A stretch of 64,000 bases of DNA from a virus (lineage: Duplodnaviria > Heunggongvirae > Uroviricota > Caudoviricetes). The stretch lies in IMG/VR virus record IMGVR_UViG_3300032050_000069. The stretch is one strand, 5' to 3'. Positions 1 to 64,000 of the stretch are shown one piece after another (the first letter of the stretch is position 1; the number at the start of each line of letters is the position of its first letter). The notes beneath the pieces were generated by a model that saw only the letters and a program-made list of their open reading frames with translations, was not told where the DNA came from and searched no databases. The translations under genes were made by a program, and so were the position numbers.

Positions 1-222
1 CAAGTTTGTGCCAATTGTGGATACGATGAACCCCGTATAACCGATGGTAAAGTTCCACTTCTTTTGGATTATATGGATGGAAATCGAAAAAATCACAAAT
101 GGGATAATCTTCGAATGTTATGTTACAATTGTTGGTTTCAAATAAATGGAGACCTATTTGGAAAGGCGATGAGGAACGTAAAAAAAGATGCGTGGGATTA
201 TCAATACATACACAAATAAGAT

Positions 223-1032
223 ATGAGTTATTACGGTTACGAAAGGGTTTATATCAATGGTTGTTCTCATTCACAAGGTGGGGGGTTAGAAGGGCCTGAA
301 TTAAGGGATGATTCGGTATTCCCTTTATACAAAGAAAAGTATGGAGTGGAGAAGTGGGATGATAGAACCCGTTTGAATTTTGGACACCACTTATCTGAAT
401 TGATTGGGATTCCACACCTCAATGAAGCGGAGAGTGGTGGTGGAACTGAAAGGGTGGTACGAATGGCGTATAATTGGTTATTAGATAATTGGGAAATTAG
501 GGATAAGGTAATTCTTATATTAGAAAATCCTGATCCATCCCGTTTTGAAGTTTATTATAGACCGGTTGGGGAATACTTTATACTCAATACAAATATAAAT
601 GCGGAGGAGGGTAGTGGCGAATTCGTATCATCTACTCGCAAATACTATGGTAGCGAAACTTCTAATGAGGATAAAATGATAGAACCTATTTTTATGAAGT
701 GGTTTAACAATCATGCAAATATAAGGGAAAATTGGAAAAGAATTGAAAGGGATTTTGTGGGGTTGTATTCGTTTTGTAAGTGGAATGGTATAAAAATTTT
801 TGTAATGACGGGTAATAGTGTTACATTTAAGGAATGTTTTGATAAAGAGGATATAATTAAATTTGGTAATGATGAAAAAAATTACGACATTTGTAGTTGG
901 GCGATTGATAACCGAAAAACTATATCCGATGAATTAGATGGTAAATCCGCAGATAGACATCCAGGTTATTTTGGACACAAAGAATATGCAGAATTATTAA
1001 AAGTGTTTTTAGATAAAAGATTAAATAAATAA
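223..1032 (+). CDS. hypothetical protein; member of a 6-copy paralog family, putative SGNH/GDSL-like hydrolase
   Basis: 269-aa ORF. N-terminal YINGCSHSQGGGL block resembles the GDSFTWGQG / GCSFT blocks of ORFs at 35145, 39725, 41926, 42563, 45964. Hydrolase assignment is motif-level inference only. Confidence 0.35.
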   Translation: MSYYGYERVYINGCSHSQGGGLEGPELRDDSVFPLYKEKYGVEKWDDRTRLNFGHHLSELIGIPHLNEAESGGGTERVVRMAYNWLLDNWEIRDKVILILENPDPSRFEVYYRPVGEYFILNTNINAEEGSGEFVSSTRKYYGSETSNEDKMIEPIFMKWFNNHANIRENWKRIERDFVGLYSFCKWNGIKIFVMTGNSVTFKECFDKEDIIKFGNDEKNYDICSWAIDNRKTISDELDGKSADRHPGYFGHKEYAELLKVFLDKRLNK

Positions 1033-1411
1033 TATATGGAACAGGGATTAAGTTTTATAGCAGTCATTGCCTTATGTATGATAGGGTTATGGTTGGATTC
1101 TCCTCAATGGTTTGGGGTGGCATTTGTTAGCGGTGTAACCTATTTGTTATTGAGAGGTAAGAAAAAAGGTTGGAATTGGAAACGATAAAATTAAAAATTA
1201 TGAAAAAATTATTAGAAAAAATCAGAACCCTATTGGGTATTAAAACAAAGGCCGAAAAGGAGAAAGAAAAGAGAAAGGCTGAATTAGAAGCAGAATTCCA
1301 AAAGAAATTAGAGGAATTAAGAAAAAGAGACCCATTCATTTATCATAACAGATAATTTGGTGGTCTCAAAAATAATTCGTATATTTGAGGAAACAATTTA
1401 AAAACAAAATT

Positions 1412-1633
1412 ATGGCAAAGTTTTTCGAAGTACAGGTTACAGTTCACCACGAAGTTGATGGTGGCAAAGGTGGAACAAAGATTAAGAAAGTAAAAGAAAA
1501 TTATTTAGTAGATGCGATGACAGTTACTGAAGCGGAAGCAAGAGTAGTAAAACAATTTGAAGATTCAGGTGTTCAATTGGATTACGAAGTAACTGGTGCA
1601 AGGGAATCAAAAATTATTCAAGTAATTGATTAA
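1412..1633 (+). CDS. hypothetical small protein
   Basis: ORF track starts at a TTG (1385). First ATG is 1412 (MAKFFEVQ), 25 nt downstream of a TTCGTATATTTG promoter-like motif. Confidence 0.3.
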   Translation: MAKFFEVQVTVHHEVDGGKGGTKIKKVKENYLVDAMTVTEAEARVVKQFEDSGVQLDYEVTGARESKIIQVID

Positions 1634-1884
1634 TGGAAACTGAAATCAAAGAACAAAAGGAACTAATTCTTAAAAGAGTTCCACCTGGTGATAGATGGGT
1701 ATTCGCTAATGCTAATTCAAATAGTATAGTGTATCCATCTCTTACTGATGGTTTAGAAGCTTGGTTTCAGGCTAATGGTCACACTCAATTCTATATCGAT
1801 GCACGAAAGGGAGCTGTGGAAATTGTTCAACAAAAGGAAGTAGAAAAACCTATTACGAAGTATTCTTTATATGGAGAAGACTAA
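1633..1884 (+). CDS. hypothetical protein
   Basis: 83-aa ORF abutting the previous stop (ATGA-type junction), same strand. Confidence 0.3.
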   Translation: METEIKEQKELILKRVPPGDRWVFANANSNSIVYPSLTDGLEAWFQANGHTQFYIDARKGAVEIVQQKEVEKPITKYSLYGED

Positions 1885-2326
1885 AACATTAGTAATTTGT
1901 AGTGGGTATTTTAATCCGATTCATAAGGGACATATAGAATACTTAAAAAGAAGTAAGGAGTTAGGTGATTTTCTTTATGTAATTGTGAATAACGATTACC
2001 AAAGAGAAATGAAAGGTAGTAGACCTTTTATGGAAGCCGATGAAAGAAAACTAATTGTAGAATCTTTGGGATTTGTTGATAGAGCTATGGTGGCGATTGA
2101 TGAAGAAAAAACCGTCAATCGTAGTATCAAATGGATTATGATGAATATTGGAAAAGAATTTAATCGTTATATATTTGCTAATGGAGGTGATCAAAATCGA
2201 AACACAGTTGGTGAAACCAAATTGTGTGAAGAGTTGGGAATAGAATTGGCAGATGGATTGGGTGATAAAATTCAATCTTCATCAAAACTTATAAAAGATT
2301 CAGATGAGTTTTATAATAGGAAATAA
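1871..2326 (+). CDS. cytidylyltransferase-like nucleotidyltransferase (HxGH class, TagD / RfaE-domain-II-like)
   Basis: N-terminal LVICSGYFNPIHKGHIEYL block is the (T/H)xGH signature of the class-I nucleotidyltransferase fold. Size 151 aa fits a stand-alone cytidylyl/adenylyltransferase. Confidence 0.55.
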   Translation: MEKTKTLVICSGYFNPIHKGHIEYLKRSKELGDFLYVIVNNDYQREMKGSRPFMEADERKLIVESLGFVDRAMVAIDEEKTVNRSIKWIMMNIGKEFNRYIFANGGDQNRNTVGETKLCEELGIELADGLGDKIQSSSKLIKDSDEFYNRK

Positions 2327-2618
2327 ATGTGTAGATTGTTTAGATACCAGTTGTGTAAGCGTTTGCCCGATTGATTGTATTCATGGGCCCATTTATACAG
2401 ACCGAATGGGGTGGGAAGTATCTCAAATGAATGATGAAGATAAGAAGGGAAAACAACTATATATTAATCCTGCGGAGTGTATAAATTGTGGAGCGTGTGT
2501 ACCCGAATGCCCGGTTGATGCGATTTATTCCGATGAAAAGGAGGCGATTTCATTAGGAGACGAGGTATCGGTCCACAAAAACTATGAATTCTTTGGACAG
2601 TTTTATCAAAAAAAATAA
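2304..2618 (+). CDS. 2x[4Fe-4S] ferredoxin
   Basis: Two CxxCxxCxxxCP-type clusters: CVDCLDTSCVSVCP and CINCGACVPECP. Confidence 0.7.
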   Translation: MSFIIGNKCVDCLDTSCVSVCPIDCIHGPIYTDRMGWEVSQMNDEDKKGKQLYINPAECINCGACVPECPVDAIYSDEKEAISLGDEVSVHKNYEFFGQFYQKK

Positions 2619-2656
2619 TATATTTATATTTACAATTATAACTTAAAAACACAATT

Positions 2657-2959
2657 ATGACAACGTTTATTTTAATTTTAGTTTTAGTAACAATCGCAGC
2701 AGGTACTGTAATCTTTCTTCAAAAATCTGGTAAAATTGCAGATAAAGATGGTGATTTAATACCTGATGTAGTAGAAGAGAAAGTTGAAGAGGTAAAGGAA
2801 GTTGTTAAAGAAGTAAAGACTAGAGCAAAAAAAGTAGCAACCGAAGTAGGTGATGTAGCCAAAGCTGTAAAAGAAGTGGCGAAACAATCTAAAGATGTAG
2901 TAAATGCTGCAAAAACTTCAACTGGTGCTCGTAGAGGAAGAAAACCTGCTCAAAAATAA
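2657..2959 (+). CDS. small membrane-anchored K/E/V-rich protein
   Basis: N-terminal hydrophobic helix (FILILVLVTIAAGTVIFL) followed by a charged low-complexity tail. Confidence 0.3.
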   Translation: MTTFILILVLVTIAAGTVIFLQKSGKIADKDGDLIPDVVEEKVEEVKEVVKEVKTRAKKVATEVGDVAKAVKEVAKQSKDVVNAAKTSTGARRGRKPAQK

Positions 2960-2976
2960 TAATTTAAATCTATAAG

Positions 2977-4236
2977 GTGGGGTTAGTAAATGAGGCTTTC
3001 TGCCTTGCTCCGTGGATACATACATATAATGGAACATTAGGAGAAAGGAGAGTATGTTGTATTTCATCATTAGAATTAGGAAAGGGTTCAACTCTTTCCG
3101 ATTCCTTTAATGGGGATGAAATAAGACAGCTGAGAAAGGATATGATTGCGGGAAAACAAATAGAATCCTGTAATCTATGTAATAACCAACCTTATGAAAA
3201 CACTTACAAATTTCATTTTAACGGTAATTACAAATACCTAATAGATGAAGTTATAAATAATACAAAAGAAGATGGGACTTATACAGGTCTTCCCATCACA
3301 TTTGATTACCGAAATGATTTATGCAATTTAAAATGTAGAATATGTGGTAGTTCTGCATCATCATCAATCAGAGCAGAATTCACTAAATTCGGTAATTATC
3401 AAAAGGAATCGGAATTACTTTCCGGCACCGAATCCCGCAATCTTTCGGAACTTCAATTAGAAGAAATGTTATTCCTAATTGAAAATACCGATATAAAAGA
3501 AATCTATTGGGCGGGAGGAGAACCTCTTTTCAATATTAATCACTATAAGGTTTTAAACCGTCTTATTGAATTAGGAAAAACCAATGTATTCTTACGATAC
3601 AATACCAATTTTACTAACATTACATTTAGGGAGTTTAATTTTTTAGATATAATTGCTCACTTTGATAGAGTTCACTTTTATTTTTCGCAAGATGGTATAG
3701 GTGAAACTGCTGAGTATTTGAGATATGGACAGAATTTTTCCAAATGGGATTTTAACATTCAGCAAGTAGTAAAAATAAAAAAACCAAAATGGGAATTTTA
3801 TGTTCATTCTGTAATGACAATTCTCACTCTTTTAGATGTTGAAAAGATCATTGAATATGTTCACGAATATGAAAACATAGGAATTAGTTTTTTCAAATGT
3901 TTTTCTGATGAATATAAAGATATACTTACACCTGATTTTTACCCAAAAGAAATTATTACAAAAATAATTGAGGAGAAAATCCAAATTATAGATAATCAAT
4001 ATAGTGGAAGTAGAAAATTAGTTGCAGTAAACTTTTTGGAAAATATGTTAAAAACATTTAATCAAATAGAAAGGAGTGATATACAAACTAAACTTTCATT
4101 TGGTTATATAGATGATTTGGATAAATTGAGACCATACTCAAGAACATTTTCTGATTTTATAAAAGAAGGTAATAATGAACTTTTCCAATATTTAAGTAAA
4201 AGAAAAGCCGAAATTTCAGATAATGATAATAACTGA
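2977..4236 (+). CDS. radical SAM enzyme with N-terminal Cys-rich extension (paralog of 37335..38573)
   Basis: CNLKCRICG is a CxxxCxxC radical-SAM cluster motif. YWAGGEPLF is the glycine-rich SAM-binding motif. N-terminal CLAPW...RRVCC block is shared with the 37335 ORF (CVMPF...KPCC). Confidence 0.6.
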   Translation: MGLVNEAFCLAPWIHTYNGTLGERRVCCISSLELGKGSTLSDSFNGDEIRQLRKDMIAGKQIESCNLCNNQPYENTYKFHFNGNYKYLIDEVINNTKEDGTYTGLPITFDYRNDLCNLKCRICGSSASSSIRAEFTKFGNYQKESELLSGTESRNLSELQLEEMLFLIENTDIKEIYWAGGEPLFNINHYKVLNRLIELGKTNVFLRYNTNFTNITFREFNFLDIIAHFDRVHFYFSQDGIGETAEYLRYGQNFSKWDFNIQQVVKIKKPKWEFYVHSVMTILTLLDVEKIIEYVHEYENIGISFFKCFSDEYKDILTPDFYPKEIITKIIEEKIQIIDNQYSGSRKLVAVNFLENMLKTFNQIERSDIQTKLSFGYIDDLDKLRPYSRTFSDFIKEGNNELFQYLSKRKAEISDNDNN

Positions 4237-4972
4237 TTTCCTTCATAATAATAAGAATCACAAAGAATTAAATCAACTTTGGAATAATTCCACACCATTT
4301 CCTAATTTAGAATTTAAGAATTTTTTGAGTGATGAAATGGTAGTTTCGATGAAAAACGAAATTACAGATTCTTATAGAAAGCATAACCATTTACTCAAAA
4401 ACTTTACCCGAAATGGTTCTCATATGGTTGAGTTATGTGAAGCGGGTGATGTTTGCCCAATAGCACATCAACTTATTGGGGATTTACATTCAAAGTATTT
4501 TATAGATTGGTTGGAAAGAGTTACGGGAATAGATGGATTGATACCCGATCCGTGGCTTGTAGGAGCATCTTATATGAGATGTTATAGAGGTGATTCATTG
4601 CAAGTCCATTCTGATTTTAATTGGAATGAAAAGCTAAAACTTCATAGAAAATTAACATTAGTAATTTACCTAAATCCTGAATGGGAAGAAAATTGGAATG
4701 GTGATATACAATTGTGGGATAAAGATAGAACACACTGCGTTCAAAAATACTATCCTACTAATGGAAACCTCGTTTTATGGGAGTATTCCAAATACGCTTT
4801 TCATGGACACCCACATCCACTAAATTGCCCAGAACACATAACAAGAGATGGAATTAGATTATTTTATTATATATCTGATGCTGAACACAAATCAGATGAC
4901 CCTCCACACCGTTCACTTTATTGGTTCGATGAAAAAACTAAAGAACCTTTCGATAAAAAGAAATCCTTTTAA
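4223..4972 (+). CDS. possible 2OG-Fe(II) oxygenase-like protein
   Basis: LQVHSDF (HxD) and downstream His residues spaced as in the double-stranded beta-helix facial triad. Weak motif-only call. Confidence 0.3.
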   Translation: MIITDFLHNNKNHKELNQLWNNSTPFPNLEFKNFLSDEMVVSMKNEITDSYRKHNHLLKNFTRNGSHMVELCEAGDVCPIAHQLIGDLHSKYFIDWLERVTGIDGLIPDPWLVGASYMRCYRGDSLQVHSDFNWNEKLKLHRKLTLVIYLNPEWEENWNGDIQLWDKDRTHCVQKYYPTNGNLVLWEYSKYAFHGHPHPLNCPEHITRDGIRLFYYISDAEHKSDDPPHRSLYWFDEKTKEPFDKKKSF

Positions 4973-5086
4973 TATTTATTTAAGATAAAGATTATATATT
5001 TATAGTTGTAAGAAATAAGTTTCCTTAAATAGTTTCATAAATTGTTATAGTAATCGGAAAAATAGGTTTCCATAACAAAAATTTAT

Positions 5087-5740
5087 ATGAAACAAAAGGT
5101 CTATTTATTAGTCGATACTCTATCGGATAAATTATTATCAGCATTTTTACGATTAGCCCTACTTTGGGTATTCGTTGCACTCTCAATTCAGGTTTTTTTC
5201 GTTAGTTTAACCTTTATGGGTAAGGATGATTTAATTCGAACTTACTCCAATTGGTTTACTCATACTTTCGATGGTAATTTCAAAAACTCACCCGGTAACA
5301 TTTGGTATAATGAAGATGAGCATATATGGGTTGAGAGCGTTACCAATAATGTTAAGATAGGAAATTTAGCCGGCAATAAAAATTTAGAGTTCGGTGTAAA
5401 GAATATATTAGAAGAGTATTTGCAAGAAAAAGGTTATAACCTATCCCCATCAGCAGTAAACAAATTACAGGTTCAAATTGTATTTTTAGATGTATTAACA
5501 ACTAAAAAGAACATTTCTGTTTTCCACTCCAATGAGGAAGAGGTTGTAATAAGATTAAAAGGTATTTTATTTAAAGATGGTAAGAAGGTAAAAGAAATAG
5601 TGGTTGAGGAATCATCTTCCGAAATTTCAATGTCCACCTTAATTGTAGATCAAGGTGGTAAATTTAACCAAACTTCTTTAAGCAATGCATTGAAGAAAGG
5701 TTGCGATAAACTTGTAACCAAATTATTTTCAACCAAATAA
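5087..5740 (+). CDS. membrane-anchored hypothetical protein
   Basis: 217-aa ORF with one N-terminal TM segment (LALLWVFVALSIQVFFVSL). Confidence 0.3.
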   Translation: MKQKVYLLVDTLSDKLLSAFLRLALLWVFVALSIQVFFVSLTFMGKDDLIRTYSNWFTHTFDGNFKNSPGNIWYNEDEHIWVESVTNNVKIGNLAGNKNLEFGVKNILEEYLQEKGYNLSPSAVNKLQVQIVFLDVLTTKKNISVFHSNEEEVVIRLKGILFKDGKKVKEIVVEESSSEISMSTLIVDQGGKFNQTSLSNALKKGCDKLVTKLFSTK

Positions 5741-5742
5741 AA

Positions 5743-7428
5743 ATGAAAAAAATCGTATTAGGGTTAATATTATTAGTATTAACTTCTCCACTTTTTGCAC
5801 AATTAACCGTTAATAGAACTATTTTACCGACAACTGGCCCATATAGAGTAGGTGATACTTTGACGGTAAAATATGTTATAGATAGAGGAGCTAATCCTGC
5901 AACTACTCCACGTTATTTTTGGTTAAGATACCAATATAGTAATAAGGCATTATTGCTATTACCAAATACTACAATTTATTCGCAGGGTAATTCAGTTCAA
6001 ACATATTCTACTGAATGGGCTAACTTTAAATTTACACCTAATACCGCTAATAGTTTAAGTGCAAATTCACTTTATGCACAATACCAATCATCACCTTGGA
6101 ATTTTGTAGCCAATACTAATTTTAATGTTGGGCAATTAACAATACAAAGAACTGATGCAAGTATTAGTGGTGAATTCGTATCTCAAAAATTTATTATTAA
6201 AGATAATGTATCCTACGAAGATATACATAATTTAATATTAGCATATTCAATAGATGCAAGTTCTGCTTATATATCTCCTATAACAACTACCGGAAATGTT
6301 ATATCGTTAGGTAATGTAGCAGGTGGTTCATCTTCTTTCAAAGTAAAGGTGGCATTCCCTTCTACATATACAACGATTACCGAACATAAAGTTCAGTTAA
6401 TGAAATTGAAAACTGATGGTAGTGGAGGAATAGATTGGTCACAACAACCAATTGCACAATTACCATTAGATGCGACAGGAGAAGCGACGTTTACAACACT
6501 TAAAATTGGTGATTCAGTTGGTGTATTTGTTGGCCCTACCCTTAACAAAACATTTATGAATAATATAGTAACGGTATCAGATGCGTATAAATCATTTTTA
6601 GCCGTTTCTCAAACAGATATAAATGGTAACCCAACATACTTTACTTATCCAAATTTGGAAAAAAATGTTGGAAACATTACTAAAACCGATAATGTATTTA
6701 ATGAATCAGATTCTTACTATATGTTTGCATATATAATGGGAATAAATGTAGATTCAAATGCTATGTTACCTTCAAGTACCGCAACTACTGTAAAATGGCA
6801 AAGTGGATTATTGAATCAAAGTTGGTTAAATGGAGTTCCGACAAATAAAGTATTAATTACATCTAACACTCAAACCGCTAACGCAGTATTTGCTTGGGGT
6901 GGTGATTTAAACTGGTCACACTCAACCGATCCGGCAGTTGTGGCACAAAATATAGCAAACAATACAAATGTAACTAATTCCTTAAACAAAACATCATTTG
7001 GTATTTCATCTATGGCTGTAAATTCAACAAGCAATGTTGGATTATATCAAACAAAAGAATACGAAAAAGCAACATTAAGTGTATCTTCTAAATTGGAAGG
7101 TGGTAAAGTAGTATTAACTACAAACTTAACAAAAGCGGATTTAGCAGGATTGGAAGTGATACTACAATATGATGAAACCAAATTATCGTTGGATAACATA
7201 GTATTTGATGCGGGTTCTACCATTACTAATTTTTCAACAAATAAAGATGGTAGATTAACATTTGGTTCTATTGACCAATTAAAAACTGCAAGAATTAAAA
7301 CTGGAACACCATACAAATTAATTTTTACACCAAAAACTAATTTAACAAATACAGCGGGATTATTCTACTTTGTATTATCAGATGCAGTAGATGCTGCTGG
7401 AAATAAGATAGATTTAATAGTAGAATAA
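5743..7428 (+). CDS. secreted large protein with cohesin-like C-terminal domain (possible virion or host-surface protein)
   Basis: Signal-peptide-like N-terminus MKKIVLGLILLVLTSPLFAQ. C-terminal segment LEVILQYDETKLSLDNIVFDAGSTITNFSTNKDGRLTF resembles cohesin domains and the C-terminus of the next ORF. Confidence 0.35.
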   Translation: MKKIVLGLILLVLTSPLFAQLTVNRTILPTTGPYRVGDTLTVKYVIDRGANPATTPRYFWLRYQYSNKALLLLPNTTIYSQGNSVQTYSTEWANFKFTPNTANSLSANSLYAQYQSSPWNFVANTNFNVGQLTIQRTDASISGEFVSQKFIIKDNVSYEDIHNLILAYSIDASSAYISPITTTGNVISLGNVAGGSSSFKVKVAFPSTYTTITEHKVQLMKLKTDGSGGIDWSQQPIAQLPLDATGEATFTTLKIGDSVGVFVGPTLNKTFMNNIVTVSDAYKSFLAVSQTDINGNPTYFTYPNLEKNVGNITKTDNVFNESDSYYMFAYIMGINVDSNAMLPSSTATTVKWQSGLLNQSWLNGVPTNKVLITSNTQTANAVFAWGGDLNWSHSTDPAVVAQNIANNTNVTNSLNKTSFGISSMAVNSTSNVGLYQTKEYEKATLSVSSKLEGGKVVLTTNLTKADLAGLEVILQYDETKLSLDNIVFDAGSTITNFSTNKDGRLTFGSIDQLKTARIKTGTPYKLIFTPKTNLTNTAGLFYFVLSDAVDAAGNKIDLIVE

Positions 7429-7429
7429 T

Positions 7430-9727
7430 ATGAAAAAACTATTTGTTACAACTATACTTTTATTAATTTCTTTTTTTGGGTTTGGGCAGTCAATAACGAC
7501 ACCCGAACCCAAAACATTTACACTTAATACTGCTGGACAAGATGCTAGTGGTTTTGTGTTAAGTGGATTTGGTGCAACCGAAACTCTATTAGTTGCAATC
7601 GGATTACCAACTGCACCAACCGGCACAACTTTTTATATGACCCGATTTGATGGTATGACACCAGCAACGGGTTTTAATTTTAGTGGTAATAAGACCCGTT
7701 TAGTTTTTACCGGAACAATGGAAGGCATTAACATCGCATTATCTACCTTAAAAATAAACACAACGGGAACTGCCGGTAACATACAAATATCTGTATCAGC
7801 AACCGTAAATCCTTCGGGTTATTTCTACAATCCAAACAATGGACACTTTTATAGACCAATATCAACGGGAGCAACTTATACAAATGCAAAAACATTATCA
7901 TCACAACAAACATTTAAAGGTCAAACTGGATATCTTGTAACAATAACTTCTGCGGATGAAGATGCTTTTATTTTTAATAATGTACCACAAAGTAATATAT
8001 GGTTTGCATTAACAGATGAAGTGACAGAAGCTCAATGGAAAATAGATGCGGGTCCTGAGGCTGGAACTCTTATCAAAACATCAAATGGACAAACCGCAGG
8101 AAACATACAAGGTCAATACAATAACTGGGCAGGTGGTGAACCAAATAACAGTGGTAACGAAGATTACGCTGTAACTAAATGGGGTGGTGGTTCTCAATGG
8201 AACGATTTACCAAACCATTTCAGTTGTGCTTATGTAATTGAATTTGGAACTTGGACAAATCCCGATGACCAGACATTTACTGAATTCGTTTCTAATAGTG
8301 TTATACATTCAAACGGAAACACATTAAGAGCACAATTCACATTTAATTTCGGAAGTAATATAGATGAAACTAAATTTAAATCAAAAATTATAACATCCAC
8401 CGATGATATAACATACAATACAAACAATGCTTTAGTTGCACTTAATGGTATTGGTAGAGTAGATTTAACATCACAAATAGATACCTCAACAATTGTAGGT
8501 AGTGGATTTAAAGCAACAATCAATCCAGGTCAGGTTGAGTATTCATATACAAATCCAAATGCAAGTTGGTTAGGTGGTAATTCTCGATTACTAATTGATA
8601 TGAGAACATTTGGTAGCACTGTTCCTTCAACAATTACAAATGTAAAAATATTTGATGCTTATGATGGACCGGTAACTTTTATAAGTAGTGATGCGGCTTG
8701 GGCTCAGTATAATGTTCCTTCACCACTTACAAAAATAACCGATGGAACATCTGCTTTTAACGCTAATATAAGAAATGTAAATGGATGGAATACCGATTAT
8801 GCTTTTACATCAAATCCAACATTTGGACAAAATCGAATAAACAAATACCATAAAATTTCTATGGAGATTACACAAAGTGATTTACTTACCTTATTGGGAA
8901 GTGTGATTACTGTTGGTGATGTTTATTTGGCATTTAAAGAATTTGCAGATAGGGGTATATTAGGAGATGAAAGTAAGTATTTTACTTCTGGTATTCAATT
9001 TCATAATGCGGATGTAAATGATGATGGGGTATTTGATGAGAGAGATTGTTACACATTATTAACACATTTGCAAGGCACAACTTCTTTATGGCCAAATCCA
9101 CCGGCATTAGGTGATATAATGAAGATTGTAACATCAACGGCGTATGATGGTATTACAAAACAAAATTGGAATACATACACAGGAATTACGAGATATAGAT
9201 ACCCATTCGCGTTTGCAAGTGGTATTCTAAATTCATATAATTTAGATGTTACTTGGAAGGGTGATGTAAACCTTTCTCATTCTTCTCAACCAACAGGATT
9301 TGTAACATCAGCAAATAGTTCAGTTTCAGAAATAAAATCTATGGCTGTATCATCTAATTCAATAGGAGATGTTGAAGCAGAAATTATGATGGAAAAAGTT
9401 GGTGATAGTGTTATTGCAACAATTGAATTAAATCCAAATGGTAATCAAATAGGAGCAACTCAATTTGATATGTTTTTTGATAATTCAGTATTAGAATTTA
9501 GTTCAATACAATTTAGTAATACCAATTCTACAAACTTCGGTAGGAATAACGGCTCAACCATCAGCATTGGTAGTTTAAATACCTCTGGTGGAACGATTTC
9601 TAATATAGGGTATAAAGTTACATTTAAACCAAAGACAACCGTTACAAACCTATTAGGATTGATTTCTGTAAAAAGTGTTGAAACTCTTAATACATCATTA
9701 AATAAAATAAATGTAAAAGTATTGTAA
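7430..9727 (+). CDS. secreted large protein with C-type-lectin-like domain, dockerin-like Ca-binding motif and cohesin-like C-terminal domain
   Basis: Signal peptide. WFALTDE...WKIDAG...NNWAGGEPNNSGNEDYAVTKWGGGSQWNDLPN carries the CTLD WIGL-like / GEPNN / WND motifs. DVNDDGVFDERDCYTLLTHL is dockerin-repeat-like. C-terminus is homologous to the C-terminus of the 5743 ORF. Confidence 0.45.
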   Translation: MKKLFVTTILLLISFFGFGQSITTPEPKTFTLNTAGQDASGFVLSGFGATETLLVAIGLPTAPTGTTFYMTRFDGMTPATGFNFSGNKTRLVFTGTMEGINIALSTLKINTTGTAGNIQISVSATVNPSGYFYNPNNGHFYRPISTGATYTNAKTLSSQQTFKGQTGYLVTITSADEDAFIFNNVPQSNIWFALTDEVTEAQWKIDAGPEAGTLIKTSNGQTAGNIQGQYNNWAGGEPNNSGNEDYAVTKWGGGSQWNDLPNHFSCAYVIEFGTWTNPDDQTFTEFVSNSVIHSNGNTLRAQFTFNFGSNIDETKFKSKIITSTDDITYNTNNALVALNGIGRVDLTSQIDTSTIVGSGFKATINPGQVEYSYTNPNASWLGGNSRLLIDMRTFGSTVPSTITNVKIFDAYDGPVTFISSDAAWAQYNVPSPLTKITDGTSAFNANIRNVNGWNTDYAFTSNPTFGQNRINKYHKISMEITQSDLLTLLGSVITVGDVYLAFKEFADRGILGDESKYFTSGIQFHNADVNDDGVFDERDCYTLLTHLQGTTSLWPNPPALGDIMKIVTSTAYDGITKQNWNTYTGITRYRYPFAFASGILNSYNLDVTWKGDVNLSHSSQPTGFVTSANSSVSEIKSMAVSSNSIGDVEAEIMMEKVGDSVIATIELNPNGNQIGATQFDMFFDNSVLEFSSIQFSNTNSTNFGRNNGSTISIGSLNTSGGTISNIGYKVTFKPKTTVTNLLGLISVKSVETLNTSLNKINVKVL

Positions 9728-10617
9728 TGAGAAAACTAATAATCATATTATCCTTACTTTGTATAACTTTTGTTTCAACCGCACAAATCCAAAAACCGGA
9801 TACATTACAATTATCTCCAAAAGAATTGTTTGGTGAAAGCGATGATTGGAACGATGTGGGTATATTACAATCTTATATTGATTTTTCAAAAGATGTTCTT
9901 TCATCATCAAACCTTTCAGTTGGTATAATTGGAAAGCAGGTATCCACAACTCTTAATTTAGGATATAGTAAATCATCTCTGAATGGTAAGTGGATACATT
10001 CATTCTCAACATCAATAAATCCTATATGGAAATACTACGGTGTTGGTTATGGTTTTAGTAGAAATACCGATAAGAGAACAACTACATTACAAACATTCTA
10101 TTCAACCGATTTTGATTTCCAAAAAGATATTAACTTTTCGTTTATAGATGTATTCAGAACTAAAAAGTGGGGAACATTTGGATATAGCTTAATAGCATCA
10201 AAAACATATTGGGATTCATATCAAGGTGAATGGGAAGGAAAATATACAGTAAATGCAAATGGTGATTTTTTAGATTTGATTTATCCCCAAATGCCAGCAT
10301 CATCCGAAACAACATATAAAGGGATGTTAATGTACACATATACAATTAAAACAAAAAGAGTTAATATATCACCACAAATATTTGCTATGAGTGATGTGTA
10401 TGTAGACTTTAAAGATGGTGAAACTGATTTTGGATATAAAAACGATTTTAATTTAGACCTGTATTATGGAACATCATTTGATTGGAAAATAACTAAAAGG
10501 TTTATATTAAACACCAATATAAGATATAATACAACTTGGGATAAATTAAGTGAATCAGTTGGGTTCAAAAAAAGTAACCCACTATTATTTATGATAGGAA
10601 CAAACTTTCAATTTTAG
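9727..10617 (+). CDS. secreted protein, possible outer-membrane beta-barrel
   Basis: Signal peptide MRKLIIILSLLCITFVSTAQ. Alternating hydrophobic pattern. C-terminal ...MIGTNFQF aromatic end as in OM beta-barrels. Confidence 0.3.
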   Translation: MRKLIIILSLLCITFVSTAQIQKPDTLQLSPKELFGESDDWNDVGILQSYIDFSKDVLSSSNLSVGIIGKQVSTTLNLGYSKSSLNGKWIHSFSTSINPIWKYYGVGYGFSRNTDKRTTTLQTFYSTDFDFQKDINFSFIDVFRTKKWGTFGYSLIASKTYWDSYQGEWEGKYTVNANGDFLDLIYPQMPASSETTYKGMLMYTYTIKTKRVNISPQIFAMSDVYVDFKDGETDFGYKNDFNLDLYYGTSFDWKITKRFILNTNIRYNTTWDKLSESVGFKKSNPLLFMIGTNFQF

Positions 10618-10620
10618 GAT

Positions 10621-10977
10621 ATGAAATGGAGTAAAATTATAATAATGTGTTGTATGGTTTTTATGATTTCTTGTTATAAAGAAGAAATAGAGCCAACTCC
10701 TCAGCCAAAACCTTTGGTAGATATTTTTACATATACTGAAACATCAGTAAATGATGGACAAGAAATTATGTTTAGATTAAATTCAGATAGTTTGTATATA
10801 ATAAAATTAATTGATAAACCAACGAATCAGGTGGTAAGTAAAGAAAAGATTTTTGGTAAAATTGGTGATAATAAAATAAAGATTTACACTAAAACCCTAC
10901 AAAGTAAATATTTATATTTGGTTTTGGAAAATGTTAATAGAAAAGAATTAAAAAAAACAACATTAATACTTAAATAA
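10621..10977 (+). CDS. small lipoprotein with T9SS-CTD-like C-terminal segment
   Basis: Lipobox-like ...MISCYKEE. C-terminal IIKLIDKPTNQVVSKEKIFGKIGDNKIKIYTKTLQSKYLYLVLEN resembles the Por secretion sorting domain pattern. Confidence 0.35.
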   Translation: MKWSKIIIMCCMVFMISCYKEEIEPTPQPKPLVDIFTYTETSVNDGQEIMFRLNSDSLYIIKLIDKPTNQVVSKEKIFGKIGDNKIKIYTKTLQSKYLYLVLENVNRKELKKTTLILK

Positions 10978-10978
10978 A

Positions 10979-11347
10979 ATGAAAAAACTATTTTTAATAG
11001 CAATTGTAACAATAACCTTAACCGGTTGTTTTAAAGAAGATTTGGTTAATCCAATCGTAAATGTTACACCAGATTTAAAAATAGAATCTACTGCTGGTAT
11101 CAAATTAGCATCATCCTTTGTAACCGATGAGGTAAGTATGAATGTAAAATTAGAATCAGCGGGGACTATTAATGTAAAGATTTTAGATATATCTAATAGA
11201 GTAGTATCAAAAGAAACTATGAATGTTAGTGCAGGTGATAATATATTAAAAGTATATACGAGAGCTTTACCATCATCAGCATATAGAATTGCATTATATA
11301 ATAGTAATAATGTATTAATTGGTATAACAGATTTTAACAAACTATAA
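10979..11347 (+). CDS. small lipoprotein with T9SS-CTD-like C-terminal segment (paralog of previous)
   Basis: LTGCFKED lipobox. C-terminal NVKILDISNRVVSKETMNVSAGDNILKVY...YRIALYN matches the T9SS CTD pattern. Confidence 0.35.
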   Translation: MKKLFLIAIVTITLTGCFKEDLVNPIVNVTPDLKIESTAGIKLASSFVTDEVSMNVKLESAGTINVKILDISNRVVSKETMNVSAGDNILKVYTRALPSSAYRIALYNSNNVLIGITDFNKL

Positions 11348-11358
11348 ATTACAATAAA

Positions 11359-11682
11359 ATGTCAGAAGAATTAGAACAAAACAATGATGGAACATGGTCG
11401 GGATTAAAAAAGACCATTATAGGGGTTGCAACGACCGCAGTTATGGGTTTAGGAACTTGGGGAGTAACTCAACTAACAGGTGGGGATAAAGAAGAAGCAC
11501 CTGTGCAACAAGCAGCTCCAGTAATTAACATTACAAACTCAAACCAACAATCTCAGGCAGCAGGTGGTACAACTAAAATTATCGAAAGAGAAAGAGTAGT
11601 AGAAAAGCCAGCAGCTGAAAAAGCTAAACCTGCTAAGAAGAAAGAAGGTGATGAATTTAAAGAAGAAGCTCCTAAATGGTAA
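11359..11682 (+). CDS. hypothetical protein with TM segment and K/E-rich tail
   Basis: 107-aa ORF, one hydrophobic segment (IIGVATTAVMGLGTWGV). Confidence 0.3.
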   Translation: MSEELEQNNDGTWSGLKKTIIGVATTAVMGLGTWGVTQLTGGDKEEAPVQQAAPVINITNSNQQSQAAGGTTKIIERERVVEKPAAEKAKPAKKKEGDEFKEEAPKW

Positions 11683-11688
11683 TAAACT

Positions 11689-12339
11689 ATGAATAATCAA
11701 CAACCGACTGGATTTAAAGATTTATTAAATGCAATGATGAAACGCAGATGGTTCATTACTGCAATTGTTTTGGGTGGCTTTATGGTCATTATTATAGGTA
11801 TTTTTGCATCTATTGTGGGGCAAACTGCAATTAGTGGAGAGTGGAAAGAACTTCTTCTATTATTATTGGGTGCTTTCATTGGTTCTTATGGTAAAATCAT
11901 TGACTATTGGTTTAGTGATACCGATAAGGATAAGATGTTAGTTCAGAAAATGGATGAGGAAGATGGTGTAGCATTAGGTAGTGTTAATGATATAAAAGAA
12001 AGTAACAAACCCGTAACACCACTTATTCCAGATGCATTTGTGCAGGCTGCGAATAATGCACATGAAATCAACCTAATTGAAGCTAATAAAGAAGAATCAG
12101 TAGTATCCCTACCAAAAACTGAAGAAAAACAAACTCCTCAACCTAGAACAGGTATTGAAGTTGATGAAGATGGCGATGGTTCAATGGATGGTATTGATTT
12201 TGATGGCGATGGTAAGATTGATGTATATTTCGCACATAGACAGTGTGAACACATTTGGGGAGATTCCGATAACGATGGTGATTTGGAATGTTTAAAATGT
12301 GGAAAAATAAAAGATGATGATGCTGAAATAGCAGGTTAA
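11689..12339 (+). CDS. membrane protein with Asp-rich Ca-binding-like repeats and C-terminal Cys pair
   Basis: TM segment WFITAIVLGGFMVIIIGIFASIV. DEDGDGSMDGIDFDGDGKIDVYF, then CEH...CLKCG. Confidence 0.3.
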   Translation: MNNQQPTGFKDLLNAMMKRRWFITAIVLGGFMVIIIGIFASIVGQTAISGEWKELLLLLLGAFIGSYGKIIDYWFSDTDKDKMLVQKMDEEDGVALGSVNDIKESNKPVTPLIPDAFVQAANNAHEINLIEANKEESVVSLPKTEEKQTPQPRTGIEVDEDGDGSMDGIDFDGDGKIDVYFAHRQCEHIWGDSDNDGDLECLKCGKIKDDDAEIAG

Positions 12340-12355
12340 TAAAAAAGGTTACTGA

Positions 12356-12664
12356 TTGTTACGATTAATAATTAAATTAAAAAATATGAGTTTTATAAAA
12401 GAATTATTTAAAGATAACAACGATATAAATGAAAAATCAGTCGTAGGTTTTCTTTCTTTTGCAATGATGGTTATTGCATTGTTTGTAGATCTTATAACCG
12501 GTTGGATGGGTAAAGAATTGTTGATTAACGAATACATTTTTAATGGATTTTTAGTAATCACATTAGGTTCATTCGGTATTGCTTCAGTTGATAAGTATAT
12601 CAATAGAAAATCCGAACATGATAAAGCTAAATTAGAAGCGGAACAAGAAGAAGAATTAGGATAA
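12356..12664 (+). CDS. holin candidate
   Basis: 102 aa, two predicted TM helices (VVGFLSFAMMVIALFVDLI and FLVITLGSFGIASV), charged C-terminus, immediately upstream of the endolysin. Confidence 0.4.
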   Translation: MLRLIIKLKNMSFIKELFKDNNDINEKSVVGFLSFAMMVIALFVDLITGWMGKELLINEYIFNGFLVITLGSFGIASVDKYINRKSEHDKAKLEAEQEEELG

Positions 12665-12681
12665 TTTAAACAATAAAAAAT

Positions 12682-13512
12682 ATGTTATTAAAAAGAGGAG
12701 ATAACAACGAAAGTGTAAAACAATTGCAAACCAAATTAGGTTTAGAACCTATTGGTAATTTTGGGCCTAAAACTGAAGAAGCAGTAAAAGCATTTCAATT
12801 AAAAAATGGTTTGACAGCAGACGGTATTGTAGGTGATGGAACTTGGGCAAAAATAATGGGAGGTTCAGCACCTGCACCACAACCAGCTGCTCCGATAGTT
12901 CCTGTTGGTGGATTAAAATTGGATAAATTAAAAGGTAATATTCCTGATGCGGTAATTGCGATGATTCCCGATACGGCAGCTAAATTCCAAATTAATACTC
13001 CATTAAGATTGGCACACTTCTTAGCACAATGTGGGCATGAAAGTGGTGGATTTAGAGCAACACAGGAAAACTTAAACTATTCAGCTAAAGGATTGGCTGG
13101 TATATTTAGAAAGTATTTTCCAACTGAAGCTGCAGCAGCATCTTATGCTAGAAACCCACAAAAGATTGCCAACAAAGTATATGGTAATAGAATGGGTAAC
13201 GGACCTGAATCAAGTGGTGATGGCTACAAATTTAGAGGTAGAGGATATATCCAATTGACAGGTAAAGAAAACTATACTGCATTTGGTAAAGCAATTGGTG
13301 AAGATATATTAGCAAATCCTGATGTAGTGGCATCTAAATACGCATTATTATCAGCAGCTTGGTTCTTCTCTAAAAACGGATTACATAAGATGGCAGATGG
13401 TGGAGCAACTGATGCGGTAGTAACATCAATTACTAAAAGAGTAAATGGAGGAACGATTGGATTGGCAGATAGAATAAAACATTTTAAAGAATATTATCAT
13501 CTATTAGCATAA
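12682..13512 (+). CDS. endolysin: N-terminal peptidoglycan-binding domain plus GH19 (chitinase/lysozyme-like) catalytic domain
   Basis: LQTKLGLEPIGNFGPKTEEAVKAFQLKNGLTADGIVGDGTW is a PG_binding_1 repeat. AHFLAQCGHESGGF and GRGYIQLTG are GH19 signatures. Confidence 0.7.
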   Translation: MLLKRGDNNESVKQLQTKLGLEPIGNFGPKTEEAVKAFQLKNGLTADGIVGDGTWAKIMGGSAPAPQPAAPIVPVGGLKLDKLKGNIPDAVIAMIPDTAAKFQINTPLRLAHFLAQCGHESGGFRATQENLNYSAKGLAGIFRKYFPTEAAAASYARNPQKIANKVYGNRMGNGPESSGDGYKFRGRGYIQLTGKENYTAFGKAIGEDILANPDVVASKYALLSAAWFFSKNGLHKMADGGATDAVVTSITKRVNGGTIGLADRIKHFKEYYHLLA

Positions 13513-13516
13513 GTAA

Positions 13517-13545
13517 AAAGGAGAAGTTTTTCTCCTTTTTTTTAT
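13517..13545 (+). terminator. rho-independent terminator after endolysin gene
   Basis: aaaggagaa-gtt-ttctccttt hairpin followed by a T-run. Confidence 0.6.
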
Positions 13546-13575
13546 ACTTATACATAACTAAACATTCAACTATGT

Positions 13576-14298
13576 ATGAAAAAATTATTCGTATTATTAA
13601 GTTTCTTTTTGTTAAGCAGTGTTGCGGTTGTTGCTCAAACAATAGGAAGCACTAAAACAGAACAATATAAAGCATCCTTTGAAACCGCGATAGATATAGA
13701 AAGATTTTTAGATTATGATGGACCACAAATCCCAATTCAAATTCTAAAAGCCGGTATTAGTGATGAGATGTATGAGATGTATCCTGAATTAAAAGAAAAA
13801 AGGGTAGGTTTGGGTGTTGCTAACATTTCGATGGAATATTTGGAAAACCTTAATCGTTTCAAATTTACCGAAGATAAAACGGAAATTAAGAATAGAATGG
13901 TTAAGCAATTCCAAGCATCGCAAGCTGGCATTTCCGAAAACAAATTAGATGGTAGAGGAAAGATTAACTTAGCAAAATACTTTGTAACAATCGAATGTTA
14001 CGATTATTCGGTATCCGAAGATGAAACTGTAAACCTTAAAGATGGTGTTAAAAACCTTATGGTAACTCGTATCGGTTTGCAAGTTAGATTTACCGATGCA
14101 GAAACAGGTGTAGTATTTGGAGCAAGTGGTTTGGGAGAAGCAAAAACTACTAGAGAATTAACTCTTTTATCAGATGCAACTGTTGATGAAGTTAAATTCA
14201 ATCAATCAACTATATCTATTGCTACTAAAAAAGCATTGGATATTGCGTGTGCTAGAATTTTAGATAGAATGATTAAAAAAGGTATATTCACAAACTAA
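13576..14298 (+). CDS. secreted hypothetical protein (possible periplasmic/OM lysis accessory)
   Basis: Signal peptide MKKLFVLLSFFLLSSVAVVAQ. 240 aa. Position after the lysis genes. Confidence 0.3.
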   Translation: MKKLFVLLSFFLLSSVAVVAQTIGSTKTEQYKASFETAIDIERFLDYDGPQIPIQILKAGISDEMYEMYPELKEKRVGLGVANISMEYLENLNRFKFTEDKTEIKNRMVKQFQASQAGISENKLDGRGKINLAKYFVTIECYDYSVSEDETVNLKDGVKNLMVTRIGLQVRFTDAETGVVFGASGLGEAKTTRELTLLSDATVDEVKFNQSTISIATKKALDIACARILDRMIKKGIFTN

Positions 14299-14303
14299 TA
14301 AAA

Positions 14304-14636
14304 ATGATTAAGTTAAAAGATTTATTGAACGAAGCGAAAGTTAAAACTCCAACCGAAATCGTTACATCCGTTCCTGCGACGGCAATCCCTCAGACTAATA
14401 TAGCCAGAGCAGAGGTTATGTTAGGATTACACATGGGTGGTGTATTAGGTAGGGGAACACTAACTGTTAGAGATTATTCATTGGGCTATTCTGAAGGCAA
14501 GGTTGCGTTGAAACTAACCCGAAATGGAATAATGGCAGTACGGGTTAGAAGTGAAAAAGATCCTGATTATGTGAACCAAATTAAAAAGGTTGCCGATGCT
14601 TTCTTAATTGACTACGTCAAGCAAATAAAAAAGTGA
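14304..14636 (+). CDS. MIKLKDLL-family protein, paralog 1
   Basis: N-terminus MIKLKDLLNEA shared with the next three ORFs and the ORF at 34044. Confidence 0.4.
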   Translation: MIKLKDLLNEAKVKTPTEIVTSVPATAIPQTNIARAEVMLGLHMGGVLGRGTLTVRDYSLGYSEGKVALKLTRNGIMAVRVRSEKDPDYVNQIKKVADAFLIDYVKQIKK

Positions 14637-15034
14637 TTAGATTAAAAGATATATTAAGAGAATCAAAACTTTACTCATTTACCGGAGCTAGTGGCAAACA
14701 GGTTAAACATAAGCACATGTGCCATAAGGTTGCTCGACAAAAATACTTTCAATTAAAAAAGAAAGGAAAAAATATCAAATATATTGAAGGAGAAGTTTAT
14801 GTTCCTTTAGAAGATGGAAAATATAAATGGGTTGAGCATGCATGGAATTTAATTGATGGTAAGCCTGTTGATTTTGCATACGGTGAGAATAATTACAAAT
14901 ATAAAGGGCGTGTTATTAAAGATGACTATATGAATATGTTACCTAAGTGGATGCATACTTTTTTAGGGCCAGAAGATATATGCGATGTGAATATCAGAGT
15001 TGGTGATGAATATGGAAATAAAGCATACGAATAG
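14633..15034 (+). CDS. MIRLKDIL-family protein, paralog 2 (GTG start overlapping previous stop)
   Basis: GTGA overlap with the upstream stop. N-terminus (M)IRLKDILRES. Confidence 0.4.
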   Translation: MIRLKDILRESKLYSFTGASGKQVKHKHMCHKVARQKYFQLKKKGKNIKYIEGEVYVPLEDGKYKWVEHAWNLIDGKPVDFAYGENNYKYKGRVIKDDYMNMLPKWMHTFLGPEDICDVNIRVGDEYGNKAYE

Positions 15035-15035
15035 A

Positions 15036-15584
15036 ATGATACGATTAAAAGATATACTTTCAGAAGTAGATAAGCGATTTGAGATACCACAAAATAAGTG
15101 GACTCCAATAATGCGTTCAGAACTACCCCGTTTCAAAAGAATTATATTTGATTTGATTTCAACTGCGTATCAACCAATTGGAGGACACTCTAATGTGAAA
15201 GATAAAGAAGACCTACCGGATGAGGGTGATTTCTTTGATGTGATAGATGTAGATGGTGATGATGAGATAGATGCAGCTACAATAGCAAAATATAAACCAG
15301 CCGGTAAGAAGTTTGTTGCATTGGGACATGATGGTTCTTCGGCAGGTAAATCGGCAGCAGTAAATCATCAGGTAGATAAATTAAAGAGTGGTGGATACTA
15401 TGTAGAAGTATCCGGTAAAATGAGAGATATATTTATGGGTAAAGGATTGGTGCCTGTTACCGATGAAGATGTTGTTCGCAAGGCCTTAAAAGGAAAAGAA
15501 CTTAAATGGAACGGAGATGGTTCATACGATAGAAAAATCGGTGGAACTATACACACTAAAATGATGTTTGGAAAACCAAGATGA
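15036..15584 (+). CDS. MIRLKDIL-family protein, paralog 3
   Basis: ATG at 15036 directly after the upstream TAG. N-terminus MIRLKDILSEV. ORF-track start 15000 is an upstream in-frame extension. Confidence 0.4.
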   Translation: MIRLKDILSEVDKRFEIPQNKWTPIMRSELPRFKRIIFDLISTAYQPIGGHSNVKDKEDLPDEGDFFDVIDVDGDDEIDAATIAKYKPAGKKFVALGHDGSSAGKSAAVNHQVDKLKSGGYYVEVSGKMRDIFMGKGLVPVTDEDVVRKALKGKELKWNGDGSYDRKIGGTIHTKMMFGKPR

Positions 15585-16150
15585 TAAAATTAGGTAACAT
15601 ATTAAACGAAGGTGTACGAAATCCCGCTAATATAAAAGCGTATTATGAGGCATTGTGTAAAAACGAAAAAGTAACTCCTTTGCCTGTAAAGTTTGGAAAT
15701 GTTGGTAAGGGTGGAGCAGCATTAACGTTCAATCCCAAAACAATGAAACCCCTTTACATTTCATTTGATGTAAATAGAATGATGGATCCTGAGCAAGCGG
15801 TTATACATGAATTGACACATCAGATAAAATTAGAAACTGAAAAGGATGCTTATATTGGAAAGAGAGACCAAACTGCTAAATTTAAGAAATTAGAAAATCG
15901 TTTGTTTGAAAAATATGCATATTCGAAATTTTCTAGCATTCTTTGGAAAGAAAGTAAAGCAATAGATGAAAAGTTATCAGTAGCAGGTTCAGCAGCAAGA
16001 AATATAATTAATACTATATTACCTAAAACAACTTTCGCTAAGGGAGATGAGAAATCACAATCAGACCATCAGAAAATGATTAATGATTTGGTGAAAATTC
16101 TTAATAATTTTTATAAGAAATATAACATAGATAAAACAATAGATTTATAA
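15581..16150 (+). CDS. MIKLGNIL-family protein, paralog 4, with HExxH motif
   Basis: ATGA overlap. N-terminus MIKLGNILNEG. Internal VIHELTHQI (HExxH). Confidence 0.4.
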   Translation: MIKLGNILNEGVRNPANIKAYYEALCKNEKVTPLPVKFGNVGKGGAALTFNPKTMKPLYISFDVNRMMDPEQAVIHELTHQIKLETEKDAYIGKRDQTAKFKKLENRLFEKYAYSKFSSILWKESKAIDEKLSVAGSAARNIINTILPKTTFAKGDEKSQSDHQKMINDLVKILNNFYKKYNIDKTIDL

Positions 16151-16231
16151 TTTCTTAATAATTTGATAATATAAAATTAGGTATAAACACAAAATCGATT
16201 CATAATTATTGGGGAACTAACTTGATAATTT

Positions 16232-18709
16232 ATGAATCGTTTCTTTTTATTGTTGTTACTATTGCCAAATTTATTATTTTCGCAGGTAACAATCAAAGGT
16301 GTTACAAAATCCAAATCGGAAACACTTTATTTCTCCCACATTTCTTTTAAAAACCCAAATAGTGATGTTTTTACAACAATTTCAGACACCGAAGGAAAAT
16401 ACTCTATTGTATTAAAAGAAGGTAAGTATCAAATCAAATCTTCATTCGTTGGATATAAGGAATATACAAATGAGGTGGTGTTTGATAGAGATACTGAATT
16501 TGATATATTATTTCCAGATGATGCCAAACAATTATCCGAAGTTGTCGTAAGAAGTGTTTCTCAAAAGGTAACGGAAGCGGCAGTAGTAAGAACAATACGA
16601 AATAGTAATGTAGTATCGGATGGGTTATCAATTGATTTTATTAAAAAAACACCCGATAGAAATGTGGGCGATGCACTTAAAAGAGTAAGTGGGGTTACGA
16701 TACAAAACGATAAGTTTGTATTAGTAAGAGGATTAGCGGATAGATATAATTCAGCTCTACTTAACAAAACCCAACTACCATCAACCGAACCTGATAGAAG
16801 AGCATTTTCATTTGATATAATACCAACATCTCTAATAGATAACATCATAGTTTCTAAATCAGCATCAGCAAATCAACCAGGCGATTGGGCAGGTGGATTA
16901 GTCCAAATAACTACAAAAGAAGTATCTGATAACTTTTTTAATATATCTTTGGGAAGTGGTTGGGGTTCGGTTTCAACTTTGAGAGATTTCAAGTTAGTTC
17001 AACCTACCGATTTCCCCTCCACATTCCCTTCCACTTACAAATACCGAATAAGTAGTAATGGTGATAAAAGAGCTTACACTAAACTACTTACCAATCCCTC
17101 TACCGATGAATTACAATCTATTCCAAACTTAAATGGTGGATTATCATTTGGATATACAAAAGGTAAATGGAATTCATTATTTAGTTCCACAATACGAAAT
17201 GGATTTACAATAAATAATATTGATAGAAAAGATTATCAATCATCAAGTGAATTGGCGTATAATTACAAAGATGTTTTATTTACAAAAAGATTTTCCACAA
17301 ATGGTTTATTTAATTTCACTTATTTAGGTGAAAATCGATATAGTTGGAAAACATTAGTGAACTACCAAAAGGATGATACATACTTAACCCGTAATGGTGA
17401 TAACTTTGATAATGTTCAGAATGTTTTATCTACTGCATCAAATCACATTAATAATTTAGTAATTAGTTCTCAATTTGATGGTAAAATCGAAACATTAGAT
17501 TTCAATTTAGGATACACATACACTTTTAGAGAGCAACCTGATTATCGAATAAACCCAATTACAAAATCATTAGGAGTAAACGAACCATACCAAACTGCAT
17601 GGAGAGATACCTATCGTTTTTGGAGTGTGATGGATGAGAACTCTTTTAATGGTAATATAAACAAACAAATAGGAGATATAAAAATAGGTGGTGGCTATCT
17701 AAAAAGAATTAGAGGATTTAATGCTAGAATATTCCGTAATCTATCGACTGATATGTTAGATGAGATTACAAACAACACCGATAGATACACAGCCGATTTT
17801 GATTTGGGTTCTCTTTATACAATGTATGATACTGAATTTGGTAAATGGAAACTAAACACCGGATTAAGAGGTGAGTATAACCTATTCAATGTATCAACCG
17901 CAGATTTTAGTGGTCAAAAGGTAAATGTAGATAGAAAATATTTGGATATATTACCATCGCTAAATCTTTCATACAACGAAGAAAAAACAAAGTATAGATT
18001 TTCATTAAGTAAAACATTAGCAAGACCGGAGTTTAGAGAAGTAGCTAATTTTGCTTATTATGATTTCGTTAGAAACGCACAAATATTAGGAAACTCAAAG
18101 TTAGAAAAATCTGACATATATAATGTAGACCTTAAATACGAATGGTATCCAAAGGTGGGTGAGAACATTTCACTTTCTCTATTTGGTAAGAACTTTATCA
18201 AACCAATTGAACAAATCGTAGCAGATGGTTCAGTTCCATCAAACTTATTATTGACTTATACAAACCCTAATTCAGCTATCCTATATGGTGTTGAATTGGA
18301 AGTTCGTAAAAAAATAAACGATTGGTTTGATTTTTACACAAACGCTTCGGTAATGAATTCAGAAGTAGAAGTGAATGGTGTGAAAAGACAATTGCAGGGA
18401 CAATCAAACTATGTGTTAAATAGTGGAGTAAACATTCATAAAAAGAAAAATACTATTAACATAACTTACAATAGAGTTGGCGATAGAATTTCAGCAGTAG
18501 GGTTTCAGGGTTACCCAAACATCTTTGAAAATAGTAGAGATGTATTAGATTTAACCTTTTTACATAAACTTCCAAAAGGAGAAATAAAACTGGCAATAGG
18601 TGATGTATTTGCGCAACCATCGATTTATTACCAAAAGTTACAAAACCGAAATCTAATAAAAACAAACAACGAACAAACAATTTCTTTAACATTAAATTTG
18701 AATTTATGA
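16232..18709 (+). CDS. TonB-dependent receptor-like outer-membrane protein (SusC/RagA-like) with N-terminal carboxypeptidase-regulatory-like domain
   Basis: Signal peptide. ...GVTKSKSETLYFSHISF...TDTEGKYSI matches CarbopepD_reg-like. ...DRNVGDALKRVSGVTIQ...VRGLADRYNSALLNKTQLP is the TonB plug signature. 825 aa. Confidence 0.55.
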   Translation: MNRFFLLLLLLPNLLFSQVTIKGVTKSKSETLYFSHISFKNPNSDVFTTISDTEGKYSIVLKEGKYQIKSSFVGYKEYTNEVVFDRDTEFDILFPDDAKQLSEVVVRSVSQKVTEAAVVRTIRNSNVVSDGLSIDFIKKTPDRNVGDALKRVSGVTIQNDKFVLVRGLADRYNSALLNKTQLPSTEPDRRAFSFDIIPTSLIDNIIVSKSASANQPGDWAGGLVQITTKEVSDNFFNISLGSGWGSVSTLRDFKLVQPTDFPSTFPSTYKYRISSNGDKRAYTKLLTNPSTDELQSIPNLNGGLSFGYTKGKWNSLFSSTIRNGFTINNIDRKDYQSSSELAYNYKDVLFTKRFSTNGLFNFTYLGENRYSWKTLVNYQKDDTYLTRNGDNFDNVQNVLSTASNHINNLVISSQFDGKIETLDFNLGYTYTFREQPDYRINPITKSLGVNEPYQTAWRDTYRFWSVMDENSFNGNINKQIGDIKIGGGYLKRIRGFNARIFRNLSTDMLDEITNNTDRYTADFDLGSLYTMYDTEFGKWKLNTGLRGEYNLFNVSTADFSGQKVNVDRKYLDILPSLNLSYNEEKTKYRFSLSKTLARPEFREVANFAYYDFVRNAQILGNSKLEKSDIYNVDLKYEWYPKVGENISLSLFGKNFIKPIEQIVADGSVPSNLLLTYTNPNSAILYGVELEVRKKINDWFDFYTNASVMNSEVEVNGVKRQLQGQSNYVLNSGVNIHKKKNTINITYNRVGDRISAVGFQGYPNIFENSRDVLDLTFLHKLPKGEIKLAIGDVFAQPSIYYQKLQNRNLIKTNNEQTISLTLNLNL

Positions 18710-19908
18710 AAAAACTATTAGTAGCTATTTTAGCATTTGGATTATTAAGTTGCGAAAAAGAATTAGGTGGAGAAGATGGACCTATTAACATCCCAACTTC
18801 AACAACACTTTCAGGCAACATCAACGCAACAACAACTTTAACTGCGGATAAAGTTTGGACATTAAAAGGATATGTGTATGTAACCGATGGTGCAAAACTT
18901 ATCATTCAACCTGGTACAACAATCGTATCTGATATTGCTGAAAAGGGAGCATTGTGTATCGAAAGAGGAGCACAAATAATTGCGGAAGGAACTGCAACAA
19001 AACCAATTGTATTTACATCAGGTAGAGCAAATGGTGAAAAGGCACCTGGAGATTGGGGTGGTATTGTAATATTGGGTAGAGCAAAAACCAATAGAACATC
19101 AGAACCAACAATAGAAGGTGGTATTGGTAGACCTTATGGGGGAACAAACGATTTAGATAATAGTGGTGTTCTTCGTTTTGTAAGAATAGAATATGCTGGT
19201 ATTGCAGCAATGCCGAATTCAGAAATCAACGCACTAACATTAGGTGGTGTTGGTAGCGGAACAATTATTGAAAATGTTCAAACAATTTATGCTAACGATG
19301 ATGCATTTGAATTCTTTGGTGGAACTGTATCACCCAAAAATCTATACGCATATGCAACCGCAGATGATGACTATGATTTTGATTTTGGATATACTGGCAC
19401 CGTATTAAATAGTGTAGCAAAGAGAGACCCACAATTTGTAGATAATGGTGATGCTGGAAATGGAGTGGAGTGTGATAATGATGGAACAGGTTCTCCTGCG
19501 CAACCTTTTACACACCCTAAATTGAATGGTATGATACTAATCGGACCATTTGATGTGGCATCTTTGACAAATCATAATTTAGGGTTAAGATGGAGAAGAG
19601 CGACACAATTTACAATTACTAATTCAAAGGTATTGGGTTATCAAAAGGGTTCATTCTCTATTGAAAGTAATGAAACGGCAACTGCATACAAAGATGGGAT
19701 TTCGAAGTTCTTAAACAACGAAATTCAGGCATTTGACCCATTATTAAATTTCAAATCTACATCAACACTTTTCACCGCAGCTCAAATGAAAGAGAAAGCA
19801 TTGGGTGAGGGAAATGTGGAAAAGAACTACACAAAAGCGGAATTAGAAACACTTTCTAAACCTATATGGAGTAATGGATGGACTAGATTCCCATCGAAAG
19901 GTAATTAA
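18706..19908 (+). CDS. lipoprotein, partner of the TonB-dependent-receptor-like gene
   Basis: ATGA overlap with the upstream gene. Lipobox LLSCEKE. 400 aa. Confidence 0.35.
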   Translation: MKKLLVAILAFGLLSCEKELGGEDGPINIPTSTTLSGNINATTTLTADKVWTLKGYVYVTDGAKLIIQPGTTIVSDIAEKGALCIERGAQIIAEGTATKPIVFTSGRANGEKAPGDWGGIVILGRAKTNRTSEPTIEGGIGRPYGGTNDLDNSGVLRFVRIEYAGIAAMPNSEINALTLGGVGSGTIIENVQTIYANDDAFEFFGGTVSPKNLYAYATADDDYDFDFGYTGTVLNSVAKRDPQFVDNGDAGNGVECDNDGTGSPAQPFTHPKLNGMILIGPFDVASLTNHNLGLRWRRATQFTITNSKVLGYQKGSFSIESNETATAYKDGISKFLNNEIQAFDPLLNFKSTSTLFTAAQMKEKALGEGNVEKNYTKAELETLSKPIWSNGWTRFPSKGN

Positions 19909-19926
19909 TAATTTAATAATGAAATA

Positions 19927-19955
19927 ACCCTCACTTAAAAGTGGGGGTTTATTAT
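19927..19955 (+). terminator. rho-independent terminator
   Basis: accctcac-ttaaaa-gtgggggt hairpin plus T-run. Confidence 0.55.
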
Positions 19956-19963
19956 TTATATCT

Positions 19964-20659
19964 ATGAAAGATTTACTAACTATTGTAATCCCTTGTAAAA
20001 ACGAAAAAGATAACATTTATGAATGTATTTCATTTATTGCAAAGCAAGTTGGAAGTGCAGGACTTAAAGTTATTATTGCAGATACTTCCGATGAGGGAGA
20101 TAGTTTAGATTTTATTGAATATACGAAAAGAGACTACCGATATTCATTAGATATTGAACTAATTGAAGGTGGATTTCCTGCAAAAGCCCGTTTAGAGGCT
20201 AGTAAATTAGTAACCACTCCTTACATACTATTTTTGGATGCTGATATAATGTTAAGAGATAAATCTGTTTTGAAAAAATGTTTAGAGTATAATACGGATT
20301 TAGTTACTGTTCCATTTCAAACTGAAACGGGATTTAATTGGATATTTAGGTTATTCGATATTCAACAAAGATTGAGTAATTGGTTGGGCACTCCATTTGC
20401 AGTTGGTGGATTTCAATTGTGGAAAACCGAAGCATATTGGAAGACCGGTGGATATGATGAAACACATTTATTCGCAGAAGATTATTGGGTTTCACAAAAA
20501 GTAGATGTAATGAAAATACACAAAACAAAAGGTGTATGGACATCTGCAAGAAGATTTAGGAATAAAGGATTTTTTTATATGTTTTGGTTGAGTATTAAAT
20601 GTTACTTTAATAGAAACAATTCTGAATTTTTTAAACAACATCACAATTATTGGAATTAA
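19964..20659 (+). CDS. family-2 (GT-A fold) glycosyltransferase
   Basis: N-terminal LTIVIPCKNEKDNI is a typical GT2 start. DAD-like LFLDADIML (DxD). Confidence 0.5.
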   Translation: MKDLLTIVIPCKNEKDNIYECISFIAKQVGSAGLKVIIADTSDEGDSLDFIEYTKRDYRYSLDIELIEGGFPAKARLEASKLVTTPYILFLDADIMLRDKSVLKKCLEYNTDLVTVPFQTETGFNWIFRLFDIQQRLSNWLGTPFAVGGFQLWKTEAYWKTGGYDETHLFAEDYWVSQKVDVMKIHKTKGVWTSARRFRNKGFFYMFWLSIKCYFNRNNSEFFKQHHNYWN

Positions 20660-20758
20660 AAATGGGCACTATATTTCCTTGGATTTTCTCAATTGCTATC
20701 GTTGTATCTTTGTGTATAATTGGATTGATTGTAGATAATATAACTAAAAAAAGATAAT

Positions 20759-21481
20759 ATGAATTATCAGGCTATTATAGTATCAGATTTACATTTAGGA
20801 ACTAAAGATTCTAAAGCAGAAGAATTTATAGAATTTTTGGAAACACATCCAACTGATTTACTAATTCTTAATGGAGATATAGTCGATGGGTGGGCTTTGA
20901 ATAGAGGAACTAAATGGAAAAAACAACATACTAAAGTTATATCTAAATTATTACAATTATCAAATACAACCAGAATTATCTGGATAAGGGGGAATCATGA
21001 CGAATTTATACAAGAATTTATCGGAACACATTTGGGTTCGATTGAAATTAGAGAAGATTATAAGTTGGACATCAATAATACTATGGAGAGTTACTATATT
21101 TTCCACGGAGATGTTATTGATGTTTTTATAACCAAATACAAATGGTTATCAAAGATAGGTGCGGTAGGATATGATTTTGCACTTTGGTTAAATAGAGTAT
21201 ATAATTCATATCGTAAATGGAGAAAGTTACCCTATATATCCATATCCCAAAAAATTAAAGAAAGTGTTAAGGTGGCAACAAATTATGTAAACGATTTTGA
21301 AGTTACCGCATTGAGCATGGCCACTAAAAAAGGGTGTAATGGAGTTATTTGTGGGCATATCCATCAACCAGCTGATAGAATGATTGCTGGAAAACGATAT
21401 TTTAATAGTGGGGATTGGATTGAAAATATGAGTGCTATTTGTATAAATAATGCCGGAAAGGTATATTTATATCAAAGATAA
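20759..21481 (+). CDS. calcineurin-like metallophosphoesterase
   Basis: IIVSDLHLG, LNGDIVDGW, RGNHDE, CGHIHQP are the ordered metallophosphatase motifs. Confidence 0.6.
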   Translation: MNYQAIIVSDLHLGTKDSKAEEFIEFLETHPTDLLILNGDIVDGWALNRGTKWKKQHTKVISKLLQLSNTTRIIWIRGNHDEFIQEFIGTHLGSIEIREDYKLDINNTMESYYIFHGDVIDVFITKYKWLSKIGAVGYDFALWLNRVYNSYRKWRKLPYISISQKIKESVKVATNYVNDFEVTALSMATKKGCNGVICGHIHQPADRMIAGKRYFNSGDWIENMSAICINNAGKVYLYQR

Positions 21482-21485
21482 CACT

Positions 21486-22319
21486 ATGAAAAATTTAATT
21501 ATATTATTGTGTTTAGTTCCAAGTTTAACTTTTTCACAAGTTAGTAATTGGAGAAGTAATCCACCACAACCACAAAGAAGTACACCATCAGTACAACAAT
21601 CAATTCCACAAAGAAACGATGTTAGTAGTTGGAGAAACGAATCACCTAGAGAGTATAATAGACCGAACAGAACAAGACCTGGTTCTAATATTATTATTAG
21701 AGACCCATATTGGGGTATGAACAATTGGGGTTGGGGTTGGAATAGATGGGATATGTGGGGTGCACCTGCATTTGGTTGGAACTTTTGGCAACCATCTTGG
21801 TATTGGAACGATTGGGGATACCGTCAACCACAAAGAATTTATGTTTATGATGATGGTAAAAGAGATACCATTAGAGGTAAAAAACCTGTAATTAGTTTTG
21901 GTATTCAGAAAACAACTGATAAACAAATTGGAGGATTTTTTACAATAGGAAATAAGGGATACTTTATAATGGAATACAATTCAAGTGTTGAAAGAGATAA
22001 TTCAACATTCTTCCCATATGGTAATATAACACAAATTGATTTTCCATTGGTAAATGATTTAGTTCAACGAAATAGTTTTTACATCGGTGCAGGTAAAAGA
22101 ATAAAGAGAACGGGTATTCACTTTATGGTTGGAACTGTTTCTGAAGATGTGAAATGGAGAGGTAGAGATGATTTGGGATACATTACTTTTCCAAAATATT
22201 TAGATAGATTTACTACATTCAAAATAGGTGGGTTACATGATTATAAAAATTTCACAATAAAGGGTGATTATGACCCTATAATTAATACCGGAACTTTTGG
22301 TTTTGGTGTGAATTTCTAA
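21486..22319 (+). CDS. secreted Trp-rich low-complexity protein with C-terminal beta-barrel-like segment
   Basis: Signal peptide MKNLIILLCLVPSLTFSQ. WGMNNWGWGWNRWDMWGAPAFGWNFWQPSWYWNDWGY block. C-terminus ...FGFGVNF. Confidence 0.35.
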   Translation: MKNLIILLCLVPSLTFSQVSNWRSNPPQPQRSTPSVQQSIPQRNDVSSWRNESPREYNRPNRTRPGSNIIIRDPYWGMNNWGWGWNRWDMWGAPAFGWNFWQPSWYWNDWGYRQPQRIYVYDDGKRDTIRGKKPVISFGIQKTTDKQIGGFFTIGNKGYFIMEYNSSVERDNSTFFPYGNITQIDFPLVNDLVQRNSFYIGAGKRIKRTGIHFMVGTVSEDVKWRGRDDLGYITFPKYLDRFTTFKIGGLHDYKNFTIKGDYDPIINTGTFGFGVNF

Positions 22320-23750
22320 ATGAAAAAATGGATACTACCTTTACTGATAATTGTTATATGTCTATTCGCTGAAAATGCGATTGGGCAGACTTATACACAA
22401 ACTTATATCGATAAATGTACCGGCGAGGTTAAGGTTGCAACTACAACTTTTATTAATGGTAATGCAGTAGTTTCTTTTTATAATGAAGTAAGAAGTTTTT
22501 CACCATTTGAAGTTCAGAGTGGAGCTACACAAGTTTGGATTAAAGCCATACAATTAAAATACCAACAAATGGGATGCCCAACTGCTGTTGTAGTTCAACA
22601 AACAGTTCAGCAAGCCGTTTCACAAGCAGCATCACAGGCTGCAAGTGCCGCAGCTTCACAGGCGGCAAGTTCAGCGGCCTCATCAGCGGCGAGTAGTGCT
22701 GCTAGTGGTGCAGCAAGTTCTGCGGCATCATCATCAGCGAGTTCTGCTGCAAGTTCTTCGGCTTCAACCGCCGCGAGTTCATCTGCATCAACTCCACCAC
22801 CCACATCATCTTCAACATCATCTACACCGCCTGCAAGTTCATCTTCGAGCAGTAATAGTTCATCATCTTCATCATCGAGTAGTAGTTCATCTTCATCATC
22901 AGAAACCAAAACTGAAACGAAGGCAGAAACTAAATCAGAAACAAAGAGTGAATCTAAAACCGAAGAGAAGAAAACTGAAACTAAAAGTGAGGAAAAGAAA
23001 GAGGAGAGCAAATCTGAAAGCAAAGAAGAAAAAAAGGAAGAATCTAAATCCGAAGAAAAGAAAGAAGAGAAAAAGGAAACAAAAAAGCAACAAAATCTAA
23101 ACCCACTATTAGTAGCTTCTGATTTAACGGTGGCAGATGATCAGGAAGGTAAATTTACAACCATTGCATCAGTAGGTGTTTCTAAATCATCTCTAATGGG
23201 TGATAAATCTTATAGTGCTAACCTAATGGTGTGGAGCACTCTTAATCAATTTGCACTTACTACCGGAACTACAAAGATGGATTTTAAAGATGGTAAGTTA
23301 AATTCAATCAGTTCGTATTCTTCTACCGGTGCGTATCTTAAAGGTAATTGGATGGGTTTATTGGGATACACTTGGATTAAACCACACCCTAAATGGGGAA
23401 CATATGGATATAATGTTGGTGCGATAGTATTGTTGTTAAAAAATGCTGAAAACAAATTCACAACATCTCTATCAACATCAGCAGTTGTATTTTGGACAAA
23501 ACCTTATTCATTCAGCAAAAAACTTACACTATCTCCACAAGTATTTATTATGAATTCCCCTATAAATTATGATACTTATAATGGAACTACTTTAGTAAAT
23601 AGACATTTTGGTGGATTAGTTGGAACATCTTTTGATTATAGAATAAGTAAAAGATTTGGATTTAGTGCAAACTACAAATTAAATGTGAATACTATGGGGG
23701 GTATTAAGGCTACCCATATGTTTATGATAGGAAGCCGAATGATACTTTAG
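22320..23750 (+). CDS. secreted protein with long S/A-rich and K/E/T-rich low-complexity linkers and a C-terminal beta-barrel-like domain
   Basis: Signal peptide. SAAS repeats and ETKTETKAETKSETKSE repeats. C-terminal ~250 aa with alternating pattern ending ...FMIGSRMIL (compare 9727 ORF ...FMIGTNFQF). Confidence 0.35.
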   Translation: MKKWILPLLIIVICLFAENAIGQTYTQTYIDKCTGEVKVATTTFINGNAVVSFYNEVRSFSPFEVQSGATQVWIKAIQLKYQQMGCPTAVVVQQTVQQAVSQAASQAASAAASQAASSAASSAASSAASGAASSAASSSASSAASSSASTAASSSASTPPPTSSSTSSTPPASSSSSSNSSSSSSSSSSSSSSSETKTETKAETKSETKSESKTEEKKTETKSEEKKEESKSESKEEKKEESKSEEKKEEKKETKKQQNLNPLLVASDLTVADDQEGKFTTIASVGVSKSSLMGDKSYSANLMVWSTLNQFALTTGTTKMDFKDGKLNSISSYSSTGAYLKGNWMGLLGYTWIKPHPKWGTYGYNVGAIVLLLKNAENKFTTSLSTSAVVFWTKPYSFSKKLTLSPQVFIMNSPINYDTYNGTTLVNRHFGGLVGTSFDYRISKRFGFSANYKLNVNTMGGIKATHMFMIGSRMIL

Positions 23751-24009
23751 ATTTCCTTATCTAATTGTAAAGGTTGTGTGTGTTGCCTTTGTTTCTTTAC
23801 ACCAGATTCGGTTTGATTTTTAGAAATAAAGATACCAAATGAGCTACAAATTGCTAGAATACCAAAAATTAAGTTTATCATATATTATATTATTTTAATA
23901 TATATATTTGTAAAAAAATTGAAAATATAACAAAAATTGTATTTTCCTAAGAAGTTGATAAAAGTTCATAAAATTATACAATTACATATTTATACACAAA
24001 AATAGAATT

Positions 24010-24663
24010 ATGAAAAAGTACTTGAACATTAAAAATATCGCTATTGCGGTTTTAGTAATTATCATCTTATTACAATTTATCAACCCAAATGGAATTATAC
24101 CGGGTAGAACAATTAAAATAGATGGAAAGAAATACGAAGTTGTGAAACATGAAATTGATACTGTGGAAGTTGAGAAAGTAAAAGTTGTAACTAAACAAGG
24201 TAAAGACATTGTGCATGAAGTTGTGGATGTTGATACATTAGTTTTAAAAGAACTACAATCAGTTGATAGTTTGGCAATCCTTAAAGACTATTTAGCAAAA
24301 GTAACTTACAAAGATGTATTAGTATTGCCTGATTCATTAGGAACTGTGGCGGTAACTGATATAATCCATAAAAACCGAATCGAAAGTAGAACCTTTGATG
24401 CGAAAGTAAAGGAAAGAACAATAAAAGAAACTACAATTGTTAAGGAATTACCAAAGAACCAATTATATTTTGGATTTGATGGCGGATTTAACAAAGCAGA
24501 TGTTGTATCACATATTGGAACAGGATTGGTTCTTAAAACTAAAAAAGATAAATTGTATCAGTTAGGAGTAGGTGTGGCAAATAGAACAATCGATGGAACA
24601 AATGGTTCTTTATCACCATATATTGGAGCCGGAGTTTATTGGAAGATTAAATTAAAAAAATAA
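24010..24663 (+). CDS. membrane-anchored hypothetical protein
   Basis: N-terminal TM helix IAIAVLVIIILLQFI. 217 aa. Confidence 0.3.
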   Translation: MKKYLNIKNIAIAVLVIIILLQFINPNGIIPGRTIKIDGKKYEVVKHEIDTVEVEKVKVVTKQGKDIVHEVVDVDTLVLKELQSVDSLAILKDYLAKVTYKDVLVLPDSLGTVAVTDIIHKNRIESRTFDAKVKERTIKETTIVKELPKNQLYFGFDGGFNKADVVSHIGTGLVLKTKKDKLYQLGVGVANRTIDGTNGSLSPYIGAGVYWKIKLKK

Positions 24664-24683
24664 CAAAGAACAAAATAATTTAA

Positions 24684-24714
24684 ATGGCTATTAACAAATA
24701 GCCATTTTTTTTTA
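24684..24714 (+). terminator. rho-independent terminator
   Basis: atggctat-taacaa-atagccat hairpin followed by a T9 run. Confidence 0.6.
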
Positions 24715-24902
24715 TTTTTATAATATATAGATATAAAATTGAATTATTATGTTAGATAAACTAAACAAAATTTTAATAGCATTAGAAGATGCCGTAGATT
24801 CCGAAGATTGGTCTTTGGTTCAACATGCAATTGGTAAGTTGGAAGAATTGTATGAAAAATTAGAAATGGAAGATCAATTTGGTGATTACGAAGATTAAAC
24901 AA

Positions 24903-26069
24903 ATGAAAAACATCTTAATCCACTGTGAAAAGAAGTTCGTTGATGCCCTTCTAAATAATTCTCCATTTTTAGAAAAAGATTATTACTCTTATTCAACTGA
25001 TGAAATAACAAATTTATTAGAAGGGTATAACATTAAAATCGCAAGTGGGAAAAAGATAGAGAACGAAAGTGAGTATAGTGTTATAATAATTGATGAGTTA
25101 TCCGATTATAATATACACAATACAACATCGGTTTATTATTTTATACCTCCCATAGATTTTAACATTTCCGACCCATTCATAATGAGTAGGTGGCCAGAAT
25201 CAACATTAGATTCAAAAAGTGAAAATAAAGTTAAATGGGCAGAATCATTATATCCTAATCTAAAGTTTTTGGGTTCTAATTTATATCAAAGCGAAAATCA
25301 GATATTTGATTTATCATTGGTTTTAAATTTGAATAATCATAGCGGTAATTGGGGTAAGTATCATTTTGCAGCAGATAGATTATTTAAAGCAATTAATCAA
25401 AAAGCGTATAGATTGGATTATACCTTTAGAGAAGTTAAAAAAGAAAATAGAGTAAAATTTTTATTTGATTTAATAAATACATTAGATGAAAAGGAGATAG
25501 AGGAAATAAAAGTTTCTATGCATGGTGGATTTTTAAATAACGAAACTTATTATAAAGATGTTGAAGAGTTTTTTAAATCACAACAAAATTACTCTCTTTT
25601 TTTAGAATTGATAAAGTTAGATAGAAGATTTTTTAGTTTTGATGAATTATTAAATCCAAAAGCTGGATACGAAGCATGGCCGGTAAACAAATTAATTTAT
25701 AACACCCTTTCATCCGACATAGCAATCTATTTTGAAACTGCTAGGGAAAAGCCTGGCATTCTTAATACTATGAATCATTTGATTACCGAAAAAACTATCG
25801 ATTTATTAAATGTTAGAAAACCATTCATTCATATGACAAAAAATGTTGATGAATTTTTAGAACGATTTGGATTTTATAATTACAATAAGGAAATTTTTGA
25901 TAGTATTGAGGTGGATAAGCCTAAATTGATTAAAAAGATACTCAATATGGAAATTCAGTATTTTGAGGTTTTAATCGAAAAATTGAAGAATCTGGCCGAT
26001 AAAAATAAGGATATATTGGATTCATATTACAAAAAAAATACATTTTTATACAATTTAGTTCATAACTAA
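24903..26069 (+). CDS. hypothetical protein
   Basis: ORF-track start 24879 overlaps an upstream 49-aa ORF. ATG at 24903 (MKNILIHC) is the first non-overlapping start. Confidence 0.3.
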   Translation: MKNILIHCEKKFVDALLNNSPFLEKDYYSYSTDEITNLLEGYNIKIASGKKIENESEYSVIIIDELSDYNIHNTTSVYYFIPPIDFNISDPFIMSRWPESTLDSKSENKVKWAESLYPNLKFLGSNLYQSENQIFDLSLVLNLNNHSGNWGKYHFAADRLFKAINQKAYRLDYTFREVKKENRVKFLFDLINTLDEKEIEEIKVSMHGGFLNNETYYKDVEEFFKSQQNYSLFLELIKLDRRFFSFDELLNPKAGYEAWPVNKLIYNTLSSDIAIYFETAREKPGILNTMNHLITEKTIDLLNVRKPFIHMTKNVDEFLERFGFYNYNKEIFDSIEVDKPKLIKKILNMEIQYFEVLIEKLKNLADKNKDILDSYYKKNTFLYNLVHN

Positions 26070-26154
26070 TTGATTTTCAATATAAAAGTTTTTTAGAAAA
26101 AGCTTGTTTTTTTCGATTATTTTTCATAATTTAGACGTATAAAGTTTGAGAGTT

Positions 26155-28221
26155 ATGAAAAAATACAACAACTACCACTCCTCCTTCTGGTTAGAGGAAC
26201 ATGATTTTGATGAGGATATCGTTTTCTCATCCCTTTCCGAACAAAGTGTAGATACTATTAAAAAATATCGTTTATCTTCTGCTCGTAAGGCCATCTCCAA
26301 TTTCGTTTCAATTGCTACTGGAAAAAACATTCCGGTCACATTTGCTACTAACAACTCCTATACCGATGGTAAATCGGTTGTTATTAGTGGTGACATTGAT
26401 AAGGCAGAGAAATTTGACATTGGTGTTGGTTTGGCATTGCATGAGGGTTCTCACATTCTTCTTTCGGATTTTGAATTACTTCGAAATTTGGATTCTAAAA
26501 TTCCAACTTCGTTGTTTGAATTGGCGGCTACTAAAAATTTAGGTAGATACCAAGTGATTGATATGGTGAAGAATTTAGGTAACATTGTAGAAGATAGAAG
26601 AATTGACAACTATATCTACAAAAATGCACCTGGATATAGAGAGTATTACCTTAAACTTTACGAACATTACTTTGGTGATAAGGCCATCGAAAAGGGTTTG
26701 GAAAGTGATGATTTCAAAAAAGAGAATTGTGAATCATATATGTTTAGGTTGATTAACCTAATGAATAAAAAATCAGATTTGACTTCTCTTAAAGGTTTAA
26801 AAGAGATTTGGAAACTATTGGATTTGAAAAACATAGATAGATTAAAAAACTCTATCGATACACATAATGTGGCCTTAGAAATCGCTAGCGTAATCTTTAC
26901 AAACATCGATGTGGTTGAGAATCAAAATAATAATCAATCTGCCGGACAGGGTGAGCCTGATGAGCAGGGTGAGGGTAATCAACAAGATGGTGATGCTGGG
27001 GATATGAAAGGTGATGAAAATGAAACACCCTCTTCAAATGGGCCTTCAATGAGTTCTGACGCTGATGGTGGTAATAGTATGAGTGAATCTTCCGAAGGTG
27101 AATCTTCCGAAGGTGAATCCGATTCTAATGAAGGAAAATCATCTAATTCACTTTCAGATAGTGCTTTGAAGAAACTTAATAGAATCATCAAACAACAAAA
27201 AGAGTTTTTAGATGGTGATGTTAAGAAAAAGAAAATCACTAAAACATTAGAGAATGAGATTACTTCGGTTGAATCGCAGGGTGCTGAGATTGTGCATGTT
27301 GGTGAGGGACTTCATAACTCCAAAGGTTGTGATGTAATCGTTCTTAAAAACCTTACCAAAAAAATGCTTGAAGATGATTCTTTCGGTATGGCATACGCAT
27401 ATCAAGATTGGAAGACAGGTAAAAAGAGTTTAAATCAAGTAATCAAATCTGATGATTTTTCAAAGGCAGAGATGATGGGAACCGTAATGGGTAAAAAATT
27501 GCAGGTTCGTAACGAATCCCGTAACACCATCTTTAATCGCCAGAAAAATGGTAAGATTGATGGTAGAATGATTGCTACTTTGGGATTCGATAATGAAAAT
27601 GTTTTCTCACAAACATTTGTTGATAAGTTTAAGAAAGCTAACATTCACCTTTCTATCGATGCTAGTGGCTCAATGGGAGGTAGAAAATGGAGAGAAACGA
27701 TGATTAACGCAATTGCACTCGCAAAGGCTACCTCAATGATTTCGAATTTAGAATTACAAATTACATTTAGGTATTCAGATAATGATTTGCCGGTAATTGT
27801 ATTCGCTTACGATAGTAGAAAAGATTCATTTCAGAAAATCAAAAGTATCTTCCCTTATCTTAAAGAGTGTGGGACTACGCCAGAGGGATTGACATTCGAA
27901 GCAATCCAAAAGATGTTAGTTCCGGCATCAAACGATGTGGATTCATTCTTTGTAAATATATCAGATGGTGAACCTACCTTTGGTAATAGAAACATTCAGT
28001 ATGGTGGAATGGCAGCCTGTGAGCACACTAAGAAGCAGGTTAATAAGATTAAAGCAAATGGTATTGGAGTTCTTTCTTACTTCGTTTCAGATAACGATTA
28101 CTACTCCGAAGGTTCTAAAACTAAGTTTAAAACGATGTATGGGGCTGATGCGAGGTTTATTAACATCAACTCAATCGGTGAAGTAACCACCACGCTAAAT
28201 AAAATGTTCCTTTCTAAATAA
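26155..28221 (+). CDS. VWA-domain protein with acidic central region (CobT / MoxR-partner-like)
   Basis: Acidic S/E/G-rich low-complexity middle. C-terminal IHLSIDASGSMGG is a MIDAS DxSxS motif. Conserved leader gtttgagagtt-ATG shared with the next gene. Confidence 0.55.
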   Translation: MKKYNNYHSSFWLEEHDFDEDIVFSSLSEQSVDTIKKYRLSSARKAISNFVSIATGKNIPVTFATNNSYTDGKSVVISGDIDKAEKFDIGVGLALHEGSHILLSDFELLRNLDSKIPTSLFELAATKNLGRYQVIDMVKNLGNIVEDRRIDNYIYKNAPGYREYYLKLYEHYFGDKAIEKGLESDDFKKENCESYMFRLINLMNKKSDLTSLKGLKEIWKLLDLKNIDRLKNSIDTHNVALEIASVIFTNIDVVENQNNNQSAGQGEPDEQGEGNQQDGDAGDMKGDENETPSSNGPSMSSDADGGNSMSESSEGESSEGESDSNEGKSSNSLSDSALKKLNRIIKQQKEFLDGDVKKKKITKTLENEITSVESQGAEIVHVGEGLHNSKGCDVIVLKNLTKKMLEDDSFGMAYAYQDWKTGKKSLNQVIKSDDFSKAEMMGTVMGKKLQVRNESRNTIFNRQKNGKIDGRMIATLGFDNENVFSQTFVDKFKKANIHLSIDASGSMGGRKWRETMINAIALAKATSMISNLELQITFRYSDNDLPVIVFAYDSRKDSFQKIKSIFPYLKECGTTPEGLTFEAIQKMLVPASNDVDSFFVNISDGEPTFGNRNIQYGGMAACEHTKKQVNKIKANGIGVLSYFVSDNDYYSEGSKTKFKTMYGADARFININSIGEVTTTLNKMFLSK

Positions 28222-28314
28222 TTGATTATCAACGGCTATAAACCGTTGATTCTCAATAAGAAAATTTTCAAAATAATTGATAAATTGCTTGGAAAATTCA
28301 GAATTATTTCGTAG

Positions 28315-28328
28315 TTTTACTATGTAAT
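28315..28328 (+). promoter_or_regulatory. class-II upstream motif TTTACTATGTAAT (with CTTGGAAAATTC element about 25 nt upstream)
   Basis: Same composite motif precedes genes at 50544, 51331, 61583. Confidence 0.4.
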
Positions 28329-28359
28329 CAGTTTGAGAGTTAAAAACAAAAATAGAGTT

Positions 28360-29574
28360 ATGAAAAAATCACAAAAAGTTTATGAGGCAGGTTTCACTAA
28401 TGAAATCTACAAAATCGAAAAAGTTGGAAATCGATACCTTTTGGTAAATACCGAAGGTGAATACTCCAATACATTTGTTGGCTCGGTAATGAGACGTGAA
28501 GCAGGTGAAAATGGTAAAGCAATTAGAGGCTATGTAAATTCAAAGGGTAGTAATTCTTTTAGAATGGTTGAGATGGCCGAATACAATATGCTTGTTAAAC
28601 CATTAAAAGAAAATGGTGAGGTGAACATTGAGGCCACAAGTGAGCACTCTGAATTACTTCGTATTATCCACGAGGATTCAATCAAATTAAAACCTGATAA
28701 TCTAATTATCAAGGATATAAAATGGAAATACCTTATTCGTTCTGCCGTTAGAGGTAAGAACATTATGATGACAGGGCCGGCGGGTTGTGGTAAAACTATG
28801 GCGGCTAAATTCTTAGTTACCCAATTACAACGACCTGATTTTTACTTCAACTTAGGTTCAACGCAAGACCCGCGAGCAACTTTGGTTGGTAATACCCAAT
28901 TCAATAAAGAGACAGGAACTTACTTCTCTGAATCGGCTTTCGTTAAGGCAATTAAAACTCCTAACGCAATTATCCTTTTGGATGAGTTAAGTAGAGCTCA
29001 CCCTGATGCTTGGAACATTTTGATGACAGTATTAGACCAAAACCAACGATACCTTCGTTTGGATGAGGCAGAGGGTTCACCGATTGTAAAGGTGGCAGAA
29101 GGTGTTACTTTCATCGCTACCGCAAACATCGGTAATGAATACACCGCGACTAGGGTATTGGATAGAGCTATCTTAGACCGTTTTGTTACAATTGAAATGG
29201 ATGTGTTGAATAGTGAAGAAGAATTCACACTACTTAAAAAGATGTATCCTGAGGTGAGTGATGATGACCTTAAAGCGATTGGTGAGATTGCTCACAACAC
29301 AAGAGAGGTGAGCCGTTCAGAGGTTGCTAAGTTGAGTAATATGGTTTCAACGAGAGCATCGGTAGAAATGGCAGGATTACTTTACGATGGATTCTCCCTT
29401 ATGGAGGCCGCAGAGGTTGCTATCTTACCTTTCTTCTCTAATGATGGAGGATTGGAAAGTGAGAGAACTTATGTGAAGCAGTTGGTTCAGAAATACATCA
29501 AAACAACTGACCAAAATCTTTTCAATGAAATGAAAGATGAGAAGGTAGAAAATGAAGAAACTATTGTGTGGTAA
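28360..29574 (+). CDS. MoxR-type AAA+ ATPase (CobS-like)
   Basis: Walker A IMMTGPAGCGKT. Walker B AIILLDELSRAHP. Sensor/arginine region ATANIGNEY...RFV. ATG at 28360 follows the conserved leader. Confidence 0.65.
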   Translation: MKKSQKVYEAGFTNEIYKIEKVGNRYLLVNTEGEYSNTFVGSVMRREAGENGKAIRGYVNSKGSNSFRMVEMAEYNMLVKPLKENGEVNIEATSEHSELLRIIHEDSIKLKPDNLIIKDIKWKYLIRSAVRGKNIMMTGPAGCGKTMAAKFLVTQLQRPDFYFNLGSTQDPRATLVGNTQFNKETGTYFSESAFVKAIKTPNAIILLDELSRAHPDAWNILMTVLDQNQRYLRLDEAEGSPIVKVAEGVTFIATANIGNEYTATRVLDRAILDRFVTIEMDVLNSEEEFTLLKKMYPEVSDDDLKAIGEIAHNTREVSRSEVAKLSNMVSTRASVEMAGLLYDGFSLMEAAEVAILPFFSNDGGLESERTYVKQLVQKYIKTTDQNLFNEMKDEKVENEETIVW

Positions 29575-29594
29575 TTTTTCATAACTCGGGAATT

Positions 29595-29619
29595 GGGGGG
29601 AGTAATCCCCTCTTTTCTT
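29595..29619 (+). terminator. possible rho-independent terminator
   Basis: gggg-agtaat-cccc hairpin followed by tcttttctt. Confidence 0.4.
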
Positions 29620-29632
29620 ATAAACCCAACCT

Positions 29633-30232
29633 ATGATTAAAACTAAAAAGGAATTACAATTTATTCAGTTTGTAAAAGATGAGTGTAAAAAACATAATGT
29701 AAAATGTTCGCTCCGACCTTCAAAGTATGTTATAATGGATGGAAATGTAAAATGTAGTGGTTGGTTTGATGAAGAAGTACCGGAATTAGTTGTTGCTACA
29801 AATAGACCCGATTGGATTGAAATACTTGCACATGAATATGGGCATCTAACACAATGGGTAGAACAAGTTCCGATATGGAAAAAGGCAGAAGTTTCATTAG
29901 GGAAAGTGTGGGAGTGGTTAGATGGTAAAAATTGCAGAAGTATCCAAAAGCATATTGGGGTTGCGAGAGATTTGGAATTGGATAATGAAAAAAGGGCAGT
30001 AAAGATAATTAAGAAATTTGGATTGAAGGTTGATTTAGAACATTATGTAAAAAAGGCAAATGCTTATGTTCAGTTTTACAATTGGATGTTGATAACTAGA
30101 AGGTGGAGTAAACCTAAAAATTCTCCATATAAGAATAAAAATTTGGTAAACGCAATGAGTAGTAAGTTTAATATGAAATACGACTCACTAACTCCTAAAT
30201 TGGAAAAAATATTCCAAACCGAAAACATTTAA
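29633..30232 (+). CDS. hypothetical protein with HExxH motif (possible Zn-metallopeptidase-like)
   Basis: LAHEYGHLTQW contains HEYGH. Confidence 0.3.
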   Translation: MIKTKKELQFIQFVKDECKKHNVKCSLRPSKYVIMDGNVKCSGWFDEEVPELVVATNRPDWIEILAHEYGHLTQWVEQVPIWKKAEVSLGKVWEWLDGKNCRSIQKHIGVARDLELDNEKRAVKIIKKFGLKVDLEHYVKKANAYVQFYNWMLITRRWSKPKNSPYKNKNLVNAMSSKFNMKYDSLTPKLEKIFQTENI

Positions 30233-30233
30233 A

Positions 30234-30896
30234 ATGATACTAATAGATTATAAAATAATAGAAGTAAAACCCAAACTATTCGCGGTAATTGTGCCAGATG
30301 ATTATCATAGGCCAATGCTATTTTGTAGAGTGCAGGAATACTATGAATCACCTAATCCGCAATTTAAGGGAAAGAGTTTCGATATGTGGGATTATATTGA
30401 ATGGTATAGTAGAAATCACAGCGATGCCTTTACATACGCATTTGATTGGGGTGGGTTCAATATACCATTAGAAATTGCATACACCTGCTATGATACTCTT
30501 ACCGAACCATATACACCATATGATAATATAATGGAGGAGATAGTTCAAAAGGTATATGAAATGAATGATTATAGTTGTGATGGGTATATCATTGGGGCAG
30601 GAGATTTAGTAGGAGAAACATTTAAGCATGAAGTTTGTCATGGTCTTTATTCAACTAATCCTTTATATAAAGAATTAGCAGATGAAATAACGCAAATGAT
30701 ACCTACAAAATTATATAATCAATTTGTAACCAATTTGGTTGATTATGGTTATACATTAGAAGTTATGGATGATGAAATTCAGGCATACCTAATGACTAAT
30801 TGGGAAACCACTTCATTCAGTAAAAAAACAAATAAAAAAGAAATAACAAAATTTAGTAAACTTTATAAACAAACTTTAAATTCATTTTTAAATTAA
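30234..30896 (+). CDS. hypothetical protein with HExxH motif
   Basis: FKHEVCHGLYS contains HEVCH. Adjacent to another HExxH protein. Confidence 0.3.
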   Translation: MILIDYKIIEVKPKLFAVIVPDDYHRPMLFCRVQEYYESPNPQFKGKSFDMWDYIEWYSRNHSDAFTYAFDWGGFNIPLEIAYTCYDTLTEPYTPYDNIMEEIVQKVYEMNDYSCDGYIIGAGDLVGETFKHEVCHGLYSTNPLYKELADEITQMIPTKLYNQFVTNLVDYGYTLEVMDDEIQAYLMTNWETTSFSKKTNKKEITKFSKLYKQTLNSFLN

Positions 30897-30901
30897 TAAC
30901 A

Positions 30902-31438
30902 ATGCAAACATTAAAAAAATACAAAACCGCAATTTTCAACTTCATTACAATTTTTCTAATTATAGAATTTGTAATTTTTCCTGGTCTTACAACTGCTAAT
31001 ACTTTTTTAAATATTATGGCAGGAATAGGCACTTTACTATTAGTTTTATGGGGTGGTATTTCTCTTTATGAATATGTAAAGAATTCGGAAGGATTAGTTG
31101 ATTCCGAAGAATTAAAAGAGGCAAAGCAAATGATGGAACAATCCAATGAAGAATTTGCTCAAAAAGATGAATTTCAAATTAAAGCAGGTATTAAGGGAGA
31201 TTTTTATAAATCAAAAAATATACCACCTGAAATATTAAAAGAAATGGCGGATAGCTGGAGAGAGAAATTAGAAGATGCTGATCCATTGGCTGCAATTCCA
31301 ATGAGTAGAGTATCAGATGAAACAAAAAAATTGATTGCTCAAATGGCTAAGGATGATATTCAGAGGCAATTGGAAAAAAATGAAGTAAACTTTTCAAAAA
31401 TTAAAAATATTGCAGTGAATAAAACTAAAACAAAGTAA
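30902..31438 (+). CDS. membrane protein (2 TM) with coiled-coil tail; possible partner of the downstream SPFH protein
   Basis: FNFITIFLIIEFVIFPGL and GIGTLLLVLWGGISL hydrophobic helices. Confidence 0.3.
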   Translation: MQTLKKYKTAIFNFITIFLIIEFVIFPGLTTANTFLNIMAGIGTLLLVLWGGISLYEYVKNSEGLVDSEELKEAKQMMEQSNEEFAQKDEFQIKAGIKGDFYKSKNIPPEILKEMADSWREKLEDADPLAAIPMSRVSDETKKLIAQMAKDDIQRQLEKNEVNFSKIKNIAVNKTKTK

Positions 31439-31543
31439 TATGATAGATAGTATAATGGTGTGGGTTATTTCAATTTCTGTATTAGTATTTTTTGGTAAGT
31501 TGATATACGATAGAGAACAAAGAAAAAATAAATAATATAATAT

Positions 31544-32464
31544 ATGGAATCATTTGAAGAAAGGTATGCTCGCCAAACTAAAGAACGCGAGGAACAACAA
31601 TTAAAACAACAATTAAAAATCAAAAAAATGGTCAAAACAACAATCATTGGAATCGGAGTATTCCTATTATCAATTATCTTTTTTAAATCTTGTGAAAGAA
31701 TTGATGCAGGGCATGTGGGTGTCAAAGTAAATCTTTATGGTGATAACAAAGGTGTGGATGATGTAGTAGCAGTTACGGGAATGGTATTTTATAATCCAAT
31801 CACAACTGCAATTTATGAGTTCCCTACATTTATTCAACACAAAGAATATAGAAAGACAGAGGATGAGGATAATTCATTCATTGTAAACTCAAAGGATGGT
31901 TCGGAGTTTAGTGTATCGCCTATTATGAACTATTCAGTACAAAGAGAAAAAGTACCGGCTATATTTAGTAAGTATCGTAGACCATTGGTTGATATTGAGG
32001 AAGGATTCTTAAAGACAGCAGTATATGATGCATTCAGATTAGCAACTAACAAATATACGGCAGATGAATTGATTAGTAATAGAGCAGTATTCGAAATCGA
32101 AGTTCGTAGATTATTAGATGCACAATTACTAAAAGAAGGATTTGTTATCAATCAGTTCACATCGAATTTGATTTATCCTGAAACATTTAAGAAATCAATT
32201 GAAGCTAAGAATAATGCAGTTCAGGCAGCATTAAGAGCAGAGAACGAAGTTAAAACGGCAGAAGCACAGGCTAAGATTAAGGTGGCAACTGCGGAAGGTA
32301 ACGCTCAGGCTATGTTGACATCAGCAAAAGCAGAAGCTGAATCAAATAGAATGAAGCAACAAACATTGACACCATTGTTGTTACAATTAGAGTACATTAA
32401 CAAATGGGATGGTAAGTTACCGGTATATGGACAAGTTCCTCAGTTATTCAAAAATCTCCAATAA
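31544..32464 (+). CDS. SPFH/band-7 (stomatin/prohibitin/HflK-C-like) membrane protein
   Basis: N-terminal TM anchor, then SPFH-like core and a C-terminal AEAQAKIKVATAEGNAQAMLTSAKAEAE coiled-coil typical of band-7 proteins. Confidence 0.55.
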   Translation: MESFEERYARQTKEREEQQLKQQLKIKKMVKTTIIGIGVFLLSIIFFKSCERIDAGHVGVKVNLYGDNKGVDDVVAVTGMVFYNPITTAIYEFPTFIQHKEYRKTEDEDNSFIVNSKDGSEFSVSPIMNYSVQREKVPAIFSKYRRPLVDIEEGFLKTAVYDAFRLATNKYTADELISNRAVFEIEVRRLLDAQLLKEGFVINQFTSNLIYPETFKKSIEAKNNAVQAALRAENEVKTAEAQAKIKVATAEGNAQAMLTSAKAEAESNRMKQQTLTPLLLQLEYINKWDGKLPVYGQVPQLFKNLQ

Positions 32465-32498
32465 TTTCATAACTCTAACTCTCAAATGGAGGTTTTTA

Positions 32499-32527
32499 GG
32501 GGGGTAGAAATACCCCCTTTTTTATTT
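32499..32527 (+). terminator. rho-independent terminator
   Basis: gggggta-gaaa-taccccc hairpin plus T7. Confidence 0.6.
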
Positions 32528-32544
32528 GGTAAATTGCCATTTTT

Positions 32545-32556
32545 TTCGTATATTTA
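32545..32556 (+). promoter_or_regulatory. class-I promoter-like motif TTCGTATATTTA
   Basis: Variant of the recurring TTCGTATATTTG element, about 20 nt upstream of the 32576 start. Confidence 0.4.
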
Positions 32557-32575
32557 ACCTATAATTAAATCACTT

Positions 32576-32836
32576 ATGAAAACATTTAAAGATTTACAAT
32601 TTGGAACTCATCCTATGGGTATGGGTATCCTAGCGAGAGAAGATTTCGATAATGGTTTTGGGGTTACTGTTGTAATGACACCTTACACCTATGGTGGTGA
32701 TAAAGGGTTGTATGAATTAGCCGTTTGGAAAGATGGGGAAATTCATTATGATAATTCGGTTGCAAATGGAGATGTTGTTGGTTATTTGAGAGAGGAAGAT
32801 GTAACCGATGCGATGTTAGTAATACAAAAATTTTAA
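32576..32836 (+). CDS. hypothetical protein
   Basis: 86-aa ORF downstream of promoter-like motif. Confidence 0.3.
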   Translation: MKTFKDLQFGTHPMGMGILAREDFDNGFGVTVVMTPYTYGGDKGLYELAVWKDGEIHYDNSVANGDVVGYLREEDVTDAMLVIQKF

Positions 32837-32838
32837 TT

Positions 32839-33330
32839 ATGGGATATAATCCGTATAGATGGTGGACAAAAGGTAGACCTAATAAACCACTAAAAGCAGA
32901 TGCTCCTTTACTATTGAAGATACGAAATGGTGACTTTGATTATTCTTATATGTTTAGTGAAGCTAAAAGTGTTAGGAAATCGGCAGAGAAGGCGTATTCT
33001 GAGGCTTATTCTAACTATGGTGGAACTGATGAAAAGAATAGGGAACAGGCGGCATTAGAAGCCGGTAGAATGAAAAGAGTAAAAGCACTCAAATTGGAAA
33101 TGGAAGCTGCAAGAGATGAGGAAATGATTTTGTGGAGGCTGAGGGGTGAGTTAAAAAAAGAATTCGAAAAGGATTTGTGGGATAAAGCAATGGAAAGACA
33201 GAGAGGAAAGGGAACGTTAGAAGACCTATATGTGTGGTATAAAAAGCAGGTAAAACAAGGAACAACCACATCAGAATTTGATATAAAATACCGAAGACCA
33301 AACACTATTGGATTGGAACATCTTATCTAA
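32839..33330 (+). CDS. hypothetical basic coiled-coil protein
   Basis: 163 aa, K/E/R-rich. Confidence 0.3.
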   Translation: MGYNPYRWWTKGRPNKPLKADAPLLLKIRNGDFDYSYMFSEAKSVRKSAEKAYSEAYSNYGGTDEKNREQAALEAGRMKRVKALKLEMEAARDEEMILWRLRGELKKEFEKDLWDKAMERQRGKGTLEDLYVWYKKQVKQGTTTSEFDIKYRRPNTIGLEHLI

Positions 33331-33366
33331 AAAATTCATACTTATATATGAATTTAAATACATAAG

Positions 33367-34026
33367 ATGAGTTATTTAGTAGCGAACATCCCACCAATTG
33401 AGGTTTTAGTAGATAAAAGGTTTCTTTACGATTTTCAAACCGATTCCAAAGGTAAATTATTGGGAGAGGGGGAATATGAGAAAGGGCATTGGGTGACAGT
33501 TAAATCCATACCGAATAGGGCCTTACTATTTGAAACCTACATAGATAAGTTCGGTGCGGTATATGATAAGCTACCATTACACGCTTTCCGTTGGAGAGAA
33601 TTAGAATCAAACGACAGGGTGTTTCCGTTGGATTTCTTACAACTTTGGGATTGTCTATCATATAACATATCAGTAATAGAGAAAAGGGTGCTAAGGGGTT
33701 CTAAAACGATTACAACACTCAAAGACCAGACAACTATTGAAGGGGAATACCTATTTACAGTAGATACTGCACATTCAGACCCGAATGAAATAGATGCGGG
33801 TTGGAGTGAAACCCCAAATGAACACAAATCATACAACATTTCTAAGCTAACAAACGGTCAATTCTCTGCCCAACCTAATAATCGTACAAGATGGTATCAA
33901 CCGAGTAGAACCGAATCAATCACCGAAATCCCATACTTTAGGTATTCCACGAAAATTTGGAGATGTGAAGATTTTGGTAAATGGAGACCATCCGAAACAA
34001 ATTGGGATTACACACTAAATAAATAA
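33367..34026 (+). CDS. hypothetical protein
   Basis: 219-aa ORF, same-strand compact spacing. Confidence 0.3.
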   Translation: MSYLVANIPPIEVLVDKRFLYDFQTDSKGKLLGEGEYEKGHWVTVKSIPNRALLFETYIDKFGAVYDKLPLHAFRWRELESNDRVFPLDFLQLWDCLSYNISVIEKRVLRGSKTITTLKDQTTIEGEYLFTVDTAHSDPNEIDAGWSETPNEHKSYNISKLTNGQFSAQPNNRTRWYQPSRTESITEIPYFRYSTKIWRCEDFGKWRPSETNWDYTLNK

Positions 34027-34043
34027 TCATATATTTATAGAAG

Positions 34044-34547
34044 ATGATACGATTAAAAAGCATATTAAAAGAAGGAAATGCCGATACTGCTATGGTAAAT
34101 GGCGTTGCTGACATTTTAACTAAAGTGGATGATAAAGAAAATCGTAAAGATATAGCAAATCAAATGATGGATAAATTCGATTTAGAAGATGTTGAATTTG
34201 ATAAAGATTCATTTCTTAAATTAAGTGGTATAAACGAAGGTGGGTATCCAGAAGACCTTTCATTCGAAGAATTTGCAGCAAAAAGATTAGAAGGAGCAAC
34301 TAAAATTTCAGGTGATGCGAAAGAAAAGGGTGGAGCCGCTCTACTAACATATCACCACTTTGTAGTTAAACTACCATACTATAAAAAAGCATCGGAAGGT
34401 AGCTTTAATTTAGATGAAGCCCAAATCGAATTAAAAAAATATTTGGATGAATTATGTAGCGTTTCCGATGATATGGGGCCGATTCATTTCCAAAGATTAG
34501 TTGGTCTAATTGAAGTATTAGGTGAATTAATCATTAAATTTAAATAG
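34044..34547 (+). CDS. MIRLKSIL-family protein, dispersed paralog 5
   Basis: N-terminus MIRLKSILKEGNAD matches the 14304-16150 array. Confidence 0.4.
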   Translation: MIRLKSILKEGNADTAMVNGVADILTKVDDKENRKDIANQMMDKFDLEDVEFDKDSFLKLSGINEGGYPEDLSFEEFAAKRLEGATKISGDAKEKGGAALLTYHHFVVKLPYYKKASEGSFNLDEAQIELKKYLDELCSVSDDMGPIHFQRLVGLIEVLGELIIKFK

Positions 34548-34865
34548 TTATATTTTTCAACTAAATAAACCACAGATGGACGAAGGTGATAGTAGAAACA
34601 ATCAACAAATTAAAAAACAAGCAAAACAGAATAATGCTGTACAAGGATATGGCCTTAATGATGGCTCTATTCTTCAATCCATTTGGATTCGATGCCGTGC
34701 AGTATTCCCTTATATTACTGACAGGAAGTTTATGGAAAGCGAACTTCGTTTTGTATTGTATAGCGGGATGTTTTTTTGGTTTTTATATATACTTTTCGAA
34801 ATTGTTAGATAAAAAGTAAAATCTCTGTATTTATATAAAATAGTGTTTCAACAAAAGTTATAAAA

Positions 34866-35138
34866 ATGGAAAATCTTATTAATCGCAATGGTGAAGAAAG
34901 AACCATAGAGCGAATTTCACATGATAGAGTTAGAGTTATGGGAAACTCTGCTTTCATCAGAAAATCCTCCGATAGTGAGGGAATCACAATGTTTGATTTT
35001 GAGGGTGGACCTTGTTTAAACGTTGGGGGTAAAATTAAATTTGAAAAATTGGATTGGTATATTCACAACATTATACAAGAAGATACCCAATATAAAGACT
35101 TCGCATCAGTCCAATTATTTGTTTCACCAATCTATTAA
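34866..35138 (+). CDS. hypothetical protein
   Basis: 90-aa ORF. Confidence 0.25.
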   Translation: MENLINRNGEERTIERISHDRVRVMGNSAFIRKSSDSEGITMFDFEGGPCLNVGGKIKFEKLDWYIHNIIQEDTQYKDFASVQLFVSPIY

Positions 35139-35144
35139 TTTTTA

Positions 35145-36164
35145 ATGAGAGAGATAATTTGTGCAGGGTGTTCCTTCACTAATTTTAATACTCTTAATGA
35201 GGATATGGTTTTAAATGGGATGACACCTGATATAGATGGTGTATCTCCATTAGGTTCGTATCCGGAAGCAATTCATCGTAATTATAGAAATAAAGTATAT
35301 AATGCGGGAATGGCTGGTAATAATATATCTACTTCGGTATTATCTATATTATCGATTGCAGATAGATTACTAAAAGAAGGTAAGAAAATTTCTATTATCT
35401 TACAATGCACCGAATTCACAAGAAAATCACATTATTTTCCAACCTCTTTTCAGATTATTAAAAACATTGCAAGTGATAATAGTTCAGTTCGCAATAATAA
35501 TTATTTATTTGATGGAAGTGAAAACGGATTTTTTCAATTCGGAACATTAAGTGACGTATCGCCAAATTTTTCAACAAATAAAAATTTAGTAGAGATAGCG
35601 AAAAGTATCGGAGAAAATTTGTTTAGCATTGAATCAACTTATATAGATTCAATTATACACATATTATTACTACAAAATTATTGTAAGGCTAACAAAATAC
35701 CATATAAAGTATTTTGCAAAACTGAATCATTTAGTTTGCCATTTGCCCCTCTATTCTATATTGATGATACAACAATAGATTCACAATTTAGATCTATTTT
35801 TATTAATAAACAATTTGCCACTAAAAAAAGATTATCGTTTGTAAATTCGGATCCATATATTAAGAATTTATTTGGATTATTGGATTTAGATAATTTTTGG
35901 TTTTTAGATGATGAAAATTGTAAATATGGTGGAATAACGGAATGGGTTTATCTGAAAAACATTTATAGAAATGGTGATAGTGAATATACACCATTAGTGG
36001 TTGAGGATATAGATGGAACTCCTACCCAAATAAAACCTATGTATCCAATAGAAAGAGTATTTGAGAAATTAGAAAACAATACATTCAATCCAAATGGCCA
36101 TCCCTCTTATTTTTATTGGGATTATTTTGTAAAATCTGAAATCGTAAAATGGGAAATATTATAA
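35145..36164 (+). CDS. SGNH/GDSL-like hydrolase family paralog
   Basis: MREIICAGCSFTNF N-terminal block of the paralog family. Confidence 0.35.
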   Translation: MREIICAGCSFTNFNTLNEDMVLNGMTPDIDGVSPLGSYPEAIHRNYRNKVYNAGMAGNNISTSVLSILSIADRLLKEGKKISIILQCTEFTRKSHYFPTSFQIIKNIASDNSSVRNNNYLFDGSENGFFQFGTLSDVSPNFSTNKNLVEIAKSIGENLFSIESTYIDSIIHILLLQNYCKANKIPYKVFCKTESFSLPFAPLFYIDDTTIDSQFRSIFINKQFATKKRLSFVNSDPYIKNLFGLLDLDNFWFLDDENCKYGGITEWVYLKNIYRNGDSEYTPLVVEDIDGTPTQIKPMYPIERVFEKLENNTFNPNGHPSYFYWDYFVKSEIVKWEIL

Positions 36165-37342
36165 ACATATATCCAATAGATTTTGATGAAAATGCAAATG
36201 GTAAATTTGTAAAGACAACCGATTTTAAAGATAAAGATTGGGTGTTAGGCAACATTTATTGGTATCCATTTTTAGAAAAGATATACAACTTTACATTTAA
36301 TTATTCCGAAGATAATACCATATTGTTTCTTACATATAATGGTATGGCCGAATCATTAATTTCTGAAAGGCAATGGTTTTTAGATGTTAAGAGGCAATTA
36401 GATAGTGGTAATTATAAAAAGGTTGTAGTTTATCAAAATGAAGTAAATTGGGATACTTTTCATAAAATACTGGAAATAGAAGATTTTTTTTACGAAATTT
36501 TTGGAGATGATGAAAGATTTGTATTTGTTAGAAACATTTTCAAATCTAGATTTAACTTCACTAAAATAAATGCTACATATACATTTGGATGTTTTCCATT
36601 TCAATTATTCCATAACTATTCGGAAACTTTAGATTTTAATTATGAGATAGAAAAGCAGTTTCATTTATTTTCAGCAAATTGTAATGTAAAAGAAGAAAGA
36701 CTCCATTTTTATCAATTTTTACAAAAGGGGAATTATTGGGATAAAGTAAATACATCGTTTTTTCTTCCATTATATAATAGGAATAAAAAAAGGTTTGAAA
36801 TTTCAGATTTTGTAAATGAAAAATTTTTACATGCAAATACCGGAAATACGAACTCTTTTGTTTCTCATTTGGGAGAATTGGATTTAAGTATTGGGTATCA
36901 TCCCAAAAAATTAAAATATGATGATTTCAATCAAGTAAAAAACTTAGCATTAAATGATAGTGTTGAATCTTTATTTCAAGTAATTTTTGAAACCCGTTAT
37001 CATTCTCCTTGTGGCATTGTATTAAGTGAAAAGATTTTTAAGGGTTTTTGTTACAAGTCTCCATTTATAGTTTTTGCTCAATATGGTGTAATTAAATTAC
37101 TCAAAGAATTTGGGTTTAAAACATTTGATTGGTTGGTAGATGAGAGTTATGATAATGAATTGGATGATAAGAAAAGATTTGAAATGGTTTTAGCGGAAAC
37201 TAAAAAATTATTAGATACACCATTCGATGAACTTAAATCTAAAATAGAAAAAAATTATGATGTATTAGAGCATAATCATAAAATGGTAAATGAATTTGCC
37301 TTATCAGAAATAGATAAAATATATAAATTATTCGATGTATAA
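36149..37342 (+). CDS. putative glycosyltransferase, GT10 fucosyltransferase-like (paralog of 40707..41933)
   Basis: FQVIFETRYHSPCGIVLSEKIFKG resembles the GT10 FxxxFEN(S/T)...(T/S)EK motif. C-terminal ~120 aa alignable with the 40707 ORF. Confidence 0.35.
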   Translation: MGNIINIYPIDFDENANGKFVKTTDFKDKDWVLGNIYWYPFLEKIYNFTFNYSEDNTILFLTYNGMAESLISERQWFLDVKRQLDSGNYKKVVVYQNEVNWDTFHKILEIEDFFYEIFGDDERFVFVRNIFKSRFNFTKINATYTFGCFPFQLFHNYSETLDFNYEIEKQFHLFSANCNVKEERLHFYQFLQKGNYWDKVNTSFFLPLYNRNKKRFEISDFVNEKFLHANTGNTNSFVSHLGELDLSIGYHPKKLKYDDFNQVKNLALNDSVESLFQVIFETRYHSPCGIVLSEKIFKGFCYKSPFIVFAQYGVIKLLKEFGFKTFDWLVDESYDNELDDKKRFEMVLAETKKLLDTPFDELKSKIEKNYDVLEHNHKMVNEFALSEIDKIYKLFDV

Positions 37343-38573
37343 TAAAGAAACATTTTGTGTGATGCCGTTTATGCACTTTTCCGTTTTTCAGGATGGAAAG
37401 GTAAAGCCGTGTTGTATGGCAAGTGATTTCTTTGAAGAGAACTTTAATGATTATGTTGATTTTGAACAATTTTATAAAAACGAATCTTATGAAAAATTAA
37501 GAGAGGATTTAAAAAGTGGAATAAAGAATAAGATATGTGATGCCTGTTGGAAAACCGAAGAAAGAGGTGGGAGAAGTTTTAGGCAAGAAAAGAATACACA
37601 TTTTCAAAAACAATATGATAAACTTATAAAAGGTGAATCTGATAAAAACGAATTGGTATTTTTAGATGTAAGATTTTCTAATCAATGTAATTTTAAATGC
37701 CGAATGTGTGGAGAGAGGGATTCTACAAGTTGGTATGATGAAAGAGCTGAGTATTGGGAAAAGGAAGTTGTAGATCCTGTGAGAGAAAAACTTAAACAAT
37801 GGAAATTAGACCACAGAGTATATGAACACATTGCTCCATTTAATAAAAAGAAACTTCACATTCTTAAAAATGATTTTAATAAAGAAGAATTAGAGCATTT
37901 GGAATATGTTTATTTAGCAGGAGGAGAACCATTGTACACAAGAAAAGTATGGGATTTCATAGAAATTATACCACATCCTAAAAATGTGACACTACAATTT
38001 CAAACAAACTTTTCTATATTAGAATACAAAGATACTTCTATTTTTGAATTCACAAAAGGATTTAAAAATGTAGTTTATTCTATATCATTAGATGGATTGT
38101 TTGAGACGGGGGAATTTCAAAGAACTAATTTTAAAACACAAAACTTCTTATCTAATCTAAAAAAATTAAACGAAGAGGTAAAGAATAATCCTAACATTAG
38201 CTATGATTTTACCTTTACCGCAACTTTATTAAATGTATTTCAATTTTTTGAAACCTATGATTACCTAATTGATAATGGGTATATAGCAGATTATTCTAAC
38301 ATTAGATTACAAATAGTAAGTTGGCCGAAACATTTAGATGCTAAAAACTTTGGATTAGAAGCTGAAATAGAAGAGTATTTTAGTAGAACTGAAATAAAAG
38401 GAGTTGAAAAGAATCCTTATTTATTGGGAGATATAAAAAATTACTTATTACATATTAAACAAGGGATAGAGGGTGATAAAGAAGAACACTTAACAAATCT
38501 AAAAAATTACTTAAATTGGTCTTCACTTTACAATAACCTACCGATACCAAAACATTTACATAAATTTTTATAA
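37335..38573 (+). CDS. radical SAM enzyme, paralog of 2977..4236
   Basis: CNFKCRMCG (CxxxCxxC), YLAGGEPLY, N-terminal CVMPFMHF...KPCC. Confidence 0.6.
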   Translation: MYNKETFCVMPFMHFSVFQDGKVKPCCMASDFFEENFNDYVDFEQFYKNESYEKLREDLKSGIKNKICDACWKTEERGGRSFRQEKNTHFQKQYDKLIKGESDKNELVFLDVRFSNQCNFKCRMCGERDSTSWYDERAEYWEKEVVDPVREKLKQWKLDHRVYEHIAPFNKKKLHILKNDFNKEELEHLEYVYLAGGEPLYTRKVWDFIEIIPHPKNVTLQFQTNFSILEYKDTSIFEFTKGFKNVVYSISLDGLFETGEFQRTNFKTQNFLSNLKKLNEEVKNNPNISYDFTFTATLLNVFQFFETYDYLIDNGYIADYSNIRLQIVSWPKHLDAKNFGLEAEIEEYFSRTEIKGVEKNPYLLGDIKNYLLHIKQGIEGDKEEHLTNLKNYLNWSSLYNNLPIPKHLHKFL

Positions 38574-38575
38574 CT

Positions 38576-38980
38576 ATGGAACAAAGAAAGTATTTACCAA
38601 CATTGGCTGAACTAATTGATAGATTGAGTATAATTCAGTTAAAGGAAGTTTTCATTACCGAACATAAGGAAGAATATGCAAAAGAAATTGCAGACATTGT
38701 GCATGATATAAACCTATGTTTGAAAGAAAGTAAAGAGGAATTGACGGGGGAAACGATAAGAGCAATAGTTGTTTTATCACAAATGAATCTACACATATGG
38801 ACAAACGAAACTAATGTGAGAAATGGTTCGGAAGGGCCAAATAAGTTAGCTCTAACGCATGGCTTAAATGGTATTCGAAACACCGCTAAGAATCGGATAC
38901 AAGAAGTAGTAGGTGGTAGAAAGGATTATAAGATTGATTGTTTAGCATCAGAATTTAAAGACTGGGAAATCAGTTGGTAA
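38576..38980 (+). CDS. hypothetical protein
   Basis: 134-aa ORF inside the modification cluster. Confidence 0.3.
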   Translation: MEQRKYLPTLAELIDRLSIIQLKEVFITEHKEEYAKEIADIVHDINLCLKESKEELTGETIRAIVVLSQMNLHIWTNETNVRNGSEGPNKLALTHGLNGIRNTAKNRIQEVVGGRKDYKIDCLASEFKDWEISW

Positions 38981-38993
38981 AATATATATCATT

Positions 38994-39728
38994 ATGAGAA
39001 TTTTAGTTATAGGAGATAGTTGCACCGATATATTCATTTATGGAAACGCAACTCGTTTATGTCCAGAAGCACCTGCACCAGTATTTGAGCCATCAAGAAC
39101 GGTAACAAACGATGGTATGGCCGGAAACGTTAGGGCAAATTTAGAATCATTAGGAGCAAAGGTTGAGTTAATTACCAACAAAGAGCAAATCACTAAAACT
39201 AGGTATGTAGATGTTAAATCAAACCAAATGTTTATTAGAGTGGATACATTGGATAAGGTGAAATCTGCATTTGACATTAATAGAGTAAATTGGGATGTTG
39301 ATGCTGTGGTGGTATCAGATTACGATAAAGGATTCTTAACCGAAAGTGATATACACTCAATAAGTGGAAGGCATCCTCTTACATTTATTGATACAAAAAA
39401 GCCGATAAACCTACAAACCTTTTCAGATTACACTTATATAAAAATGAATGAATTTGAATGGGAGTTGTGTGAAAAGAAAGGAGCTAAGTATGTTGATTGG
39501 GCAGATAAACTTATTATAACAATGAGTGAGAGAGGTTGCCTTTATCAAAATGAAGTGTTTCCGGTAAATAGAGATATAGAGGTAAGAGATTTAAGTGGTG
39601 CGGGTGATACATTTATGGCATCATTAGTATTCAAATATGTGGAAACAAAGGATTTAAAGGAATCAATTAAATTCGCTAATGAGTGTGCAACGAAAGTTGT
39701 TCAAAAAAGAGGTGTCACCACAATATGA
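38994..39728 (+). CDS. PfkB-family carbohydrate kinase (ribokinase / RfaE-domain-I-like)
   Basis: N-terminal MRILVIGDSCTDIF. C-terminal DLSGAGDTF (the PfkB GAGD anion-hole motif). Confidence 0.55.
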   Translation: MRILVIGDSCTDIFIYGNATRLCPEAPAPVFEPSRTVTNDGMAGNVRANLESLGAKVELITNKEQITKTRYVDVKSNQMFIRVDTLDKVKSAFDINRVNWDVDAVVVSDYDKGFLTESDIHSISGRHPLTFIDTKKPINLQTFSDYTYIKMNEFEWELCEKKGAKYVDWADKLIITMSERGCLYQNEVFPVNRDIEVRDLSGAGDTFMASLVFKYVETKDLKESIKFANECATKVVQKRGVTTI

Positions 39729-40705
39729 AACAAATAGATTTTTTTGGTTGTAGTTTCACCGAAGCACCAATGTGGGAAATGAATCCCAAATTAGGTGAGT
39801 TGGATATACTACTATATTCAATGCATACTCAATCTACAAAGCCGGTAAGTAATTTTTTAGAATTTGATTTGGCTTATAATAATCAAAGTGGATACAAAGT
39901 AAATAATTTTGGGGGAGGTAGTTTTGGAAATCATGTTATAAAAGAGATTCTTAAAAATAGAATTAAAAACTCCAATACAAAGGAAGGGGTAGCTATTGTT
40001 CAATTAAGTGCTTTATTAAGAAATACACAAAGTTATGAAAATATATTTACCTCACCATACTCCTCTTTGACCAAATCCCAAAAGTATGGCATTACTGAAT
40101 TTAATATAATAGGAGGAAATGTCCGAAATGATTATTTTGTTGAAACTGATAATTTAGAAGATTACTATAATTTACATATAAAAAATATAGAAGAAATTGT
40201 AGATTTATTAAAAACAAATTATTCAAATTATTTTATACATTTTGGTTGGGATGTTTCAACAAAAGAATTTGAAAGGTTATGGGGAAAATCTGATATAAAA
40301 AATTATGTTCAAACTTATGAATATGAATACCCTATTAATCATCTAGCATATTTTGAAAATCAATCAAAATACAGCATAGTTACGAAAAAATGTAAAGGTA
40401 ATATGGGGGGGATGTTAGATTATTCCGCAAACCATTTGGAAGAATCTTTAAGATATGTCCATCTGACATTAGACCATCATCCATCATACTTTTCTAATAA
40501 AATCTTTTATAAAGGTGTTATAAAACCATTTTTATCAAAACTAATAAATTTAGAAAAGGATTATTTTGAAGAAGATAATTTATTAAAATTTGAAGAATTC
40601 TTAAAAGTTTTATTGCCTACAAAAGAAAGCACCGATGGTAAGATTTATGGAGAGATGCAGGTAAAAATAGTAAATTACATTAAAAATTCTATCACAAATA
40701 AGTAA
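39725..40705 (+). CDS. SGNH/GDSL-like hydrolase family paralog
   Basis: ATG at 39725 overlaps the kinase stop (ATGA). MKQIDFFGCSFTEAPMW. Confidence 0.35.
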   Translation: MKQIDFFGCSFTEAPMWEMNPKLGELDILLYSMHTQSTKPVSNFLEFDLAYNNQSGYKVNNFGGGSFGNHVIKEILKNRIKNSNTKEGVAIVQLSALLRNTQSYENIFTSPYSSLTKSQKYGITEFNIIGGNVRNDYFVETDNLEDYYNLHIKNIEEIVDLLKTNYSNYFIHFGWDVSTKEFERLWGKSDIKNYVQTYEYEYPINHLAYFENQSKYSIVTKKCKGNMGGMLDYSANHLEESLRYVHLTLDHHPSYFSNKIFYKGVIKPFLSKLINLEKDYFEEDNLLKFEEFLKVLLPTKESTDGKIYGEMQVKIVNYIKNSITNK

Positions 40706-40706
40706 T

Positions 40707-41933
40707 ATGAAAAATTTGGTATTTTACAAATATGCACCTAATCATAATGAAAATTTAGAATTTGATGATTTTCATTTAGATTCCATCCATCAACCAGAGA
40801 GAGAATTTTTTAAAGCAAGAAAAGATTATTTTTATTCTTTTTTATCTGATTACAATATTATAGAAAATGAAAAAGAAATAAATGGGTTAGATAAATTCTA
40901 TTTAATTATAGGCTTTGATGATTCATTTAGGCAATTATTTTCATTACCAAATAGAAAAGATTTTACTGATTTAGTTTCAAATAATATAACCAAAATAAAA
41001 AAGGTAATATTTTGGGAAATGGATACTGATTGGACAAATTATACTTTAATGGAGTATAAAGAAAATTTTGTTAAATTTAATAGTTATTTTTCAGAATTAA
41101 AATTACCATATAAATTATTTTCAACTGTTTTTAAATTTAAATATGATAGTGATGTGGGTTATTTTGCAGCTCAGAATGCTATGACAATTGAAAAATTAGA
41201 TAATGAGTTATTGAAAAATGATTACTTTGATGCTAACTATAATAAAGAAAAAACAAAGTATTTCTATTCTGCGGCTAATAGTATAAACACCGATAGAATG
41301 CATTACTATAAATTTGTAGATGATAATAATCTATGGGATAAAAATAATTTGGCATTCTTTTCAACTTATAGAAATAATGAATTAGGGCAAGGATTTAACT
41401 ACTCACAAATTGTATATGATTACAATAGAGGTAAGGGTGGATTGGTGGAAATCGATGATTCATATATCTTTAAGCCAAAACCATTTGATGATGAAGAGTT
41501 TAAAACGATGGAGTATTCGTTATTAACCAATCTAAATAGATATAGTGATTCTCTTTTTGAAATGGTTTTTGAAACTATGTATGAATCATGTGAAGGGCAA
41601 ATTATACAAACATCGGAAAAAACTTTAAAACCATTTATTCAAAAAAAACCATTTCTTACATTCTCATATACTAATATGTTAAGTGAATTAAAAAAGTTAG
41701 GTTTTAAAACTTTTGATTTTATTTTTGATGAGAGCTATGATGAATTGGCAGACCATACAAATCGTCTTTATTACATATTAGACGAATATAAAACTATTTG
41801 TGATAGAGATATAAAAGAATTACATAATATAGTGAAGGAGAACTATGATGTTTTAGACCATAATTATAATAATATGATTACGATTTTAAATAAATTCAAA
41901 TCAGATTTCATAAACGAAATAGAAAATGGGTAA
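40707..41933 (+). CDS. putative glycosyltransferase, GT10-like paralog
   Basis: FEMVFETMYESCEGQIIQTSEKTLK motif. C-terminal homology with the 36149 ORF. Confidence 0.35.
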   Translation: MKNLVFYKYAPNHNENLEFDDFHLDSIHQPEREFFKARKDYFYSFLSDYNIIENEKEINGLDKFYLIIGFDDSFRQLFSLPNRKDFTDLVSNNITKIKKVIFWEMDTDWTNYTLMEYKENFVKFNSYFSELKLPYKLFSTVFKFKYDSDVGYFAAQNAMTIEKLDNELLKNDYFDANYNKEKTKYFYSAANSINTDRMHYYKFVDDNNLWDKNNLAFFSTYRNNELGQGFNYSQIVYDYNRGKGGLVEIDDSYIFKPKPFDDEEFKTMEYSLLTNLNRYSDSLFEMVFETMYESCEGQIIQTSEKTLKPFIQKKPFLTFSYTNMLSELKKLGFKTFDFIFDESYDELADHTNRLYYILDEYKTICDRDIKELHNIVKENYDVLDHNYNNMITILNKFKSDFINEIENG

Positions 41934-42609
41934 AATACTTTTTTTAGGTGATAGTTTTACTTGGGGACAGGGTTTGTATTTTTACAAATGGAAAGAGGAG
42001 GGTAGAGAACTACCAACTAATATAGGAGGTATGTATCCTAGTCATTCCGATTTAATTAGAGAGCAGGATTTAGTATATAAAGATAAATTATCCTTTACAG
42101 GTTTAGTATCCGATTACTATAATTTAGAACCAATAAAAAGAAATAAAAATGGCGGTAGTAATACCGATATATTATTAGATACTATCCCTTTAATAGATAC
42201 TTATAATAATTCTATACAAAAATTAGTATTTCAATTTACAACTATAAGTAGATACCAATTTAGAGATTTAAACATCGTTGATGATGATTCAATAAACCCA
42301 TCGTTTAATGATATGTTTGAGCAAAGGGCATTTAACTTTTATAAATTTATCGATGGGATACTAAAATACTATTCAGAGCTATATAAATTTCAATACTGTT
42401 TTATGGATTGGTTGGGTGATTTTTACAAATTCCAACCACATAAATTTGTTAAGTATTTATATAATGAAAAAAATCATTATTGTTTCAATCCATTATTAAA
42501 TGAGTATAAAATAGATATCGATATTAATAATCATAAAATTATTGATTTACATTTAAATAAAGATGCACAACATATATTATCAACTTCAATTATCAAACAC
42601 TTCGGATAA
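41926..42609 (+). CDS. SGNH/GDSL-like hydrolase paralog
   Basis: MGKILFLGDSFTWGQGLYF. Confidence 0.4.
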   Translation: MGKILFLGDSFTWGQGLYFYKWKEEGRELPTNIGGMYPSHSDLIREQDLVYKDKLSFTGLVSDYYNLEPIKRNKNGGSNTDILLDTIPLIDTYNNSIQKLVFQFTTISRYQFRDLNIVDDDSINPSFNDMFEQRAFNFYKFIDGILKYYSELYKFQYCFMDWLGDFYKFQPHKFVKYLYNEKNHYCFNPLLNEYKIDIDINNHKIIDLHLNKDAQHILSTSIIKHFG

Positions 42610-43348
42610 CTCAAAAGAAATAGTCTTTATAGGAGATAGTTTCACTTGGGGACAGGGCCTATATTTAGACTATTGGAAAGAAAATAGACCAGAACTATTT
42701 GAAAAGTTTTATGCTAATACAATAGAAAATGAAACACACTTACAGTGGATTGATCAGCAAGAATTTATTGGAAAAGAAGAAATGATTATTAAAGATAATT
42801 TATCATTTACCAATAAAGTAGGTGAATCGTTGGGTAGAAAAGTATATAAGAAAAAATATAATGGTGGGAGTATAACATCGAATAGACAGCTTTTAGAAAA
42901 CTTTTATAAATTAGAATCTGAAAAAAGAGATGTTATTTTAATTTTCCAATTTACATCTTTGGGGAGAGAGGATTTTGGTATAATTACTGATGAAGAATTC
43001 AGTAGGTATAATTTACTAATACATCGGCCTGATTCTGTTGTAAGAGAAATATTAAAAGATAGAATATACTCAATTTATAAATCCATAGATTCAATTATTG
43101 ATAATTTAGAAACTGAATTGGGTTGGAGATGCTACTATTTGGATTGGTTAGGAGATTTCTCTGAATTTGATGAAAAAAATAGATTTATTAAAATAAATGA
43201 TAATACATCCTTTTTTAATTTGGTTTTAAACAATCCAATAAAAATTGAATACAAAGATAAAATTTTCTATGATTATCATTTAAATAGAAAAGGAAATATA
43301 ATACTCGCGGAATCTATCTTAAAAAAAATAAATTTGGAAAATTCATAA
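42563..43348 (+). CDS. SGNH/GDSL-like hydrolase paralog (tandem duplicate, overlaps previous gene by 47 nt in another frame)
   Basis: KEIVFIGDSFTWGQGLYL. Own start codon upstream of the GDS block. Confidence 0.4.
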   Translation: MHNIYYQLQLSNTSDNSKEIVFIGDSFTWGQGLYLDYWKENRPELFEKFYANTIENETHLQWIDQQEFIGKEEMIIKDNLSFTNKVGESLGRKVYKKKYNGGSITSNRQLLENFYKLESEKRDVILIFQFTSLGREDFGIITDEEFSRYNLLIHRPDSVVREILKDRIYSIYKSIDSIIDNLETELGWRCYYLDWLGDFSEFDEKNRFIKINDNTSFFNLVLNNPIKIEYKDKIFYDYHLNRKGNIILAESILKKINLENS

Positions 43349-43369
43349 TTATTTTGTATATTTGAATAA

Positions 43370-43702
43370 ATGTTTTTTATTATGAAAGAATGGATAAGTA
43401 AATACCAAAAGGCGATAGTTGGAACTGGTGCAGTATCAGTTTTATTAATTTGTTATTTTCAACAACAACAAATGGCCAAATTACGAAGTGAATTAAAAGA
43501 GCTACGATATCTTAATGGGGGTGATATAGTAAAGGGAAGATATATCGATTCATTGCAGAATGTAACTGATAGTTTAAGTGGTGATAATTTCCATTTAAAC
43601 ACTATAATTTTTAGATATGAATTGACTTTGGAGAATCTTAAAGAGGAGAACCCAAATGCCGCCAAAGAATTTGAAAACTTTTTTAACACACAAACAGAAT
43701 AG
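43370..43702 (+). CDS. membrane-anchored hypothetical protein
   Basis: TM segment AIVGTGAVSVLLICYF. Confidence 0.3.
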   Translation: MFFIMKEWISKYQKAIVGTGAVSVLLICYFQQQQMAKLRSELKELRYLNGGDIVKGRYIDSLQNVTDSLSGDNFHLNTIIFRYELTLENLKEENPNAAKEFENFFNTQTE

Positions 43703-43828
43703 AACAATGAAAAATTTATTAAAAAAGATTGAAAAATGGTATGATTTAAATGTTGTTTATTTCTTATTTAATGGAAATAAAACTTACCGTTATCATGCAT
43801 ACCTAAAAAATAAATACGGAAACGATTT

Positions 43829-44305
43829 ATGAAAAAAGAAAAAATATATCTTTATCTAGATGATGTAAGGATACCAACTGAATTGAGTTGGGAAGTGGTT
43901 AGGAATTATGATGAGTTCGTTGCTCATATTCGTCTAAATGGTTTAGAGAATTATGAAGTTATTTCCCTAGATCATGATTTAGGTGAAGGTGCTATGCAGG
44001 AATACTATACTAATGTAAAACCAAACTACGAATTGGATTACAAAAGGATTGAAGAAAAGACAGGTATGGATTGTGCACGATTTTTAGTGGCGGAAAGCAT
44101 TACTAGAGGCATACCATTACCACAAATTTATGTTCATTCTGCTAATCCAATTGGAACTCACAATATATTAGGATATGTAAACAATTATTTGAGAAATCAA
44201 AGATTGCCAGAAACTTGTATAAAGGCAAAAATCGAACATACATATACTGAATTCCTTACCGAAGAAGAGAGAGTAAGAAGGTATAAAATAATGAAAGGAG
44301 AATAA
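43829..44305 (+). CDS. hypothetical protein with conserved acidic DD...DHD motifs
   Basis: IYLYLDDVRIPT ... VISLDHDLG. Possibly a receiver/phosphoesterase-like fold, unverified. Confidence 0.25.
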   Translation: MKKEKIYLYLDDVRIPTELSWEVVRNYDEFVAHIRLNGLENYEVISLDHDLGEGAMQEYYTNVKPNYELDYKRIEEKTGMDCARFLVAESITRGIPLPQIYVHSANPIGTHNILGYVNNYLRNQRLPETCIKAKIEHTYTEFLTEEERVRRYKIMKGE

Positions 44306-44608
44306 ATGGCTACTAAACCTAAACCAATACCCGGTATATTCCATTTAGGAGATGGAGCACATCTAACCGTAAAAAGTTCGACTGTGGTAGAAATGCGTGA
44401 CCATTTAAAACTTATGGTTGCGGATAATAAAAGTGTGGATTTAGATGTGGTTATAAGAGCAGATTTTGAAAAGATACCACCAAACTATCACCACCTATTT
44501 ATGCAGATGATGTCGGTAAGATATGGTGGGATTGTAAATATTTGGGATAACTCACATCCATTTTCTAAACCGGTTGAAAAAAAGAAATGGTGGCAGTTTT
44601 GGAAATGA
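44306..44608 (+). CDS. hypothetical protein
   Basis: 100-aa ORF, ATGG-adjacent to the previous stop. Confidence 0.3.
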   Translation: MATKPKPIPGIFHLGDGAHLTVKSSTVVEMRDHLKLMVADNKSVDLDVVIRADFEKIPPNYHHLFMQMMSVRYGGIVNIWDNSHPFSKPVEKKKWWQFWK

Positions 44609-44640
44609 TAGTAGTATATATTTAATAGTAAATAAACTTT

Positions 44641-45243
44641 ATGAAACATTTGCTATTAATTTCGTTATTATCCTTCTTTACAACTGTTGGTTATTCACAA
44701 GATGTAAGGATTAAAAATAATGTGTTTGAAACACTTTATTCTCAATCATTAGAACAACCATTATGGATTAGGTATCGTTCTATAAATCGACCTACAAATG
44801 TGAATAGGGGAACTATGGATTTCTATAAAGAACCTAATGTTAAAACATCGGATGCGGAAGATTATGTGAAGAACATTTATGATAAGGGACATGGAGCACC
44901 AGCCGCATCGTTCTCCGATAATATGGAGAACTTAAAGCAAACATTCTCTTATTTGAATTGTATATTACAGGATCAATATCTTAATAGAGGAGAGTGGAGA
45001 TTGTTAGAGGAGCAAGAAAGAAAGTGGGATGATGTTGAAAATCTGACGGTGTTAATAACATTACACTTTGATAATCCTGTTAGAAGAATCGCAACAAACG
45101 CTGCAATTCCAGCTTATTTAGAAAAACACATATATTTTGAAAAATCAGGTAAATGGAGATGTTTTGTGTTTTTGAATGAAAGGCCTAAATATAAGTGGGA
45201 ACAATTGGAAAAACTTTGCGAAACAAAAGAACATAATAAATAA
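44641..45243 (+). CDS. secreted DNA/RNA non-specific endonuclease (beta-beta-alpha-Me, DRGH-type)
   Basis: Signal peptide MKHLLLISLLSFFTTVGYSQ. DKGHGAPAASFSDN matches the DRGH active-site block. Downstream N (LNCILQDQYLNRGEW). Confidence 0.55.
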   Translation: MKHLLLISLLSFFTTVGYSQDVRIKNNVFETLYSQSLEQPLWIRYRSINRPTNVNRGTMDFYKEPNVKTSDAEDYVKNIYDKGHGAPAASFSDNMENLKQTFSYLNCILQDQYLNRGEWRLLEEQERKWDDVENLTVLITLHFDNPVRRIATNAAIPAYLEKHIYFEKSGKWRCFVFLNERPKYKWEQLEKLCETKEHNK

Positions 45244-45641
45244 TGGCGTATAGTCAAAAAGTGCTTGGGCACTATGAAAACCCAAAGAATGTAGGAACGT
45301 TAGATAAGAGTAAATCAAATGTTGGAACGGGATTGGTTGGAGCACCGGAATGTGGTGATGTAATGAGATTGCAGATTGAAGTAAATGATGGTGTAATAAC
45401 TGATGCTAAGTTTAAAACTTTTGGATGTGGTTCGGCGATTGCAGCTTCATCATTAGCCACCGAATGGTTAAAAGGTAAATCAATTGATGAGGCACTTACA
45501 ATTGATAATATGGATTTAGTTGAAGAATTGGCCTTACCACCTGTAAAAATCCATTGCAGTGTTTTGGCGGAGGATGCAATTAAATCTGCGATAAATGATT
45601 ATAGAGTTAAACAAGGATTAGAACAATTAAATTTTGAATAA
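45243..45641 (+). CDS. iscU: Fe-S cluster assembly scaffold IscU/NifU-like
   Basis: YSQKVLGHYENPKNVG, GAPECGDVMRLQ, TFGCGSAIAASS, HCSVLAEDAIKSAI contain the three conserved Cys and the LPPVK-HC motif. Confidence 0.8.
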   Translation: MAYSQKVLGHYENPKNVGTLDKSKSNVGTGLVGAPECGDVMRLQIEVNDGVITDAKFKTFGCGSAIAASSLATEWLKGKSIDEALTIDNMDLVEELALPPVKIHCSVLAEDAIKSAINDYRVKQGLEQLNFE

Positions 45642-45964
45642 TGATTACGGTTACAGAAAACGCTTCTAAAAAAGTTAAATCACTTATTGAAGAAAGTGGT
45701 AATACGACACCTTATTTAAGAGTTGCTGTAAAAGGTGGTGGATGTAGTGGATTATCATATGACCTTTCGTTTGATGATGATGTTAAACCATCGGATATGC
45801 AGTTTGAGGATAAAGATGTAAAAATTTTAGTAGATGGTAAATCGTTTATGTATTTGTTTGGAACTGAATTAGATTTTTCTGATGGATTAAATGGAAAAGG
45901 ATTTGAATTTAAGAATCCAAATGCAAGTAGAACCTGTGGATGTGGTGAATCATTCTCTTTGTAA
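45641..45964 (+). CDS. iscA: A-type Fe-S carrier IscA/HesB-like
   Basis: KGGGCSGLSYDL ... CGCGESF C-terminal CxC motif of the HesB/IscA family. Confidence 0.75.
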   Translation: MITVTENASKKVKSLIEESGNTTPYLRVAVKGGGCSGLSYDLSFDDDVKPSDMQFEDKDVKILVDGKSFMYLFGTELDFSDGLNGKGFEFKNPNASRTCGCGESFSL

Positions 45965-46836
45965 TGAATAAATACACTCAATTATATATTAATGGAAGTA
46001 GTCTAAGCTGTGGAGGGGCATTGGGATACCAATCGGCAGCGTGGAGGTATTATACAACTGAATTAGATATAGAAAATTGGGCTACTCAAAAAGAACTATC
46101 CTATGGAAACATATTAGGTTCGATGATGAATTTAGAAGTTATTAACGAAGCAAAAGAGGGTGGTGGGTTAGATAGATTGATAAGAAAAACATATGATTTC
46201 ATCAGCACTAAAACATTAGAAGAGCTATCTAAAATCCTTTTCATATTTGATATACCATTACAACCTGCCAGATTTGAGGTCTATTCCCGAAAACATAGCG
46301 ATTATTTTGCCGTTTCCATTTCTTACAAAGGAGGTAGTGATGTAAATCAATATGATGAAATTGAAATTAGTAGAGATTGGCATGATTCCTGGTTTTCAAA
46401 AGTATCATTCAGTAGAGATTTTTCTAGCCTACATTCAACCATAACATTTGAGGAACTAAAAGAGAATGATGAATTACTAAATAAGATTGTTGATTTCTAT
46501 ATTGATTATGATGTAGAGACGAAAAGATTATTAAGACAATTAACAATGTTTTATTCATTTTTAGATAAATTAAAAATCTCATACATTAGAGACCCAAATG
46601 AAACTATTTTTGCAAGTTCTATTAATTTTGGGGATAGAAACAATACGGCTGAGCTAATTAAAAAACTAAAACTATTTGATTCCACAAATGAAAATGTAAT
46701 TAATTTACCTACCATATGGAATTTAGCAGAAAAGAAAAAGTGGAGAATATTGGATGAAACGCCAGTTTATGATGCCCATTTAGGTTATTTTGGTAATAAA
46801 AAATATGCTGAGTATTTATATGAAAAATTAAAATAA
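45964..46836 (+). CDS. SGNH-like paralog family member (most divergent)
   Basis: YINGSSLSCGGALGY N-terminal block. Confidence 0.3.
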   Translation: MNKYTQLYINGSSLSCGGALGYQSAAWRYYTTELDIENWATQKELSYGNILGSMMNLEVINEAKEGGGLDRLIRKTYDFISTKTLEELSKILFIFDIPLQPARFEVYSRKHSDYFAVSISYKGGSDVNQYDEIEISRDWHDSWFSKVSFSRDFSSLHSTITFEELKENDELLNKIVDFYIDYDVETKRLLRQLTMFYSFLDKLKISYIRDPNETIFASSINFGDRNNTAELIKKLKLFDSTNENVINLPTIWNLAEKKKWRILDETPVYDAHLGYFGNKKYAEYLYEKLK

Positions 46837-46945
46837 TGGCACAAACAAAAAGACAAAAGGTAAATGCAAATCGTAAAAGGATTGCTAAAAAGACCCGTAG
46901 AGAACAACAAAGAAAAGGAATCTTTAAAAAGAAAACTTAATAATC

Positions 46946-46975
46946 AACCCCTTAATTATATAGGGGTTTTTTATT
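46946..46975 (+). terminator. rho-independent terminator
   Basis: aacccct-taattatat-aggggtt hairpin plus T-run. Confidence 0.55.
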
Positions 46976-46993
46976 TGGAATTTACACTTTTTT

Positions 46994-47005
46994 TTCGTAT
47001 ATTTG
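46994..47005 (+). promoter_or_regulatory. class-I promoter-like motif TTCGTATATTTG
   Basis: Recurring element, about 21 nt upstream of the 47027 start. Confidence 0.45.
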
Positions 47006-47026
47006 TAATTACTTAAAAGTATTAGT

Positions 47027-47287
47027 ATGAGTAGATGGCCTGAAAAATCAACTGAAAAACCTCGTAAGTTTCAGCATATCTATAAAGATGATGATGGGGT
47101 AGAATCAATATGGAAATACGATTTAGATAAGTTTCCAAATGGGCCTATTTCGGTAGAAAATAAATTCCCCCCTCACTATGAAAAGGCTTTCCAAAAGAGG
47201 CAAAAGGAAGCTAAGTTGGAAAAAACTAAATCAACATTAGAATTGGCGAAAGAGGGTAAGTTAGGAGTTAATAAAAAGTTTTGGTAA
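47027..47287 (+). CDS. hypothetical protein
   Basis: 86-aa ORF. Confidence 0.3.
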   Translation: MSRWPEKSTEKPRKFQHIYKDDDGVESIWKYDLDKFPNGPISVENKFPPHYEKAFQKRQKEAKLEKTKSTLELAKEGKLGVNKKFW

Positions 47288-47299
47288 AATCAAATATTT

Positions 47300-47311
47300 T
47301 TCGTATATTTG
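47300..47311 (+). promoter_or_regulatory. class-I promoter-like motif TTCGTATATTTG
   Basis: About 14 nt upstream of ATG 47326. Confidence 0.45.
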
Positions 47312-47325
47312 ATAAATTATTTGGC

Positions 47326-47466
47326 ATGAAGGGATTTATTTTTGTGTTTATTTTGTTATGGATTTGGATAGCATACGAAATGTGGAGAGCACCCCATATG
47401 GATGAACAAACGGGAAAAATAATAAAAAAGGCCAAAAGATTTAAAGATTTATTAAAAAAACAATAA
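47326..47466 (+). CDS. small membrane protein
   Basis: MKGFIFVFILLWIWIAYEMW hydrophobic N-terminus. ORF-track start 47281 lies upstream of the promoter motif. Confidence 0.3.
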   Translation: MKGFIFVFILLWIWIAYEMWRAPHMDEQTGKIIKKAKRFKDLLKKQ

Positions 47467-48032
47467 TGGATATAAAAATTACTGATTCGTTTACACATTC
47501 ATTGAGAAGATTAATGTGGCATGAACATTGGTTATATCGTTTTTATGCAACTTTTAGATATGATATACCACTATTCTTTAAGAATGTATGGAGATTTCGT
47601 AGGGAGTTATATAATCACCAATGGTGGGATTATCGATACACTCTAAATATGTTAGAAAAATCACTTTCAATTTTAGAAAAGGGGATTAGGGAAAAGGGTA
47701 TTGAGGCCCATCAGAGTAGAGAATCAAAGTTGGTAGCTATGCAAAGGGCATTAGAGCTACTTCGTAATAATAGAGAAGATAATTATTTGGATAGAGCACA
47801 GGCTGAATTGGGAAATTTAAGTGAGTGGGAGTGGGAAGTTGATGAAAATGGATTACTGATTGATAAGGATACTCCGGAACAAAAGGAACATAACAAAGCG
47901 GTTTTCAAAAGAGCAAATGAAATTCAGGAAAAAGAATGGAAAGAGCTTTGGGAAATAATTAAAGGAACTAAAAATTCAAAGAAATTTGGATGGGCATACG
48001 ATGGAACTGATATGAGGGGTTGGTGGGATTAA
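47466..48032 (+). CDS. hypothetical protein
   Basis: 188 aa, W-rich. Confidence 0.3.
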   Translation: MDIKITDSFTHSLRRLMWHEHWLYRFYATFRYDIPLFFKNVWRFRRELYNHQWWDYRYTLNMLEKSLSILEKGIREKGIEAHQSRESKLVAMQRALELLRNNREDNYLDRAQAELGNLSEWEWEVDENGLLIDKDTPEQKEHNKAVFKRANEIQEKEWKELWEIIKGTKNSKKFGWAYDGTDMRGWWD

Positions 48033-48135
48033 AACAAATAAAAAATGAAAAACTATAAAACAAAATTCTTAGCACTTACAGCAGCAATACTATTTTGGGT
48101 ATTGTGTTATTCTTGCACAGTTTAAATTTAATTAA

Positions 48136-48561
48136 ATGAATGTAAAAATTAAAAGATTAGATAAAGATGCAGTAATCCCAAAATACTCTAAAATAGGAGA
48201 TGCGGGTTTAGATTTGGTAGCAACGAACATTAAAGAAAATACTACATTTCAAATTACTTATGGATTGGGTATTGCTTTGGAAATACCCGAAGGGTTTGTT
48301 GGACTAGTATTCCCTCGTTCTTCAATACGAAATACAGAACTCACATTAAGTAATTGTGTGGGGGTAATTGATAGTGGATATAGAGGAGAACTGCAAGCAA
48401 CTTTTAATAAATCAAATGGTCTTGATTCTATTTCTTATAATATAGGTGATAGAGTTTGCCAAATTCTTATTATCCCATATCCTCCTATTGAATTCGTTGA
48501 AGTTGATGAATTATCGAATACTGAAAGAGGTGAGGGTGGTTTCGGTTCAACAGGAAAATAA
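48136..48561 (+). CDS. dut: dUTP diphosphatase
   Basis: AGLDL, FPRSS, GVIDSGYRGE, GDRVCQILI, RGEGGFGSTG correspond to dUTPase motifs I-V. Confidence 0.7.
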   Translation: MNVKIKRLDKDAVIPKYSKIGDAGLDLVATNIKENTTFQITYGLGIALEIPEGFVGLVFPRSSIRNTELTLSNCVGVIDSGYRGELQATFNKSNGLDSISYNIGDRVCQILIIPYPPIEFVEVDELSNTERGEGGFGSTGK

Positions 48562-48751
48562 CTTATATCAAAAATGGAATACTTACCGGCTTTCGCAATT
48601 ATTTTAACTATTGTAGCAATAATCTCTTGGAGATGGGTTAAGGCAATAGATTATATGAAAGAAAACCATCCTGATTATAAAGGTGAAGATTTCTTAAATT
48701 GGGGAGAAAACAAAGATGAAAACGAAAATGATAAAAATCAAATAATGTAAT

Positions 48752-49063
48752 ATGGAAAAATCAATTATTATCGACTACATCGAATACAAATGTAGTGATG
48801 CTGAAATTACTCTTAACGATGAGGAAGTAATCTTTGAAATCCTCGATAGACATGGTAGAATAAATTATGCAATTGCATCACCTACTGATTTATTAGGAGA
48901 TTGTATTCAAAAAGTTTGGAAGATTGAATCAGTAGAAGACCTTTCCGAAAGTTTATTTGTGGAAGATGTAGTATATGATGATGAATACTATAAATCAACT
49001 TATTTCCCAACAGCGGAAGAGGAAGAAGAAGCTAGAAAATTATTTAACGAAAACATAGATTAA
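48752..49063 (+). CDS. hypothetical acidic protein
   Basis: 103-aa ORF. Confidence 0.3.
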   Translation: MEKSIIIDYIEYKCSDAEITLNDEEVIFEILDRHGRINYAIASPTDLLGDCIQKVWKIESVEDLSESLFVEDVVYDDEYYKSTYFPTAEEEEEARKLFNENID

Positions 49064-49283
49064 ATGGAAGAAAACAATTTTTACCCATTAGAGGTGTTGC
49101 AAAAAGCGGAAAGTGTTTTAATGCAAAGAATACGAAAAATGAAAGATGGAGAACCTAAATGGGCTGCATCACAAAGATTAAGAGAGGTTAGAGATGTAAT
49201 GGTATCGGTGAAAAAACAATTCATTAAACCCATCGAAGAATAATCCTTTCTTTTTTATATTATATTTATAGAAAAGATAATAA

Positions 49284-50129
49284 ATGGAATTACTTAAAGA
49301 GTTTAAGAATATTGTAGATGAAGTGGCTTTATTAGAGGCTGAACTTTTAGAGCAGTTAGTATTGGAGGGAGTTGATGATCCTGGTATACTTAAATGTATC
49401 TTTATGGCAGGTGGACCTGGTAGTGGTAAATCATTTGTAGCACAAGAAATTTTTGGAATAGATAAAAATCTTCGAACATCAGTTGCGGCATCCGGTCTTA
49501 AAGTAGTCAATTCAGACCCTGCATTTGAAGCCCAACTTAAAAAGCATGGAATTAATCCAAAAGATTTAGCAAAAATAGAAAAGGAAGAACCCGAATTATG
49601 GGATTTTATTACAAAGAATCCACAAGGGCCAAGAGAAACCGCTAAAAAACAAGTAGCTAAATTTAAGGAATTTTATGAAGCCGGTAGATTGGGTATGATT
49701 ATCGATGGAACTGGTGACAACTATGATAAAGTTGCAAGACAAAAGAAAGAAGCAGAAGCATTAGGATATGATACCTATATGGTATTCGTAAATACATCAT
49801 TAGAAGTAGCTCTTATTAGAAATTCAGAAAGAGGTAGAACTTTGGGTGAGGAATTAGTAACTCAAAGTTGGAAAGAGTGCCAGGAAAATTTAGGTAAGTT
49901 TCAACAATTATTCGGAGGTGGTAATAAATTTATGATTGTTGATAATACTGAATATAAAAAAGGTAACTACACTTTCAAACATAAGAAAACTGGAAAAACA
50001 GTAGCAGCGGCTAAACCATTACAACCAGAGGTTAGAAAGGCTATTGATACATTTTTAAGATTACCAATTTACAATCCCATCGGAAAAAAATGGATAGAGG
50101 GAGCAAGATTAATAAAGAAATATTTTTAA
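49284..50129 (+). CDS. P-loop NTPase, nucleotide/nucleoside-monophosphate-kinase-like
   Basis: FMAGGPGSGKSF Walker A. 281 aa. Confidence 0.45.
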   Translation: MELLKEFKNIVDEVALLEAELLEQLVLEGVDDPGILKCIFMAGGPGSGKSFVAQEIFGIDKNLRTSVAASGLKVVNSDPAFEAQLKKHGINPKDLAKIEKEEPELWDFITKNPQGPRETAKKQVAKFKEFYEAGRLGMIIDGTGDNYDKVARQKKEAEALGYDTYMVFVNTSLEVALIRNSERGRTLGEELVTQSWKECQENLGKFQQLFGGGNKFMIVDNTEYKKGNYTFKHKKTGKTVAAAKPLQPEVRKAIDTFLRLPIYNPIGKKWIEGARLIKKYF

Positions 50130-50458
50130 TGTATAAACTAAAATCTCTCATAGAATCATTACACTTTCCCTTATGGATTATAAAGGATTTTGCTTGGTTT
50201 TTGGGGTTTGGTTGGATTAGTCTCTTATTCGCCATTCCAACAATTCTTATTTCCCTAATTTTGGTAGGATATACATCGGGAATTAAGAAGATAGAAAACA
50301 TCATATTAGGGTGTTGGTTGAGTGGGAATACATTTTGGATGGCTTCTGAGTTATTCGAAACTAATACCAGATGGTTAGCTATCCTATTGTTTATTATTGG
50401 ATTAGGGCTTTGTTTTAAAATCATACCATCAGTTATAAAAAAATACATAAGTAACTGA
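50129..50458 (+). CDS. small multi-pass membrane protein
   Basis: ATG overlaps upstream stop (TAATG). Three hydrophobic helices. Confidence 0.35.
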   Translation: MYKLKSLIESLHFPLWIIKDFAWFLGFGWISLLFAIPTILISLILVGYTSGIKKIENIILGCWLSGNTFWMASELFETNTRWLAILLFIIGLGLCFKIIPSVIKKYISN

Positions 50459-50492
50459 TAATCAATTATTTAATTTTTTAAAATAATTACAA

Positions 50493-50523
50493 AAAGACTT
50501 GGAATTTCCAAGTCTTTTTTTTA
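50493..50523 (+). terminator. rho-independent terminator (also contains class-II CTTGGAA element)
   Basis: aagacttgga-attt-ccaagtctt hairpin plus T9. Confidence 0.55.
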
Positions 50524-50524
50524 T

Positions 50525-50538
50525 CTTTACTATGTAAT
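50525..50538 (+). promoter_or_regulatory. class-II upstream motif CTTTACTATGTAAT
   Basis: Identical or near-identical motif at 28315, 51300, 61556. Confidence 0.4.
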
Positions 50539-50543
50539 AAAAA

Positions 50544-50783
50544 ATGAGAGATATGACTATTAGAGAATTTTATTTGAACAACTACCCAACTGATGAATTG
50601 GGTGTAGAAATTAATGAAAACGCTACTTTTGCTGGTTTAGTTACCGAATTATTTGGTGGACATGATGTTTACGAATATATTGGTGTTAGTGATAGTGTTA
50701 TCAGAGAAAGATGTTTTGAAGAATTAGCAACTCAACTAAACAAACCTTATGATTTTGTTTACGATATGTGGTTAAACTCTTAA
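50544..50783 (+). CDS. hypothetical protein
   Basis: 79-aa ORF downstream of class-II motif. Confidence 0.3.
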   Translation: MRDMTIREFYLNNYPTDELGVEINENATFAGLVTELFGGHDVYEYIGVSDSVIRERCFEELATQLNKPYDFVYDMWLNS

Positions 50784-50794
50784 AATCCGAAAAT

Positions 50795-51226
50795 ATGGAA
50801 AATTTAATTGGTCAAATGGTTCACGTGGTAGTTTCCAAAGATGGTAAAAAGGGAACTAAAATCCTTAAAGTTTGTAAGGTTAAGGCACGCTCGGTATTGT
50901 TTATTGAGGTAGATAGAGAGAACCGCAAAAACATCTTCCGTAAGGTTTCTAATAAAGATATAACCACAACAGGAATGATTGGGGATTCACCCTTTGTTTA
51001 CATCAAAGAAGGGGTATTACCTGAGAAATGGGAGAGTTATTGGGATAGTATGGGTAACCCATCCCCAATGAGTATAAACAATAGAATTAAACCCTATTTC
51101 AGTAATCACTCCAAAGGATGGGCTCCTGTAATCAAAGCACCTATGGGGGCATCTATGGATGCATTAGCAGTTTCGGTATCAAATCGTTCAACCACTAATT
51201 CAGCCGCTGGATTTCCAATGGTCTAA
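50795..51226 (+). CDS. hypothetical protein
   Basis: First ATG after the upstream stop (MENLIGQ). Confidence 0.3.
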   Translation: MENLIGQMVHVVVSKDGKKGTKILKVCKVKARSVLFIEVDRENRKNIFRKVSNKDITTTGMIGDSPFVYIKEGVLPEKWESYWDSMGNPSPMSINNRIKPYFSNHSKGWAPVIKAPMGASMDALAVSVSNRSTTNSAAGFPMV

Positions 51227-51299
51227 CTCATTGATAATCAATAAAAAATTTTCAAAGAATTATTCAAAAAGGCTTGGAAAATCCAAATTTATTTACTAC

Positions 51300-51313
51300 C
51301 TTTATTATGTAAT
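51300..51313 (+). promoter_or_regulatory. class-II upstream motif TTTATTATGTAAT
   Basis: Preceded by GGCTTGGAAAATCC. Confidence 0.4.
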
Positions 51314-51330
51314 CAAAAGAGATAGAAACT

Positions 51331-51690
51331 ATGAGTTTACCGTTCAACCTTAATTCAGTATTAGCATCGGCTTCGTTAATCGAAGGATTCGATGTAGTTA
51401 GAAACGCTTTTCCCGTTGAGGGACAGTTTACAAAGAGAGTAATTACTTACTCCGATGCAGTGTATGAGGCCCTTAATGATGTGGCTGAAGATTATTCGGA
51501 TTGGCCAGAGGATCAAGGGTTTGGTTCATCAGATATGACATATGTTCGTAAATCGTTCATTGATTCAATGATTAGTTTCGCTAACCTTAGAGGTTATTAT
51601 GAAACTAAATTTCAACCTTACCTTAAAGTGGTAGAGTATTCGGAAATCGAAAAGGAAGAATATGATTTGCGTAGAGAGCAAGGATTGTAA
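51331..51690 (+). CDS. hypothetical protein
   Basis: 119-aa ORF. Confidence 0.3.
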   Translation: MSLPFNLNSVLASASLIEGFDVVRNAFPVEGQFTKRVITYSDAVYEALNDVAEDYSDWPEDQGFGSSDMTYVRKSFIDSMISFANLRGYYETKFQPYLKVVEYSEIEKEEYDLRREQGL

Positions 51691-51725
51691 TAAATAAATT
51701 TTTTAAAATATAAAATATAAAAGTT

Positions 51726-52097
51726 ATGGGATGTTTCAGTTTTATTTGTAAAGAGAGTGGTTTGCCAGTTGCTTCATCTTCGTTTGATGGTGATGCGGTT
51801 CGCATGTACTTACTGAAAAATGGTAAGGTATTGGAAGAAATGCGAGGCCATTATGATTCGTATGGTAGAGTGTTCACCGCTGATAAAGAAGATTCATTTG
51901 AGTGGAAAATGGATTGGAATGAAGTATGTGATTTAATGTTCACCAAAAATGAAGGTGATGGAATCGCGGTGATTTTAGAAAAGTATTTCACCGGCAATAT
52001 ACCAACGACTCGAAGTGAAGGAGACCCTGATCAAGGTTGGGGGAAACGAAATGGTGGGCGCAAGAAGATTAAAGAACCAATTCATATTATTTACTAA
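51726..52097 (+). CDS. hypothetical protein
   Basis: 123-aa ORF. Confidence 0.3.
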   Translation: MGCFSFICKESGLPVASSSFDGDAVRMYLLKNGKVLEEMRGHYDSYGRVFTADKEDSFEWKMDWNEVCDLMFTKNEGDGIAVILEKYFTGNIPTTRSEGDPDQGWGKRNGGRKKIKEPIHIIY

Positions 52098-52109
52098 AAT
52101 ATAAAAGTT

Positions 52110-52457
52110 ATGTTATACGATTCTTATGATGTTGAAGTTTTGGCAGATAGGTTAGAGGAAGAAATGGAAGTAATAAACGAAATGAATAAAATTATGGATA
52201 TAAGAGAACAATGTAGAGAGCGAGCAATTGAATTTGCTAAAGAGTGGGGATATGAGGAAGTTAGTTCCCACATTTTAGATATAATGGTATCGATTATGTG
52301 TACCAGAGATAAATCCTCTTACGCCGGTGGTGGTTTTGTGGAGGCAGTTGTGGCTAACAATTTGTATTTGGCAATGAATAGAGCCGATACCCAATGTAGA
52401 AACCACATCTTTTTATTAACTATGTGTAAGGCAAATTGCTACCTTAACCAATTTTAA
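52110..52457 (+). CDS. hypothetical protein
   Basis: 115-aa ORF. Confidence 0.3.
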   Translation: MLYDSYDVEVLADRLEEEMEVINEMNKIMDIREQCRERAIEFAKEWGYEEVSSHILDIMVSIMCTRDKSSYAGGGFVEAVVANNLYLAMNRADTQCRNHIFLLTMCKANCYLNQF

Positions 52458-52467
52458 AAAAATAATT

Positions 52468-52701
52468 ATGGCAAGTATTGACATTGACATTGATGACATC
52501 CTATGTGGGATGATGAGTTATGAAAAGCAACAACTCGCAGATGAACTTTATCAAGAGGGGTATGTAGCTAAAAAAGATAGTGAAGCTAGAAATACCGATG
52601 ATGAGTGGAATGAGCAAGTGAATAAGCTGTTCAATAACAAATGGAGATTATCCAAAGAAGATGAAGAAACAATTTTAAAAATAACAAATAAATTAGTTTA
52701 A
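52468..52701 (+). CDS. hypothetical acidic protein
   Basis: 77-aa ORF. Confidence 0.25.
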   Translation: MASIDIDIDDILCGMMSYEKQQLADELYQEGYVAKKDSEARNTDDEWNEQVNKLFNNKWRLSKEDEETILKITNKLV

Positions 52702-52702
52702 G

Positions 52703-53161
52703 ATGGGACTAGACATGTATCTGTATAAAAAGAACTACATTTGGAGTGGTGATTGGGTAAAGCCCGAACATAAACAAGAAGTTATTGTAAAGAAGGGCGG
52801 TGAAGTAGATAGTTCAGTAAAGCCTGAAAAGATTAGGTATGTAATTGAAGAGGCGGGTTATTGGCGTAAAGCGAATCAGATTCACCAATGGTTTGTTGAT
52901 ACGGTACAACAAGGTGAAGATGATTGTGGCAACTATTATGTAAGTAGAGAGCAGTTATCATCATTATTAGAGATTTGTAAAAAAATCAAAGCTGATAATT
53001 CTTTGGCCGAATCATTATTACCTACTCAAAGTGGTTTCTTCTTTGGAGGAACTGAATATGATGAATACTATTATCAGGATATAGATAATACTATTGAAAT
53101 TTTGGAAGATTGCCTTTCAGATGAATCAGCAGATGATTTTGAATACCATTCTAGTTGGTAG
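52703..53161 (+). CDS. hypothetical protein
   Basis: 152-aa ORF. Confidence 0.3.
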   Translation: MGLDMYLYKKNYIWSGDWVKPEHKQEVIVKKGGEVDSSVKPEKIRYVIEEAGYWRKANQIHQWFVDTVQQGEDDCGNYYVSREQLSSLLEICKKIKADNSLAESLLPTQSGFFFGGTEYDEYYYQDIDNTIEILEDCLSDESADDFEYHSSW

Positions 53162-53164
53162 TAA

Positions 53165-54265
53165 ATGAAAAAGCTACTAATACCATTATCACTACTTTTA
53201 TTTAGTTGTGAGAAAAGTGATGTTTTACCAATACAACCTCCTTTAATTAATTCAGTTAAACCAAAGGAATTCCGATACGATACTCTTACATCAAACGAAG
53301 TTAGATTAACATCGACTAGATGGGATAATTTTAATGGTAAGGGATTGATTGGTTATGCGGATTTGAATAATGATGGTGAGGATGATGTAATTTATATTGA
53401 TGGAGATGTATTCATTAGGATATACAAAAAAGGCATATATGAATCATACAAAATACCAAATGTTTCATTCATCTTTGCCCGTTCAATTATACCTTTCGAT
53501 ATTAATGGTGATAATCTTTTAGATTTCGTTGTATTGGCCCACAACGATGAGCGATTACAATTTAATCCTGGTGAAGTTCCCTATGTTTTTATCAATAGAG
53601 GGAATAATCAATTTGAAACTAAAAAACTAAATACTAAGCAAGATTTCTGGCATTTAGGAACTGCTGGTGATTTAGATGGAGATGGTGATAATGATTTAAT
53701 TATTTGCACAGCGGGTTCAGTATCTTATTTTAAAAATGTTGGAGGAGAGTTAATAGAAACTCCAAATGTAATTCCTTCTTCATATAAAGATTCACATTAT
53801 GTAGGTGCATTGATTGATGATTTCAATAGTGATGGTATAAATGATGTAATCTTCTTTGGACATGAATACGCTATATTAAAAGATAAATCACAAATTGCAT
53901 TGACAAGGATTATGTATGGTAGCAAAAGTGGAATCTTTACCGAAGAAAACTCTATTACTTTAAATGAAGATAAAATTGGATTCGGTGTAATCATAGATGC
54001 ATTGTGTTATGATTTAAATAACGATGGGAAAGAAGAGTTAATACTAATTAGAACCGGAGACCCAATTAATTTTTCATTCTACAAAGGTTACCGCGTTCAA
54101 ATACTAAATCAAACAACCGATGTAACATCTCAATTTATAGATAATCCGTATTCATATACCGAAGGTTGGATTTGTATGATTAAATTAGTAGATGTAAATA
54201 AAGATGGGAAAAGGGATATAGTGGAATTGGATAAAAGGCGGGAAAAACATTTTATTCAAAAGTAA
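53165..54265 (+). CDS. lipoprotein with FG-GAP/VCBS-like Ca-binding repeats (beta-propeller-like)
   Basis: Lipobox LLFSCEKSD. Six repeats of the form D(L/I/V)N(N/G/S)DG(x)(D/N)D(V/L/F): DLNNDGEDDVIY, DINGDNLLDFVV, DLDGDGDNDLII, DFNSDGINDVIF, DLNNDGKEELIL, VDVNKDGKRDIV. Confidence 0.5.
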   Translation: MKKLLIPLSLLLFSCEKSDVLPIQPPLINSVKPKEFRYDTLTSNEVRLTSTRWDNFNGKGLIGYADLNNDGEDDVIYIDGDVFIRIYKKGIYESYKIPNVSFIFARSIIPFDINGDNLLDFVVLAHNDERLQFNPGEVPYVFINRGNNQFETKKLNTKQDFWHLGTAGDLDGDGDNDLIICTAGSVSYFKNVGGELIETPNVIPSSYKDSHYVGALIDDFNSDGINDVIFFGHEYAILKDKSQIALTRIMYGSKSGIFTEENSITLNEDKIGFGVIIDALCYDLNNDGKEELILIRTGDPINFSFYKGYRVQILNQTTDVTSQFIDNPYSYTEGWICMIKLVDVNKDGKRDIVELDKRREKHFIQK

Positions 54266-54321
54266 AAAAAATAACGTTTTATAAAAAAAACTTATATATA
54301 TGTATATAAGGTTTTAAAAAG

Positions 54322-54624
54322 ATGTTTGAAAAATTGAGTGTATCAATGTTATTATTTTTTAATAGTATTGGAATTGGGTTAGACCCTTCGATAATGAATG
54401 AAACCAAATCAATTGAATTATTTAAAAATGAAATAAAAGTTTTAAATAGAAAAATTGAATGGGTAGAAGTAATTGAAGATGACCCGGCTTCTAAGCATTT
54501 ATTAGTTGAAAAGTATAACAAAAAAATTGAAAAGTTGAATAATAAAATTATTGCTTTCAAAAAGGTTTCAGATTTAAAATTAAAGTGGGCAAAAGAGGAT
54601 TCTTTGGGTTCACCTATCAAATGA
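54322..54624 (+). CDS. hypothetical coiled-coil protein
   Basis: 100-aa ORF. Confidence 0.25.
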   Translation: MFEKLSVSMLLFFNSIGIGLDPSIMNETKSIELFKNEIKVLNRKIEWVEVIEDDPASKHLLVEKYNKKIEKLNNKIIAFKKVSDLKLKWAKEDSLGSPIK

Positions 54625-55028
54625 AAAAATTATTAGTAGTGGCTTTGGTACTCGGAATAAGTATCAATGCGAAAGCGCAGGAGGTATTTGCTTCTGCAAC
54701 AAACAAAGCGGTAGATGGTTACCTAACTTTGGGTTACATTAAAAATGGTTGGGGAGTTTTTATCGGAAGTAAATACAACGATAATAACCTTATATCACCA
54801 AAAAGTGGAACGATTTCCAACCAAATGAAATACGGTGTGATTAAAACTATCGCACAAGATAAATGGATGGCGGGAGCAGGTGTTCAACCGACATCAGATG
54901 GGCATAAGGTAAATGCCTTCATAGGGTATAACCCACTAAAATCTAAAGACCTAAAACTTTGGATGATAGGAAACATTGTAGGAGATACTTTTACACCTGG
55001 TTTAGGTTTATCTTACAAATTAAAATAA
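54621..55028 (+). CDS. small secreted outer-membrane beta-barrel-like protein
   Basis: ATG 54621 (MKKLLVVALVLGISINAKAQ signal peptide). Alternating amphipathic strands. C-terminus ...GLGLSYKLK. Confidence 0.35.
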   Translation: MKKLLVVALVLGISINAKAQEVFASATNKAVDGYLTLGYIKNGWGVFIGSKYNDNNLISPKSGTISNQMKYGVIKTIAQDKWMAGAGVQPTSDGHKVNAFIGYNPLKSKDLKLWMIGNIVGDTFTPGLGLSYKLK

Positions 55029-55075
55029 AAAAGCTTGGAAGTTTGGAAAAACTTTCTTATATTTGAAGAATAATA
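55028..55075 (+). promoter_or_regulatory. promoter cassette copy 1 (GCTTGGAA ... TTCTTATATTTG)
   Basis: First of four about 45-nt cassettes repeated at 55246-55293, 55400-55437, 55497-55537. Confidence 0.45.
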
Positions 55076-55245
55076 AAATAAGTTCTTTAAAATAGCAGGC
55101 GGGAGGTGAGGTATCTCGTTGGTCTCATAAGCCAAATTAACTAGGTTCGATTCCTAGGCGTTGCAACAAATCTACACTACTAGATTTTTGTGAGAGTAGT
55201 ATTCAGACGGTATCCTTAACAGGGCTTGGATGAGGTTCACAAAAA
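55076..55245 (+). ncRNA. small RNA 1 with isolated tRNA-like T-arm
   Basis: CTAGG-TTCGATT-CCTAG T-arm-like hairpin, but no foldable acceptor/anticodon arms. Downstream ACTACT...AGTAGT hairpin. Lies between promoter cassettes 1 and 2. Confidence 0.3.
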
Positions 55246-55278
55246 AAATTACAAAAATGCTTGAAACTTTGAAAAAAC

Positions 55279-55291
55279 TTCCGTATATTTG
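55279..55291 (+). promoter_or_regulatory. class-I promoter motif TTCCGTATATTTG (cassette copy 2)
   Basis: Preceded by ATGCTTGAAACTTTG -33-like element. Confidence 0.45.
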
Positions 55292-55307
55292 TAATAACAA
55301 AATGAGA

Positions 55308-55400
55308 TAGTGGTTGAAGCCAACATCTAATAAAACCGAATGTGTAACTACCCGGCGCGTGGTAGGATAAAGCCGGACACCACTACTTCATTTTGTTAAA
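55308..55400 (+). ncRNA. small structured RNA 2
   Basis: Nested hairpins: AGTGGT...ACCACT, GTTG-aagc-CAAC, CTACC-cggcgcgt-GGTAG. Ends in a T-rich stretch. No ORF. Confidence 0.35.
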
Positions 55401-55424
55401 AAAGATTTGGAAATACGAAAAAAG

Positions 55425-55437
55425 TTTCGTATATTTG
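55425..55437 (+). promoter_or_regulatory. class-I promoter motif TTTCGTATATTTG (cassette copy 3)
   Basis: Preceded by GATTTGGAAATACG. Confidence 0.45.
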
Positions 55438-55449
55438 TTAAAGTTTGAA

Positions 55450-55500
55450 ACTTATAGGTGATGAAAGATACTCGGTTTCAAATGGAAAAAAAAGTTGTTA
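55450..55500 (+). ncRNA. short hairpin RNA 3
   Basis: TTTGAAAC ... GTTTCAAA 8-bp stem followed by an A-rich tail. Confidence 0.25.
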
Positions 55501-55524
55501 AAATGCTTGGAAATTAAAAAAAAC

Positions 55525-55537
55525 TTCCGTATATTTG
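55525..55537 (+). promoter_or_regulatory. class-I promoter motif TTCCGTATATTTG (cassette copy 4)
   Basis: Preceded by ATGCTTGGAAATT. Drives the large structured region. Confidence 0.45.
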
Positions 55538-55559
55538 TAACAACAAAGAAAAGTTCTTT

Positions 55560-56790
55560 AAATTATTGAAACTAATTTCTATATAGTAACTTTGTGTTAC
55601 ATAATAGAGTGGCCGCATATGGTCGTTAAATAAACTTCGAAAGAAGGATAAAGTGAATCGGTTTGGTTTAATCGATTTGCGGCTCCTCCCCCGTAAGGGA
55701 GATGAGCTCGAGTATGCAAGTGAGGTATCACAAATGCTTAGTATCTGAGGGTAACACTTTAGGAGAGGAGTAGAGGTGACTGGGCAAGTGTAGATTGTTC
55801 AGTTGAGGTAGGAATACCAATAAGAATAACTCATAGAATTAATGCAAGAAGTAAAGACTTAATCTCTCTTTATCATTGCGTGATTCAATACCAAAGTTAT
55901 CTTAAAATCAAATTAGGGAAACCTTTTGAGATAAGATAGTGTACAGGTGGTGCTGTTACCATCCTTTTATAGAGTGTACCAACACCTATAAATGAAGATG
56001 ACTTAAAGTATGACGATAGGGATATCGTATCGGGTAGTAAAGTATTCCGTTGTTCAAAAGATAACGGAGCTTAAGGCAAACCACTACCTGAAACCATCTA
56101 CAAACCAAACTCATTTTTACTTCGGTGTAAAAACTATAAATAAAAATAAGAAAAAGAGTTTGCCAGTTACATCCGAAAGGTGTCTACATAGTAGTGAGTT
56201 GTTCACTGCCACAGACCTCCTCAAGGGGAATGTGATTCATTTGAAAGGTTTCTAACACCGCAAGTGTGAATCTGCTCGGCAGAGTAGAAGAAAATGAGTA
56301 TGATGAGAGTAAGATGTAACTCTAAGATTGGTTGGCTATACCAACCGACATTGAATTGGTACTTCTCAAAAGGAAGTGGAAACGAAAGGAAACAAATAAT
56401 CTTTCAAAAGCTGGTTCACAATATGGAGTATTCTCATCCTTATTTTATTATCATAATGGTTAATGTTGGTTCGATTCCAATGATGATAGCTTCGTAGTGG
56501 TTTCCGGCAGAAAGTTAGATGTATCTTCTAGACAACTGAAAGTTCCACTTTAATAAAAAATGAAAAAATGTATGATGGTATGGTTTTCCGTAGGGGATTT
56601 TCGCCTTAAACAATCTCAACAAAGCGAATTTAATTGATGGTAAAAACGGCTGTAGCTAGGCCTTTTGAAAGAACCACCCTACAAATCTTTCATTTTTATG
56701 AGTAACTTGTCGAGGCGGGTATTAACCAGAGCATGACTTGGATGGAGTATTTTGAAGACCGGTTACTTATTTTTTAGCTAAATTGATTTA
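55560..56790 (+). ncRNA. large GC-enriched structured non-coding RNA candidate (about 1.2 kb)
   Basis: No credible ORF. The 81-aa and 67-aa ORFs inside have no start context and arise because local GC is much higher than the flanks. Dense local stems: CTCCC-ccgtaa-GGGAG, GGTAGT...TCCGTT-gttcaaaagat-AACGGA...ACTACC, GGTTGG-ctata-CCAACC. Sits directly upstream of the tRNA array and directly downstream of a promoter cassette. Confidence 0.4.
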
Positions 56791-57016
56791 AAAAGAAATA
56801 GTGTTATACTTATATTAGAAGAAAATGAAAACTCTTAACTTACATACAGATTATCAACTGCCTACACAGAGATGTGAATGGACGGGGATTAGTATGTTTA
56901 GTGCGATAGAGAATCCGTCATTCTTGAATTTAGGCAAGGTGGATTATATTAGCACGAATAAGTTAGAGGATACCGATGTGGGATAAAATATAGATTTTTG
57001 AACAATATTAGAAGAA

Positions 57017-57047
57017 CCCTCTAACTGAAAAAGTTAGGGGGTTTTTT
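57017..57047 (+). terminator. rho-independent terminator ending the large ncRNA transcription unit
   Basis: ccctctaac-tgaaaaa-gttaggggg hairpin plus T6. Confidence 0.6.
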
Positions 57048-57054
57048 AGTTTAT

Positions 57055-57126
57055 GTTGGTGTGGCGCAGTGGTAGCGCAGTAGACTGTTAATCTATTGGT
57101 CGTAGGTTCGAATCCTACCATCAACG
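57055..57126 (+). tRNA. tRNA-Asn (anticodon GTT)
   Basis: Cloverleaf folded by hand: acceptor gttggtg/catcaac, D GCGC-agtggta-GCGC, anticodon stem gtaga/tctat loop ctGTTaa, T gtagg-ttcgaat-cctac. Confidence 0.7.
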
Positions 57127-57157
57127 CAAGAAAGGTTCTTTGACATTGTGGGAAAAT

Positions 57158-57231
57158 AGAAGATTAGCTCAGTTGGTTAGAGCATTTGGTTTACATCCAA
57201 AGGGTCATAGGTTCGAATCCTATATCTTCTA
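57158..57231 (+). tRNA. tRNA-Val (anticodon TAC)
   Basis: Acceptor agaagat/atcttct, anticodon stem tttgg/ccaaa loop ttTACat, T atagg-ttcgaat-cctat. Confidence 0.7.
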
Positions 57232-57239
57232 CAATTTAT

Positions 57240-57321
57240 GCCTGTATCGCATAGTGGCAATTGCTGGAGACTGTAAATCTCCTCTCTTCGGAGTTCGGTG
57301 GTTCGAGTCCATCTGCAGGCA
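57240..57321 (+). tRNA. tRNA-Tyr (anticodon GTA), type II
   Basis: Acceptor gcctgta/tgcaggc, anticodon stem ggaga/tctcc loop ctGTAaa, long variable arm ctc-ttcg-gag, T ggtgg-ttcgagt-ccatc. Confidence 0.65.
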
Positions 57322-57326
57322 CAATT

Positions 57327-57399
57327 GGAGCTTTCGTATAGCTGGTGCGTACGTCCGCCTGAAGAGCGGAAGGATGCGGTTCGATTCCTCAAGGCTCCA
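57327..57399 (+). tRNA. tRNA-Phe (anticodon GAA)
   Basis: Acceptor ggagctt/aggctcc, anticodon stem tccgc/gcgga loop ctGAAga, T-loop ttcgatt. Confidence 0.65.
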
Positions 57400-57406
57400 C
57401 ACAATG

Positions 57407-57481
57407 AACTCGTAGCTCAGTTGGTTAGAGCTTCTCACTTTTAATGAGAAAGTCAATGGTTCGAGTCCATTCGGGTTCACA
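57407..57481 (+). tRNA. tRNA-Lys (anticodon TTT)
   Basis: Acceptor gaactcg/cgggttc, D tagctcagttggttagagc, anticodon stem tctca/tgaga loop ctTTTaa, T aatgg-ttcgagt-ccatt. Confidence 0.7.
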
Positions 57482-57539
57482 AAATAGTTTACTTCGGCAA
57501 CGTTCTATACAAAAATCGGAGCCGGCCATATAGATGTAG

Positions 57540-57615
57540 AGGAGGCAGGTTTATCTCGCCACTTTTGGGAAGTGGAACACGTTGGTTCGAATCCAACCAT
57601 CTATACAAAATTGGA
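57540..57615 (+). tRNA. tRNA-Pro (anticodon TGG)
   Basis: Acceptor atagatg/catctat, anticodon stem ccact/agtgg loop ttTGGga, T gttgg-ttcgaat-ccaac. Enlarged D-loop. Confidence 0.55.
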
Positions 57616-57621
57616 ATATAA

Positions 57622-57695
57622 CTCAATTGGTTAGAGTGTCATCCTGATACGGTGAAAGTTGAAAGTTCGAGTCTTTCTATTCCAACAAATAAGGT
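57622..57695 (+). tRNA. tRNA-Ile (anticodon GAT)
   Basis: Acceptor tggaata/tattcca, anticodon stem tcatc/ggtga loop ctGATac, T gaaag-ttcgagt-ctttc. Confidence 0.65.
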
Positions 57696-57776
57696 AATCG
57701 TTCCCAGAGTTGGTGTGGCCACATCCGGACTCAAAAAAAGTAAAGTTACAGATGGATGCGTAACGCCTTATTAACT

Positions 57777-57848
57777 ATCTCCTTGGTGCAATGGCTAGCA
57801 TACCGGTCTCCAAAACCGTTGATAAAAGTTCGAATCTTTTAGGGGGTG
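57777..57848 (+). tRNA. tRNA-Trp (anticodon CCA)
   Basis: Acceptor atctcct/agggggt (two G-U), D gtgc-aatggcta-gcat, anticodon loop ctCCAaa, T aaaag-ttcgaat-ctttt. Confidence 0.55.
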
Positions 57849-58051
57849 CTAAATGAATAAAACTATGAAAATAAACTTTGATTTAAAAAACAATTATCCA
57901 AGTATAGAATTTTGCTACAACAATAAATGTGTTATTATAAGGTATTGGGGTGGATTAAAATTTGATAAAGTTGTTATTTACGGCGGTGAATAATATAAAT
58001 GTAAAACTATGAAACAATTATTTGACAAGCATTAGTTAAACCTAATGCAAA

Positions 58052-58243
58052 ATGAAAGAAGAAAGAGTAAAACAAATGAATCAAATCTACAACTATTGTA
58101 TGATTTGTAACAAACGAAATGGAAGTTGGTATTATGATTGTCATCCATCATCGTTCAGAGCAAAAAGACATGGTAGTGGTAAGGTTGTAAGAGTAAGAGA
58201 GTGTAGAAGTTGGAAACACAGCCGAAAGACTCAATGGAAATAA
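58052..58243 (+). CDS. small basic Cys/His-rich protein (possible Zn ribbon) embedded in the tRNA array
   Basis: 63 aa. CMICNKRNGSWYYDCH ... CRSWKH. Confidence 0.3.
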   Translation: MKEERVKQMNQIYNYCMICNKRNGSWYYDCHPSSFRAKRHGSGKVVRVRECRSWKHSRKTQWK

Positions 58244-58247
58244 CGAT

Positions 58248-58319
58248 GGCTCTTTGGTGTAACGGATAGCACACAACACTACGGATGTTGGAGTAAGGGT
58301 TCGAATCCTTTAGGGGCTA
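58248..58319 (+). tRNA. tRNA-Arg (anticodon ACG)
   Basis: Anticodon stem caaca/tgttg loop ctACGga, T aaggg-ttcgaat-ccttt, acceptor ggctctt/aggggct with G-U pairs. Confidence 0.6.
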
Positions 58320-58325
58320 CAATAG

Positions 58326-58396
58326 GGTGGATTGTCCGAGAGGCGAGGAGGTGGTCTGCAAAACCATTCACATTGGTTCAAATCCAATATCCACCT
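58326..58396 (+). tRNA. tRNA-Cys (anticodon GCA)
   Basis: Acceptor ggtggat/atccacc, anticodon stem gtggt/accat loop ctGCAaa, T attgg-ttcaaat-ccaat. Confidence 0.6.
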
Positions 58397-58401
58397 CAAA
58401 C

Positions 58402-58471
58402 TGCGTGGCTTAGTGGAAAAGAGTTATCTCTCATAAGGATGACCAATTGAGTTCAAACCTCAAACACGCAA
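58402..58471 (+). tRNA. tRNA-Met-like (anticodon CAT), atypical D-arm
   Basis: Acceptor tgcgtgg/acacgca (one mismatch), anticodon stem tatct/ggatg (two G-U) loop ctCATaa, T ttgag-ttcaaac-ctcaa. Could be elongator Met, initiator, or Ile2. Confidence 0.45.
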
Positions 58472-58479
58472 CTTAATAT

Positions 58480-58551
58480 GGTGTTTATTGTGTAAGGGTA
58501 GCACGACAGATTGTGGTTCTGTTAGTATGGGTTCGAATCCCATTATTCACC
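58480..58551 (+). tRNA. tRNA-His (anticodon GTG) with extra 5' G(-1)
   Basis: Anticodon stem acaga/tctgt loop ttGTGgt, T atggg-ttcgaat-cccat, discriminator C and an additional 5' G consistent with His identity. Acceptor has two T-T mismatches. Confidence 0.5.
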
Positions 58552-58616
58552 CCCAACCCCGAGTTCTGGAGCTGGTATCTCCTCTTACCCGAATTGAGAT
58601 TAAAAACTACCAAAAT

Positions 58617-58702
58617 AGAGAGTTACCCAAGTTGGTGAAGGGGCCTGTTTGCTAAACAGGTAGGATGTAAAAGTCGCAAGAGTTCGAACCTCTTACTCTC
58701 TA
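58617..58702 (+). tRNA. tRNA-Ser (anticodon GCT), type II
   Basis: Acceptor agagagt/actctct, anticodon stem cctgt/acagg loop ttGCTaa, about 17-nt variable arm, T aagag-ttcgaac-ctctt. Confidence 0.6.
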
Positions 58703-58710
58703 CTCAAAAT

Positions 58711-58785
58711 GCCCGTATGGCGGAATTGGCATACGCAATGGTCTTAGAAGCCATCCAATTGAAGGTTCGAATCCTTCTATGGGCA
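58711..58785 (+). tRNA. tRNA with anticodon TAG (Leu decoding) but type-I (short variable arm) architecture
   Basis: Acceptor gcccgta/tatgggc, anticodon stem atggt/gccat loop ctTAGaa, variable region only 6 nt, T gaagg-ttcgaat-ccttc. Confidence 0.5.
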
Positions 58786-58806
58786 CAAAACTAAAAAAGT
58801 AATAAT

Positions 58807-59262
58807 ATGGAATACAAACGGCTATACGATGGAGAAAAAGTTAGTTTGATTGATTATCTAAATGATTATCTTCAAACGAATAATGATGTAGATATACTTA
58901 TCGGATGTGATTCACAAAACTATGTTGATAAGACAATATATGCCATTGTAGTTGCCTTATATCATAGAGGTAAAGGTGCGCATGTTCTTTATAGAAGATG
59001 GAATACACAAAGAGAAAGAGTAAGGGCAACCAGATTATTAAATGAAGTTTGGTATGCTATTGAAGTTGCTGAAAGTATTAAAAATGCAGGATTACCGAAG
59101 GTTAAATGGATTGATATTGATTTGAATCCTGATCCTCGATATAAATCAAACGAAGTGTTCAGACAAGCAGTTGGTATGGTGGAAGGAATGGGGTATGCGG
59201 TTAGATATAAAACATTAGGCCCAATTGCTACATACGCTGCTGACCATATCGTAAAGGGTTAA
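58807..59262 (+). CDS. hypothetical protein
   Basis: 151-aa ORF between tRNA sub-clusters. Confidence 0.3.
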   Translation: MEYKRLYDGEKVSLIDYLNDYLQTNNDVDILIGCDSQNYVDKTIYAIVVALYHRGKGAHVLYRRWNTQRERVRATRLLNEVWYAIEVAESIKNAGLPKVKWIDIDLNPDPRYKSNEVFRQAVGMVEGMGYAVRYKTLGPIATYAADHIVKG

Positions 59263-59288
59263 ACTTTTTTTGGATATATCAGATATTT

Positions 59289-59300
59289 TTCGTATATTTG
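59289..59300 (+). promoter_or_regulatory. class-I promoter motif TTCGTATATTTG
   Basis: 6 nt upstream of ATG 59307 (possibly leaderless or near-leaderless). Confidence 0.45.
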
Positions 59301-59306
59301 TAAACG

Positions 59307-59729
59307 ATGAAGATAATCAATTGGGATAAGTTAAGGTATAAGTTTATTATATTAGCAGGTATGGATTTGGCTATTGATACAACATATACCACCGAAGATG
59401 AATTGGGTAAAACTACCTATTGCTTTACTATGTGTGATAGTGATTCGGTTGGGGAAACTTTTATAGAAGTGTTTCTTAAAGAAGGTGAGTTTGATGAATT
59501 TTTAATGAGTGTTAATTTACCTCAACAACAAATCACTCCGAATATAAAAAGAGTATTTAGAAGAAAAGACCTTTTAGATATAAATGAATTTATGAAACAA
59601 ATGGGAAGCGAATTAGTTAAAAATAGTATGGTAAATAGTTATTTAAATTTTTTAAGTGGTCTTAAACAAACTAAATTAAAAGCATCTAATAATACATTTG
59701 CATCCCATTCAATAAATTTACCATTTTAA
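59307..59729 (+). CDS. hypothetical protein
   Basis: 140-aa ORF. Confidence 0.3.
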   Translation: MKIINWDKLRYKFIILAGMDLAIDTTYTTEDELGKTTYCFTMCDSDSVGETFIEVFLKEGEFDEFLMSVNLPQQQITPNIKRVFRRKDLLDINEFMKQMGSELVKNSMVNSYLNFLSGLKQTKLKASNNTFASHSINLPF

Positions 59730-59730
59730 T

Positions 59731-59802
59731 GCTCGGTTGGACTAGGGGTTAGGTCACATCCCTTTCACGGATGTAGCACGGGTTCGAATCCCGTACCGAG
59801 TA
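59731..59802 (+). tRNA. tRNA-Glu (anticodon TTC)
   Basis: Acceptor gctcggt/accgagt, anticodon stem catcc/ggatg loop ctTTCac, T acggg-ttcgaat-cccgt. Confidence 0.65.
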
Positions 59803-59810
59803 CATAATAG

Positions 59811-59884
59811 GCCTCCGTAGCTCAGTTGGCCAGAGCTCCTGATTTGTAATCAGGTTGTCGTTGGTTCGAATCCGACCGGAGGCT
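59811..59884 (+). tRNA. tRNA-Thr (anticodon TGT)
   Basis: Acceptor gcctccg/cggaggc perfect, D gctc-agttggcca-gagc, anticodon stem cctga/tcagg loop ttTGTaa. Confidence 0.7.
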
Positions 59885-59889
59885 CAAAA

Positions 59890-59961
59890 GGTCTATTAGT
59901 GAAGTAGTTATCATATCACACTGTCACTGTGAAGTAAAGGGAGCGTAACCCTTATAGACCG
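59890..59961 (+). tRNA. tRNA-Asp-like (anticodon GTC) with non-canonical T-loop AGCGTAA
   Basis: Acceptor ggtctat/atagacc perfect, anticodon stem tcaca/tgtga loop ctGTCac. T-stem aaggg/ccctt but loop agcgtaa lacks the T54-Psi55-C56 consensus. Confidence 0.45.
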
Positions 59962-59965
59962 CAAT

Positions 59966-60039
<74 letters not shown>

Positions 60040-60053
60040 CAAACAAATAAAAT

Positions 60054-60509
60054 ATGAAAATAACAATTACGAAATTATTGATTTTGTTTATCATAACAAT
60101 TGCCTTTATTCCACATAATAATGAAGTGGTAAAAAGTGAAGAGCAAATTGTAGATGACATAATTGAAAGGAAAAGACCAGATTATCATTTGGTAACGGCG
60201 ACGACATATTCAATTACCGAAGAAGAAACTGATTCAACTCCATTAATTACCGCAAGTGGTTACAAATTGGATAGTATAAATCCAAAGAAACAAAAGGTAA
60301 TAGCAGTTAGTAGAGACCTTAAACGAAAGTTAAAATTTGGGGAAAAAGTAAGAATTAAAGGAGCAGGTAATTTAGATGGTATTTACTATGTAAGGGATTT
60401 GATGAATAAACGATTCCGAAATAAGATAGATATACTTATTAATCCTGATGAAGATGGGAATAAGTTTACGAAAGTAAAATTGTATGCTGTAAATAAAATT
60501 TTAAAATAG
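60054..60509 (+). CDS. secreted or membrane-anchored hypothetical protein
   Basis: Hydrophobic N-terminus LLILFIITIAFIP. 151 aa. Confidence 0.3.
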   Translation: MKITITKLLILFIITIAFIPHNNEVVKSEEQIVDDIIERKRPDYHLVTATTYSITEEETDSTPLITASGYKLDSINPKKQKVIAVSRDLKRKLKFGEKVRIKGAGNLDGIYYVRDLMNKRFRNKIDILINPDEDGNKFTKVKLYAVNKILK

Positions 60510-60529
60510 CTTGTTTTCTTTCAATCGTT

Positions 60530-60541
60530 TTCGTACATTTG
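60530..60541 (+). promoter_or_regulatory. class-I promoter motif variant TTCGTACATTTG
   Basis: 11 nt upstream of tRNA-Leu(TAA). Confidence 0.4.
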
Positions 60542-60552
60542 ATTTAAATAAT

Positions 60553-60636
60553 GCCGGAGTGTTGGAATGGTAGACAAGATTGACTTAAAATCAATTGAGC
60601 TGAAAGCTCGTGTGGGTTCGAGTCCCACCTCTGGTA
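60553..60636 (+). tRNA. tRNA-Leu (anticodon TAA), type II
   Basis: Acceptor gccggag/ctctggt, anticodon stem attga/tcaat loop ctTAAaa, variable arm gagc-tgaaa-gctc, T gtggg-ttcgagt-cccac. Confidence 0.65.
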
Positions 60637-60648
60637 CGTGAATTTTAA

Positions 60649-60722
60649 GGGGGATTAGCTCAGTTGGCTAGAGCGTTTGATTTGCATTCAAAAGGCCACA
60701 GGTTCGACTCCTGTATTCTCCA
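60649..60722 (+). tRNA. tRNA-Ala (anticodon TGC)
   Basis: Acceptor gggggat/attctcc (G-U pairs), anticodon stem tttga/tcaaa loop ttTGCat, T acagg-ttcgact-cctgt. Confidence 0.65.
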
Positions 60723-60737
60723 CCAAAATAAAACAAT

Positions 60738-60929
60738 ATGAAAAGATTTACAATTACAGGCGTAAGAACAATCGATGAGTATGTTACTTACACCGTTGAA
60801 GCAGAAACCGAAGATGATGCAATTGAATTGGTAGAGAGTGGTGAGATTGAAGATAATGGTGATTTCTGGCAAAAGGAAACATCAGGTGGTGAGGATTTCA
60901 CTATAACTGAAGTAGAAGATATTGATTAA
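60738..60929 (+). CDS. small acidic hypothetical protein
   Basis: 63-aa ORF, highly acidic C-terminus. Confidence 0.3.
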   Translation: MKRFTITGVRTIDEYVTYTVEAETEDDAIELVESGEIEDNGDFWQKETSGGEDFTITEVEDID

Positions 60930-60937
60930 AGATATAT

Positions 60938-61056
60938 GCCGGTGTGGCGGAATGAATGGGTTTGAATTCGAATAGAAACCATTAGACGTCCTGAATTCTA
61001 GATAGGGGGTGTATCCGAAATGGACATCGTATAGGTAACCAATCCTTTCACCGGCA
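60938..61056 (+). ncRNA. unknown structured small RNA (about 119 nt) closed by a tRNA-like acceptor stem
   Basis: Perfect 7-bp closing stem gccggtg/caccggc followed by a discriminator-like A. Internal hairpin aatgGTTTgaattcgaatagAAACcatt. Long-range gacgtcc/ggacatc stem. No anticodon or T-arm could be folded. Confidence 0.35.
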
Positions 61057-61115
61057 CCTTTATTTATCGTTGAAAGAAAAGATAATTCATTTTATCATCA
61101 GATTAAACGATGTTA

Positions 61116-61189
61116 GGGCTTGTAGCTCATTCGGTTAGAGCAACGCACTCATAATGCGGAGGTAATAGGTTCGATTCCTATCTGGCCCA
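61116..61189 (+). tRNA. tRNA-Met (anticodon CAT), second copy (initiator or elongator or Ile2 unresolved)
   Basis: Acceptor gggcttg/ctggccc, D tagctcattcggttagagca, anticodon loop ctCATaa, T atagg-ttcgatt-cctat. Confidence 0.6.
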
Positions 61190-61203
61190 CCAAACAAACA
61201 AAA

Positions 61204-61275
61204 GCGGATGTCGTATAATGGTTATTACTCCATCCTTCCAAGTTGGAGACGTAGGTTCGATTCCTATCATCCGCT
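61204..61275 (+). tRNA. tRNA-Gly (anticodon TCC)
   Basis: Acceptor gcggatg/catccgc perfect, anticodon stem ccatc/gttgg (one T-T) loop ctTCCaa, T gtagg-ttcgatt-cctat. Confidence 0.55.
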
Positions 61276-61410
61276 CAAGTGGGCCATTGTGGATAGGCCA
61301 GAAGAAAAATAGATGTTTTTCGTTCACAGAAACTCAAGTACCCATACCGCTAACGATGGGCTAAGTAAGATACAATTCCGTACTGCGGGGAGTAGAATGC
61401 TTGAGATTAT
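61276..61410 (+). ncRNA. structured small RNA candidate between tRNA-Gly and tRNA-Gln
   Basis: GGCC-attgtggata-GGCC hairpin. Then a roughly 90-nt element closed by ctcaag/cttgag containing hairpins cccat-accgctaacg-atggg and tact-gcgggg-agta. Confidence 0.3.
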
Positions 61411-61481
61411 TGCCCGATGGTGTAGCGGTAGCACAAATGTTTTTGGTGCATTTAGGGTTGGTTCGAATCCAGCTCGGGTAA
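61411..61481 (+). tRNA. tRNA-Gln (anticodon TTG)
   Basis: Acceptor tgcccga/tcgggta (U1-A72 as in bacterial tRNA-Gln), D gtgt-agcggta-gcac, anticodon stem aatgt/gcatt loop ttTTGgt, T gttgg-ttcgaat-ccagc. Confidence 0.6.
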
Positions 61482-61555
61482 CATTTTTATAAACGATTGA
61501 TTTCCAATGGCTTATTTTCTCCCTTTTTCTTGGAAAATTCAACAATTTTTACTAT

Positions 61556-61569
61556 CTTTATTATGTAAT
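61556..61569 (+). promoter_or_regulatory. class-II upstream motif CTTTATTATGTAAT
   Basis: Preceded by TTCTTGGAAAATTC. 14 nt upstream of ATG 61583. Confidence 0.4.
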
Positions 61570-61582
61570 AAAAACAAAAGAT

Positions 61583-62209
61583 ATGAATAATTGGATTACC
61601 CCTAATGAAATTTTAAGTGAAATTAAGGAGATTGGTTCTTATGTAGGTCATTTAGATTCTCGAAGTGGAACTTTGGAATGGTATGATAAGGAAAGAGAAA
61701 TCTCCATTTACGCCACACCAAATTGGGAAACCGATGGTGAAGTTCCATTTGATGTGAATAGAGATGATGAGAATGGTTATCATCATATTTGTACTATTAA
61801 AATGGTAAAAGGTGAAAAATCTACACAACTTACCCATTACCTTAATGTTTTAATGATGGTTATGAATCATTATTCTGAATTTGGAAAATATGAGGTAACT
61901 GATGTGTATTCATTTAAAACTTTGAACCTACCTTCTTTTGGAAATGGTGTTGTTAATGAAACAATTAAAAATTCAAAAGGTATTACACAATCAATTTTAG
62001 ATTTTGTTGAAAAAAATGGAAATGCTAGTTTTACCAAAATGAATGAATTTTATAAGAAATCATTTGGTTCAAATAGCTTTGTTCATATTTTAAAATCTCT
62101 TCAAATACCATACAAAAATCGATTAACTAAAAGATACTTAATTAAAGTAGGTAGGAACTATGAAGTGAGATTGGCTAATCCTTCAAATTGGATTGTAAAA
62201 GAGTATTAA
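61583..62209 (+). CDS. hypothetical protein
   Basis: 208-aa ORF. Confidence 0.3.
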   Translation: MNNWITPNEILSEIKEIGSYVGHLDSRSGTLEWYDKEREISIYATPNWETDGEVPFDVNRDDENGYHHICTIKMVKGEKSTQLTHYLNVLMMVMNHYSEFGKYEVTDVYSFKTLNLPSFGNGVVNETIKNSKGITQSILDFVEKNGNASFTKMNEFYKKSFGSNSFVHILKSLQIPYKNRLTKRYLIKVGRNYEVRLANPSNWIVKEY

Positions 62210-62237
62210 AACATAAGATAAGTTTAAACTAAAAGTT

Positions 62238-62435
62238 ATGAAAAATTATCAAATTATATTAACTTCAATTCTTTCCATTTCGATTGGAGTTGCAATTCTA
62301 AATGGTTCAATCCCACAGCGTTATTTTGCCGGTGAGTTAAATGAATTAGGTTGTGCAGTAATCGCATTATCTATGGGAACATTATCTCTATTTGCATTAG
62401 ATTGGAAAGGATTAGTAAATTGGTTAGTAAAATAA
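62238..62435 (+). CDS. small membrane protein (2 TM)
   Basis: YQIILTSILSISIGVAILNG and GCAVIALSMGTLSLFALDW. Confidence 0.3.
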   Translation: MKNYQIILTSILSISIGVAILNGSIPQRYFAGELNELGCAVIALSMGTLSLFALDWKGLVNWLVK

Positions 62436-62438
62436 AAT

Positions 62439-63032
62439 ATGAAAGTAATTTTTTTAGACCACGATGGTGTGATATGTTTATCAACTGAATGGGGTAGTAG
62501 GCATAAAAAACAAAGAGAGTTTGGCCGTAAGATGAGCCAGGGTATTAAAGAGATGCCCGTTGAAATGCGGTTTGATAATTTTAACAAGAAAGCGGTTAAG
62601 ATACTAAATGAAATTTTAGAAGAAACTGATGCTGAAATTGTTATATCATCTGATTGGAAAAGATGGGCAAATGTTGAGGAGATGGGTGAGTATTATGAAT
62701 CAAAGGGAATCAAAAAGAAACCGATTGCCTTTACTCCTAATTTGGGTAATTGTACTTGGTATATTGATGCTTATCCAGCGGGATTCATTTGGAGTAGAGC
62801 TTGGGAATTGGAACAAACTAGAACTATTGAAATTAAACAATACCTAAACGATCATCCTGAAATTACACATTGGGTTTCAGTTGATGATTTGAGAATGGGG
62901 AAGAGTGGAATGGATTATTCAGTTCCATATGAGCATGAATGGGGGTTGGATAACTTTGTAGAAACACCGCGTAGCACCGAAGGTATTAAACAAACTGGAA
63001 TTAAAGAAAAGATACTAAACTTTTTAAAATGA
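62439..63032 (+). CDS. HAD-superfamily phosphatase
   Basis: MKVIFLDHDGVICL carries the DxDG(T/V) HAD motif I. Confidence 0.5.
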   Translation: MKVIFLDHDGVICLSTEWGSRHKKQREFGRKMSQGIKEMPVEMRFDNFNKKAVKILNEILEETDAEIVISSDWKRWANVEEMGEYYESKGIKKKPIAFTPNLGNCTWYIDAYPAGFIWSRAWELEQTRTIEIKQYLNDHPEITHWVSVDDLRMGKSGMDYSVPYEHEWGLDNFVETPRSTEGIKQTGIKEKILNFLK

Positions 63033-63682
63033 GAATAGCATTAAATAAAGGGCAAAGATTATGGTTTACAAGTGATACCCATTATAACCACGCTAATATA
63101 TGTAGTGCAACAACAAAATGGAAAGACCCGGTAACTTTAAGGGAATTCAAAACATTAGAACATATGAATTCACATTTAGTTGGGAACATTAATGAAGTTG
63201 TAAGACAAGATGATATATTAATCCATTTGGGCGATTGGAGTTTTGGTGGATTTGAACAAATACAAAAGTTTAGAGAACAAATTGTATGTAATAACATTCA
63301 TATCATTACAGGTAATCACGACCATCATATTGAAAACAATAGAGATAATTGTCAAACATTATTTAATTCGGTAAACAAATATGTTGAATTAAATGTGAAG
63401 TGGAATGTTGGAACTCCTCTAATGGGTGAACAAAACTTTGTATTAATGCACTTCCCAATTGCCAGTTGGAACAATATGGCAAGAGGGGCAATTCATTTGC
63501 ATGGGCATGTTCATTTCAATCCTAATTTGAGATTGCAAGTGGGTAAGATGATGGATGTTGGCTGTGATGGTAATATGTTATATCCTATTCAAATGCAAGA
63601 AGTATTGAGGATAATGGAGAACAGGCCGGTCAAATCTATATTCAATTTTGACCATCACGAGATTGTAGAAAATTATAAATAA
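63029..63682 (+). CDS. calcineurin-like metallophosphoesterase
   Basis: ILIHLGDWSFGG, ITGNHDHH, GHVHFN motifs. Confidence 0.6.
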   Translation: MRIALNKGQRLWFTSDTHYNHANICSATTKWKDPVTLREFKTLEHMNSHLVGNINEVVRQDDILIHLGDWSFGGFEQIQKFREQIVCNNIHIITGNHDHHIENNRDNCQTLFNSVNKYVELNVKWNVGTPLMGEQNFVLMHFPIASWNNMARGAIHLHGHVHFNPNLRLQVGKMMDVGCDGNMLYPIQMQEVLRIMENRPVKSIFNFDHHEIVENYK

Positions 63683-63687
63683 AAATT

Positions 63688-63945
63688 ATGAAAACAATTT
63701 ATAAATACACATTAGATTCACAGGATTGTACTTTACAATTACCTAAAGGTTCAGAACTTCTAACGGTGAAATTACAAAATCAAATGCCAACTCTTTGGGC
63801 TTTGGTAAATCCTAATACATCCGAATCGGAAGAAAGGCATATTTGTATTGTAGGTACTGGGTGGCAGGTTGAAGATAATATGAAATATATCACAACCTAT
63901 ATGGATGGATATTTTGTATGGCATGTATTTGAATTAATAAAATAA
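63688..63945 (+). CDS. hypothetical protein
   Basis: 85-aa ORF. Confidence 0.3.
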   Translation: MKTIYKYTLDSQDCTLQLPKGSELLTVKLQNQMPTLWALVNPNTSESEERHICIVGTGWQVEDNMKYITTYMDGYFVWHVFELIK

Positions 63946-63948
63946 ATT

Positions 63949-64000
63949 ATGATACCAAAAACATTAGTGTTATTAAGAGGATTACCAGGAAGTGGTAAAA
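63949..64000 (+). CDS. P-loop kinase, 5' fragment (polynucleotide-kinase-like), continues beyond window
   Basis: MIPKTLVLLRGLPGSGK Walker A at the window edge. Confidence 0.4.
   Translation, partial: MIPKTLVLLRGLPGSGK

Follow-up and report, generated by a model that had tools for sequence, protein, structure and literature searches.

A probable phage version of the MoxR AAA+ ATPase/VWA-adaptor machines, with a zincin-like adaptor N-domain

The studied examples of machines that pair a MoxR AAA+ ATPase with a VWA-domain adaptor are NorQ-NorD, CbbQ-CbbO and CobS-CobT. NorQ and NorD allow FeB to be inserted into nitric oxide reductase (PDB 9qh4-9qhg, PMC13036017), and CbbQ/CbbO is a Rubisco activase (PDB 6l1q). 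Phages carry related modules: viral cobST clusters, interpreted as boosting cobalamin synthesis (PMC8651126), and, in jumbo phages, a MoxR gene beside one for a vWA protein with an N-terminal metallopeptidase domain (PMC7824862). For the group 2.2 members of these phages, that study proposed a role in virion assembly, taking the MoxR/VWA pair found in Acidianus two-tailed virus as the analogue. The locus examined here, on a 64,000-nucleotide stretch of phage DNA (the window), has the same two-gene module and the same adaptor architecture, and belongs to the type already described in many phages as "CobS/CobT-like". Its membership in these loosely named modules, proposed in the original prediction, is thereby borne out, although with both viral systems already published the pair is less unusual than was claimed. 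We consider it probable that the pair is a phage version of the MoxR AAA+/VWA-adaptor machines, their remodelling mechanism included. The sequence features quoted for it are all present in the window, with small corrections only, and the analysis directly establishes domain content, motif conservation, gene linkage and fold similarity. The features mapped below with start and end positions lie on the + strand.

The adaptor gene (26155 to 28221) was delimited from the ORF, public gene calls, alignment A1 and a structure model, and encodes a zincin-like N-domain, an acidic linker, a finger and a VWA/MIDAS domain. The 691 aa first given for its product correspond to an ORF read from a TTG codon at 26146, but the first ATG, at 26155, and the public gene calls, which report the identical product on at least 23 contigs, give 688 aa. 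The N-domain (aa 28-255; 26236 to 26919) has a zincin-like metallopeptidase fold of one helix, a three-stranded sheet and a helical bundle. It contains the metal-binding/catalytic HExxH motif as HEGSH (H96, E97, H100; 26440 to 26454), kept in 124/124 family representatives, and on the next long helix the conserved segment EDRRID (aa 146-151; 26590 to 26607), in which E146, D147, R148 and D151 are invariant in the same 124 and E146 is a candidate third metal ligand. EDRRID aligns with AVEQARVE of CobT (second hhalign match). HExxH itself, however, is absent from 28/28 bacterial CobT sequences, and its invariance in the phage family points to a job for the N-domain different from that in CobT; the 'CobT' proteins of Vibrio phage ICP2, Rhizobium phage RHph_N1_10 and T5S1 do keep it, as HE.GH..(S/T)D followed by an acidic linker, as here. 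We regard this N-domain with its invariant HEGSH...E, overlooked in the original prediction, as the most informative feature of the adaptor. Retention of the complete zincin motif (HEGSH and E146) argues for metal binding: most probably a metal ion is bound by the domain, whose task would be either cleavage of the client once remodelled or the handling of metal. Judged from sequence, the intact HExxH would speak for conserved metal binding and not for peptidase identity of the domain.

The N-domain is joined to the rest of the protein by the acidic S/E/G/D-rich region recognized earlier, which by composition and pLDDT is a disordered, S/G/N/Q-rich linker of 78 aa (aa 256-333; 26920 to 27153) with 8 D, 11 E, 17 S, 13 G, 10 N and 6 Q and a net charge of -17; pLDDT is <50 over aa 256-329 of the structure model, and linker length differs between homologues (alignment A1). 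Further on, conservation and Foldseek mark a pre-VWA segment (aa 432-491; 27448 to 27627) made of a long helix and the conserved loop LQVRNESRNTIFNRQKNGKIDGRMI, with R452, R462, G466 and R471 at least 92% conserved among the 124 representatives. It is a candidate for the finger that enters the AAA+ pore, as defined for NorD-type adaptors (PMC13036017), and is modelled with low confidence (pLDDT 42-51). The VWA domain proper (aa 494-688; 27634 to 28218), delimited with Pfam, Foldseek and hhalign, ends in a conserved C-terminal tail, ...NKMFLSK. The MIDAS expected there is complete on alignment: D502, S504 and S506 in DASGSMGG (aa 502-509), T575 in GTTPEG and D604 in NISDGEP are all invariant (124/124). 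The Pfam VWA score, 23.4 bits, falls just under the cut-off of 23.8, and hhalign matches the domain to CobT_C with E 1.9e-4.

By structure the adaptor resembles NorD most closely. Its top Foldseek matches are the NorD VWA chains of NorQD complexes (E 1.6e-7), with alignments to NorD VWA-plus-finger chains extending over 265-299 columns, and the two share an N-domain, a long linker (unresolved in NorD), a VWA domain with finger, a functionally important C-terminus and the full DxSxS...T...D MIDAS motif. In contrast, sequence identity between the adaptors is only 11-15%, the phage N-domain is a zincin with HExxH, and the surroundings are those of a phage genome without nor genes. Compared with CobS/CobT (bioRxiv 10.64898/2026.07.21.739949; S. 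meliloti locus L091), the M48-like N-domain, the disordered acidic linker, the VWA domain with N-terminal shaft and MIDAS, the homologous ATPase core and the adjoining genes are shared, but the fourth MIDAS residue is N518 in CobT and T in the phage adaptor, and the S. meliloti order of cobS then cobT is reversed, the phage VWA gene preceding the AAA gene. The BFVD structural neighbours of the adaptor are cultured-phage 'CobT' proteins, which give weak HMM scores against the adaptor family (1e-7 to 1e-2).

The second gene (28360 to 29574; ORF, identical public gene calls and Pfam) encodes a 404-aa MoxR-class AAA+ ATPase matching AAA_5 (62.4 bits, 6e-17) and CbbQ_C (25.0 bits, over a cut-off of 20.6). 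The predicted pairing of a VWA/MIDAS protein carrying an acidic linker with a MoxR/CbbQ-class ATPase is supported. Walker A is GPAGCGKT (aa 139-146; 28774 to 28797), with six of its eight residues invariant in alignment A2 and P140 and A141 variable. The Walker B region, IILLDELSRA (28969 to 28998), has D208 and E209 invariant, IILLDELSRAHP begins at aa 204, and the sensor and arginine residues are likewise invariant in that alignment. The best PDB sequence match is NorQ (4.9e-10), the second CbbQ (1.6e-8), with CobS at 4.9e-4, the top NCBIfam match is GvpN, and CobS is by sequence a more distant relative of the core than NorQ, CbbQ and GvpN are. The ATPase differs from NorQ in its helix-2 insert, GNTQF....GT vs GRxLL/IxxxxT, and in an extra N-terminal domain. 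With CbbQ/CbbO, where the comparison is on the CbbQ side, the pair has in common a VWA/MIDAS adaptor and a MoxR ATPase that is hexameric in CbbQ and would be so in the phage, but no Rubisco context.

The N-terminal extension (aa 1-105; 28360 to 28674) is conserved in this lineage only, at 35-65% identity. The original prediction, which put it at roughly 130 aa and called it atypical of CobS, was right in the latter respect; since similarity to other AAA+ proteins begins at about aa 97-131, its length is nearer 100 aa, and relative to CobS the N-terminus is about 68 aa longer. Scanned alone against Pfam, PHROGs, PADLOC and PDB sequences, it gave no consistent or significant match. The homologue in the huge phage LR756508 lacks it, that of Microcystis phage Mel-JY01 has an unrelated 269 aa in its place, and viral cobST modules differ from the present pair by this orphan domain.

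The adaptor N-domain family comprises 1095 clusters at 50% identity; among the 150 clusters listed, most are 580-800 aa long, and members below that range are likely to be fragments. This lineage, which was not detected by tblastn with bacterial CobT, being too diverged, is 55-68% identical to homologues in 80 IMG/VR loci; in the phage database, only Mel-JY01 (58%) and LR756508 (50%) are closely related to it. The order VWA then AAA occurs in 57 of the 80 distant viral loci and the reverse in four further loci; relatives at 46% identity with other neighbours still have the VWA gene and, behind it in the same orientation, the AAA gene. Adjacency is not obligatory, since 19/80 loci have no AAA gene within 6 kb of the VWA gene and in Mel-JY01 13 kb separate the pair; in LR756508 they adjoin in reversed order.

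Upstream of the adaptor gene lies a degenerate promoter-like cassette (GCTTG ... TTTAGACGTATAA; 26102 to 26142), which aligns with cassettes of the ATPase gene and of homologous genes of the related locus L009 (two window genes and three L009 genes in the alignment), and then the 11-mer GTTTGAGAGTT (26144 to 26154), which abuts the ATG. The ATPase leader (28331 to 28359) reads GTTTGAGAGTT, 12 unshared bases (AAAAACAAAAAT) and AGAGTT before the ATG, that is, 18 bases including a second AGAGTT copy. These are the only exact copies of the 11-mer in the window (26144 and 28331), and the longest strings common to both leaders are AGTTTGAGAGTTA and AGAGTTATGAAAAAA (13 and 15 nt). A common 11-mer was found for just 26 of 3741 pairs (0.7%) of 40-nt gene-upstream segments in the window, and a chance match of the two leaders is therefore unlikely. 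Neither leader is predicted to fold into a structure. The second gene is also preceded, as had been noticed, by a promoter-like motif: the bipartite CTTGGAAAATTC-N16-TTTACTATGTAA (28288 to 28327), with four copies in the window vs 0.00 expected and kept upstream of the homologous genes of L007 and L009. The shared leader reported earlier thus exists in two exact copies, but it is neither conserved nor special to the pair: the 11-mer is missing from L007 and L009, both of which have the pair, and it is the tail of a cassette serving other genes, recurring 5' of other window genes (50526, 51301 and 61557) and, with its AGAG(T/A)TATG context, of an unrelated 125-aa ORF in L009. The 'AAAAATAGAGTTATG' stretch of the ATPase leader is identical in L009. 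The simplest reading is that both leaders are a duplicated promoter-plus-leader cassette, and because a promoter-like cassette of one and the same class precedes either gene, the pair is probably co-regulated but transcribed separately. A strong hairpin (28221 to 28257; -14.8 kcal/mol, z-score -5.4) lies just past the VWA stop codon between two TTGATTNTCAA palindromes; TAATTGATTNTCAA, found solely in this hairpin region and at 26068, starts both intergenic regions. 3' of the ATPase gene (29595 to 29612), a G+C hairpin and a subsequent T run resemble a terminator.

Other explanations of the pair can be set against these observations. That it is a true cobaltochelatase CobS/CobT, acting with host CobN to raise cobalamin synthesis during infection, is quite improbable, even though the three-part CobT layout is there, three weak collinear hhalign matches to CobT span the full length (N-domain E 0.0076 and 0.013 besides the VWA match), the ATPase core matches CobS with an hhalign probability of 94%, its top PHROG is phrog_249, 'porphyrin biosynthesis' (5e-28), and BFVD neighbours carry CobT annotation. 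Curated CobT thresholds are missed by far (15 bits vs 759 for the equivalog TIGR01651 of NCBIfam, 14.5 vs 21 for Pfam CobT_C, and no match to the N-terminal Pfam CobT family), and the pair is not an orthologue of true CobS/CobT. The ATPase fits NorQ (42 bits) and CbbQ (37) better than CobS (22), and no CobS family appears among the best 25 of its 26 NCBIfam matches. The loss of HExxH from bacterial CobT tells in the same direction. A cobalamin-gene check, run on the window, found neither CobN nor any cobalamin gene among the scanned genes, the largest ORF being 825 aa and none CobN-sized. The promoters look like those of Bacteroidota, a phylum whose hosts may often lack the aerobic CobN pathway. 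A chaperone for virion assembly, in which the MoxR-VWA machine would act on tail or head parts and its fused metallopeptidase would trim structural proteins, is unlikely too. The architecture is that of the jumbo-phage pairs (PMC7824862), a processing protease is compatible with the invariant HExxH, and the source is a large phage (contigs up to 288 kb, 22 tRNA genes), but readable neighbours are nowhere structural: glycosyltransferase, metallophosphoesterase, Band_7 and radical SAM genes in the window and locus L003, nucleotide and sugar metabolism genes in L007, and DNA polymerase, primase and sigma factor genes in ICP2, T5S1 and RHph_N1_10. The upstream motif, with its likeness to a host-type promoter, may also mean that the genes are expressed in the early or middle phase and not late.

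Two narrower proposals concern the leader and the ATPase. The GTTTGAGAGTT...AGAGTTATGAAAAAA leader might serve to regulate this pair alone, for instance as a common site through which a translational regulator sets the protein ratio; the confinement of the exact 11-mer to two sites, its rarity as a shared string, the long common strings and the TAATTGATTNTCAA that opens both intergenic regions would fit, but retention of the pair without the 11-mer in L007 and L009, use of the cassette by unrelated genes and the lack of predicted structure make this very unlikely. It is hardly credible that the ATPase is IetA-like and its extension mimics IetA, the antitoxin ATPase of IetAS, to disarm host defence. 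The full-length ATPase does match PADLOC IetA (3.4e-10, aa 34-159), NCBIfam IteA (1e-5) and phrog_3757 (8e-11), but the extension alone (aa 1-112, 12 homologues) matches neither IetA nor phrog_3757, so what the full-length matches reflect is the Walker A region and the generic N-terminal AAA+ helix; the adaptor, moreover, is a VWA protein here, in place of the serine protease of IetAS. An IetA-like reading of the ATPase is thus not supported.

For the phage MoxR/VWA-adaptor machine that we favour, the solved NorQD and CobST complexes (PMC13036017, PMC9976466) serve as mechanistic templates, and by analogy with them the pair most likely works as a chaperone that is driven by ATP, targets its client through the MIDAS, remodels it and may in addition cut it. 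On this basis we infer that a ring forms, that the finger is inserted and that the MIDAS is used, and likewise docking mode, catalysis and client. The 404-aa ATPase would assemble into a hexameric ring on which a single 688-aa adaptor docks, its pre-VWA finger (about aa 432-491) pushed into the pore, its conserved C-terminal tail touching the ring and its N-domain parked on an ATPase small subdomain. A metal ion held by the MIDAS residues would capture an acidic residue of the client, ATP hydrolysis would twist and stretch the acidic linker so that the client is remodelled, and the zincin N-domain, having bound metal, would then cut the remodelled client or handle metal. Because the neighbouring genes are non-structural, with metabolic or replication functions, we lean towards a client that is a non-structural protein, of the phage or of the host, and away from CobN or a part of the virion.

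The adaptor, as we call the VWA protein, and the ATPase encoded next to it form a real and well-conserved pair. The adaptor ORF (26146-28221, +) reaches the 691 aa originally predicted when read from a TTG, whereas its first ATG at 26155 gives 688 aa, the length that public gene callers report. Its gene and the AAA gene (28360-29574, +; 404 aa) sit side by side on one strand in the window, in a 46%-identical relative (L007) that keeps the VWA-then-AAA order despite different other neighbours, in the 484-kb phage LR756508, where the gene order is reversed, and in 57 of 80 IMG/VR loci, with the AAA gene downstream. Among the rest of these 80, the AAA gene lies upstream in four and is not found within 6 kb in 19. 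In a 62%-identical relative (L009), a 125-aa ORF (10269-10646) with its own promoter-like cassette stands between the two genes, and in Microcystis phage Mel-JY01 they are 13 kb apart. A profile of the adaptor N-domain retrieved 1095 clusters (50% identity). Of the 150 listed, the majority measure 580-800 aa, and the shorter members are probably fragments.

The AAA+ core of the ATPase is complete (Walker A, Walker B, sensor 1, arginine finger and sensor 2). Its sequence carries GPAGCGKT and LLDELSRAHP, and A2, our alignment of ATPase homologues, shows no variation in GPAGCGKT (P140 and A141 apart), LLDE, ATAN, the R265/R269/R274 region or STR (R332). The MoxR/CbbQ-class assignment of the original prediction agrees with the matches to Pfam AAA_5 (6e-17, 62.4 bits against a cut-off of 22) and, over aa 298-363, to CbbQ_C, the C-terminal helical domain of the CbbQ/NirQ/NorQ type (25.0 bits against a cut-off of 20.6). 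A search of PDB sequences placed NorQ first (4.9e-10, 42.1 bits) and CbbQ next (1.6e-8, 37.2 bits), with CobS far lower (4.9e-4, 22.4 bits). The helix-2 insert has the length of that of NorQ and aligns with it, reading G177-N-T-Q-F-N-K-E-T-G-T against the partner-binding GRxLL/IxxxxT of NorQ. GvpN was the best NCBIfam family, well under its cut-off, and the CobS family was absent among the best 25 of 26 NCBIfam matches. The best PHROG was the phage CobS-like family (phrog_249, 'porphyrin biosynthesis'), and hhalign against a CobS alignment gave 94% probability over the AAA+ core only. On these sequence comparisons we classify the protein as a MoxR-class ATPase of the CbbQ/GvpN/NorQ neighbourhood and not as a CobS orthologue.

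An N-terminal extension is present as predicted, but the start of homology puts it at about 100 aa, not 130. Within the lineage it is kept at 35-65% identity; it is missing in the LR756508 homologue, and Mel-JY01 has an unrelated 269 aa in its place. Aligned against IetA/IteA and phrog_3757, the full-length ATPase gave matches over aa 34-168. These vanished when the extension alone was scanned in 12 homologues, and homology of the N-terminal domain to IetA, the ATPase of the IetAS defence or toxin-antitoxin system, was rejected. The extension thus has no detectable relatives: aa 1-112 of the 12 homologues found no consistent or significant family match in PADLOC, PHROGs, Pfam or PDB sequences, and a tblastn search of plasmids for annotated IetA with aa 1-170 returned Walker A-level noise only. 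At the other end of the protein (29500-29571), an acidic tail is followed by a conserved hydrophobic/aromatic tip, ...EETIVW, whose counterparts in relatives end in W or F; this tip could be a docking motif.

Conservation of the adaptor was read from two alignments, one of 20 homologues and one of 124 family representatives, and both resolve four blocks: the N-domain, a variable acidic linker, a pre-VWA segment and the VWA domain. The last of these scores marginally just under the Pfam VWA cut-off (23.4 against 23.8 bits), and the MIDAS predicted in it is present and complete (D502-A-S504-G-S506, T575 and D604, following DxSxS...T...D). All five of these residues are invariant in the 124 representatives, and the extreme C-terminus is conserved as well. 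The acidic region expected before the VWA domain was found at aa 256-333, a low-complexity stretch rich in S, G, E, D, N and Q with a net charge of -17, predicted to be disordered (pLDDT <50 for aa 256-329). Between linker and VWA domain, a strongly conserved segment, LQVRNESRNTIFNRQKNGKIDGRMI, marks the third block, and the candidate finger or shaft as a whole (aa 432-491) combines strong conservation with a model pLDDT of only 42-51.

Structure prediction was needed for the adaptor because a profile search with its full alignment against PDB sequences gave no significant match. The best PDB fold matches of the full-length model were the NorD VWA chains of the 2026 NorQD cryo-EM structures (E 1.6e-7), in fold libraries that apparently hold no CobT entries (no 9uk* chain appeared among the VWA matches), and the NorD-chain alignments, at 265-299 columns, were longer than a VWA domain alone. 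In NorD, an unresolved linker of about 150 residues connects the N-domain to the VWA domain; the finger of the latter enters the NorQ pore while the NorD C-terminus binds the post-sensor-1 loop, and metal insertion requires both linker and finger (PMC13036017). The order of domains in the phage adaptor (N-domain, linker, VWA) is exactly that of NorD and CobT, and as in both of these the N-domain is joined to the VWA domain by a long disordered linker.

Modelled alone, the N-domain was predicted with confidence (pLDDT 85, pTM 0.78) as one long helix, a three-stranded sheet, an HExxH helix and a helical bundle, which is a zincin fold. The first block of the adaptor alignments coincides with this domain and holds an invariant HEGSH (H96, E97, H100) and EDRRID (E146, D147, R148, D151). 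In the model, helices 84-103 and 131-157 lie at the HExxH and third-ligand sites, and H96, E97, H100 and the candidate third ligand E146 are invariant in 124/124 representatives. This predicted zincin site, being invariant, implies a bound metal and probably peptidase activity. A search of predicted viral structures matched the N-domain to the N-terminal part of proteins of 600-800 aa that carry CobT or VWFA annotations and belong to uncultured tailed phages, tailed viruses of haloarchaea and Gordonia phages.

The CobT_N domain has itself been likened to a peptidase M48C domain, with one helix, a three-stranded sheet and eight helices, and it binds the small subdomain of CobS (bioRxiv 10.64898/2026.07.21.739949). 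We compared the adaptor with the annotated cobS-cobT locus of S. meliloti and 80 further CobT loci (L091-L171 in all). With a single CobT sequence or low-diversity alignments as target, hhalign found almost nothing, and only the 124-sequence phage family profile, set against a 28-sequence CobT alignment, gave three weak, collinear matches, with E values of 1.9e-4 for the VWA domain, 0.0076 for the Glu-helix and 0.013 for the first helix and sheet. The thresholds of the curated CobT families are missed, with the adaptor reaching 15 bits against a threshold of 759 for NCBIfam TIGR01651 and 14.5 against 21 for Pfam CobT_C, and showing no match to Pfam CobT. Together with the closer affinity of the ATPase to NorQ and CbbQ, these scores favour the prediction that the pair is not a true CobS/CobT.

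The two groups of adaptors differ at the zincin site. HExxH is absent from all 28 bacterial CobT sequences, which read GDSMALRxACHD at that position, whereas the phage adaptor keeps it. The proteins called 'CobT' in three cultured phages, Vibrio phage ICP2 (L174), Rhizobium phage RHph_N1_10 (L173) and phage T5S1 (L172), carry HE.xH, then an acidic linker and DxSGS, and their genes sit among DNA replication genes. Given HExxH in these three and its absence from 28/28 bacterial CobT, an intact predicted zincin site separates the viral 'CobT-like' adaptors from bacterial CobT in the sequences examined.

The same leader had been claimed upstream of both genes of the window. The 11-mer GTTTGAGAGTT does have exactly two copies in the window (26144 and 28331), but the leaders do not match as one unbroken string, nor are they specific to the pair. 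The first copy abuts the VWA ATG, and the second is followed by 12 unshared bases, a second AGAGTT and then the ATG. The AAA gene is further preceded by a bipartite motif, CTTGGAAAATTC-N16-TTTACTATGTAA, and in the form CTTGGAAAATTC-N16-TTTAYTATGTAA this promoter-like motif has four copies in the window, where none are expected (28288-28327, 50498-50537, 51273-51312 and 61529-61568, all +); the VWA gene has a degenerate copy. L007 and L009 carry the same type of cassette before both genes and before the inserted 125-aa ORF, ending in AGAG(T/A)TATG(A/G)AAA, and the 11-mer itself is not conserved in these two loci. As a general ribosome-binding signal, GAGA/AGAG before the ATG showed no enrichment (present at 7 of 87 genes; background 7.4%). 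The palindrome-containing TAATTGATTNTCAA is found only at 26068-26080 and 28220-28232, overlapping the stop codons of the genes that precede the two leaders, and its second copy is included in a strong hairpin after the VWA gene (28221-28257; -14.8 kcal/mol, z-score -5.4); sequence and hairpin could be a terminator or operator. A terminator-like hairpin also follows the AAA gene. Since each gene has its own cassette and a hairpin after it, the two look like separate transcription units under one promoter class, and the leader they share is best explained by duplication of a regulatory cassette, not by a device specific to the pair.

The window is a piece of a large uncultured phage, as proteins identical to both gene products were found on public contigs as long as 288 kb, and homologues at 38-45% identity on IMG/VR viral contigs. 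Metagenome contigs, from freshwater among other sources, carry the identical locus. A nucleotide-level search of phage genomes returned as its sole match 369 bp to Mel-JY01. G+C content is about 32%, and nearly all ORFs of at least 120 aa are on the + strand, which also carries a cluster of 22 tRNA genes covering most amino acids (57055-61482). An 825-aa TonB-dependent receptor-like protein with CarboxypepD_reg, Plug and OMP_b-brl_3 domains is encoded at 16232-18709 (+); an outer-membrane receptor gene is unusual in a phage. The promoter-like motifs, with TTG, a spacer of about 19 nt and TAnnTTTA, resemble the -33/-7 promoter type of Bacteroidota, and together with the phage-borne receptor and its CarboxypepD_reg domain they suggest a Bacteroidota host. 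The receptor-like protein matches the generic subfamily TIGR01782 under the family's cut-off (5.9e-52) and has no BtuB family match, and on these grounds a link to cobalamin uptake through this gene was rejected.

Immediately downstream of the ATPase gene are two small ORFs (29633-30232 and 30234-30896, both +) that each contain an HExxH (HEYGH and HEVCH). They have no Pfam, PHROG or PADLOC match, and one insignificant NCBIfam match for the second ORF (E 0.018); L009 has ORFs of matching size in this position (199 and 225 aa, compared by size alone), and L007 has none. Elsewhere on the + strand are two radical SAM proteins (2977-4236 and 37335-38573), the second with a SPASM domain unusually placed at its N-terminus, a Band_7/SPFH protein (31544-32464; phrog_200, 2.4e-66), an FG-GAP repeat protein (53165-54265) and a 765-aa protein with a C-type lectin-like domain (7430-9727).

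The most likely function is drawn by analogy with NorQD and CobST: the ATPase would form a hexamer whose pore is plugged by the adaptor finger, and the MIDAS ion would capture a client protein by an acidic residue, so that ATP hydrolysis would remodel it. Two published proposals give such a viral module a purpose. One holds that it hijacks host CobN for cobalamin synthesis (PMC8651126). The evidence assembled here weighs against a true cobaltochelatase, and the cobalamin-pathway check put forward with the original prediction points the same way: the window has no CobN-sized ORF (the longest is 825 aa) and no cobalamin-related family among its scanned genes. The other proposal, that the module serves virion assembly with proteolytic processing (PMC7824862), has the gene neighbourhoods mildly against it, as the neighbours in the loci read (the window, the comparison locus L003, L007, ICP2, T5S1 and RHph_N1_10) are metabolic or replication genes, with none recognisably structural.

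A more far-reaching reading would make the phage 'CobT-like' adaptors not chelatase subunits but the proteolytic arm of a novel type of AAA+ protease. The MoxR ring would twist a VWA/MIDAS adaptor that holds a specific acidic site of its client, without threading the substrate, and the client would be fed to the adaptor-fused zincin domain and cut there at a specific site; on this view bacterial CobT would be a later form of the machine, its peptidase activity lost. Taken whole, we consider this scheme unlikely to be right.

The locus does not reveal a new kind of system. The pair represents a new and highly populated lineage within a known phage module of MoxR and metallopeptidase-VWA proteins ('CobST-like'). 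Few accessory modules of tailed phages and archaeal viruses are as widespread as the MoxR-VWA pairs labelled 'CobS/CobT', and to our knowledge a client has been identified for none of the viral pairs. The locus extends this viral group by an aquatic lineage of great size and diversity. It is chiefly useful for the contrast between the viral adaptors examined, which keep HExxH, and the bacterial CobT examined, which have lost it: with HExxH...E intact in the former and absent in the latter, the comparison argues against carrying the label 'cobalamin biosynthesis' straight over to the viral proteins.

Follow-up and report, generated by a model that had tools for sequence, protein, structure and literature searches.

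Nine plus-strand genes were found to abut one another between positions 35145 and 43348 of the window, that is, the whole 64,000-nt stretch of phage DNA analyzed here, with neighboring genes either overlapping or separated by gaps of no more than 13 nt, in an operon-like packing. The block opens with S-A1 (35145-36164; 339 aa), encoding an SGNH-fold, DUF6071-related Ser/His/Arg enzyme, followed by GT1 (36149-37342), a GT-B fold glycosyltransferase (GT) of an unclassified, mostly viral family, a radical SAM (rSAM) enzyme with an N-terminal twitch/SPASM-like Cys cluster (37335-38573), a very conserved small protein (38576-38980; 134 aa), and a short PfkB-family sugar(-phosphate) kinase (38994-39728; 244 aa). 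Next come S-A2, the most divergent SGNH-like paralogue (39725-40705; 326 aa), whose start was taken as the ATG at 39725, downstream of the GTG at 39683 given in the ORF list, then GT2, a second member of the GT1 family (40707-41933), S-B1, a minimal SGNH-like enzyme (41926-42609; 227 aa), and S-B2, an SGNH-fold enzyme (42563-43348; 261 aa). These coordinates agree with the order SGNH, GT, rSAM, small protein, kinase, SGNH, GT, SGNH, SGNH given in the preliminary description.

Further downstream on the plus strand, an IscU scaffold (45243-45641; NCBIfam IscU) and an ErpA/IscA-type carrier (45641-45964; NCBIfam ErpA) precede S-C2 (45964-46836; 290 aa), the sixth SGNH-like paralogue, which was recognized by the family HMM and is the final gene ahead of a terminator-like hairpin and T run at 46949-46966. 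Another such hairpin and T run was located at 32500-32517 (+); both were called by a consensus scan only, and they possibly mark the downstream and upstream limits, respectively, of the co-directional block. Small conserved ORFs, such as that at 34866-35138, were observed immediately upstream of the nine genes. The remaining SGNH-like paralogue, S-C1 (223-1032, +; 269 aa; family HMM), heads a second small sugar/radical SAM group on the same strand, comprising a cytidylyl/adenylyltransferase-family nucleotidyltransferase (1871-2326; Pfam CTP_transf_like), a ferredoxin (2304-2618; Pfam), an unannotated ORF (2657-2959), a second N-twitch rSAM enzyme (2977-4236; Pfam and N_Twi_rSAM), and a 2OG-Fe(II) oxygenase (4223-4972; Pfam). 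The block products are all soluble, with neither signal peptides nor membrane segments in any protein, so that action on a finished surface polysaccharide outside the cytoplasm is unlikely. The search of the block proteins with PADLOC defence models returned a single match, a generic radical SAM likeness to pVip (8.6e-6, 23 bits).

It had been proposed that six genes of the window are SGNH paralogues with a common block I, and this motif was read directly in all six, as GCSFT in the genes at 35145 and 39725, GDSFTWGQG in those at 41926 and 42563, GCSHS in that at 223, and GSSLS in that at 45964. BLASTP within the window linked only three gene pairs, two of them SGNH-like (41926/42563, E = 1.6e-25; 223/45964, E = 1.5e-19) and the third the GT pair 36149/40707. 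Iterated profile searches over the window and 79 related viral loci placed all six SGNH-like genes in one family (S), whose HMM matched exactly these six ORFs of the window and nothing more, at E-values from 1e-68 to 9e-22, with individual values of 7e-40 for S-A1, 5e-31 for S-A2, 2.9e-54 for S-C1, and 1.3e-68 for S-C2. Jackhmmer also tied S-A1, for which no Pfam match was obtained, to the remaining paralogues (5e-9 for S-A2). The family has the three-layer α/β/α flavodoxin-like SGNH fold, and in alignments of 61 and 65 members the block I Gly was conserved in 100% and the Ser in 98-100%, the middle residue being most frequently Cys, then Asp, then Ser. The block II Gly lies in an N-x-G-x-x-G-x-x-N stretch after strand 3 (in alignment A2, N96 in 53/61, G101 in 45/61, and N104 in 47/61), and the block V His was retained in 61/61 and 63/65 sequences, its Asp being present in only ~50-63% with D-x-H spacing, a pattern that resembles Ser-His dyad esterases. 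Block V reads DHHPS in S-A2, DLHLN in S-B1, and DAHLG in S-C2, and S-A1 carries a C-terminal GHPS. At the block III position, the Asn of G-x-N-D is absent and (W/F)(T/S)xxxR is found, with Arg135 conserved in 100%; S26, R135, and H239 of S-B2 are invariant across the family. Thus, the SGNH fold and the catalytic Ser and His of the proposal held, but its block III did not. Pfam DUF6071 (PF19547) matched 15 of the 61 members (best 9.6e-14) and GDSL models matched five of 61, weakly; since the five window paralogues scanned individually (all but that at 223) gave no DUF6071 match at E ≤ 1, the window genes are considered DUF6071 relatives and not members of the model.

S-B1 and S-B2 (30% identity) are mutually nearest relatives and therefore a tandem duplicate. 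The notion of an internally duplicated cassette fails as a local duplication for the SGNH genes, given that those at 35145 and 39725 are only 15% identical over profile columns and each is nearer to proteins of other phages than to the other. It is also most improbable that the S genes encode structural proteins of a tail fibre or tail spike with esterase activity, which would deacylate the host receptor at adsorption, an option that the preliminary description had named as refuting its own: the six proteins are single-domain and 227-339 aa long, with the catalytic strand right at the start, the modelled S-B2 is a lone SGNH domain without a fibre or anchor domain, and the genes are interleaved with those of cytoplasmic biosynthetic enzymes.

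The genes at 36149 and 40707 had been described as GT10-like on the basis of a C-terminal FET...(S/T)EK motif. This motif is real and belongs to a longer signature, xET..(S/T)EK..KP..PF(I/V)...GFKTF....DESYD, conserved in 51 homologues and present in the C-terminal donor domain of GT1 (FET...SEK...PF...GFKTF...DESYD), whose N-terminal domain is variable. GT1 and GT2 are 35% identical over the C-terminal 240 aa (BLASTP, 3.4e-31), their N-terminal domains being unrelated in sequence, and GT2 matched the family HMM at 1.3e-61. Both have the GT-B fold, built of a pair of Rossmann-like domains of which the C-terminal one holds the donor site. They resemble GT10, 2nzw being one of just two Foldseek matches below 1e-3, but neither GT1 nor GT2 matched Pfam Glyco_transf_10 (CAZy GT10) at E ≤ 1; no Pfam domain was found among the 120 GT homologues listed, and a profile search of PDB sequences with the family retrieved no GT. 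A candidate third GT (24879-26069) had the motif alone in common (BLASTP E = 0.001, no family HMM match) and was not confirmed.

The GT family looks largely virus-restricted: 185,579 species genomes gave three matches, every one of them on a MAG contig, compared with 580 or more viral loci, although the motif used on the genomes was a narrower one that catches ~14% of viral members. Such a distribution, like that of the T4 enzymes, would suit DNA hypermodification, in which GT-B enzymes glycosylate hydroxymethylated phage bases, the other enzymes tailor the sugars, and the genome is shielded from restriction; moreover, phage GT arrays are able to build DNA-linked glycans, as far as the citation of Pyle et al. 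2024 in PMC12619734 conveys. This explanation is nevertheless unlikely, since GT-B folds all score alike at 5-10% identity, the window showed neither a hydroxymethylase nor another enzyme that modifies bases, its 2OG oxygenase matching 2OG-FeII_Oxy_3/4, and the deoxysugar, methyl, and acyl tailoring genes of related loci suit surface glycans better.

The PfkB assignment of the kinase was confirmed by its Pfam score (70.6 bits against a gathering cutoff of 25.8) and by the GAGD and NxxE motifs, read in the translation as LSGAGDT and MNEFE. Its best NCBIfam match was rfaE_dom_I (TIGR02198, HldE/HldA), at 122 bits, below the equivalog cutoff of 345, with a protein ~70 aa shorter than the model; it also matched PDB 4e84 (3e-11), was 36-48% identical to kinases of cyanomyovirus heptose/nucleotide-sugar clusters, and is closest to heptose-7-phosphate kinase (HldE domain I). 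The nucleotidyltransferase at 1871-2326, which matched cyt_tran_rel above the cutoff (60.7 bits against 27.7), had its best match in rfaE_dom_II (TIGR02199), at 65.5 bits against a cutoff of 181.5, and is probably the kinase partner, being closest to HldE domain II. Since both lie far under the equivalog cutoffs, the sugar may not be heptose, and genes for a GmhA-type isomerase, a GmhB-type phosphatase, and an epimerase were not seen in the window. The kinase accompanied the GT family in only one of 79 GT-anchored loci and the rSAM family in none of 80 rSAM-anchored loci, which argues that the GT donor is not generally its product. The small protein has a helical composition, only a weak similarity to DUF4254, and no match in the PDB. 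It is 90-94% identical in relatives whose GTs share 51-60%; its homologues form 521 representative clusters, and versions with 73-90% identity occur on over 500 IMG/VR contigs. Its neighbors are sugar genes.

The rSAM protein at 37335 reached 264.6 bits and that at 2977-4236 reached 260.9 bits against NCBIfam NF033640 (N_Twi_rSAM; cutoff 170), and the two matched each other by BLASTP at 2e-10. In the former, Pfam Radical_SAM and SPASM matched residues 8-72, and the CxxxCxxC cysteines C118/C122/C125 are invariant, as are C8/C26/C27/C68/C71. IscU (213.3 bits against 192.4) and ErpA (126.7 against 117) scored above their NCBIfam cutoffs, and this pair would probably supply Fe-S clusters to the radical SAM enzymes.

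The three families were found together well beyond this phage. Among 79 GT-anchored viral loci, 40 carried an N-twitch rSAM gene and 29 carried S genes, with 25 cases of direct S-GT adjacency recurring across phages; with the rSAM gene as anchor, 54 independent loci 12 kb or longer included 31 with the GT family and 39 with S, all of these being raw counts without a formal background model. That rSAM genes turn up together with GT-B and SGNH-like genes, often in arrays and in viral loci independent of one another, is new here. The glycan-modification setting proposed earlier was reinforced by the company these families keep elsewhere, which includes RmlC-like epimerases, NAD-dependent epimerase/dehydratases, methyltransferases, GT1/GT2, and a HAD-nucleotidyltransferase fusion. 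In one locus (L011), they adjoin RmlC-like, NAD epimerase/dehydratase, and TPP enzyme genes, five methyltransferase genes, and a SPASM rSAM gene, and in another (L156) an epimerase gene is followed by those of the small protein, the kinase, and a HAD-phosphatase/NTP-transferase fusion. An alternative is a RiPP-like maturation, in which the twitch rSAM enzymes cross-link or epimerize a peptide or phage protein, the SGNH-like proteins act on it as esterases or proteases, and the GTs add a single sugar. It draws on the fact that most SPASM and twitch rSAM enzymes are peptide maturases, on rSAM arrays of up to nine genes per locus, and on the small conserved ORFs directly upstream, e.g., 34866-35138. 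However, bona fide nucleotide-sugar enzymes flank the same families in other loci, the block phage has a kinase and a nucleotidyltransferase, and no recognizable precursor peptide or RRE domain was found, which leaves this scenario quite improbable.

The whole gene order is kept in two diverged relatives (L093 and L094; ~60% protein identity), in which the GT orthologues are 51-60% identical and those of S-A1 are 60% (L093) and 65% (L094) identical. It is conceivable, if doubtful, that O-antigen, capsule, or LPS-core intermediates are built or altered on the cytoplasmic face of the membrane and exported by host flippases and ligases, so that receptors change and superinfection is blocked. Lipid-linked acceptors are commonly used by soluble GT-B enzymes, a pairing that suits this remodelling of the host surface, as do the resemblance of the kinase and nucleotidyltransferase to the LPS heptose pathway and the presence in the phage of an outer-membrane TonB-dependent-receptor-like protein and a GT2. 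Cassettes of GT, rfaE, and radical SAM genes in the hypervariable regions of aquatic myophages are also usually interpreted in this way (PMC7029224). Nonetheless, the GT family is almost absent from the species genomes scanned, within the sensitivity given above, the window yielded neither an initiating transferase nor a flippase, a polymerase, or a membrane acyltransferase, and the block is conserved in synteny and not island-like.

Altogether, the block probably serves a large freshwater phage in assembling and tailoring a glycan within the cytoplasm. Judging from its family and best match, the kinase would phosphorylate a heptose-7-phosphate-type sugar phosphate, and together with the nucleotidyltransferase it would yield a nucleotide-activated sugar, a core step that the conserved small protein beside the kinase may join. 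GT1 and GT2, with a common donor-binding C-terminal domain and unrelated N-terminal acceptor domains, would then add sugars at two different acceptor positions, as their fold and domain pattern suggest. The twitch rSAM enzyme may perform radical tailoring, e.g., sugar oxidation, epimerization, or dehydration, with Fe-S clusters and electrons presumably fed by the phage IscU, IscA-type carrier, and ferredoxin; the frequent action of twitch/SPASM enzymes on peptides rather than sugars counts against this reading. Finally, the fold, invariant residues, and recurrent GT adjacency of the SGNH-fold Ser/His/Arg enzymes suggest that they attach acyl groups to the sugars or cleave them off, each enzyme probably having a GT as its partner. 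As for the acceptor, a phage-made macromolecule, most likely a virion protein, is tentatively ranked first, a host envelope-glycan precursor comes second as a possibility that we hold with some doubt, and phage DNA is an improbable third. More speculatively, N-twitch rSAM, DESYD-type GT-B, and Ser/His/Arg SGNH-like proteins might constitute one phage-specific modular system that equips a target made by the phage (virion proteins or DNA) with glycans subjected to radical tailoring and acylation, and that diversifies by array expansion and cassette exchange; the replacement of alleles between strains at GT1 and at the rSAM gene would then speak for an arms race, and the 134-aa protein would serve phage nucleotide-sugar metabolism as a new core enzyme or as a specificity factor.

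Sugar genes of aquatic phages are usually dismissed as "LPS genes", and the present analysis is more specific, revealing three uncharacterized families that recur as a unit, often in arrays, on hundreds of viral contigs; one of these families, the SGNH-like one, bears an unusual invariant Arg where the canonical Asn block is expected. Should the product end up on virions or DNA, it would represent a widespread, unstudied route by which environmental phages change their own surface or genome chemistry; should it alter the host envelope, the enzymes would form a new toolkit for masking receptors. On either reading, concrete proteins and residues are now defined for biochemistry.

Among known systems, the hypervariable regions of T4-like cyanomyophages and pelagimyophages (e.g., S-SM2, P-SSM2) harbor LPS/heptose and GT clusters, and "radical SAM cassettes" were reported in them (Zaragoza-Solas et al. 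2020, PMC7029224). The present block resembles the cyanomyophage clusters in its same-family phage sugar kinase (36-48% identity), nucleotidyltransferases, GTs, and rSAM, but GmhA and epimerase genes were not found in the window, and, unlike those variable regions, it is syntenically conserved within its lineage. A tblastn search of 50,697 deposited phage genomes with the GT-like proteins and, alone among the S paralogues, S-B1 gave no match. Compared with the SGNH/GDSL superfamily, especially CE2/CE3, PatB, and OatA-C, the S family lacks the block III GxND, reading (T/S)xxxR there with an Arg conserved in 100%, and has an optional Asp with D-x-H spacing, a Cys that usually precedes the Ser, and a cytoplasmic location. 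GT10 α-1,3-fucosyltransferases, such as H. pylori FucT and FUT9, carry the donor-site motif FE(N/T)...(T/S)EK; the phage GT family shares with them the GT-B fold and a comparable donor-site motif preceded by a conserved Arg, but differs in an extra GFKTF...DESYD helical tail and a longer FET-SEK spacing. The phage genes of the serotype-converting systems GtrABC and Oac likewise bring about glycosylation or O-acetylation of a glycan, but their products are integral membrane proteins acting at or beyond the inner membrane, in contrast to the soluble proteins of the block. In 2023, Freeman and colleagues reportedly described the glycosylation of mycobacteriophage capsids and tails, and chloroviruses and mimivirus encode their own machinery for capsid glycans. 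Despite no sequence relation having been found to the GTs of these viruses, the block resembles such particle-decorating glycosylation in combining several soluble virus-specific GTs with tailoring enzymes that would act in the cytoplasm, independently of host export machinery.

Nine plus-strand genes abut between positions 35145 and 43348 of the window, with gaps of no more than 13 nt or otherwise overlapping, and the gene order given in the preliminary description agreed with the called genes. The block begins with an SGNH-like gene, S-A1 (35145-36164), followed by a glycosyltransferase-like gene, GT1 (36149-37342), a gene for a radical SAM (rSAM) enzyme of the N-twitch type (37335-38573), a gene for a small protein of 134 aa (38576-38980), a PfkB kinase gene identified with Pfam (38994-39728), a second SGNH-like and glycosyltransferase-like pair, S-A2 (39725-40705) and GT2 (40707-41933), and two further SGNH-like genes, S-B1 (41926-42609) and S-B2 (42563-43348). 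These coordinates match the gene calls of identical metagenome contigs. The window is AT-rich (~32% GC), and its ORFs matching called genes lie on the plus strand almost throughout. A pair of strong terminator-like hairpins with T runs (32500-32517 and 46949-46966, plus strand; consensus scan only) flank a co-directional stretch of 14.4 kb that includes the block, the genes for IscU and an ErpA/IscA-type carrier, and the sixth SGNH-like gene, and the count from a promoter scan was no higher than the shuffled expectation. The identical sequence recurs in many freshwater metagenomes, in which contigs bearing S-B2 reach 103 kb, and another window gene was found on one contig of 0.2-1 Mb. The neighbourhood, which includes GH19 endolysin, HNH endonuclease, RNA ligase, dUTPase and 22 tRNA genes, indicates a large phage. 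The tRNA genes form an array (57055-61482, plus strand) in which most amino acids are represented, as is typical of very large phages. Among deposited phages, no match was returned by megablast of the whole block or by tblastn of GT1, S-B1 and the small protein. A defence-system reading of the block was rejected with PADLOC.

Relatives with GT orthologues at 51-60% identity retain all nine genes in this order. In two such relatives, L094 and L093, the orthologue identities taken against the window proteins differed sharply between genes: the small protein (94% and 90%, respectively) and the kinase (93% and 84%) were followed by rSAM (72% and 60%), S-A1 (65% and 60%), GT1 (58% and 60%), GT2 (51% and 59%), S-B1 (57% and 61%), S-A2 (48% and 41%) and S-B2 (39% in both). 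In L093 (14450-15696), heme oxygenase and ferredoxin-dependent bilin reductase genes were inserted between S-A2 and GT2, the block being otherwise syntenic. Among strains that are near-identical (at least 99.8% elsewhere), the rSAM gene was 94-97% identical in three contigs (L002, L005 and L006) and GT1 showed 74.7% nucleotide identity in one of them (L006 2-1063), against 99.1-100% for the remaining compared genes of these contigs, which indicates local allele replacement. Across 79 viral loci anchored on the glycosyltransferase, N-twitch rSAM genes were present in 40 and SGNH-like genes in 29, with 25 direct adjacencies between SGNH-like and glycosyltransferase genes. In a set anchored on rSAM, in which only 1 of 80 loci overlaps the former set, the independent loci of at least 12 kb (n = 54) carried the glycosyltransferase family in 31 cases and the SGNH-like family in 39. 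Co-occurrence of the three families extends far outside this lineage.

The SGNH-like genes number six in the window, the four of the block plus S-C1 (starting at 223) and S-C2 (starting at 45964). The N-terminal block I that they had been said to share, G-(C/D/S)-S, was read in all six translations, in which a C-terminal D/G-x-H-(P/L) block was also visible. BLASTP related only two pairs, 41926/42563 (1.6e-25) and 223/45964 (1.5e-19), and a profile built from S-B homologues alone did not reach the other paralogues. Iterated profile searches over the window ORFs and the 79 related viral loci brought the six genes into one family of ~60 members, the weakest link being 39725 (5e-9), and the family HMM matched precisely these six window ORFs (1e-68 to 9e-22). 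PHROGs and NCBIfam gave no match for these proteins, and Pfam gave at best a weak GDSL match (42563, E 0.053); within the family, 15 of 61 members matched DUF6071 (best 9.6e-14) and 5 of 61 matched GDSL models (best 3.9e-5). For the SGNH-like proteins, values of 10.9 for PatB and 10.7 for OatA were obtained. The SGNH assignment stood in part: the Gly and Ser of block I and the His of block V are invariant or nearly so across the family and block II is mostly retained, but the GxND of block III is replaced by (T/S)xxxR, with an Arg that is 100% conserved, and the Asp, at D-x-H spacing, is found in about half to two-thirds of the members, so that the family is non-canonical. Since no signal peptide or membrane segment was found in them, the S proteins are cytoplasmic, and they are Ser/His enzymes with an SGNH scaffold and an unusual Arg. 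A tail-fibre esterase reading was rejected from the size of the proteins together with the domain architecture of S-B2, the one that was modelled. Inside the family, only S-B1 and S-B2 are paired as nearest relatives. S-A1 and S-A2 do not pair in this way, and the idea of an internally duplicated cassette was therefore abandoned: the two pairs of SGNH-like and glycosyltransferase genes represent a recurrent functional pairing and not a local duplication.

GT1 and GT2 are 35% identical over their C-terminal 240 residues (BLASTP, 3.4e-31), and their N-terminal halves do not align. Conservation in the family also clusters C-terminally (R184, E281-T282, E294-K295, P305-F306, GFKTF and DESYD). The 142 homologues retrieved by a database search were all metagenomic, and a Pfam domain was absent from all 120 of those listed. 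PHROGs and NCBIfam did not match the GT proteins, and the family profile gave a chance match only against PDB sequences. An AlphaFold model adopted a GT-B fold (pLDDT 81.7), for which Foldseek found just two matches below 1e-3, the H. pylori alpha-1,3-fucosyltransferase (7.6e-4) among them. Pfam GT10 matched neither protein, and the GT10 assignment suggested earlier was corrected to an unclassified GT-B family whose donor-site motif is GT10-like. At least 580 relatives were confirmed in IMG/VR, against three, all on MAG contigs, among 185,579 prokaryotic species (one genome each), the latter scanned with a narrower and thus less sensitive motif that catches ~14% of the viral members; because of this, the viral enrichment, though still large, is not exact. 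A 396-aa ORF (24879-26069, plus strand) carries YFET...ITEK...KPFI...FGF like this family, without DESYD, and matches GT1 at E 0.001 in BLASTP. Both the family HMM and iteration failed to recover this ORF, which is kept only as a motif-level lead to a possible third, highly divergent GT.

The rSAM enzyme of the block exceeds the curated NCBIfam cutoff for N_Twi_rSAM (264.6 versus 170) and presents a CxxxCxxC motif and a Cys-rich N-terminal twitch domain; PDB sequences gave no match for it. A paralogue at 2977-4236 scored 260.9 bits with the same model, and viral contigs carry such genes in tandem arrays (80 loci, L175-L254, with 245 ORFs in all and up to nine per locus). This paralogue lies in a second related group (223-4972, plus strand), composed of an SGNH-like paralogue, an HldE-domain-II-like nucleotidyltransferase, a ferredoxin, the N-twitch rSAM and a 2OG-Fe(II) oxygenase. 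The 4Fe-4S ferredoxin gene (2304-2618, plus strand) adjoins the second rSAM gene, and IscU and the ErpA/IscA-type Fe-S carrier (45243-45964, plus strand) each score over their NCBIfam cutoffs. These three proteins are the probable source of clusters and electrons for the two rSAM enzymes.

The best NCBIfam match of the kinase, heptose-7-phosphate kinase, fell far below the equivalog cutoff (122 versus 345), and the deposited phages in which it has its closest relatives are T4-like cyanophages, whose "carbohydrate kinases" are 36-48% identical to it. In S-SM2, that kinase gene is found together with those for phosphoheptose isomerase, a nucleotidyltransferase, an epimerase and GT11. The nucleotidyltransferase (1871-2326) best matched HldE domain II. 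The resemblance of both to the heptose pathway, together with a published reading (PMC7029224), favours remodelling of the host envelope, which we regard as a possible role for the block, though a slightly less likely one than action on a phage-made target. The small protein, the most conserved gene product of the block, has no assignable function and no match among PDB sequences. Its relatives form 521 representative clusters, and IMG/VR has them on over 500 contigs (73-90% identity; 73-94% across the viral contigs as a whole, phages of 200-335 kb included). Some are present twice within a protein of ~610 aa, and others are fused to further domains, which gave no functional clue. In viral contigs it is always surrounded by sugar-metabolism genes, its neighbours (loci L095-L174) including genes for glycosyltransferases (GT1 and GT2), epimerase/dehydratases, methyltransferases and RmlC-like proteins. 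Ten of 80 loci have the kinase after it, and in one locus the small protein and kinase precede a HAD-phosphatase/NTP-transferase fusion.

Upon these observations of folds, family membership or its failure, invariant residues, solubility, synteny and co-occurrence, it may be proposed that the block would activate a sugar and transfer sugars to two acceptor positions, that radical and acyl chemistry would tailor them in the cytoplasm, and that Fe-S assembly proteins and a ferredoxin encoded by the phage itself would assist the rSAM enzymes. Such glycan building is supported most strongly by the sugar-related surroundings of these families in other phages. The acceptor may be a phage-specific target, as suggested by a GT family largely confined to viral contigs and by the conservation of the block within its lineage; glycosylation of DNA would be an improbable alternative.

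A TonB-dependent-receptor-like gene bearing a CarboxypepD_reg domain hints at a Bacteroidota host, and the literature describes large freshwater Bacteroidota phages that have several core GTs (PMC12619734). However, the heme oxygenase and bilin reductase genes of L093, as cyanophages have, count against this host. The receptor-like ORF (825 aa, 16232-18709, plus strand) shows CarbopepD_reg_2, Plug and outer-membrane beta-barrel domains, as TonB-dependent or SusC-like receptors do, and scored 177 bits with NCBIfam TonB-Xanth-Caul, under its cutoff of 310; it is an unusual auxiliary gene for a phage and a possible host clue. On the same strand, two adjacent large paralogues of 561 and 765 aa (5743-9727) match at E 1e-11, and ORFs of 296 and 476 aa (9727-10617 and 22320-23750) have a common C-terminal segment (E 3e-5). 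Pfam and PHROG gave no match for any of them, and the pattern resembles exchangeable tail-fibre modules. Precomputed Pfam tables alone also assigned, on the plus strand, a cREC_REC receiver-like domain (43829-44305), an Endonuclease_NS nuclease with an apparent N-terminal signal sequence (44641-45243), a Zeta_toxin/AAA_33 kinase-like protein (49284-50129) and an FG-GAP repeat protein (53165-54265).

The literature searched contained no description of the three-family unit, the largely viral-looking GT family or the small, highly conserved protein, and no functional report for DUF6071, DUF4254 or the twitch rSAM family. The block is a real and coherent finding, and phage sugar-gene blocks are a known kind of system.

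Follow-up and report, generated by a model that had tools for sequence, protein, structure and literature searches.

An env-38-type GOLLD RNA and the conserved elements that surround it in a phage tRNA locus

Introduction

GOLLD RNAs are among the largest and most elaborate RNAs of bacteria and phages, and form a cage free of protein. The env-38 GOLLD has been solved by cryo-EM as a D7 cage of 14 subunits (PDB 9MEE; Kretsch et al. 2025, PMC12286853); GOLLD cages form at nanomolar concentration, and a ribosome pull-down has been reported for GOLLD (PMC12286853). In an L. brevis prophage, GOLLD accumulates during lytic growth, yet is dispensable (PMC7567579).

The present analysis concerns a window of 64 kb, i.e. 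the whole stretch of viral DNA that was analyzed (64,000 nucleotides of IMG/VR record IMGVR_UViG_3300032050_000069), in which an earlier note had proposed a GC-rich, structured, non-coding RNA of about 1.2 kb at approximately 55560-56790, transcribed from its own promoter next to a tRNA cluster. The main finding is one more copy of a known giant phage RNA, which alone adds little. This copy is close to the GOLLD of solved structure, and the conserved extra elements of its unusually legible locus may help to explain GOLLD.

Results

Identity and extent of the GOLLD RNA

The scan of covariance models from Rfam that the earlier note had called for yielded a match to GOLLD (RF02032; the accession RF01998 given previously was wrong) with 303.4 bits, twice the gathering score of 150 (E = 7e-86), in which positions 1-416 of the 416 in the model were covered by the 3' half of the RNA, without truncation. 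This full-length match bore out the suggestion that a large ornate RNA, of a kind like GOLLD, ROOL or HEARO, lies beside a phage tRNA cluster, and contradicted the fallback of a new large RNA class for the main body: the GOLLD body is not a new class. Judged from sequence, membership of the 832-nt segment in GOLLD, env-38 type, is near certain, and the identity and architecture of the locus as a whole (the two-domain fold and the parts listed in Table 1) were assigned a probability of about 0.93.

Table 1. Position of the features described in the text (window coordinates).
Feature	Coordinates	Strand	Basis or detail
Upstream small-RNA cluster	55027..55498	+	Cassettes 1-3, repeat family
Cassette 1 unit		+	boxA-like 55082-55090; tRNA-Met(CAU)-like gene 55095-55165; conserved 75-nt element 55166-55245
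Cassette 2 unit		+	108-nt hairpin RNA 55293-55400
Cassette 3 unit		+	Small hairpin 55439-55492
Promoter cassette 4, presumed GOLLD promoter	55499..55538	+	Four-copy repeat family
-33-like TTG	55507-55509	+	Cassette 4
-7 box TATATTTG	55529-55536	+	Cassette 4, Bacteroidota TAnnTTTG type
boxA-like leader motif AGTTCTTTAAATTATTGAAA	55552..55571	+	Core GTTCTTTAA at 55553-55561
Leader hairpin GTAAC-TTTGT-GTTAC	55586..55600	+	Between boxA-like motif and GOLLD P1, read from the sequence
GOLLD RNA	55609-56440	+	832 nt
GOLLD 5' domain ("cap" domain of the cage)	55609..56029	+	env-38 residues ~1-420, end-to-end alignment
GOLLD 3' domain ("ring" domain)	56030..56440	+	RF02032 match, covariation
A-rich variable linker in 3' domain	~56092-56164	+	Unpaired in consensus, GC 0.274
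tRNA-like minihelix	56448..56490	+	Against GOLLD 3' end; T-arm repeat family D3
S-domain, post-GOLLD structured domain	56491..56690	+	Covariation in alignment A4
HP, conserved hairpin element	56699..56777	+	Outer stem 56701-56711/56757-56767 covarying, then U-run
Conserved small ORF, 53 aa (MKTLNLHTDYQLPTQRCEWTGISMFSAIENPSFLNLGKVDYISTNKLEDTDVG), proposed leader peptide	56825..56986	+	Conserved in relatives
Proposed antiterminator strand, ORF codons AGTTAGAGG	56961-56969	+	Pairing with 57018-57026
Intrinsic terminator hairpin and U-tract	57011..57047	+	16-bp stem, T-run
tRNA array, 22 genes	57055-61482	+	First is tRNA-Asn at 57055, 8 nt past terminator

The earlier proposal had been made to depend on conserved structure among homologs, and on finding neither protein homology nor an ordinary Rfam element such as a self-splicing intron. 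Conserved structure was found: among 18 relatives, the 213 predicted pairs were 96.2% paired, versus 79.4% after shuffling (0/500), with compensatory changes at 125 of them, and pairing dropped to 38-42% when the partners were slid. The folding energy of the 832-nt core was -238 kcal/mol versus -192 ± 9 kcal/mol for shuffles (z = -5.07). A structured, separate 5' domain is present, and homology with 32 relatives begins at or near its start (~55545-55611). The helices of this domain covary (alignment A2, columns 1-469), and its AGG-GAAA-CCU hairpin is the equivalent of env-38 L11a. Those of the 3' domain were 90-100% paired with many double changes (A2 columns 471-911), and nearly all RF02032 helices were paired in the cmscan alignment, including the long-range helix that encloses the domain, while the linker, a segment that in GOLLD is disordered in the cage interior, aligned poorly among relatives. 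The three stems quoted in the earlier note all proved to be genuine: the hairpin CTCCC/GGGAG (55686-55702) belongs to the 5' domain and covaries, and the Rfam GOLLD model includes both GGTAGT..TCCGTT..AACGGA..ACTACC (56034-56090) and GGTTGG/CCAACC (56331-56347) among its helices. The GC enrichment is also real but modest (0.382 in GOLLD and 0.364 in the region first delimited, versus 0.322 in the window and 0.313 in the flanking ORFs).

That the region codes for protein, or is a decayed gene, is extremely improbable. Two ORFs are mechanically listed there (81 aa, 56010-56255; 67 aa, 56294-56497), but both lie inside the RNA matched by Rfam and neither matched a Pfam or PHROG family, in agreement with the previous view that ~55560-56790 has no credible coding capacity; moreover, substitutions among relatives keep base pairs, not reading frames. 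All ORFs in 56500-56800 are of 35 aa or less. Just as remote is the idea that a self-splicing intron, tmRNA, RNase P RNA or an element of the ROOL or HEARO type is present instead of GOLLD. These classes are comparable in size and ornate structure, and ROOL has a phage and tRNA context as well (PMC5737381), but the covariance-model scans (whole window at the gathering threshold; 54900-57150 permissively, E <= 1) returned GOLLD and tRNAs only, besides chance-level matches, with no match to ROOL, HEARO, group I or II introns, tmRNA or RNase P in either scan.

Predicted cage assembly

The RNA has almost the length of env-38 (832 nt vs. 830 nt plus GG) and ~78% identity to it from end to end, across both domains. 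The helices are the same as in env-38; among them are P11a, capped by its GAAA loop, and the kissing-loop hairpins L21a and L21b, which are the elements (P11a/L11a and L21a/L21b) that set the 14-mer env-38 apart from the 12-mer GOLLD of Streptococcus agalactiae. No gaps with respect to env-38 occur at P11a/L11a or L21a/L21b, and the 29-mer that contains both L21a and L21b hairpins (56252-56280) is identical to that of env-38. Among the residues that form inter-subunit bridges in env-38, ~56 of 61 are identical, single positions being approximate because the env-38 sequence used for the mapping was extracted from a PDF and lacked ~17 nt. Homology and covariation show that the 832-nt RNA folds into two domains, the 5' cap and the 3' ring, which the A-rich linker connects. 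Given the 78% identity and the conserved bridge residues, it quite probably self-assembles without protein into a hollow D7 cage of 14 subunits with the linker in its interior.

Promoter cassettes, upstream RNAs and leader

A 40-nt cassette with TTG...TATATTTG is present in four copies (55027, 55253, 55399 and 55499), and its 21-nt core has no other match within 3 mismatches in the 64 kb. The cassette is thus real and specific, and the claim that the RNA has its own promoter fits the sequence. Based on the Bacteroides promoter consensus, we take the cassette to be a promoter, from whose fourth, Bacteroidota-type copy transcription would start at ~55543-55546. The other three copies head a cluster of small RNAs, whose order of elements is repeated in one relative (L045). 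The tRNA-Met(CAU)-like gene in this cluster scored 31.3 bits with the tRNA model (gathering score 29) and is 82% identical to the tRNA-Met of another relative (L008); folding z values of the cassette 2 and cassette 3 hairpin RNAs were -3.3 and -2.2, respectively.

The motif AGTTCTTTAAATTATTGAAA starts 16 nt past the -7 box, in the presumed leader of the long untranslated RNA, and matches the boxA consensus. The core GTTCTTTRA occurs in three copies on the plus strand of the window (55082, 55553 and 57135), all in the RNA-gene region. Of 43 distinct GOLLD loci, 37 have a boxA-like motif in the 130 nt that precede GOLLD and six do not; in 21 distinct relatives, the motif is itself preceded by a TAnnTTTG box at a distance of 15-45 nt. 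The same core is contained in AGTTCTTTGACATGTTGAAA, a published boxA call from Bacteroidia upstream of a CRISPR array (PMC7665894, supplementary file 4). By analogy with rRNA operons and CRISPR arrays, the leader element would recruit NusB/NusE and make the polymerase resistant to Rho over the long untranslated RNA, a role that is about evenly balanced between being right and wrong. A hairpin of different sequence occupies the leader slot in relatives (e.g. ACAACAC-TTCG-GTGTTGT), and the cage-forming env-38 construct does not include the leader hairpin.

The tRNA-like element at the 3' end of GOLLD

The minihelix combines a 7-bp acceptor-like stem (56448-56454 with 56483-56489), a D-loop remnant AATGGTTAAT, the T-arm GTTGG-TTCGATT-CCAAT (56465-56481; 5-bp stem and 7-nt loop TTCGATT) and the discriminator C56490, with one mismatch between the acceptor and T stems. 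Since a cloverleaf with anticodon arm and a tRNA-model score are lacking (no ARAGORN call and no Rfam tRNA match at E <= 1 for 56448-56490), the element was classified as tRNA-like and not as tRNA. In relatives, the acceptor stem shows compensatory variants (TTATCAT/ATGATAG, TTATCTA/TAGATAG and TTTTTAC/GTAAAAA) and G.U, G-C and A-U all occur as the first pair of the T stem. A tRNA or tRNA-like element occupies the slot 3' of GOLLD in 34 of 41 distinct loci, in many of them a genuine, presumably functional tRNA-Gly, while a terminator or an ORF is found instead in the remaining seven. Neither the boxA-like motif nor the tRNA-like 3' element is obligatory, as shown by their absence from 6/43 and 7/41 loci.

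Elements of this kind act as 3'-end processing signals in MALAT1/mascRNA and in mitochondrial tRNA punctuation, and RNase P accepts minihelix substrates. The features of such substrates (coaxial stems, a canonical 7-nt T-loop, compensatory change) fit 56448-56490, which is a putative substrate. By analogy, RNase P may well cut on the 5' side of the minihelix, 8 nt downstream of GOLLD, thereby freeing the RNA and setting its 3' end, although the opposite outcome carries equal weight.

A less favored reading is that GOLLD is a separate transcription unit ending at ~56441-56450 or at HP (56699-56777), that the minihelix is a decaying tRNA-Gly, and that GTTCTTTRA is a promoter-proximal or RNase site. 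The weak last hairpin and U-rich tract at ~56441-56450 are consistent with it, as are the U-rich run that follows GOLLD in most relatives, the clear intrinsic terminators directly after GOLLD in some, and the U-run after HP in most versions; the slot holds both full tRNA-Gly and visibly degenerate copies, which suggests decay. However, the minihelix retains exactly the acceptor stem, the T-arm and the D-loop GG, with compensatory changes in three variants, and the group of relative L003 has a second, unrelated type of minihelix, which together fit a selected processing signal better than neutral decay. GTTCTTTRA, in turn, matches published boxA calls and lies in the transcribed leader 15-45 nt past the -7 box.

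A second structured RNA downstream of GOLLD

Covariation indicates that 56491-56775 is a second structured RNA, linked to GOLLD and distinct from it, for which no Rfam match was obtained. Its S-domain consists of a stem (56496-56500/56545-56549) around hairpins and a multi-helix junction closed by 56590-56595/56677-56682. In the 16 distinct sequences of A4, its 29 pairs were 91.5% paired versus 78.8% after shuffling (0/500), with double changes in 16 pairs (1/500) and 39-50% pairing when partners were slid. Among relatives, the S-domain is confined to the "long spacer" class, and it matched no Rfam family at E <= 1, either in the window or in relative L047. The HP element has a near-invariant interior of 45 nt (GAGGCnnGTATTAACCAGAGCATGACTTGGATGGnGTATTTTGAAG), and its core also occurs in 9 more viral contigs and in 39 contigs from metagenomes. 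In alignment A3 (29 distinct sequences) it was 96.2% paired versus 83.6% after shuffling (0/500), with double changes in 8 of 11 pairs and 23-47% pairing when slid. Although structured by covariation, 56441-56800 is thermodynamically unexceptional (z = +0.75).

The whole of 55560-56790 could be regarded as one new class of large ornate RNA, as it extends over ~1.2 kb with no notable ORF, and its part 3' of GOLLD, also structured and without Rfam match, nearly always accompanies GOLLD in the same orientation: in 31 of the 32 loci with enough upstream DNA, HP follows the end of a full-length GOLLD by 100-376 nt. Yet this is very improbable, given that two thirds of the region are unambiguous GOLLD, homology with most GOLLD relatives ends at 56441-46, and the two RNAs are split by a tRNA or tRNA-like element, which is normally a processing site; besides, the downstream RNA is absent from many GOLLD loci, some of which have an intrinsic terminator directly after GOLLD. 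Hence, of the ~1.2-kb RNA first proposed, a conserved large RNA is present, but it measures 832 nt and the rest consists of separate linked elements.

Small ORF, terminator and tRNA array

Of 49 loci, 46 contain the small ORF, whose 29 distinct versions range from 22 to 53 aa and share M[KR]T..HT, W.G and mostly LEDTDVG; no Pfam or PHROG match was obtained. The terminator (MFE -22.3 kcal/mol, z = -5.75) had been placed at 57017-57047 as the close of a single transcript of 1.2-1.8 kb. Its 16-bp stem is real, but it lies ~570 nt beyond the GOLLD 3' end and after the small ORF, and the stretch that it would close comprises GOLLD, the tRNA-like element, the second RNA and the ORF. The tRNA array starts 615 nt downstream of GOLLD, and in all 27 aligned relatives the first tRNA lies within ~5-12 nt of the terminator.

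An alternative helix is predicted between the 3' part of the ORF and the 5' arm of the terminator (56961-56969 with 57018-57026): 90.5% of cells were paired in 27 relatives, compared with 25-54% when slid, and double changes occurred in 4 of 9 pairs, the covariation being modest because the helix is highly conserved. From these sequence features, the terminator and the ORF probably constitute a leader-peptide attenuator that would gate transcription into the array of 22 tRNAs. His_leader, trpB-motif and Thr_leader gave sub-threshold matches, and no Rfam family was above threshold.

Discussion

The carrier is probably a large phage with a Bacteroidota host. All GOLLD relatives, a sample biased by the motif scans with which they were gathered, are viral (IMG/VR viral contigs and phages of 635-642 kb), and the large ORFs of the window are all on one strand; no phage structural genes were identified among the 10 window proteins scanned.

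The role of the cage is the weakest step of the proposed mechanism, in which it would act in lytic growth as part of a phage module for translation supply. Tentatively, the cage might hold or shield tRNAs, parts of ribosomes or other cargo related to translation. It is somewhat less probable still that it is an anti-defence decoy or sponge for a host RNase, anticodon nuclease or RNA-sensing immune factor. A phage-borne, late-accumulating RNA that is dispensable in the laboratory (PMC7567579) is typical of counter-defence genes, the adjacent tRNA arrays are themselves thought to counter tRNA-targeting defences, and the locus carries tRNA-like pieces; nevertheless, the empty interior with an internal linker and the ribosome pull-down (PMC12286853) lean towards encapsulation.

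A further proposal, offered as speculation, is that GOLLD is the lead gene of a "stable RNA operon" resembling an rRNA operon, in the order promoter, boxA, GOLLD, tRNA or tRNA-like punctuation, S-domain and HP RNA, and closed by an attenuator that would open the tRNA array when ribosomes stall. If true, such an operon would tie an RNA cage to the sensing and supply of translation capacity, the post-GOLLD RNA would be a new RNA family and the attenuator a new regulation of phage tRNA genes. The locus offers handles on GOLLD production through predicted Nus-factor antitermination and predicted RNase P release, and candidate partners that are physically linked to GOLLD (the HP/S-domain RNA, the small peptide and the tRNA array).

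With respect to known systems, env-38 also has an upstream tRNA-Met gene and an A-rich internal linker. The window copy differs from it in ~22% of the sequence, where one G-C pair of kissing loop B4 is replaced by G.U, and by an operon context (promoter cassette, boxA-like leader, minihelix, downstream RNA and small ORF) undescribed in the env-38 literature searched. The GOLLDs of Streptococcus agalactiae (12-mer, PDB 9L0R), Lactobacillales and Mycobacterium belong to the same Rfam family, share the conserved 3' domain and likewise lie beside tRNA genes, in prophages or tRNA arrays, but they lack P9, P11a-c and P21b, have unrelated 5' domains and are 12-mers. Some mycobacterial GOLLDs contain a tRNA inside the linker, whereas the window copy has none there and carries its tRNA-like element at the 3' end. 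ROOL (RF03087) is also a large ornate phage RNA near tRNA islands that forms an RNA-only cage, but with another fold and as an 8-mer, and gave no match here even at E <= 1.

As with the boxA elements that serve rRNA operons and CRISPR arrays (Stringer et al. 2020, PMC7665894), the core GTTCTTT[AG]A is located past the promoter, within the leader of an RNA that is long and not translated, and is identical to the published core of Bacteroidia and other phyla; the putative boxA described here differs in being phage-encoded and upstream of GOLLD and tRNAs, a link not found in the literature searched. MALAT1/mascRNA and mitochondrial punctuation resemble the locus in that a long non-coding RNA ends directly at a tRNA or acceptor/T-arm mimic, and differ in that the present case is a bacterial phage and the cleavage is predicted. 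Finally, as in the trp, his and thr leader-peptide attenuators, a short ORF ends ~25 nt before an intrinsic terminator, its 3' part can pair with the 5' arm of the terminator and the genes under actual or proposed control follow directly; in the window, by contrast, there are three segments instead of four and no run of one regulatory codon, and the genes to be regulated are tRNAs, not biosynthetic enzymes.

GOLLD RNA identity and structure

The 832-nt segment at 55609-56440 is a genuine GOLLD RNA, a member of a family already known. At Rfam gathering thresholds, the window yielded 23 tRNA matches and one other family, GOLLD (RF02032; threshold 150 bits), with none beyond these two; the match at 56030-56440 covered model positions 1-416 of 416 with 303.4 bits (E = 7e-86), the model spanning the conserved 3' domain only. 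Other RNA families were rejected, as the scan of 54900-57150 at E ≤ 1 gave, beyond GOLLD and tRNA, just chance-level matches (trpB motif, His_leader, PK-HAV and Spd-sr07). The GOLLD solved by cryo-EM, env-38, comprises a 5' domain (residues 1-420), a 3' domain (421-833) and a disordered internal linker (PMC12286853). Its sequence, available in the same paper (Supplementary Table 4) as PDF text short of ~17 nt, aligned end to end with window 55609-56440: the alignment ran from the first helix (ATGGCCGC.. vs GTGGCCGC..) through the last hairpin, with identity of ~78% (832 nt in the window RNA vs 830 nt in the env-38 insert).

Scanning IMG/VR for a 30-mer from the 5' domain recovered 30 viral contigs, and relatives were also present in two huge uncultured phages, LR745206 (635 kb) and LR756502 (642 kb); INPHARED phage records gave two distant matches only, uncultured phages of 635-642 kb with no usable annotation. 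A scan with the 17-mer GTGAATCTGCTCGGCAG was discarded, 11 of its 13 viral matches having no wider similarity to the window. Homology with relatives started at 55545-55611 and stopped at 56441-56446. Of the 182 pairs that RNAalifold predicted in the GOLLD alignment (A2; 18 non-redundant sequences including env-38), 113 showed compensatory changes. The ribosum-scored consensus (213 pairs) was paired in 96.2% of cells vs 79.4% in shuffles (0/500), falling to 38-42% when partners were slid by 1-3 columns, and double changes were found in 125/213 pairs vs 84 in shuffles (0/500). Covariation was observed in both GOLLD domains, while the linker (56092-56164) was A-rich and unpaired. The 832-nt core was far more stably folded than shuffled controls (z = -5.07).

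The leading interpretation of the earlier note, a large phage RNA of the GOLLD kind, was right, and the three stems quoted there are all true helices of this RNA. Its view that the stretch lacks coding capacity also held: significant protein homology was sought in ORFs of 81 aa (56010-56255), 67 aa (56294-56497) and 53 aa, with zero Pfam or PHROG matches, and a protein-coding reading was dropped on this basis; within 56500-56800 the longest open frame was at most 35 aa. The GC enrichment it had described was present, although only modest (0.364 in 55560-56790 and 0.382 in 55609-56440 vs 0.322 in the whole window).

Cage contacts

Ten inter-subunit bridges hold the env-38 cage, and the residues given for them (Supplementary Table 2, PMC12286853) were mapped onto the window by an offset-tolerant procedure. 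Approximately 56 of 61 bridge residues were identical to env-38, compared with 78% identity overall, a count that is approximate as the env-38 text is damaged. One 29-mer, identical in both RNAs, contains the carrier hairpins of L21a and L21b, the symmetric kissing loops; in kissing loop B4 every pair was retained, a G.U replacing one G-C. The elements P9, P11a-c and P21b set the 14-mer env-38 apart from the 12-mer GOLLD of S. agalactiae (2026 review); the P11a GAAA hairpin was present in the window RNA. From these residues we infer that the window RNA would form the same 14-mer cage as env-38. In one system, GOLLD accumulated in lytic growth, yet was dispensable (PMC7567579); a translation-linked container role for GOLLD is a tentative idea that we hold with low confidence.

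Organization of the GOLLD region

Beyond the identification of a known family, what the analysis adds is the anatomy of the operon. GOLLD has a boxA-like leader and, at its 3' end, tRNA-like punctuation; a linked structured RNA that Rfam lacks follows, and a probable attenuator precedes the tRNA array (Table).

Table. Features annotated around the GOLLD RNA, and the SusC-like gene (window coordinates)
Feature	Position	Strand	Description
SusC-like protein	16232-18709	+	CarboxypepD_reg + Plug + beta-barrel; TonB-dependent receptor architecture
tRNA-Met(CAU)-like gene	55095-55165	+	after cassette 1 and a boxA-like motif
75-80-nt element	55166-55245	+	hairpin ATCTA..TAGAT + TTTTT, then TGTGA..TCACA stem
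108-nt hairpin RNA	55253-55400	+	after cassette 2, which the span includes; z = -3.3
~45-nt hairpin	55399-55492	+	after cassette 3, which the span includes; z = -2.2
Cassette 4	55499-55538	+	-7 box 55529-55536
boxA-like motif AGTTCTTTAAATTATTGAAA	55552-55571	+	downstream of cassette 4
Small leader hairpin	55586-55600	+	between boxA-like motif and GOLLD
Acceptor/T-arm minihelix	56448-56490	+	8 nt past GOLLD; T-loop TTCGATT, D-loop remnant
S-domain	56491-56690	+	~200 nt, from tRNA-like element to HP; long-spacer relatives only
HP hairpin	56699-56777	+	11-bp outer stem, near-invariant 45-nt interior
sORF	56825-56986	+	53 codons; present in 46/49 loci
Terminator-like hairpin	57011-57047	+	strong; U-tract

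The promoter cassette and the strong terminator that the earlier note had placed on either side of the region were both recovered, the former as a 40-nt repeat in four copies (55027, 55253, 55399 and 55499; TTG...N20...TATATTTG), whose core occurred nowhere else in the 64 kb at up to 3 mismatches. The pattern TTG-N19-TAnnTTTG for a Bacteroides promoter was rejected, since its spacing was wrong and missed the cassettes, which have 20 nt.

Against the Rfam tRNA model (threshold 29 bits), the tRNA-Met-like gene reached 31.3 bits; it has a 6/7 acceptor stem, was not called by ARAGORN, and shared 82% identity with a called tRNA-Met of the related locus L008. The env-38 GOLLD has likewise been described as downstream of a tRNA-Met. 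The adjoining element at 55166-55245 was ~96% identical in the related locus L045, above GOLLD itself (74%), and was found in one further viral contig only (L054), its fold being ordinary (z = -0.6). The 108-nt hairpin RNA (outer stem AACAAAATGA../..TCATTTTGTT) was conserved in L030 and L045, both related loci, the latter having the same element order as the window, but without cassette 4. The hairpin RNAs after cassettes 2 and 3, with no match in Rfam, are candidate phage small RNAs.

The leader at 55545-55608 carries the boxA-like sequence GTTCTTTAA. On the plus strand of the 64 kb, GTTCTTTRA occurred in three copies only (55082, 55553 and 57135), each directly upstream of a stable-RNA gene. 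In 37 of 43 distinct loci, G[TC]TCTTT[AG]A preceded GOLLD by no more than 130 nt, its usual positions being -49 to -57 and -81 to -83, and in 21 of the 37 a strict TAnnTTTG box ended 15-45 nt before the motif. The boxA consensus used was the generally known one, also taken from the CRISPR-array supplement. The motif core is that of boxA elements called before CRISPR arrays, e.g. AGTTCTTTGACATGTTGAAA in Bacteroidia (PMC7665894, supplementary file 4), and boxA/Nus antitermination protects long untranslated RNAs from Rho (PMC7665894); on both grounds the GOLLD leader motif is read as a putative boxA. No report linking GOLLD to antitermination was found in the literature searched. The third boxA-like copy, GGTTCTTTGACATTG at 57135-57143 (+), separates tRNA-Asn from tRNA-Val in the leading part of the tRNA array, and the related locus L042 has TGTTCTTTGACATATGG directly upstream of tRNA-Val.

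A predicted second structured RNA downstream of GOLLD

The first set of relatives gave no match 3' of 56446, and closer relatives showed this region to be conserved. As one RNA, 56441-56800 folded no better than shuffles (z = +0.75), and evidence for structure was therefore taken from covariation. The HP hairpin was found again in 9 additional viral contigs and in 39 metagenome contigs; three of these contigs match the window exactly over this stretch. Over 29 distinct versions, its outer stem was 96.2% paired (83.6% in shuffles; 23-47% when slid), with double changes in 8/11 pairs. In the alignment of the multi-helix S-domain (A4), 29 pairs were 91.5% paired vs 78.8% in shuffles and 39-50% when slid, and 16/29 showed double changes. 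At E ≤ 1, Rfam gave no match to either element, whether the window copy or that of one divergent relative was scanned. Full-length GOLLD ended 100-376 nt upstream of HP on the same strand in 31 of the 32 loci with enough upstream sequence. Given this linkage and the covariation, the remainder of the ~1.2-kb structured region claimed in the earlier note, of which GOLLD accounts for 832 nt, is filled by a predicted second structured RNA (56491-56777) tightly linked to GOLLD. Rfam 15 does not contain it, and it is a candidate for a new RNA motif.

The HP interior was also considered as a collapsed promoter cassette (GACTTGG...CGTATTTTG), a candidate dropped because the spacing is far too short, the similarity being a resemblance only. 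The metagenome contigs L056 (Ga0315904_10037611), L070 (Ga0222712_10006094) and L076 (JACCDJ010143649.1) equalled the window over the at least 280 nt compared around HP, indicating the same or a near-identical phage in several independent samples.

Putative attenuator before the tRNA array

Among the relatives, 29 versions of the sORF were distinguished, 22-53 aa long and sharing motifs such as a C-terminal LEDTDVG. In all 27 aligned relatives the first tRNA started 5-12 nt past the U-tract; in the window, tRNA-Asn follows at 8 nt, a gap that leaves no possible promoter between terminator and tRNA. The 3' part of the sORF (AGTTAGAGG, 56961-56969) is complementary to the 5' arm of the terminator (CCTCTAACT, 57018-57026), and in relatives the ORF segment and arm co-varied (GTTAGGGG/CCCTAAC, GTTAAGGG/CCCTTAAC and GTCAGGGT/ACCCTGAC), with differing amino acids. 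This alternative helix was 90.5% paired (25-54% when slid), with double changes in 4/9 pairs, reached by 2/500 shuffles. The pattern lends moderate support to a putative leader-peptide attenuator that would govern transcription of the tRNA array: once a ribosome reached the end of the sORF, it would cover the antiterminator strand at the stop codon and let the terminator form, while a stalled or absent ribosome would permit read-through into the array. Inside the array, a 151-aa protein (58807-59262, +) matched RNaseH_like PF04308 (E = 2e-18) and phrog_11311, and could act in RNA processing.

Phage and host context

All ORFs of at least 180 aa (42/42) were on the plus strand. When 10 large proteins of the window were compared with PHROG, almost nothing matched and no structural hallmark was seen, so the label of phage rests on the relatives and gene layout. 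The SusC-like protein, which has a homolog in LR745206 (635 kb), together with the TAnnTTTG promoters, indirectly suggests that this is a large phage whose host belongs to the Bacteroidota. This receptor and two radical-SAM-like proteins (2977-4236 and 37335-38573, +) are unusual phage cargo.

tRNA-like element at the GOLLD 3' end

The minihelix has a canonical T-loop and no anticodon arm. The post-GOLLD slot was classified in 41 distinct GOLLD loci: 14 had an ARAGORN-callable tRNA, mostly tRNA-Gly(TCC), starting 6-10 nt past GOLLD; 8 had the window-type minihelix; ~7 had a tRNA-Gly-like element with degenerate T-arm; 5 had another minihelix type (CGCAAG..AGAGGTTCGTTTCCTCT..TTGCG); and 7 had a terminator or ORF there, with no tRNA or tRNA-like element. 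The acceptor stem of the window-type minihelix showed three fully compensatory versions, and its first T-stem pair varied (G.U, G-C or A-U).

Several GOLLD-abutting tRNAs in related loci were irregular. L049, L051 and L065 carry tRNA-Gly-like genes in the first ~105 nt past GOLLD with a ~25-nt D-region hairpin insertion; L001 (3455-3528) has a tRNA with irregular anticodon loop size, to which ARAGORN gives a 2-nt anticodon; and L002 (about 3855-3960) has an abutting tRNA with a large insertion. Instead of decoding, these tRNAs may serve as processing signals.

RNase P recognises the acceptor/T-arm part of a tRNA. Because the minihelix keeps exactly this part, it would serve as a processing signal, comparable to tRNA punctuation and to the tRNA-like 3' end of MALAT1.
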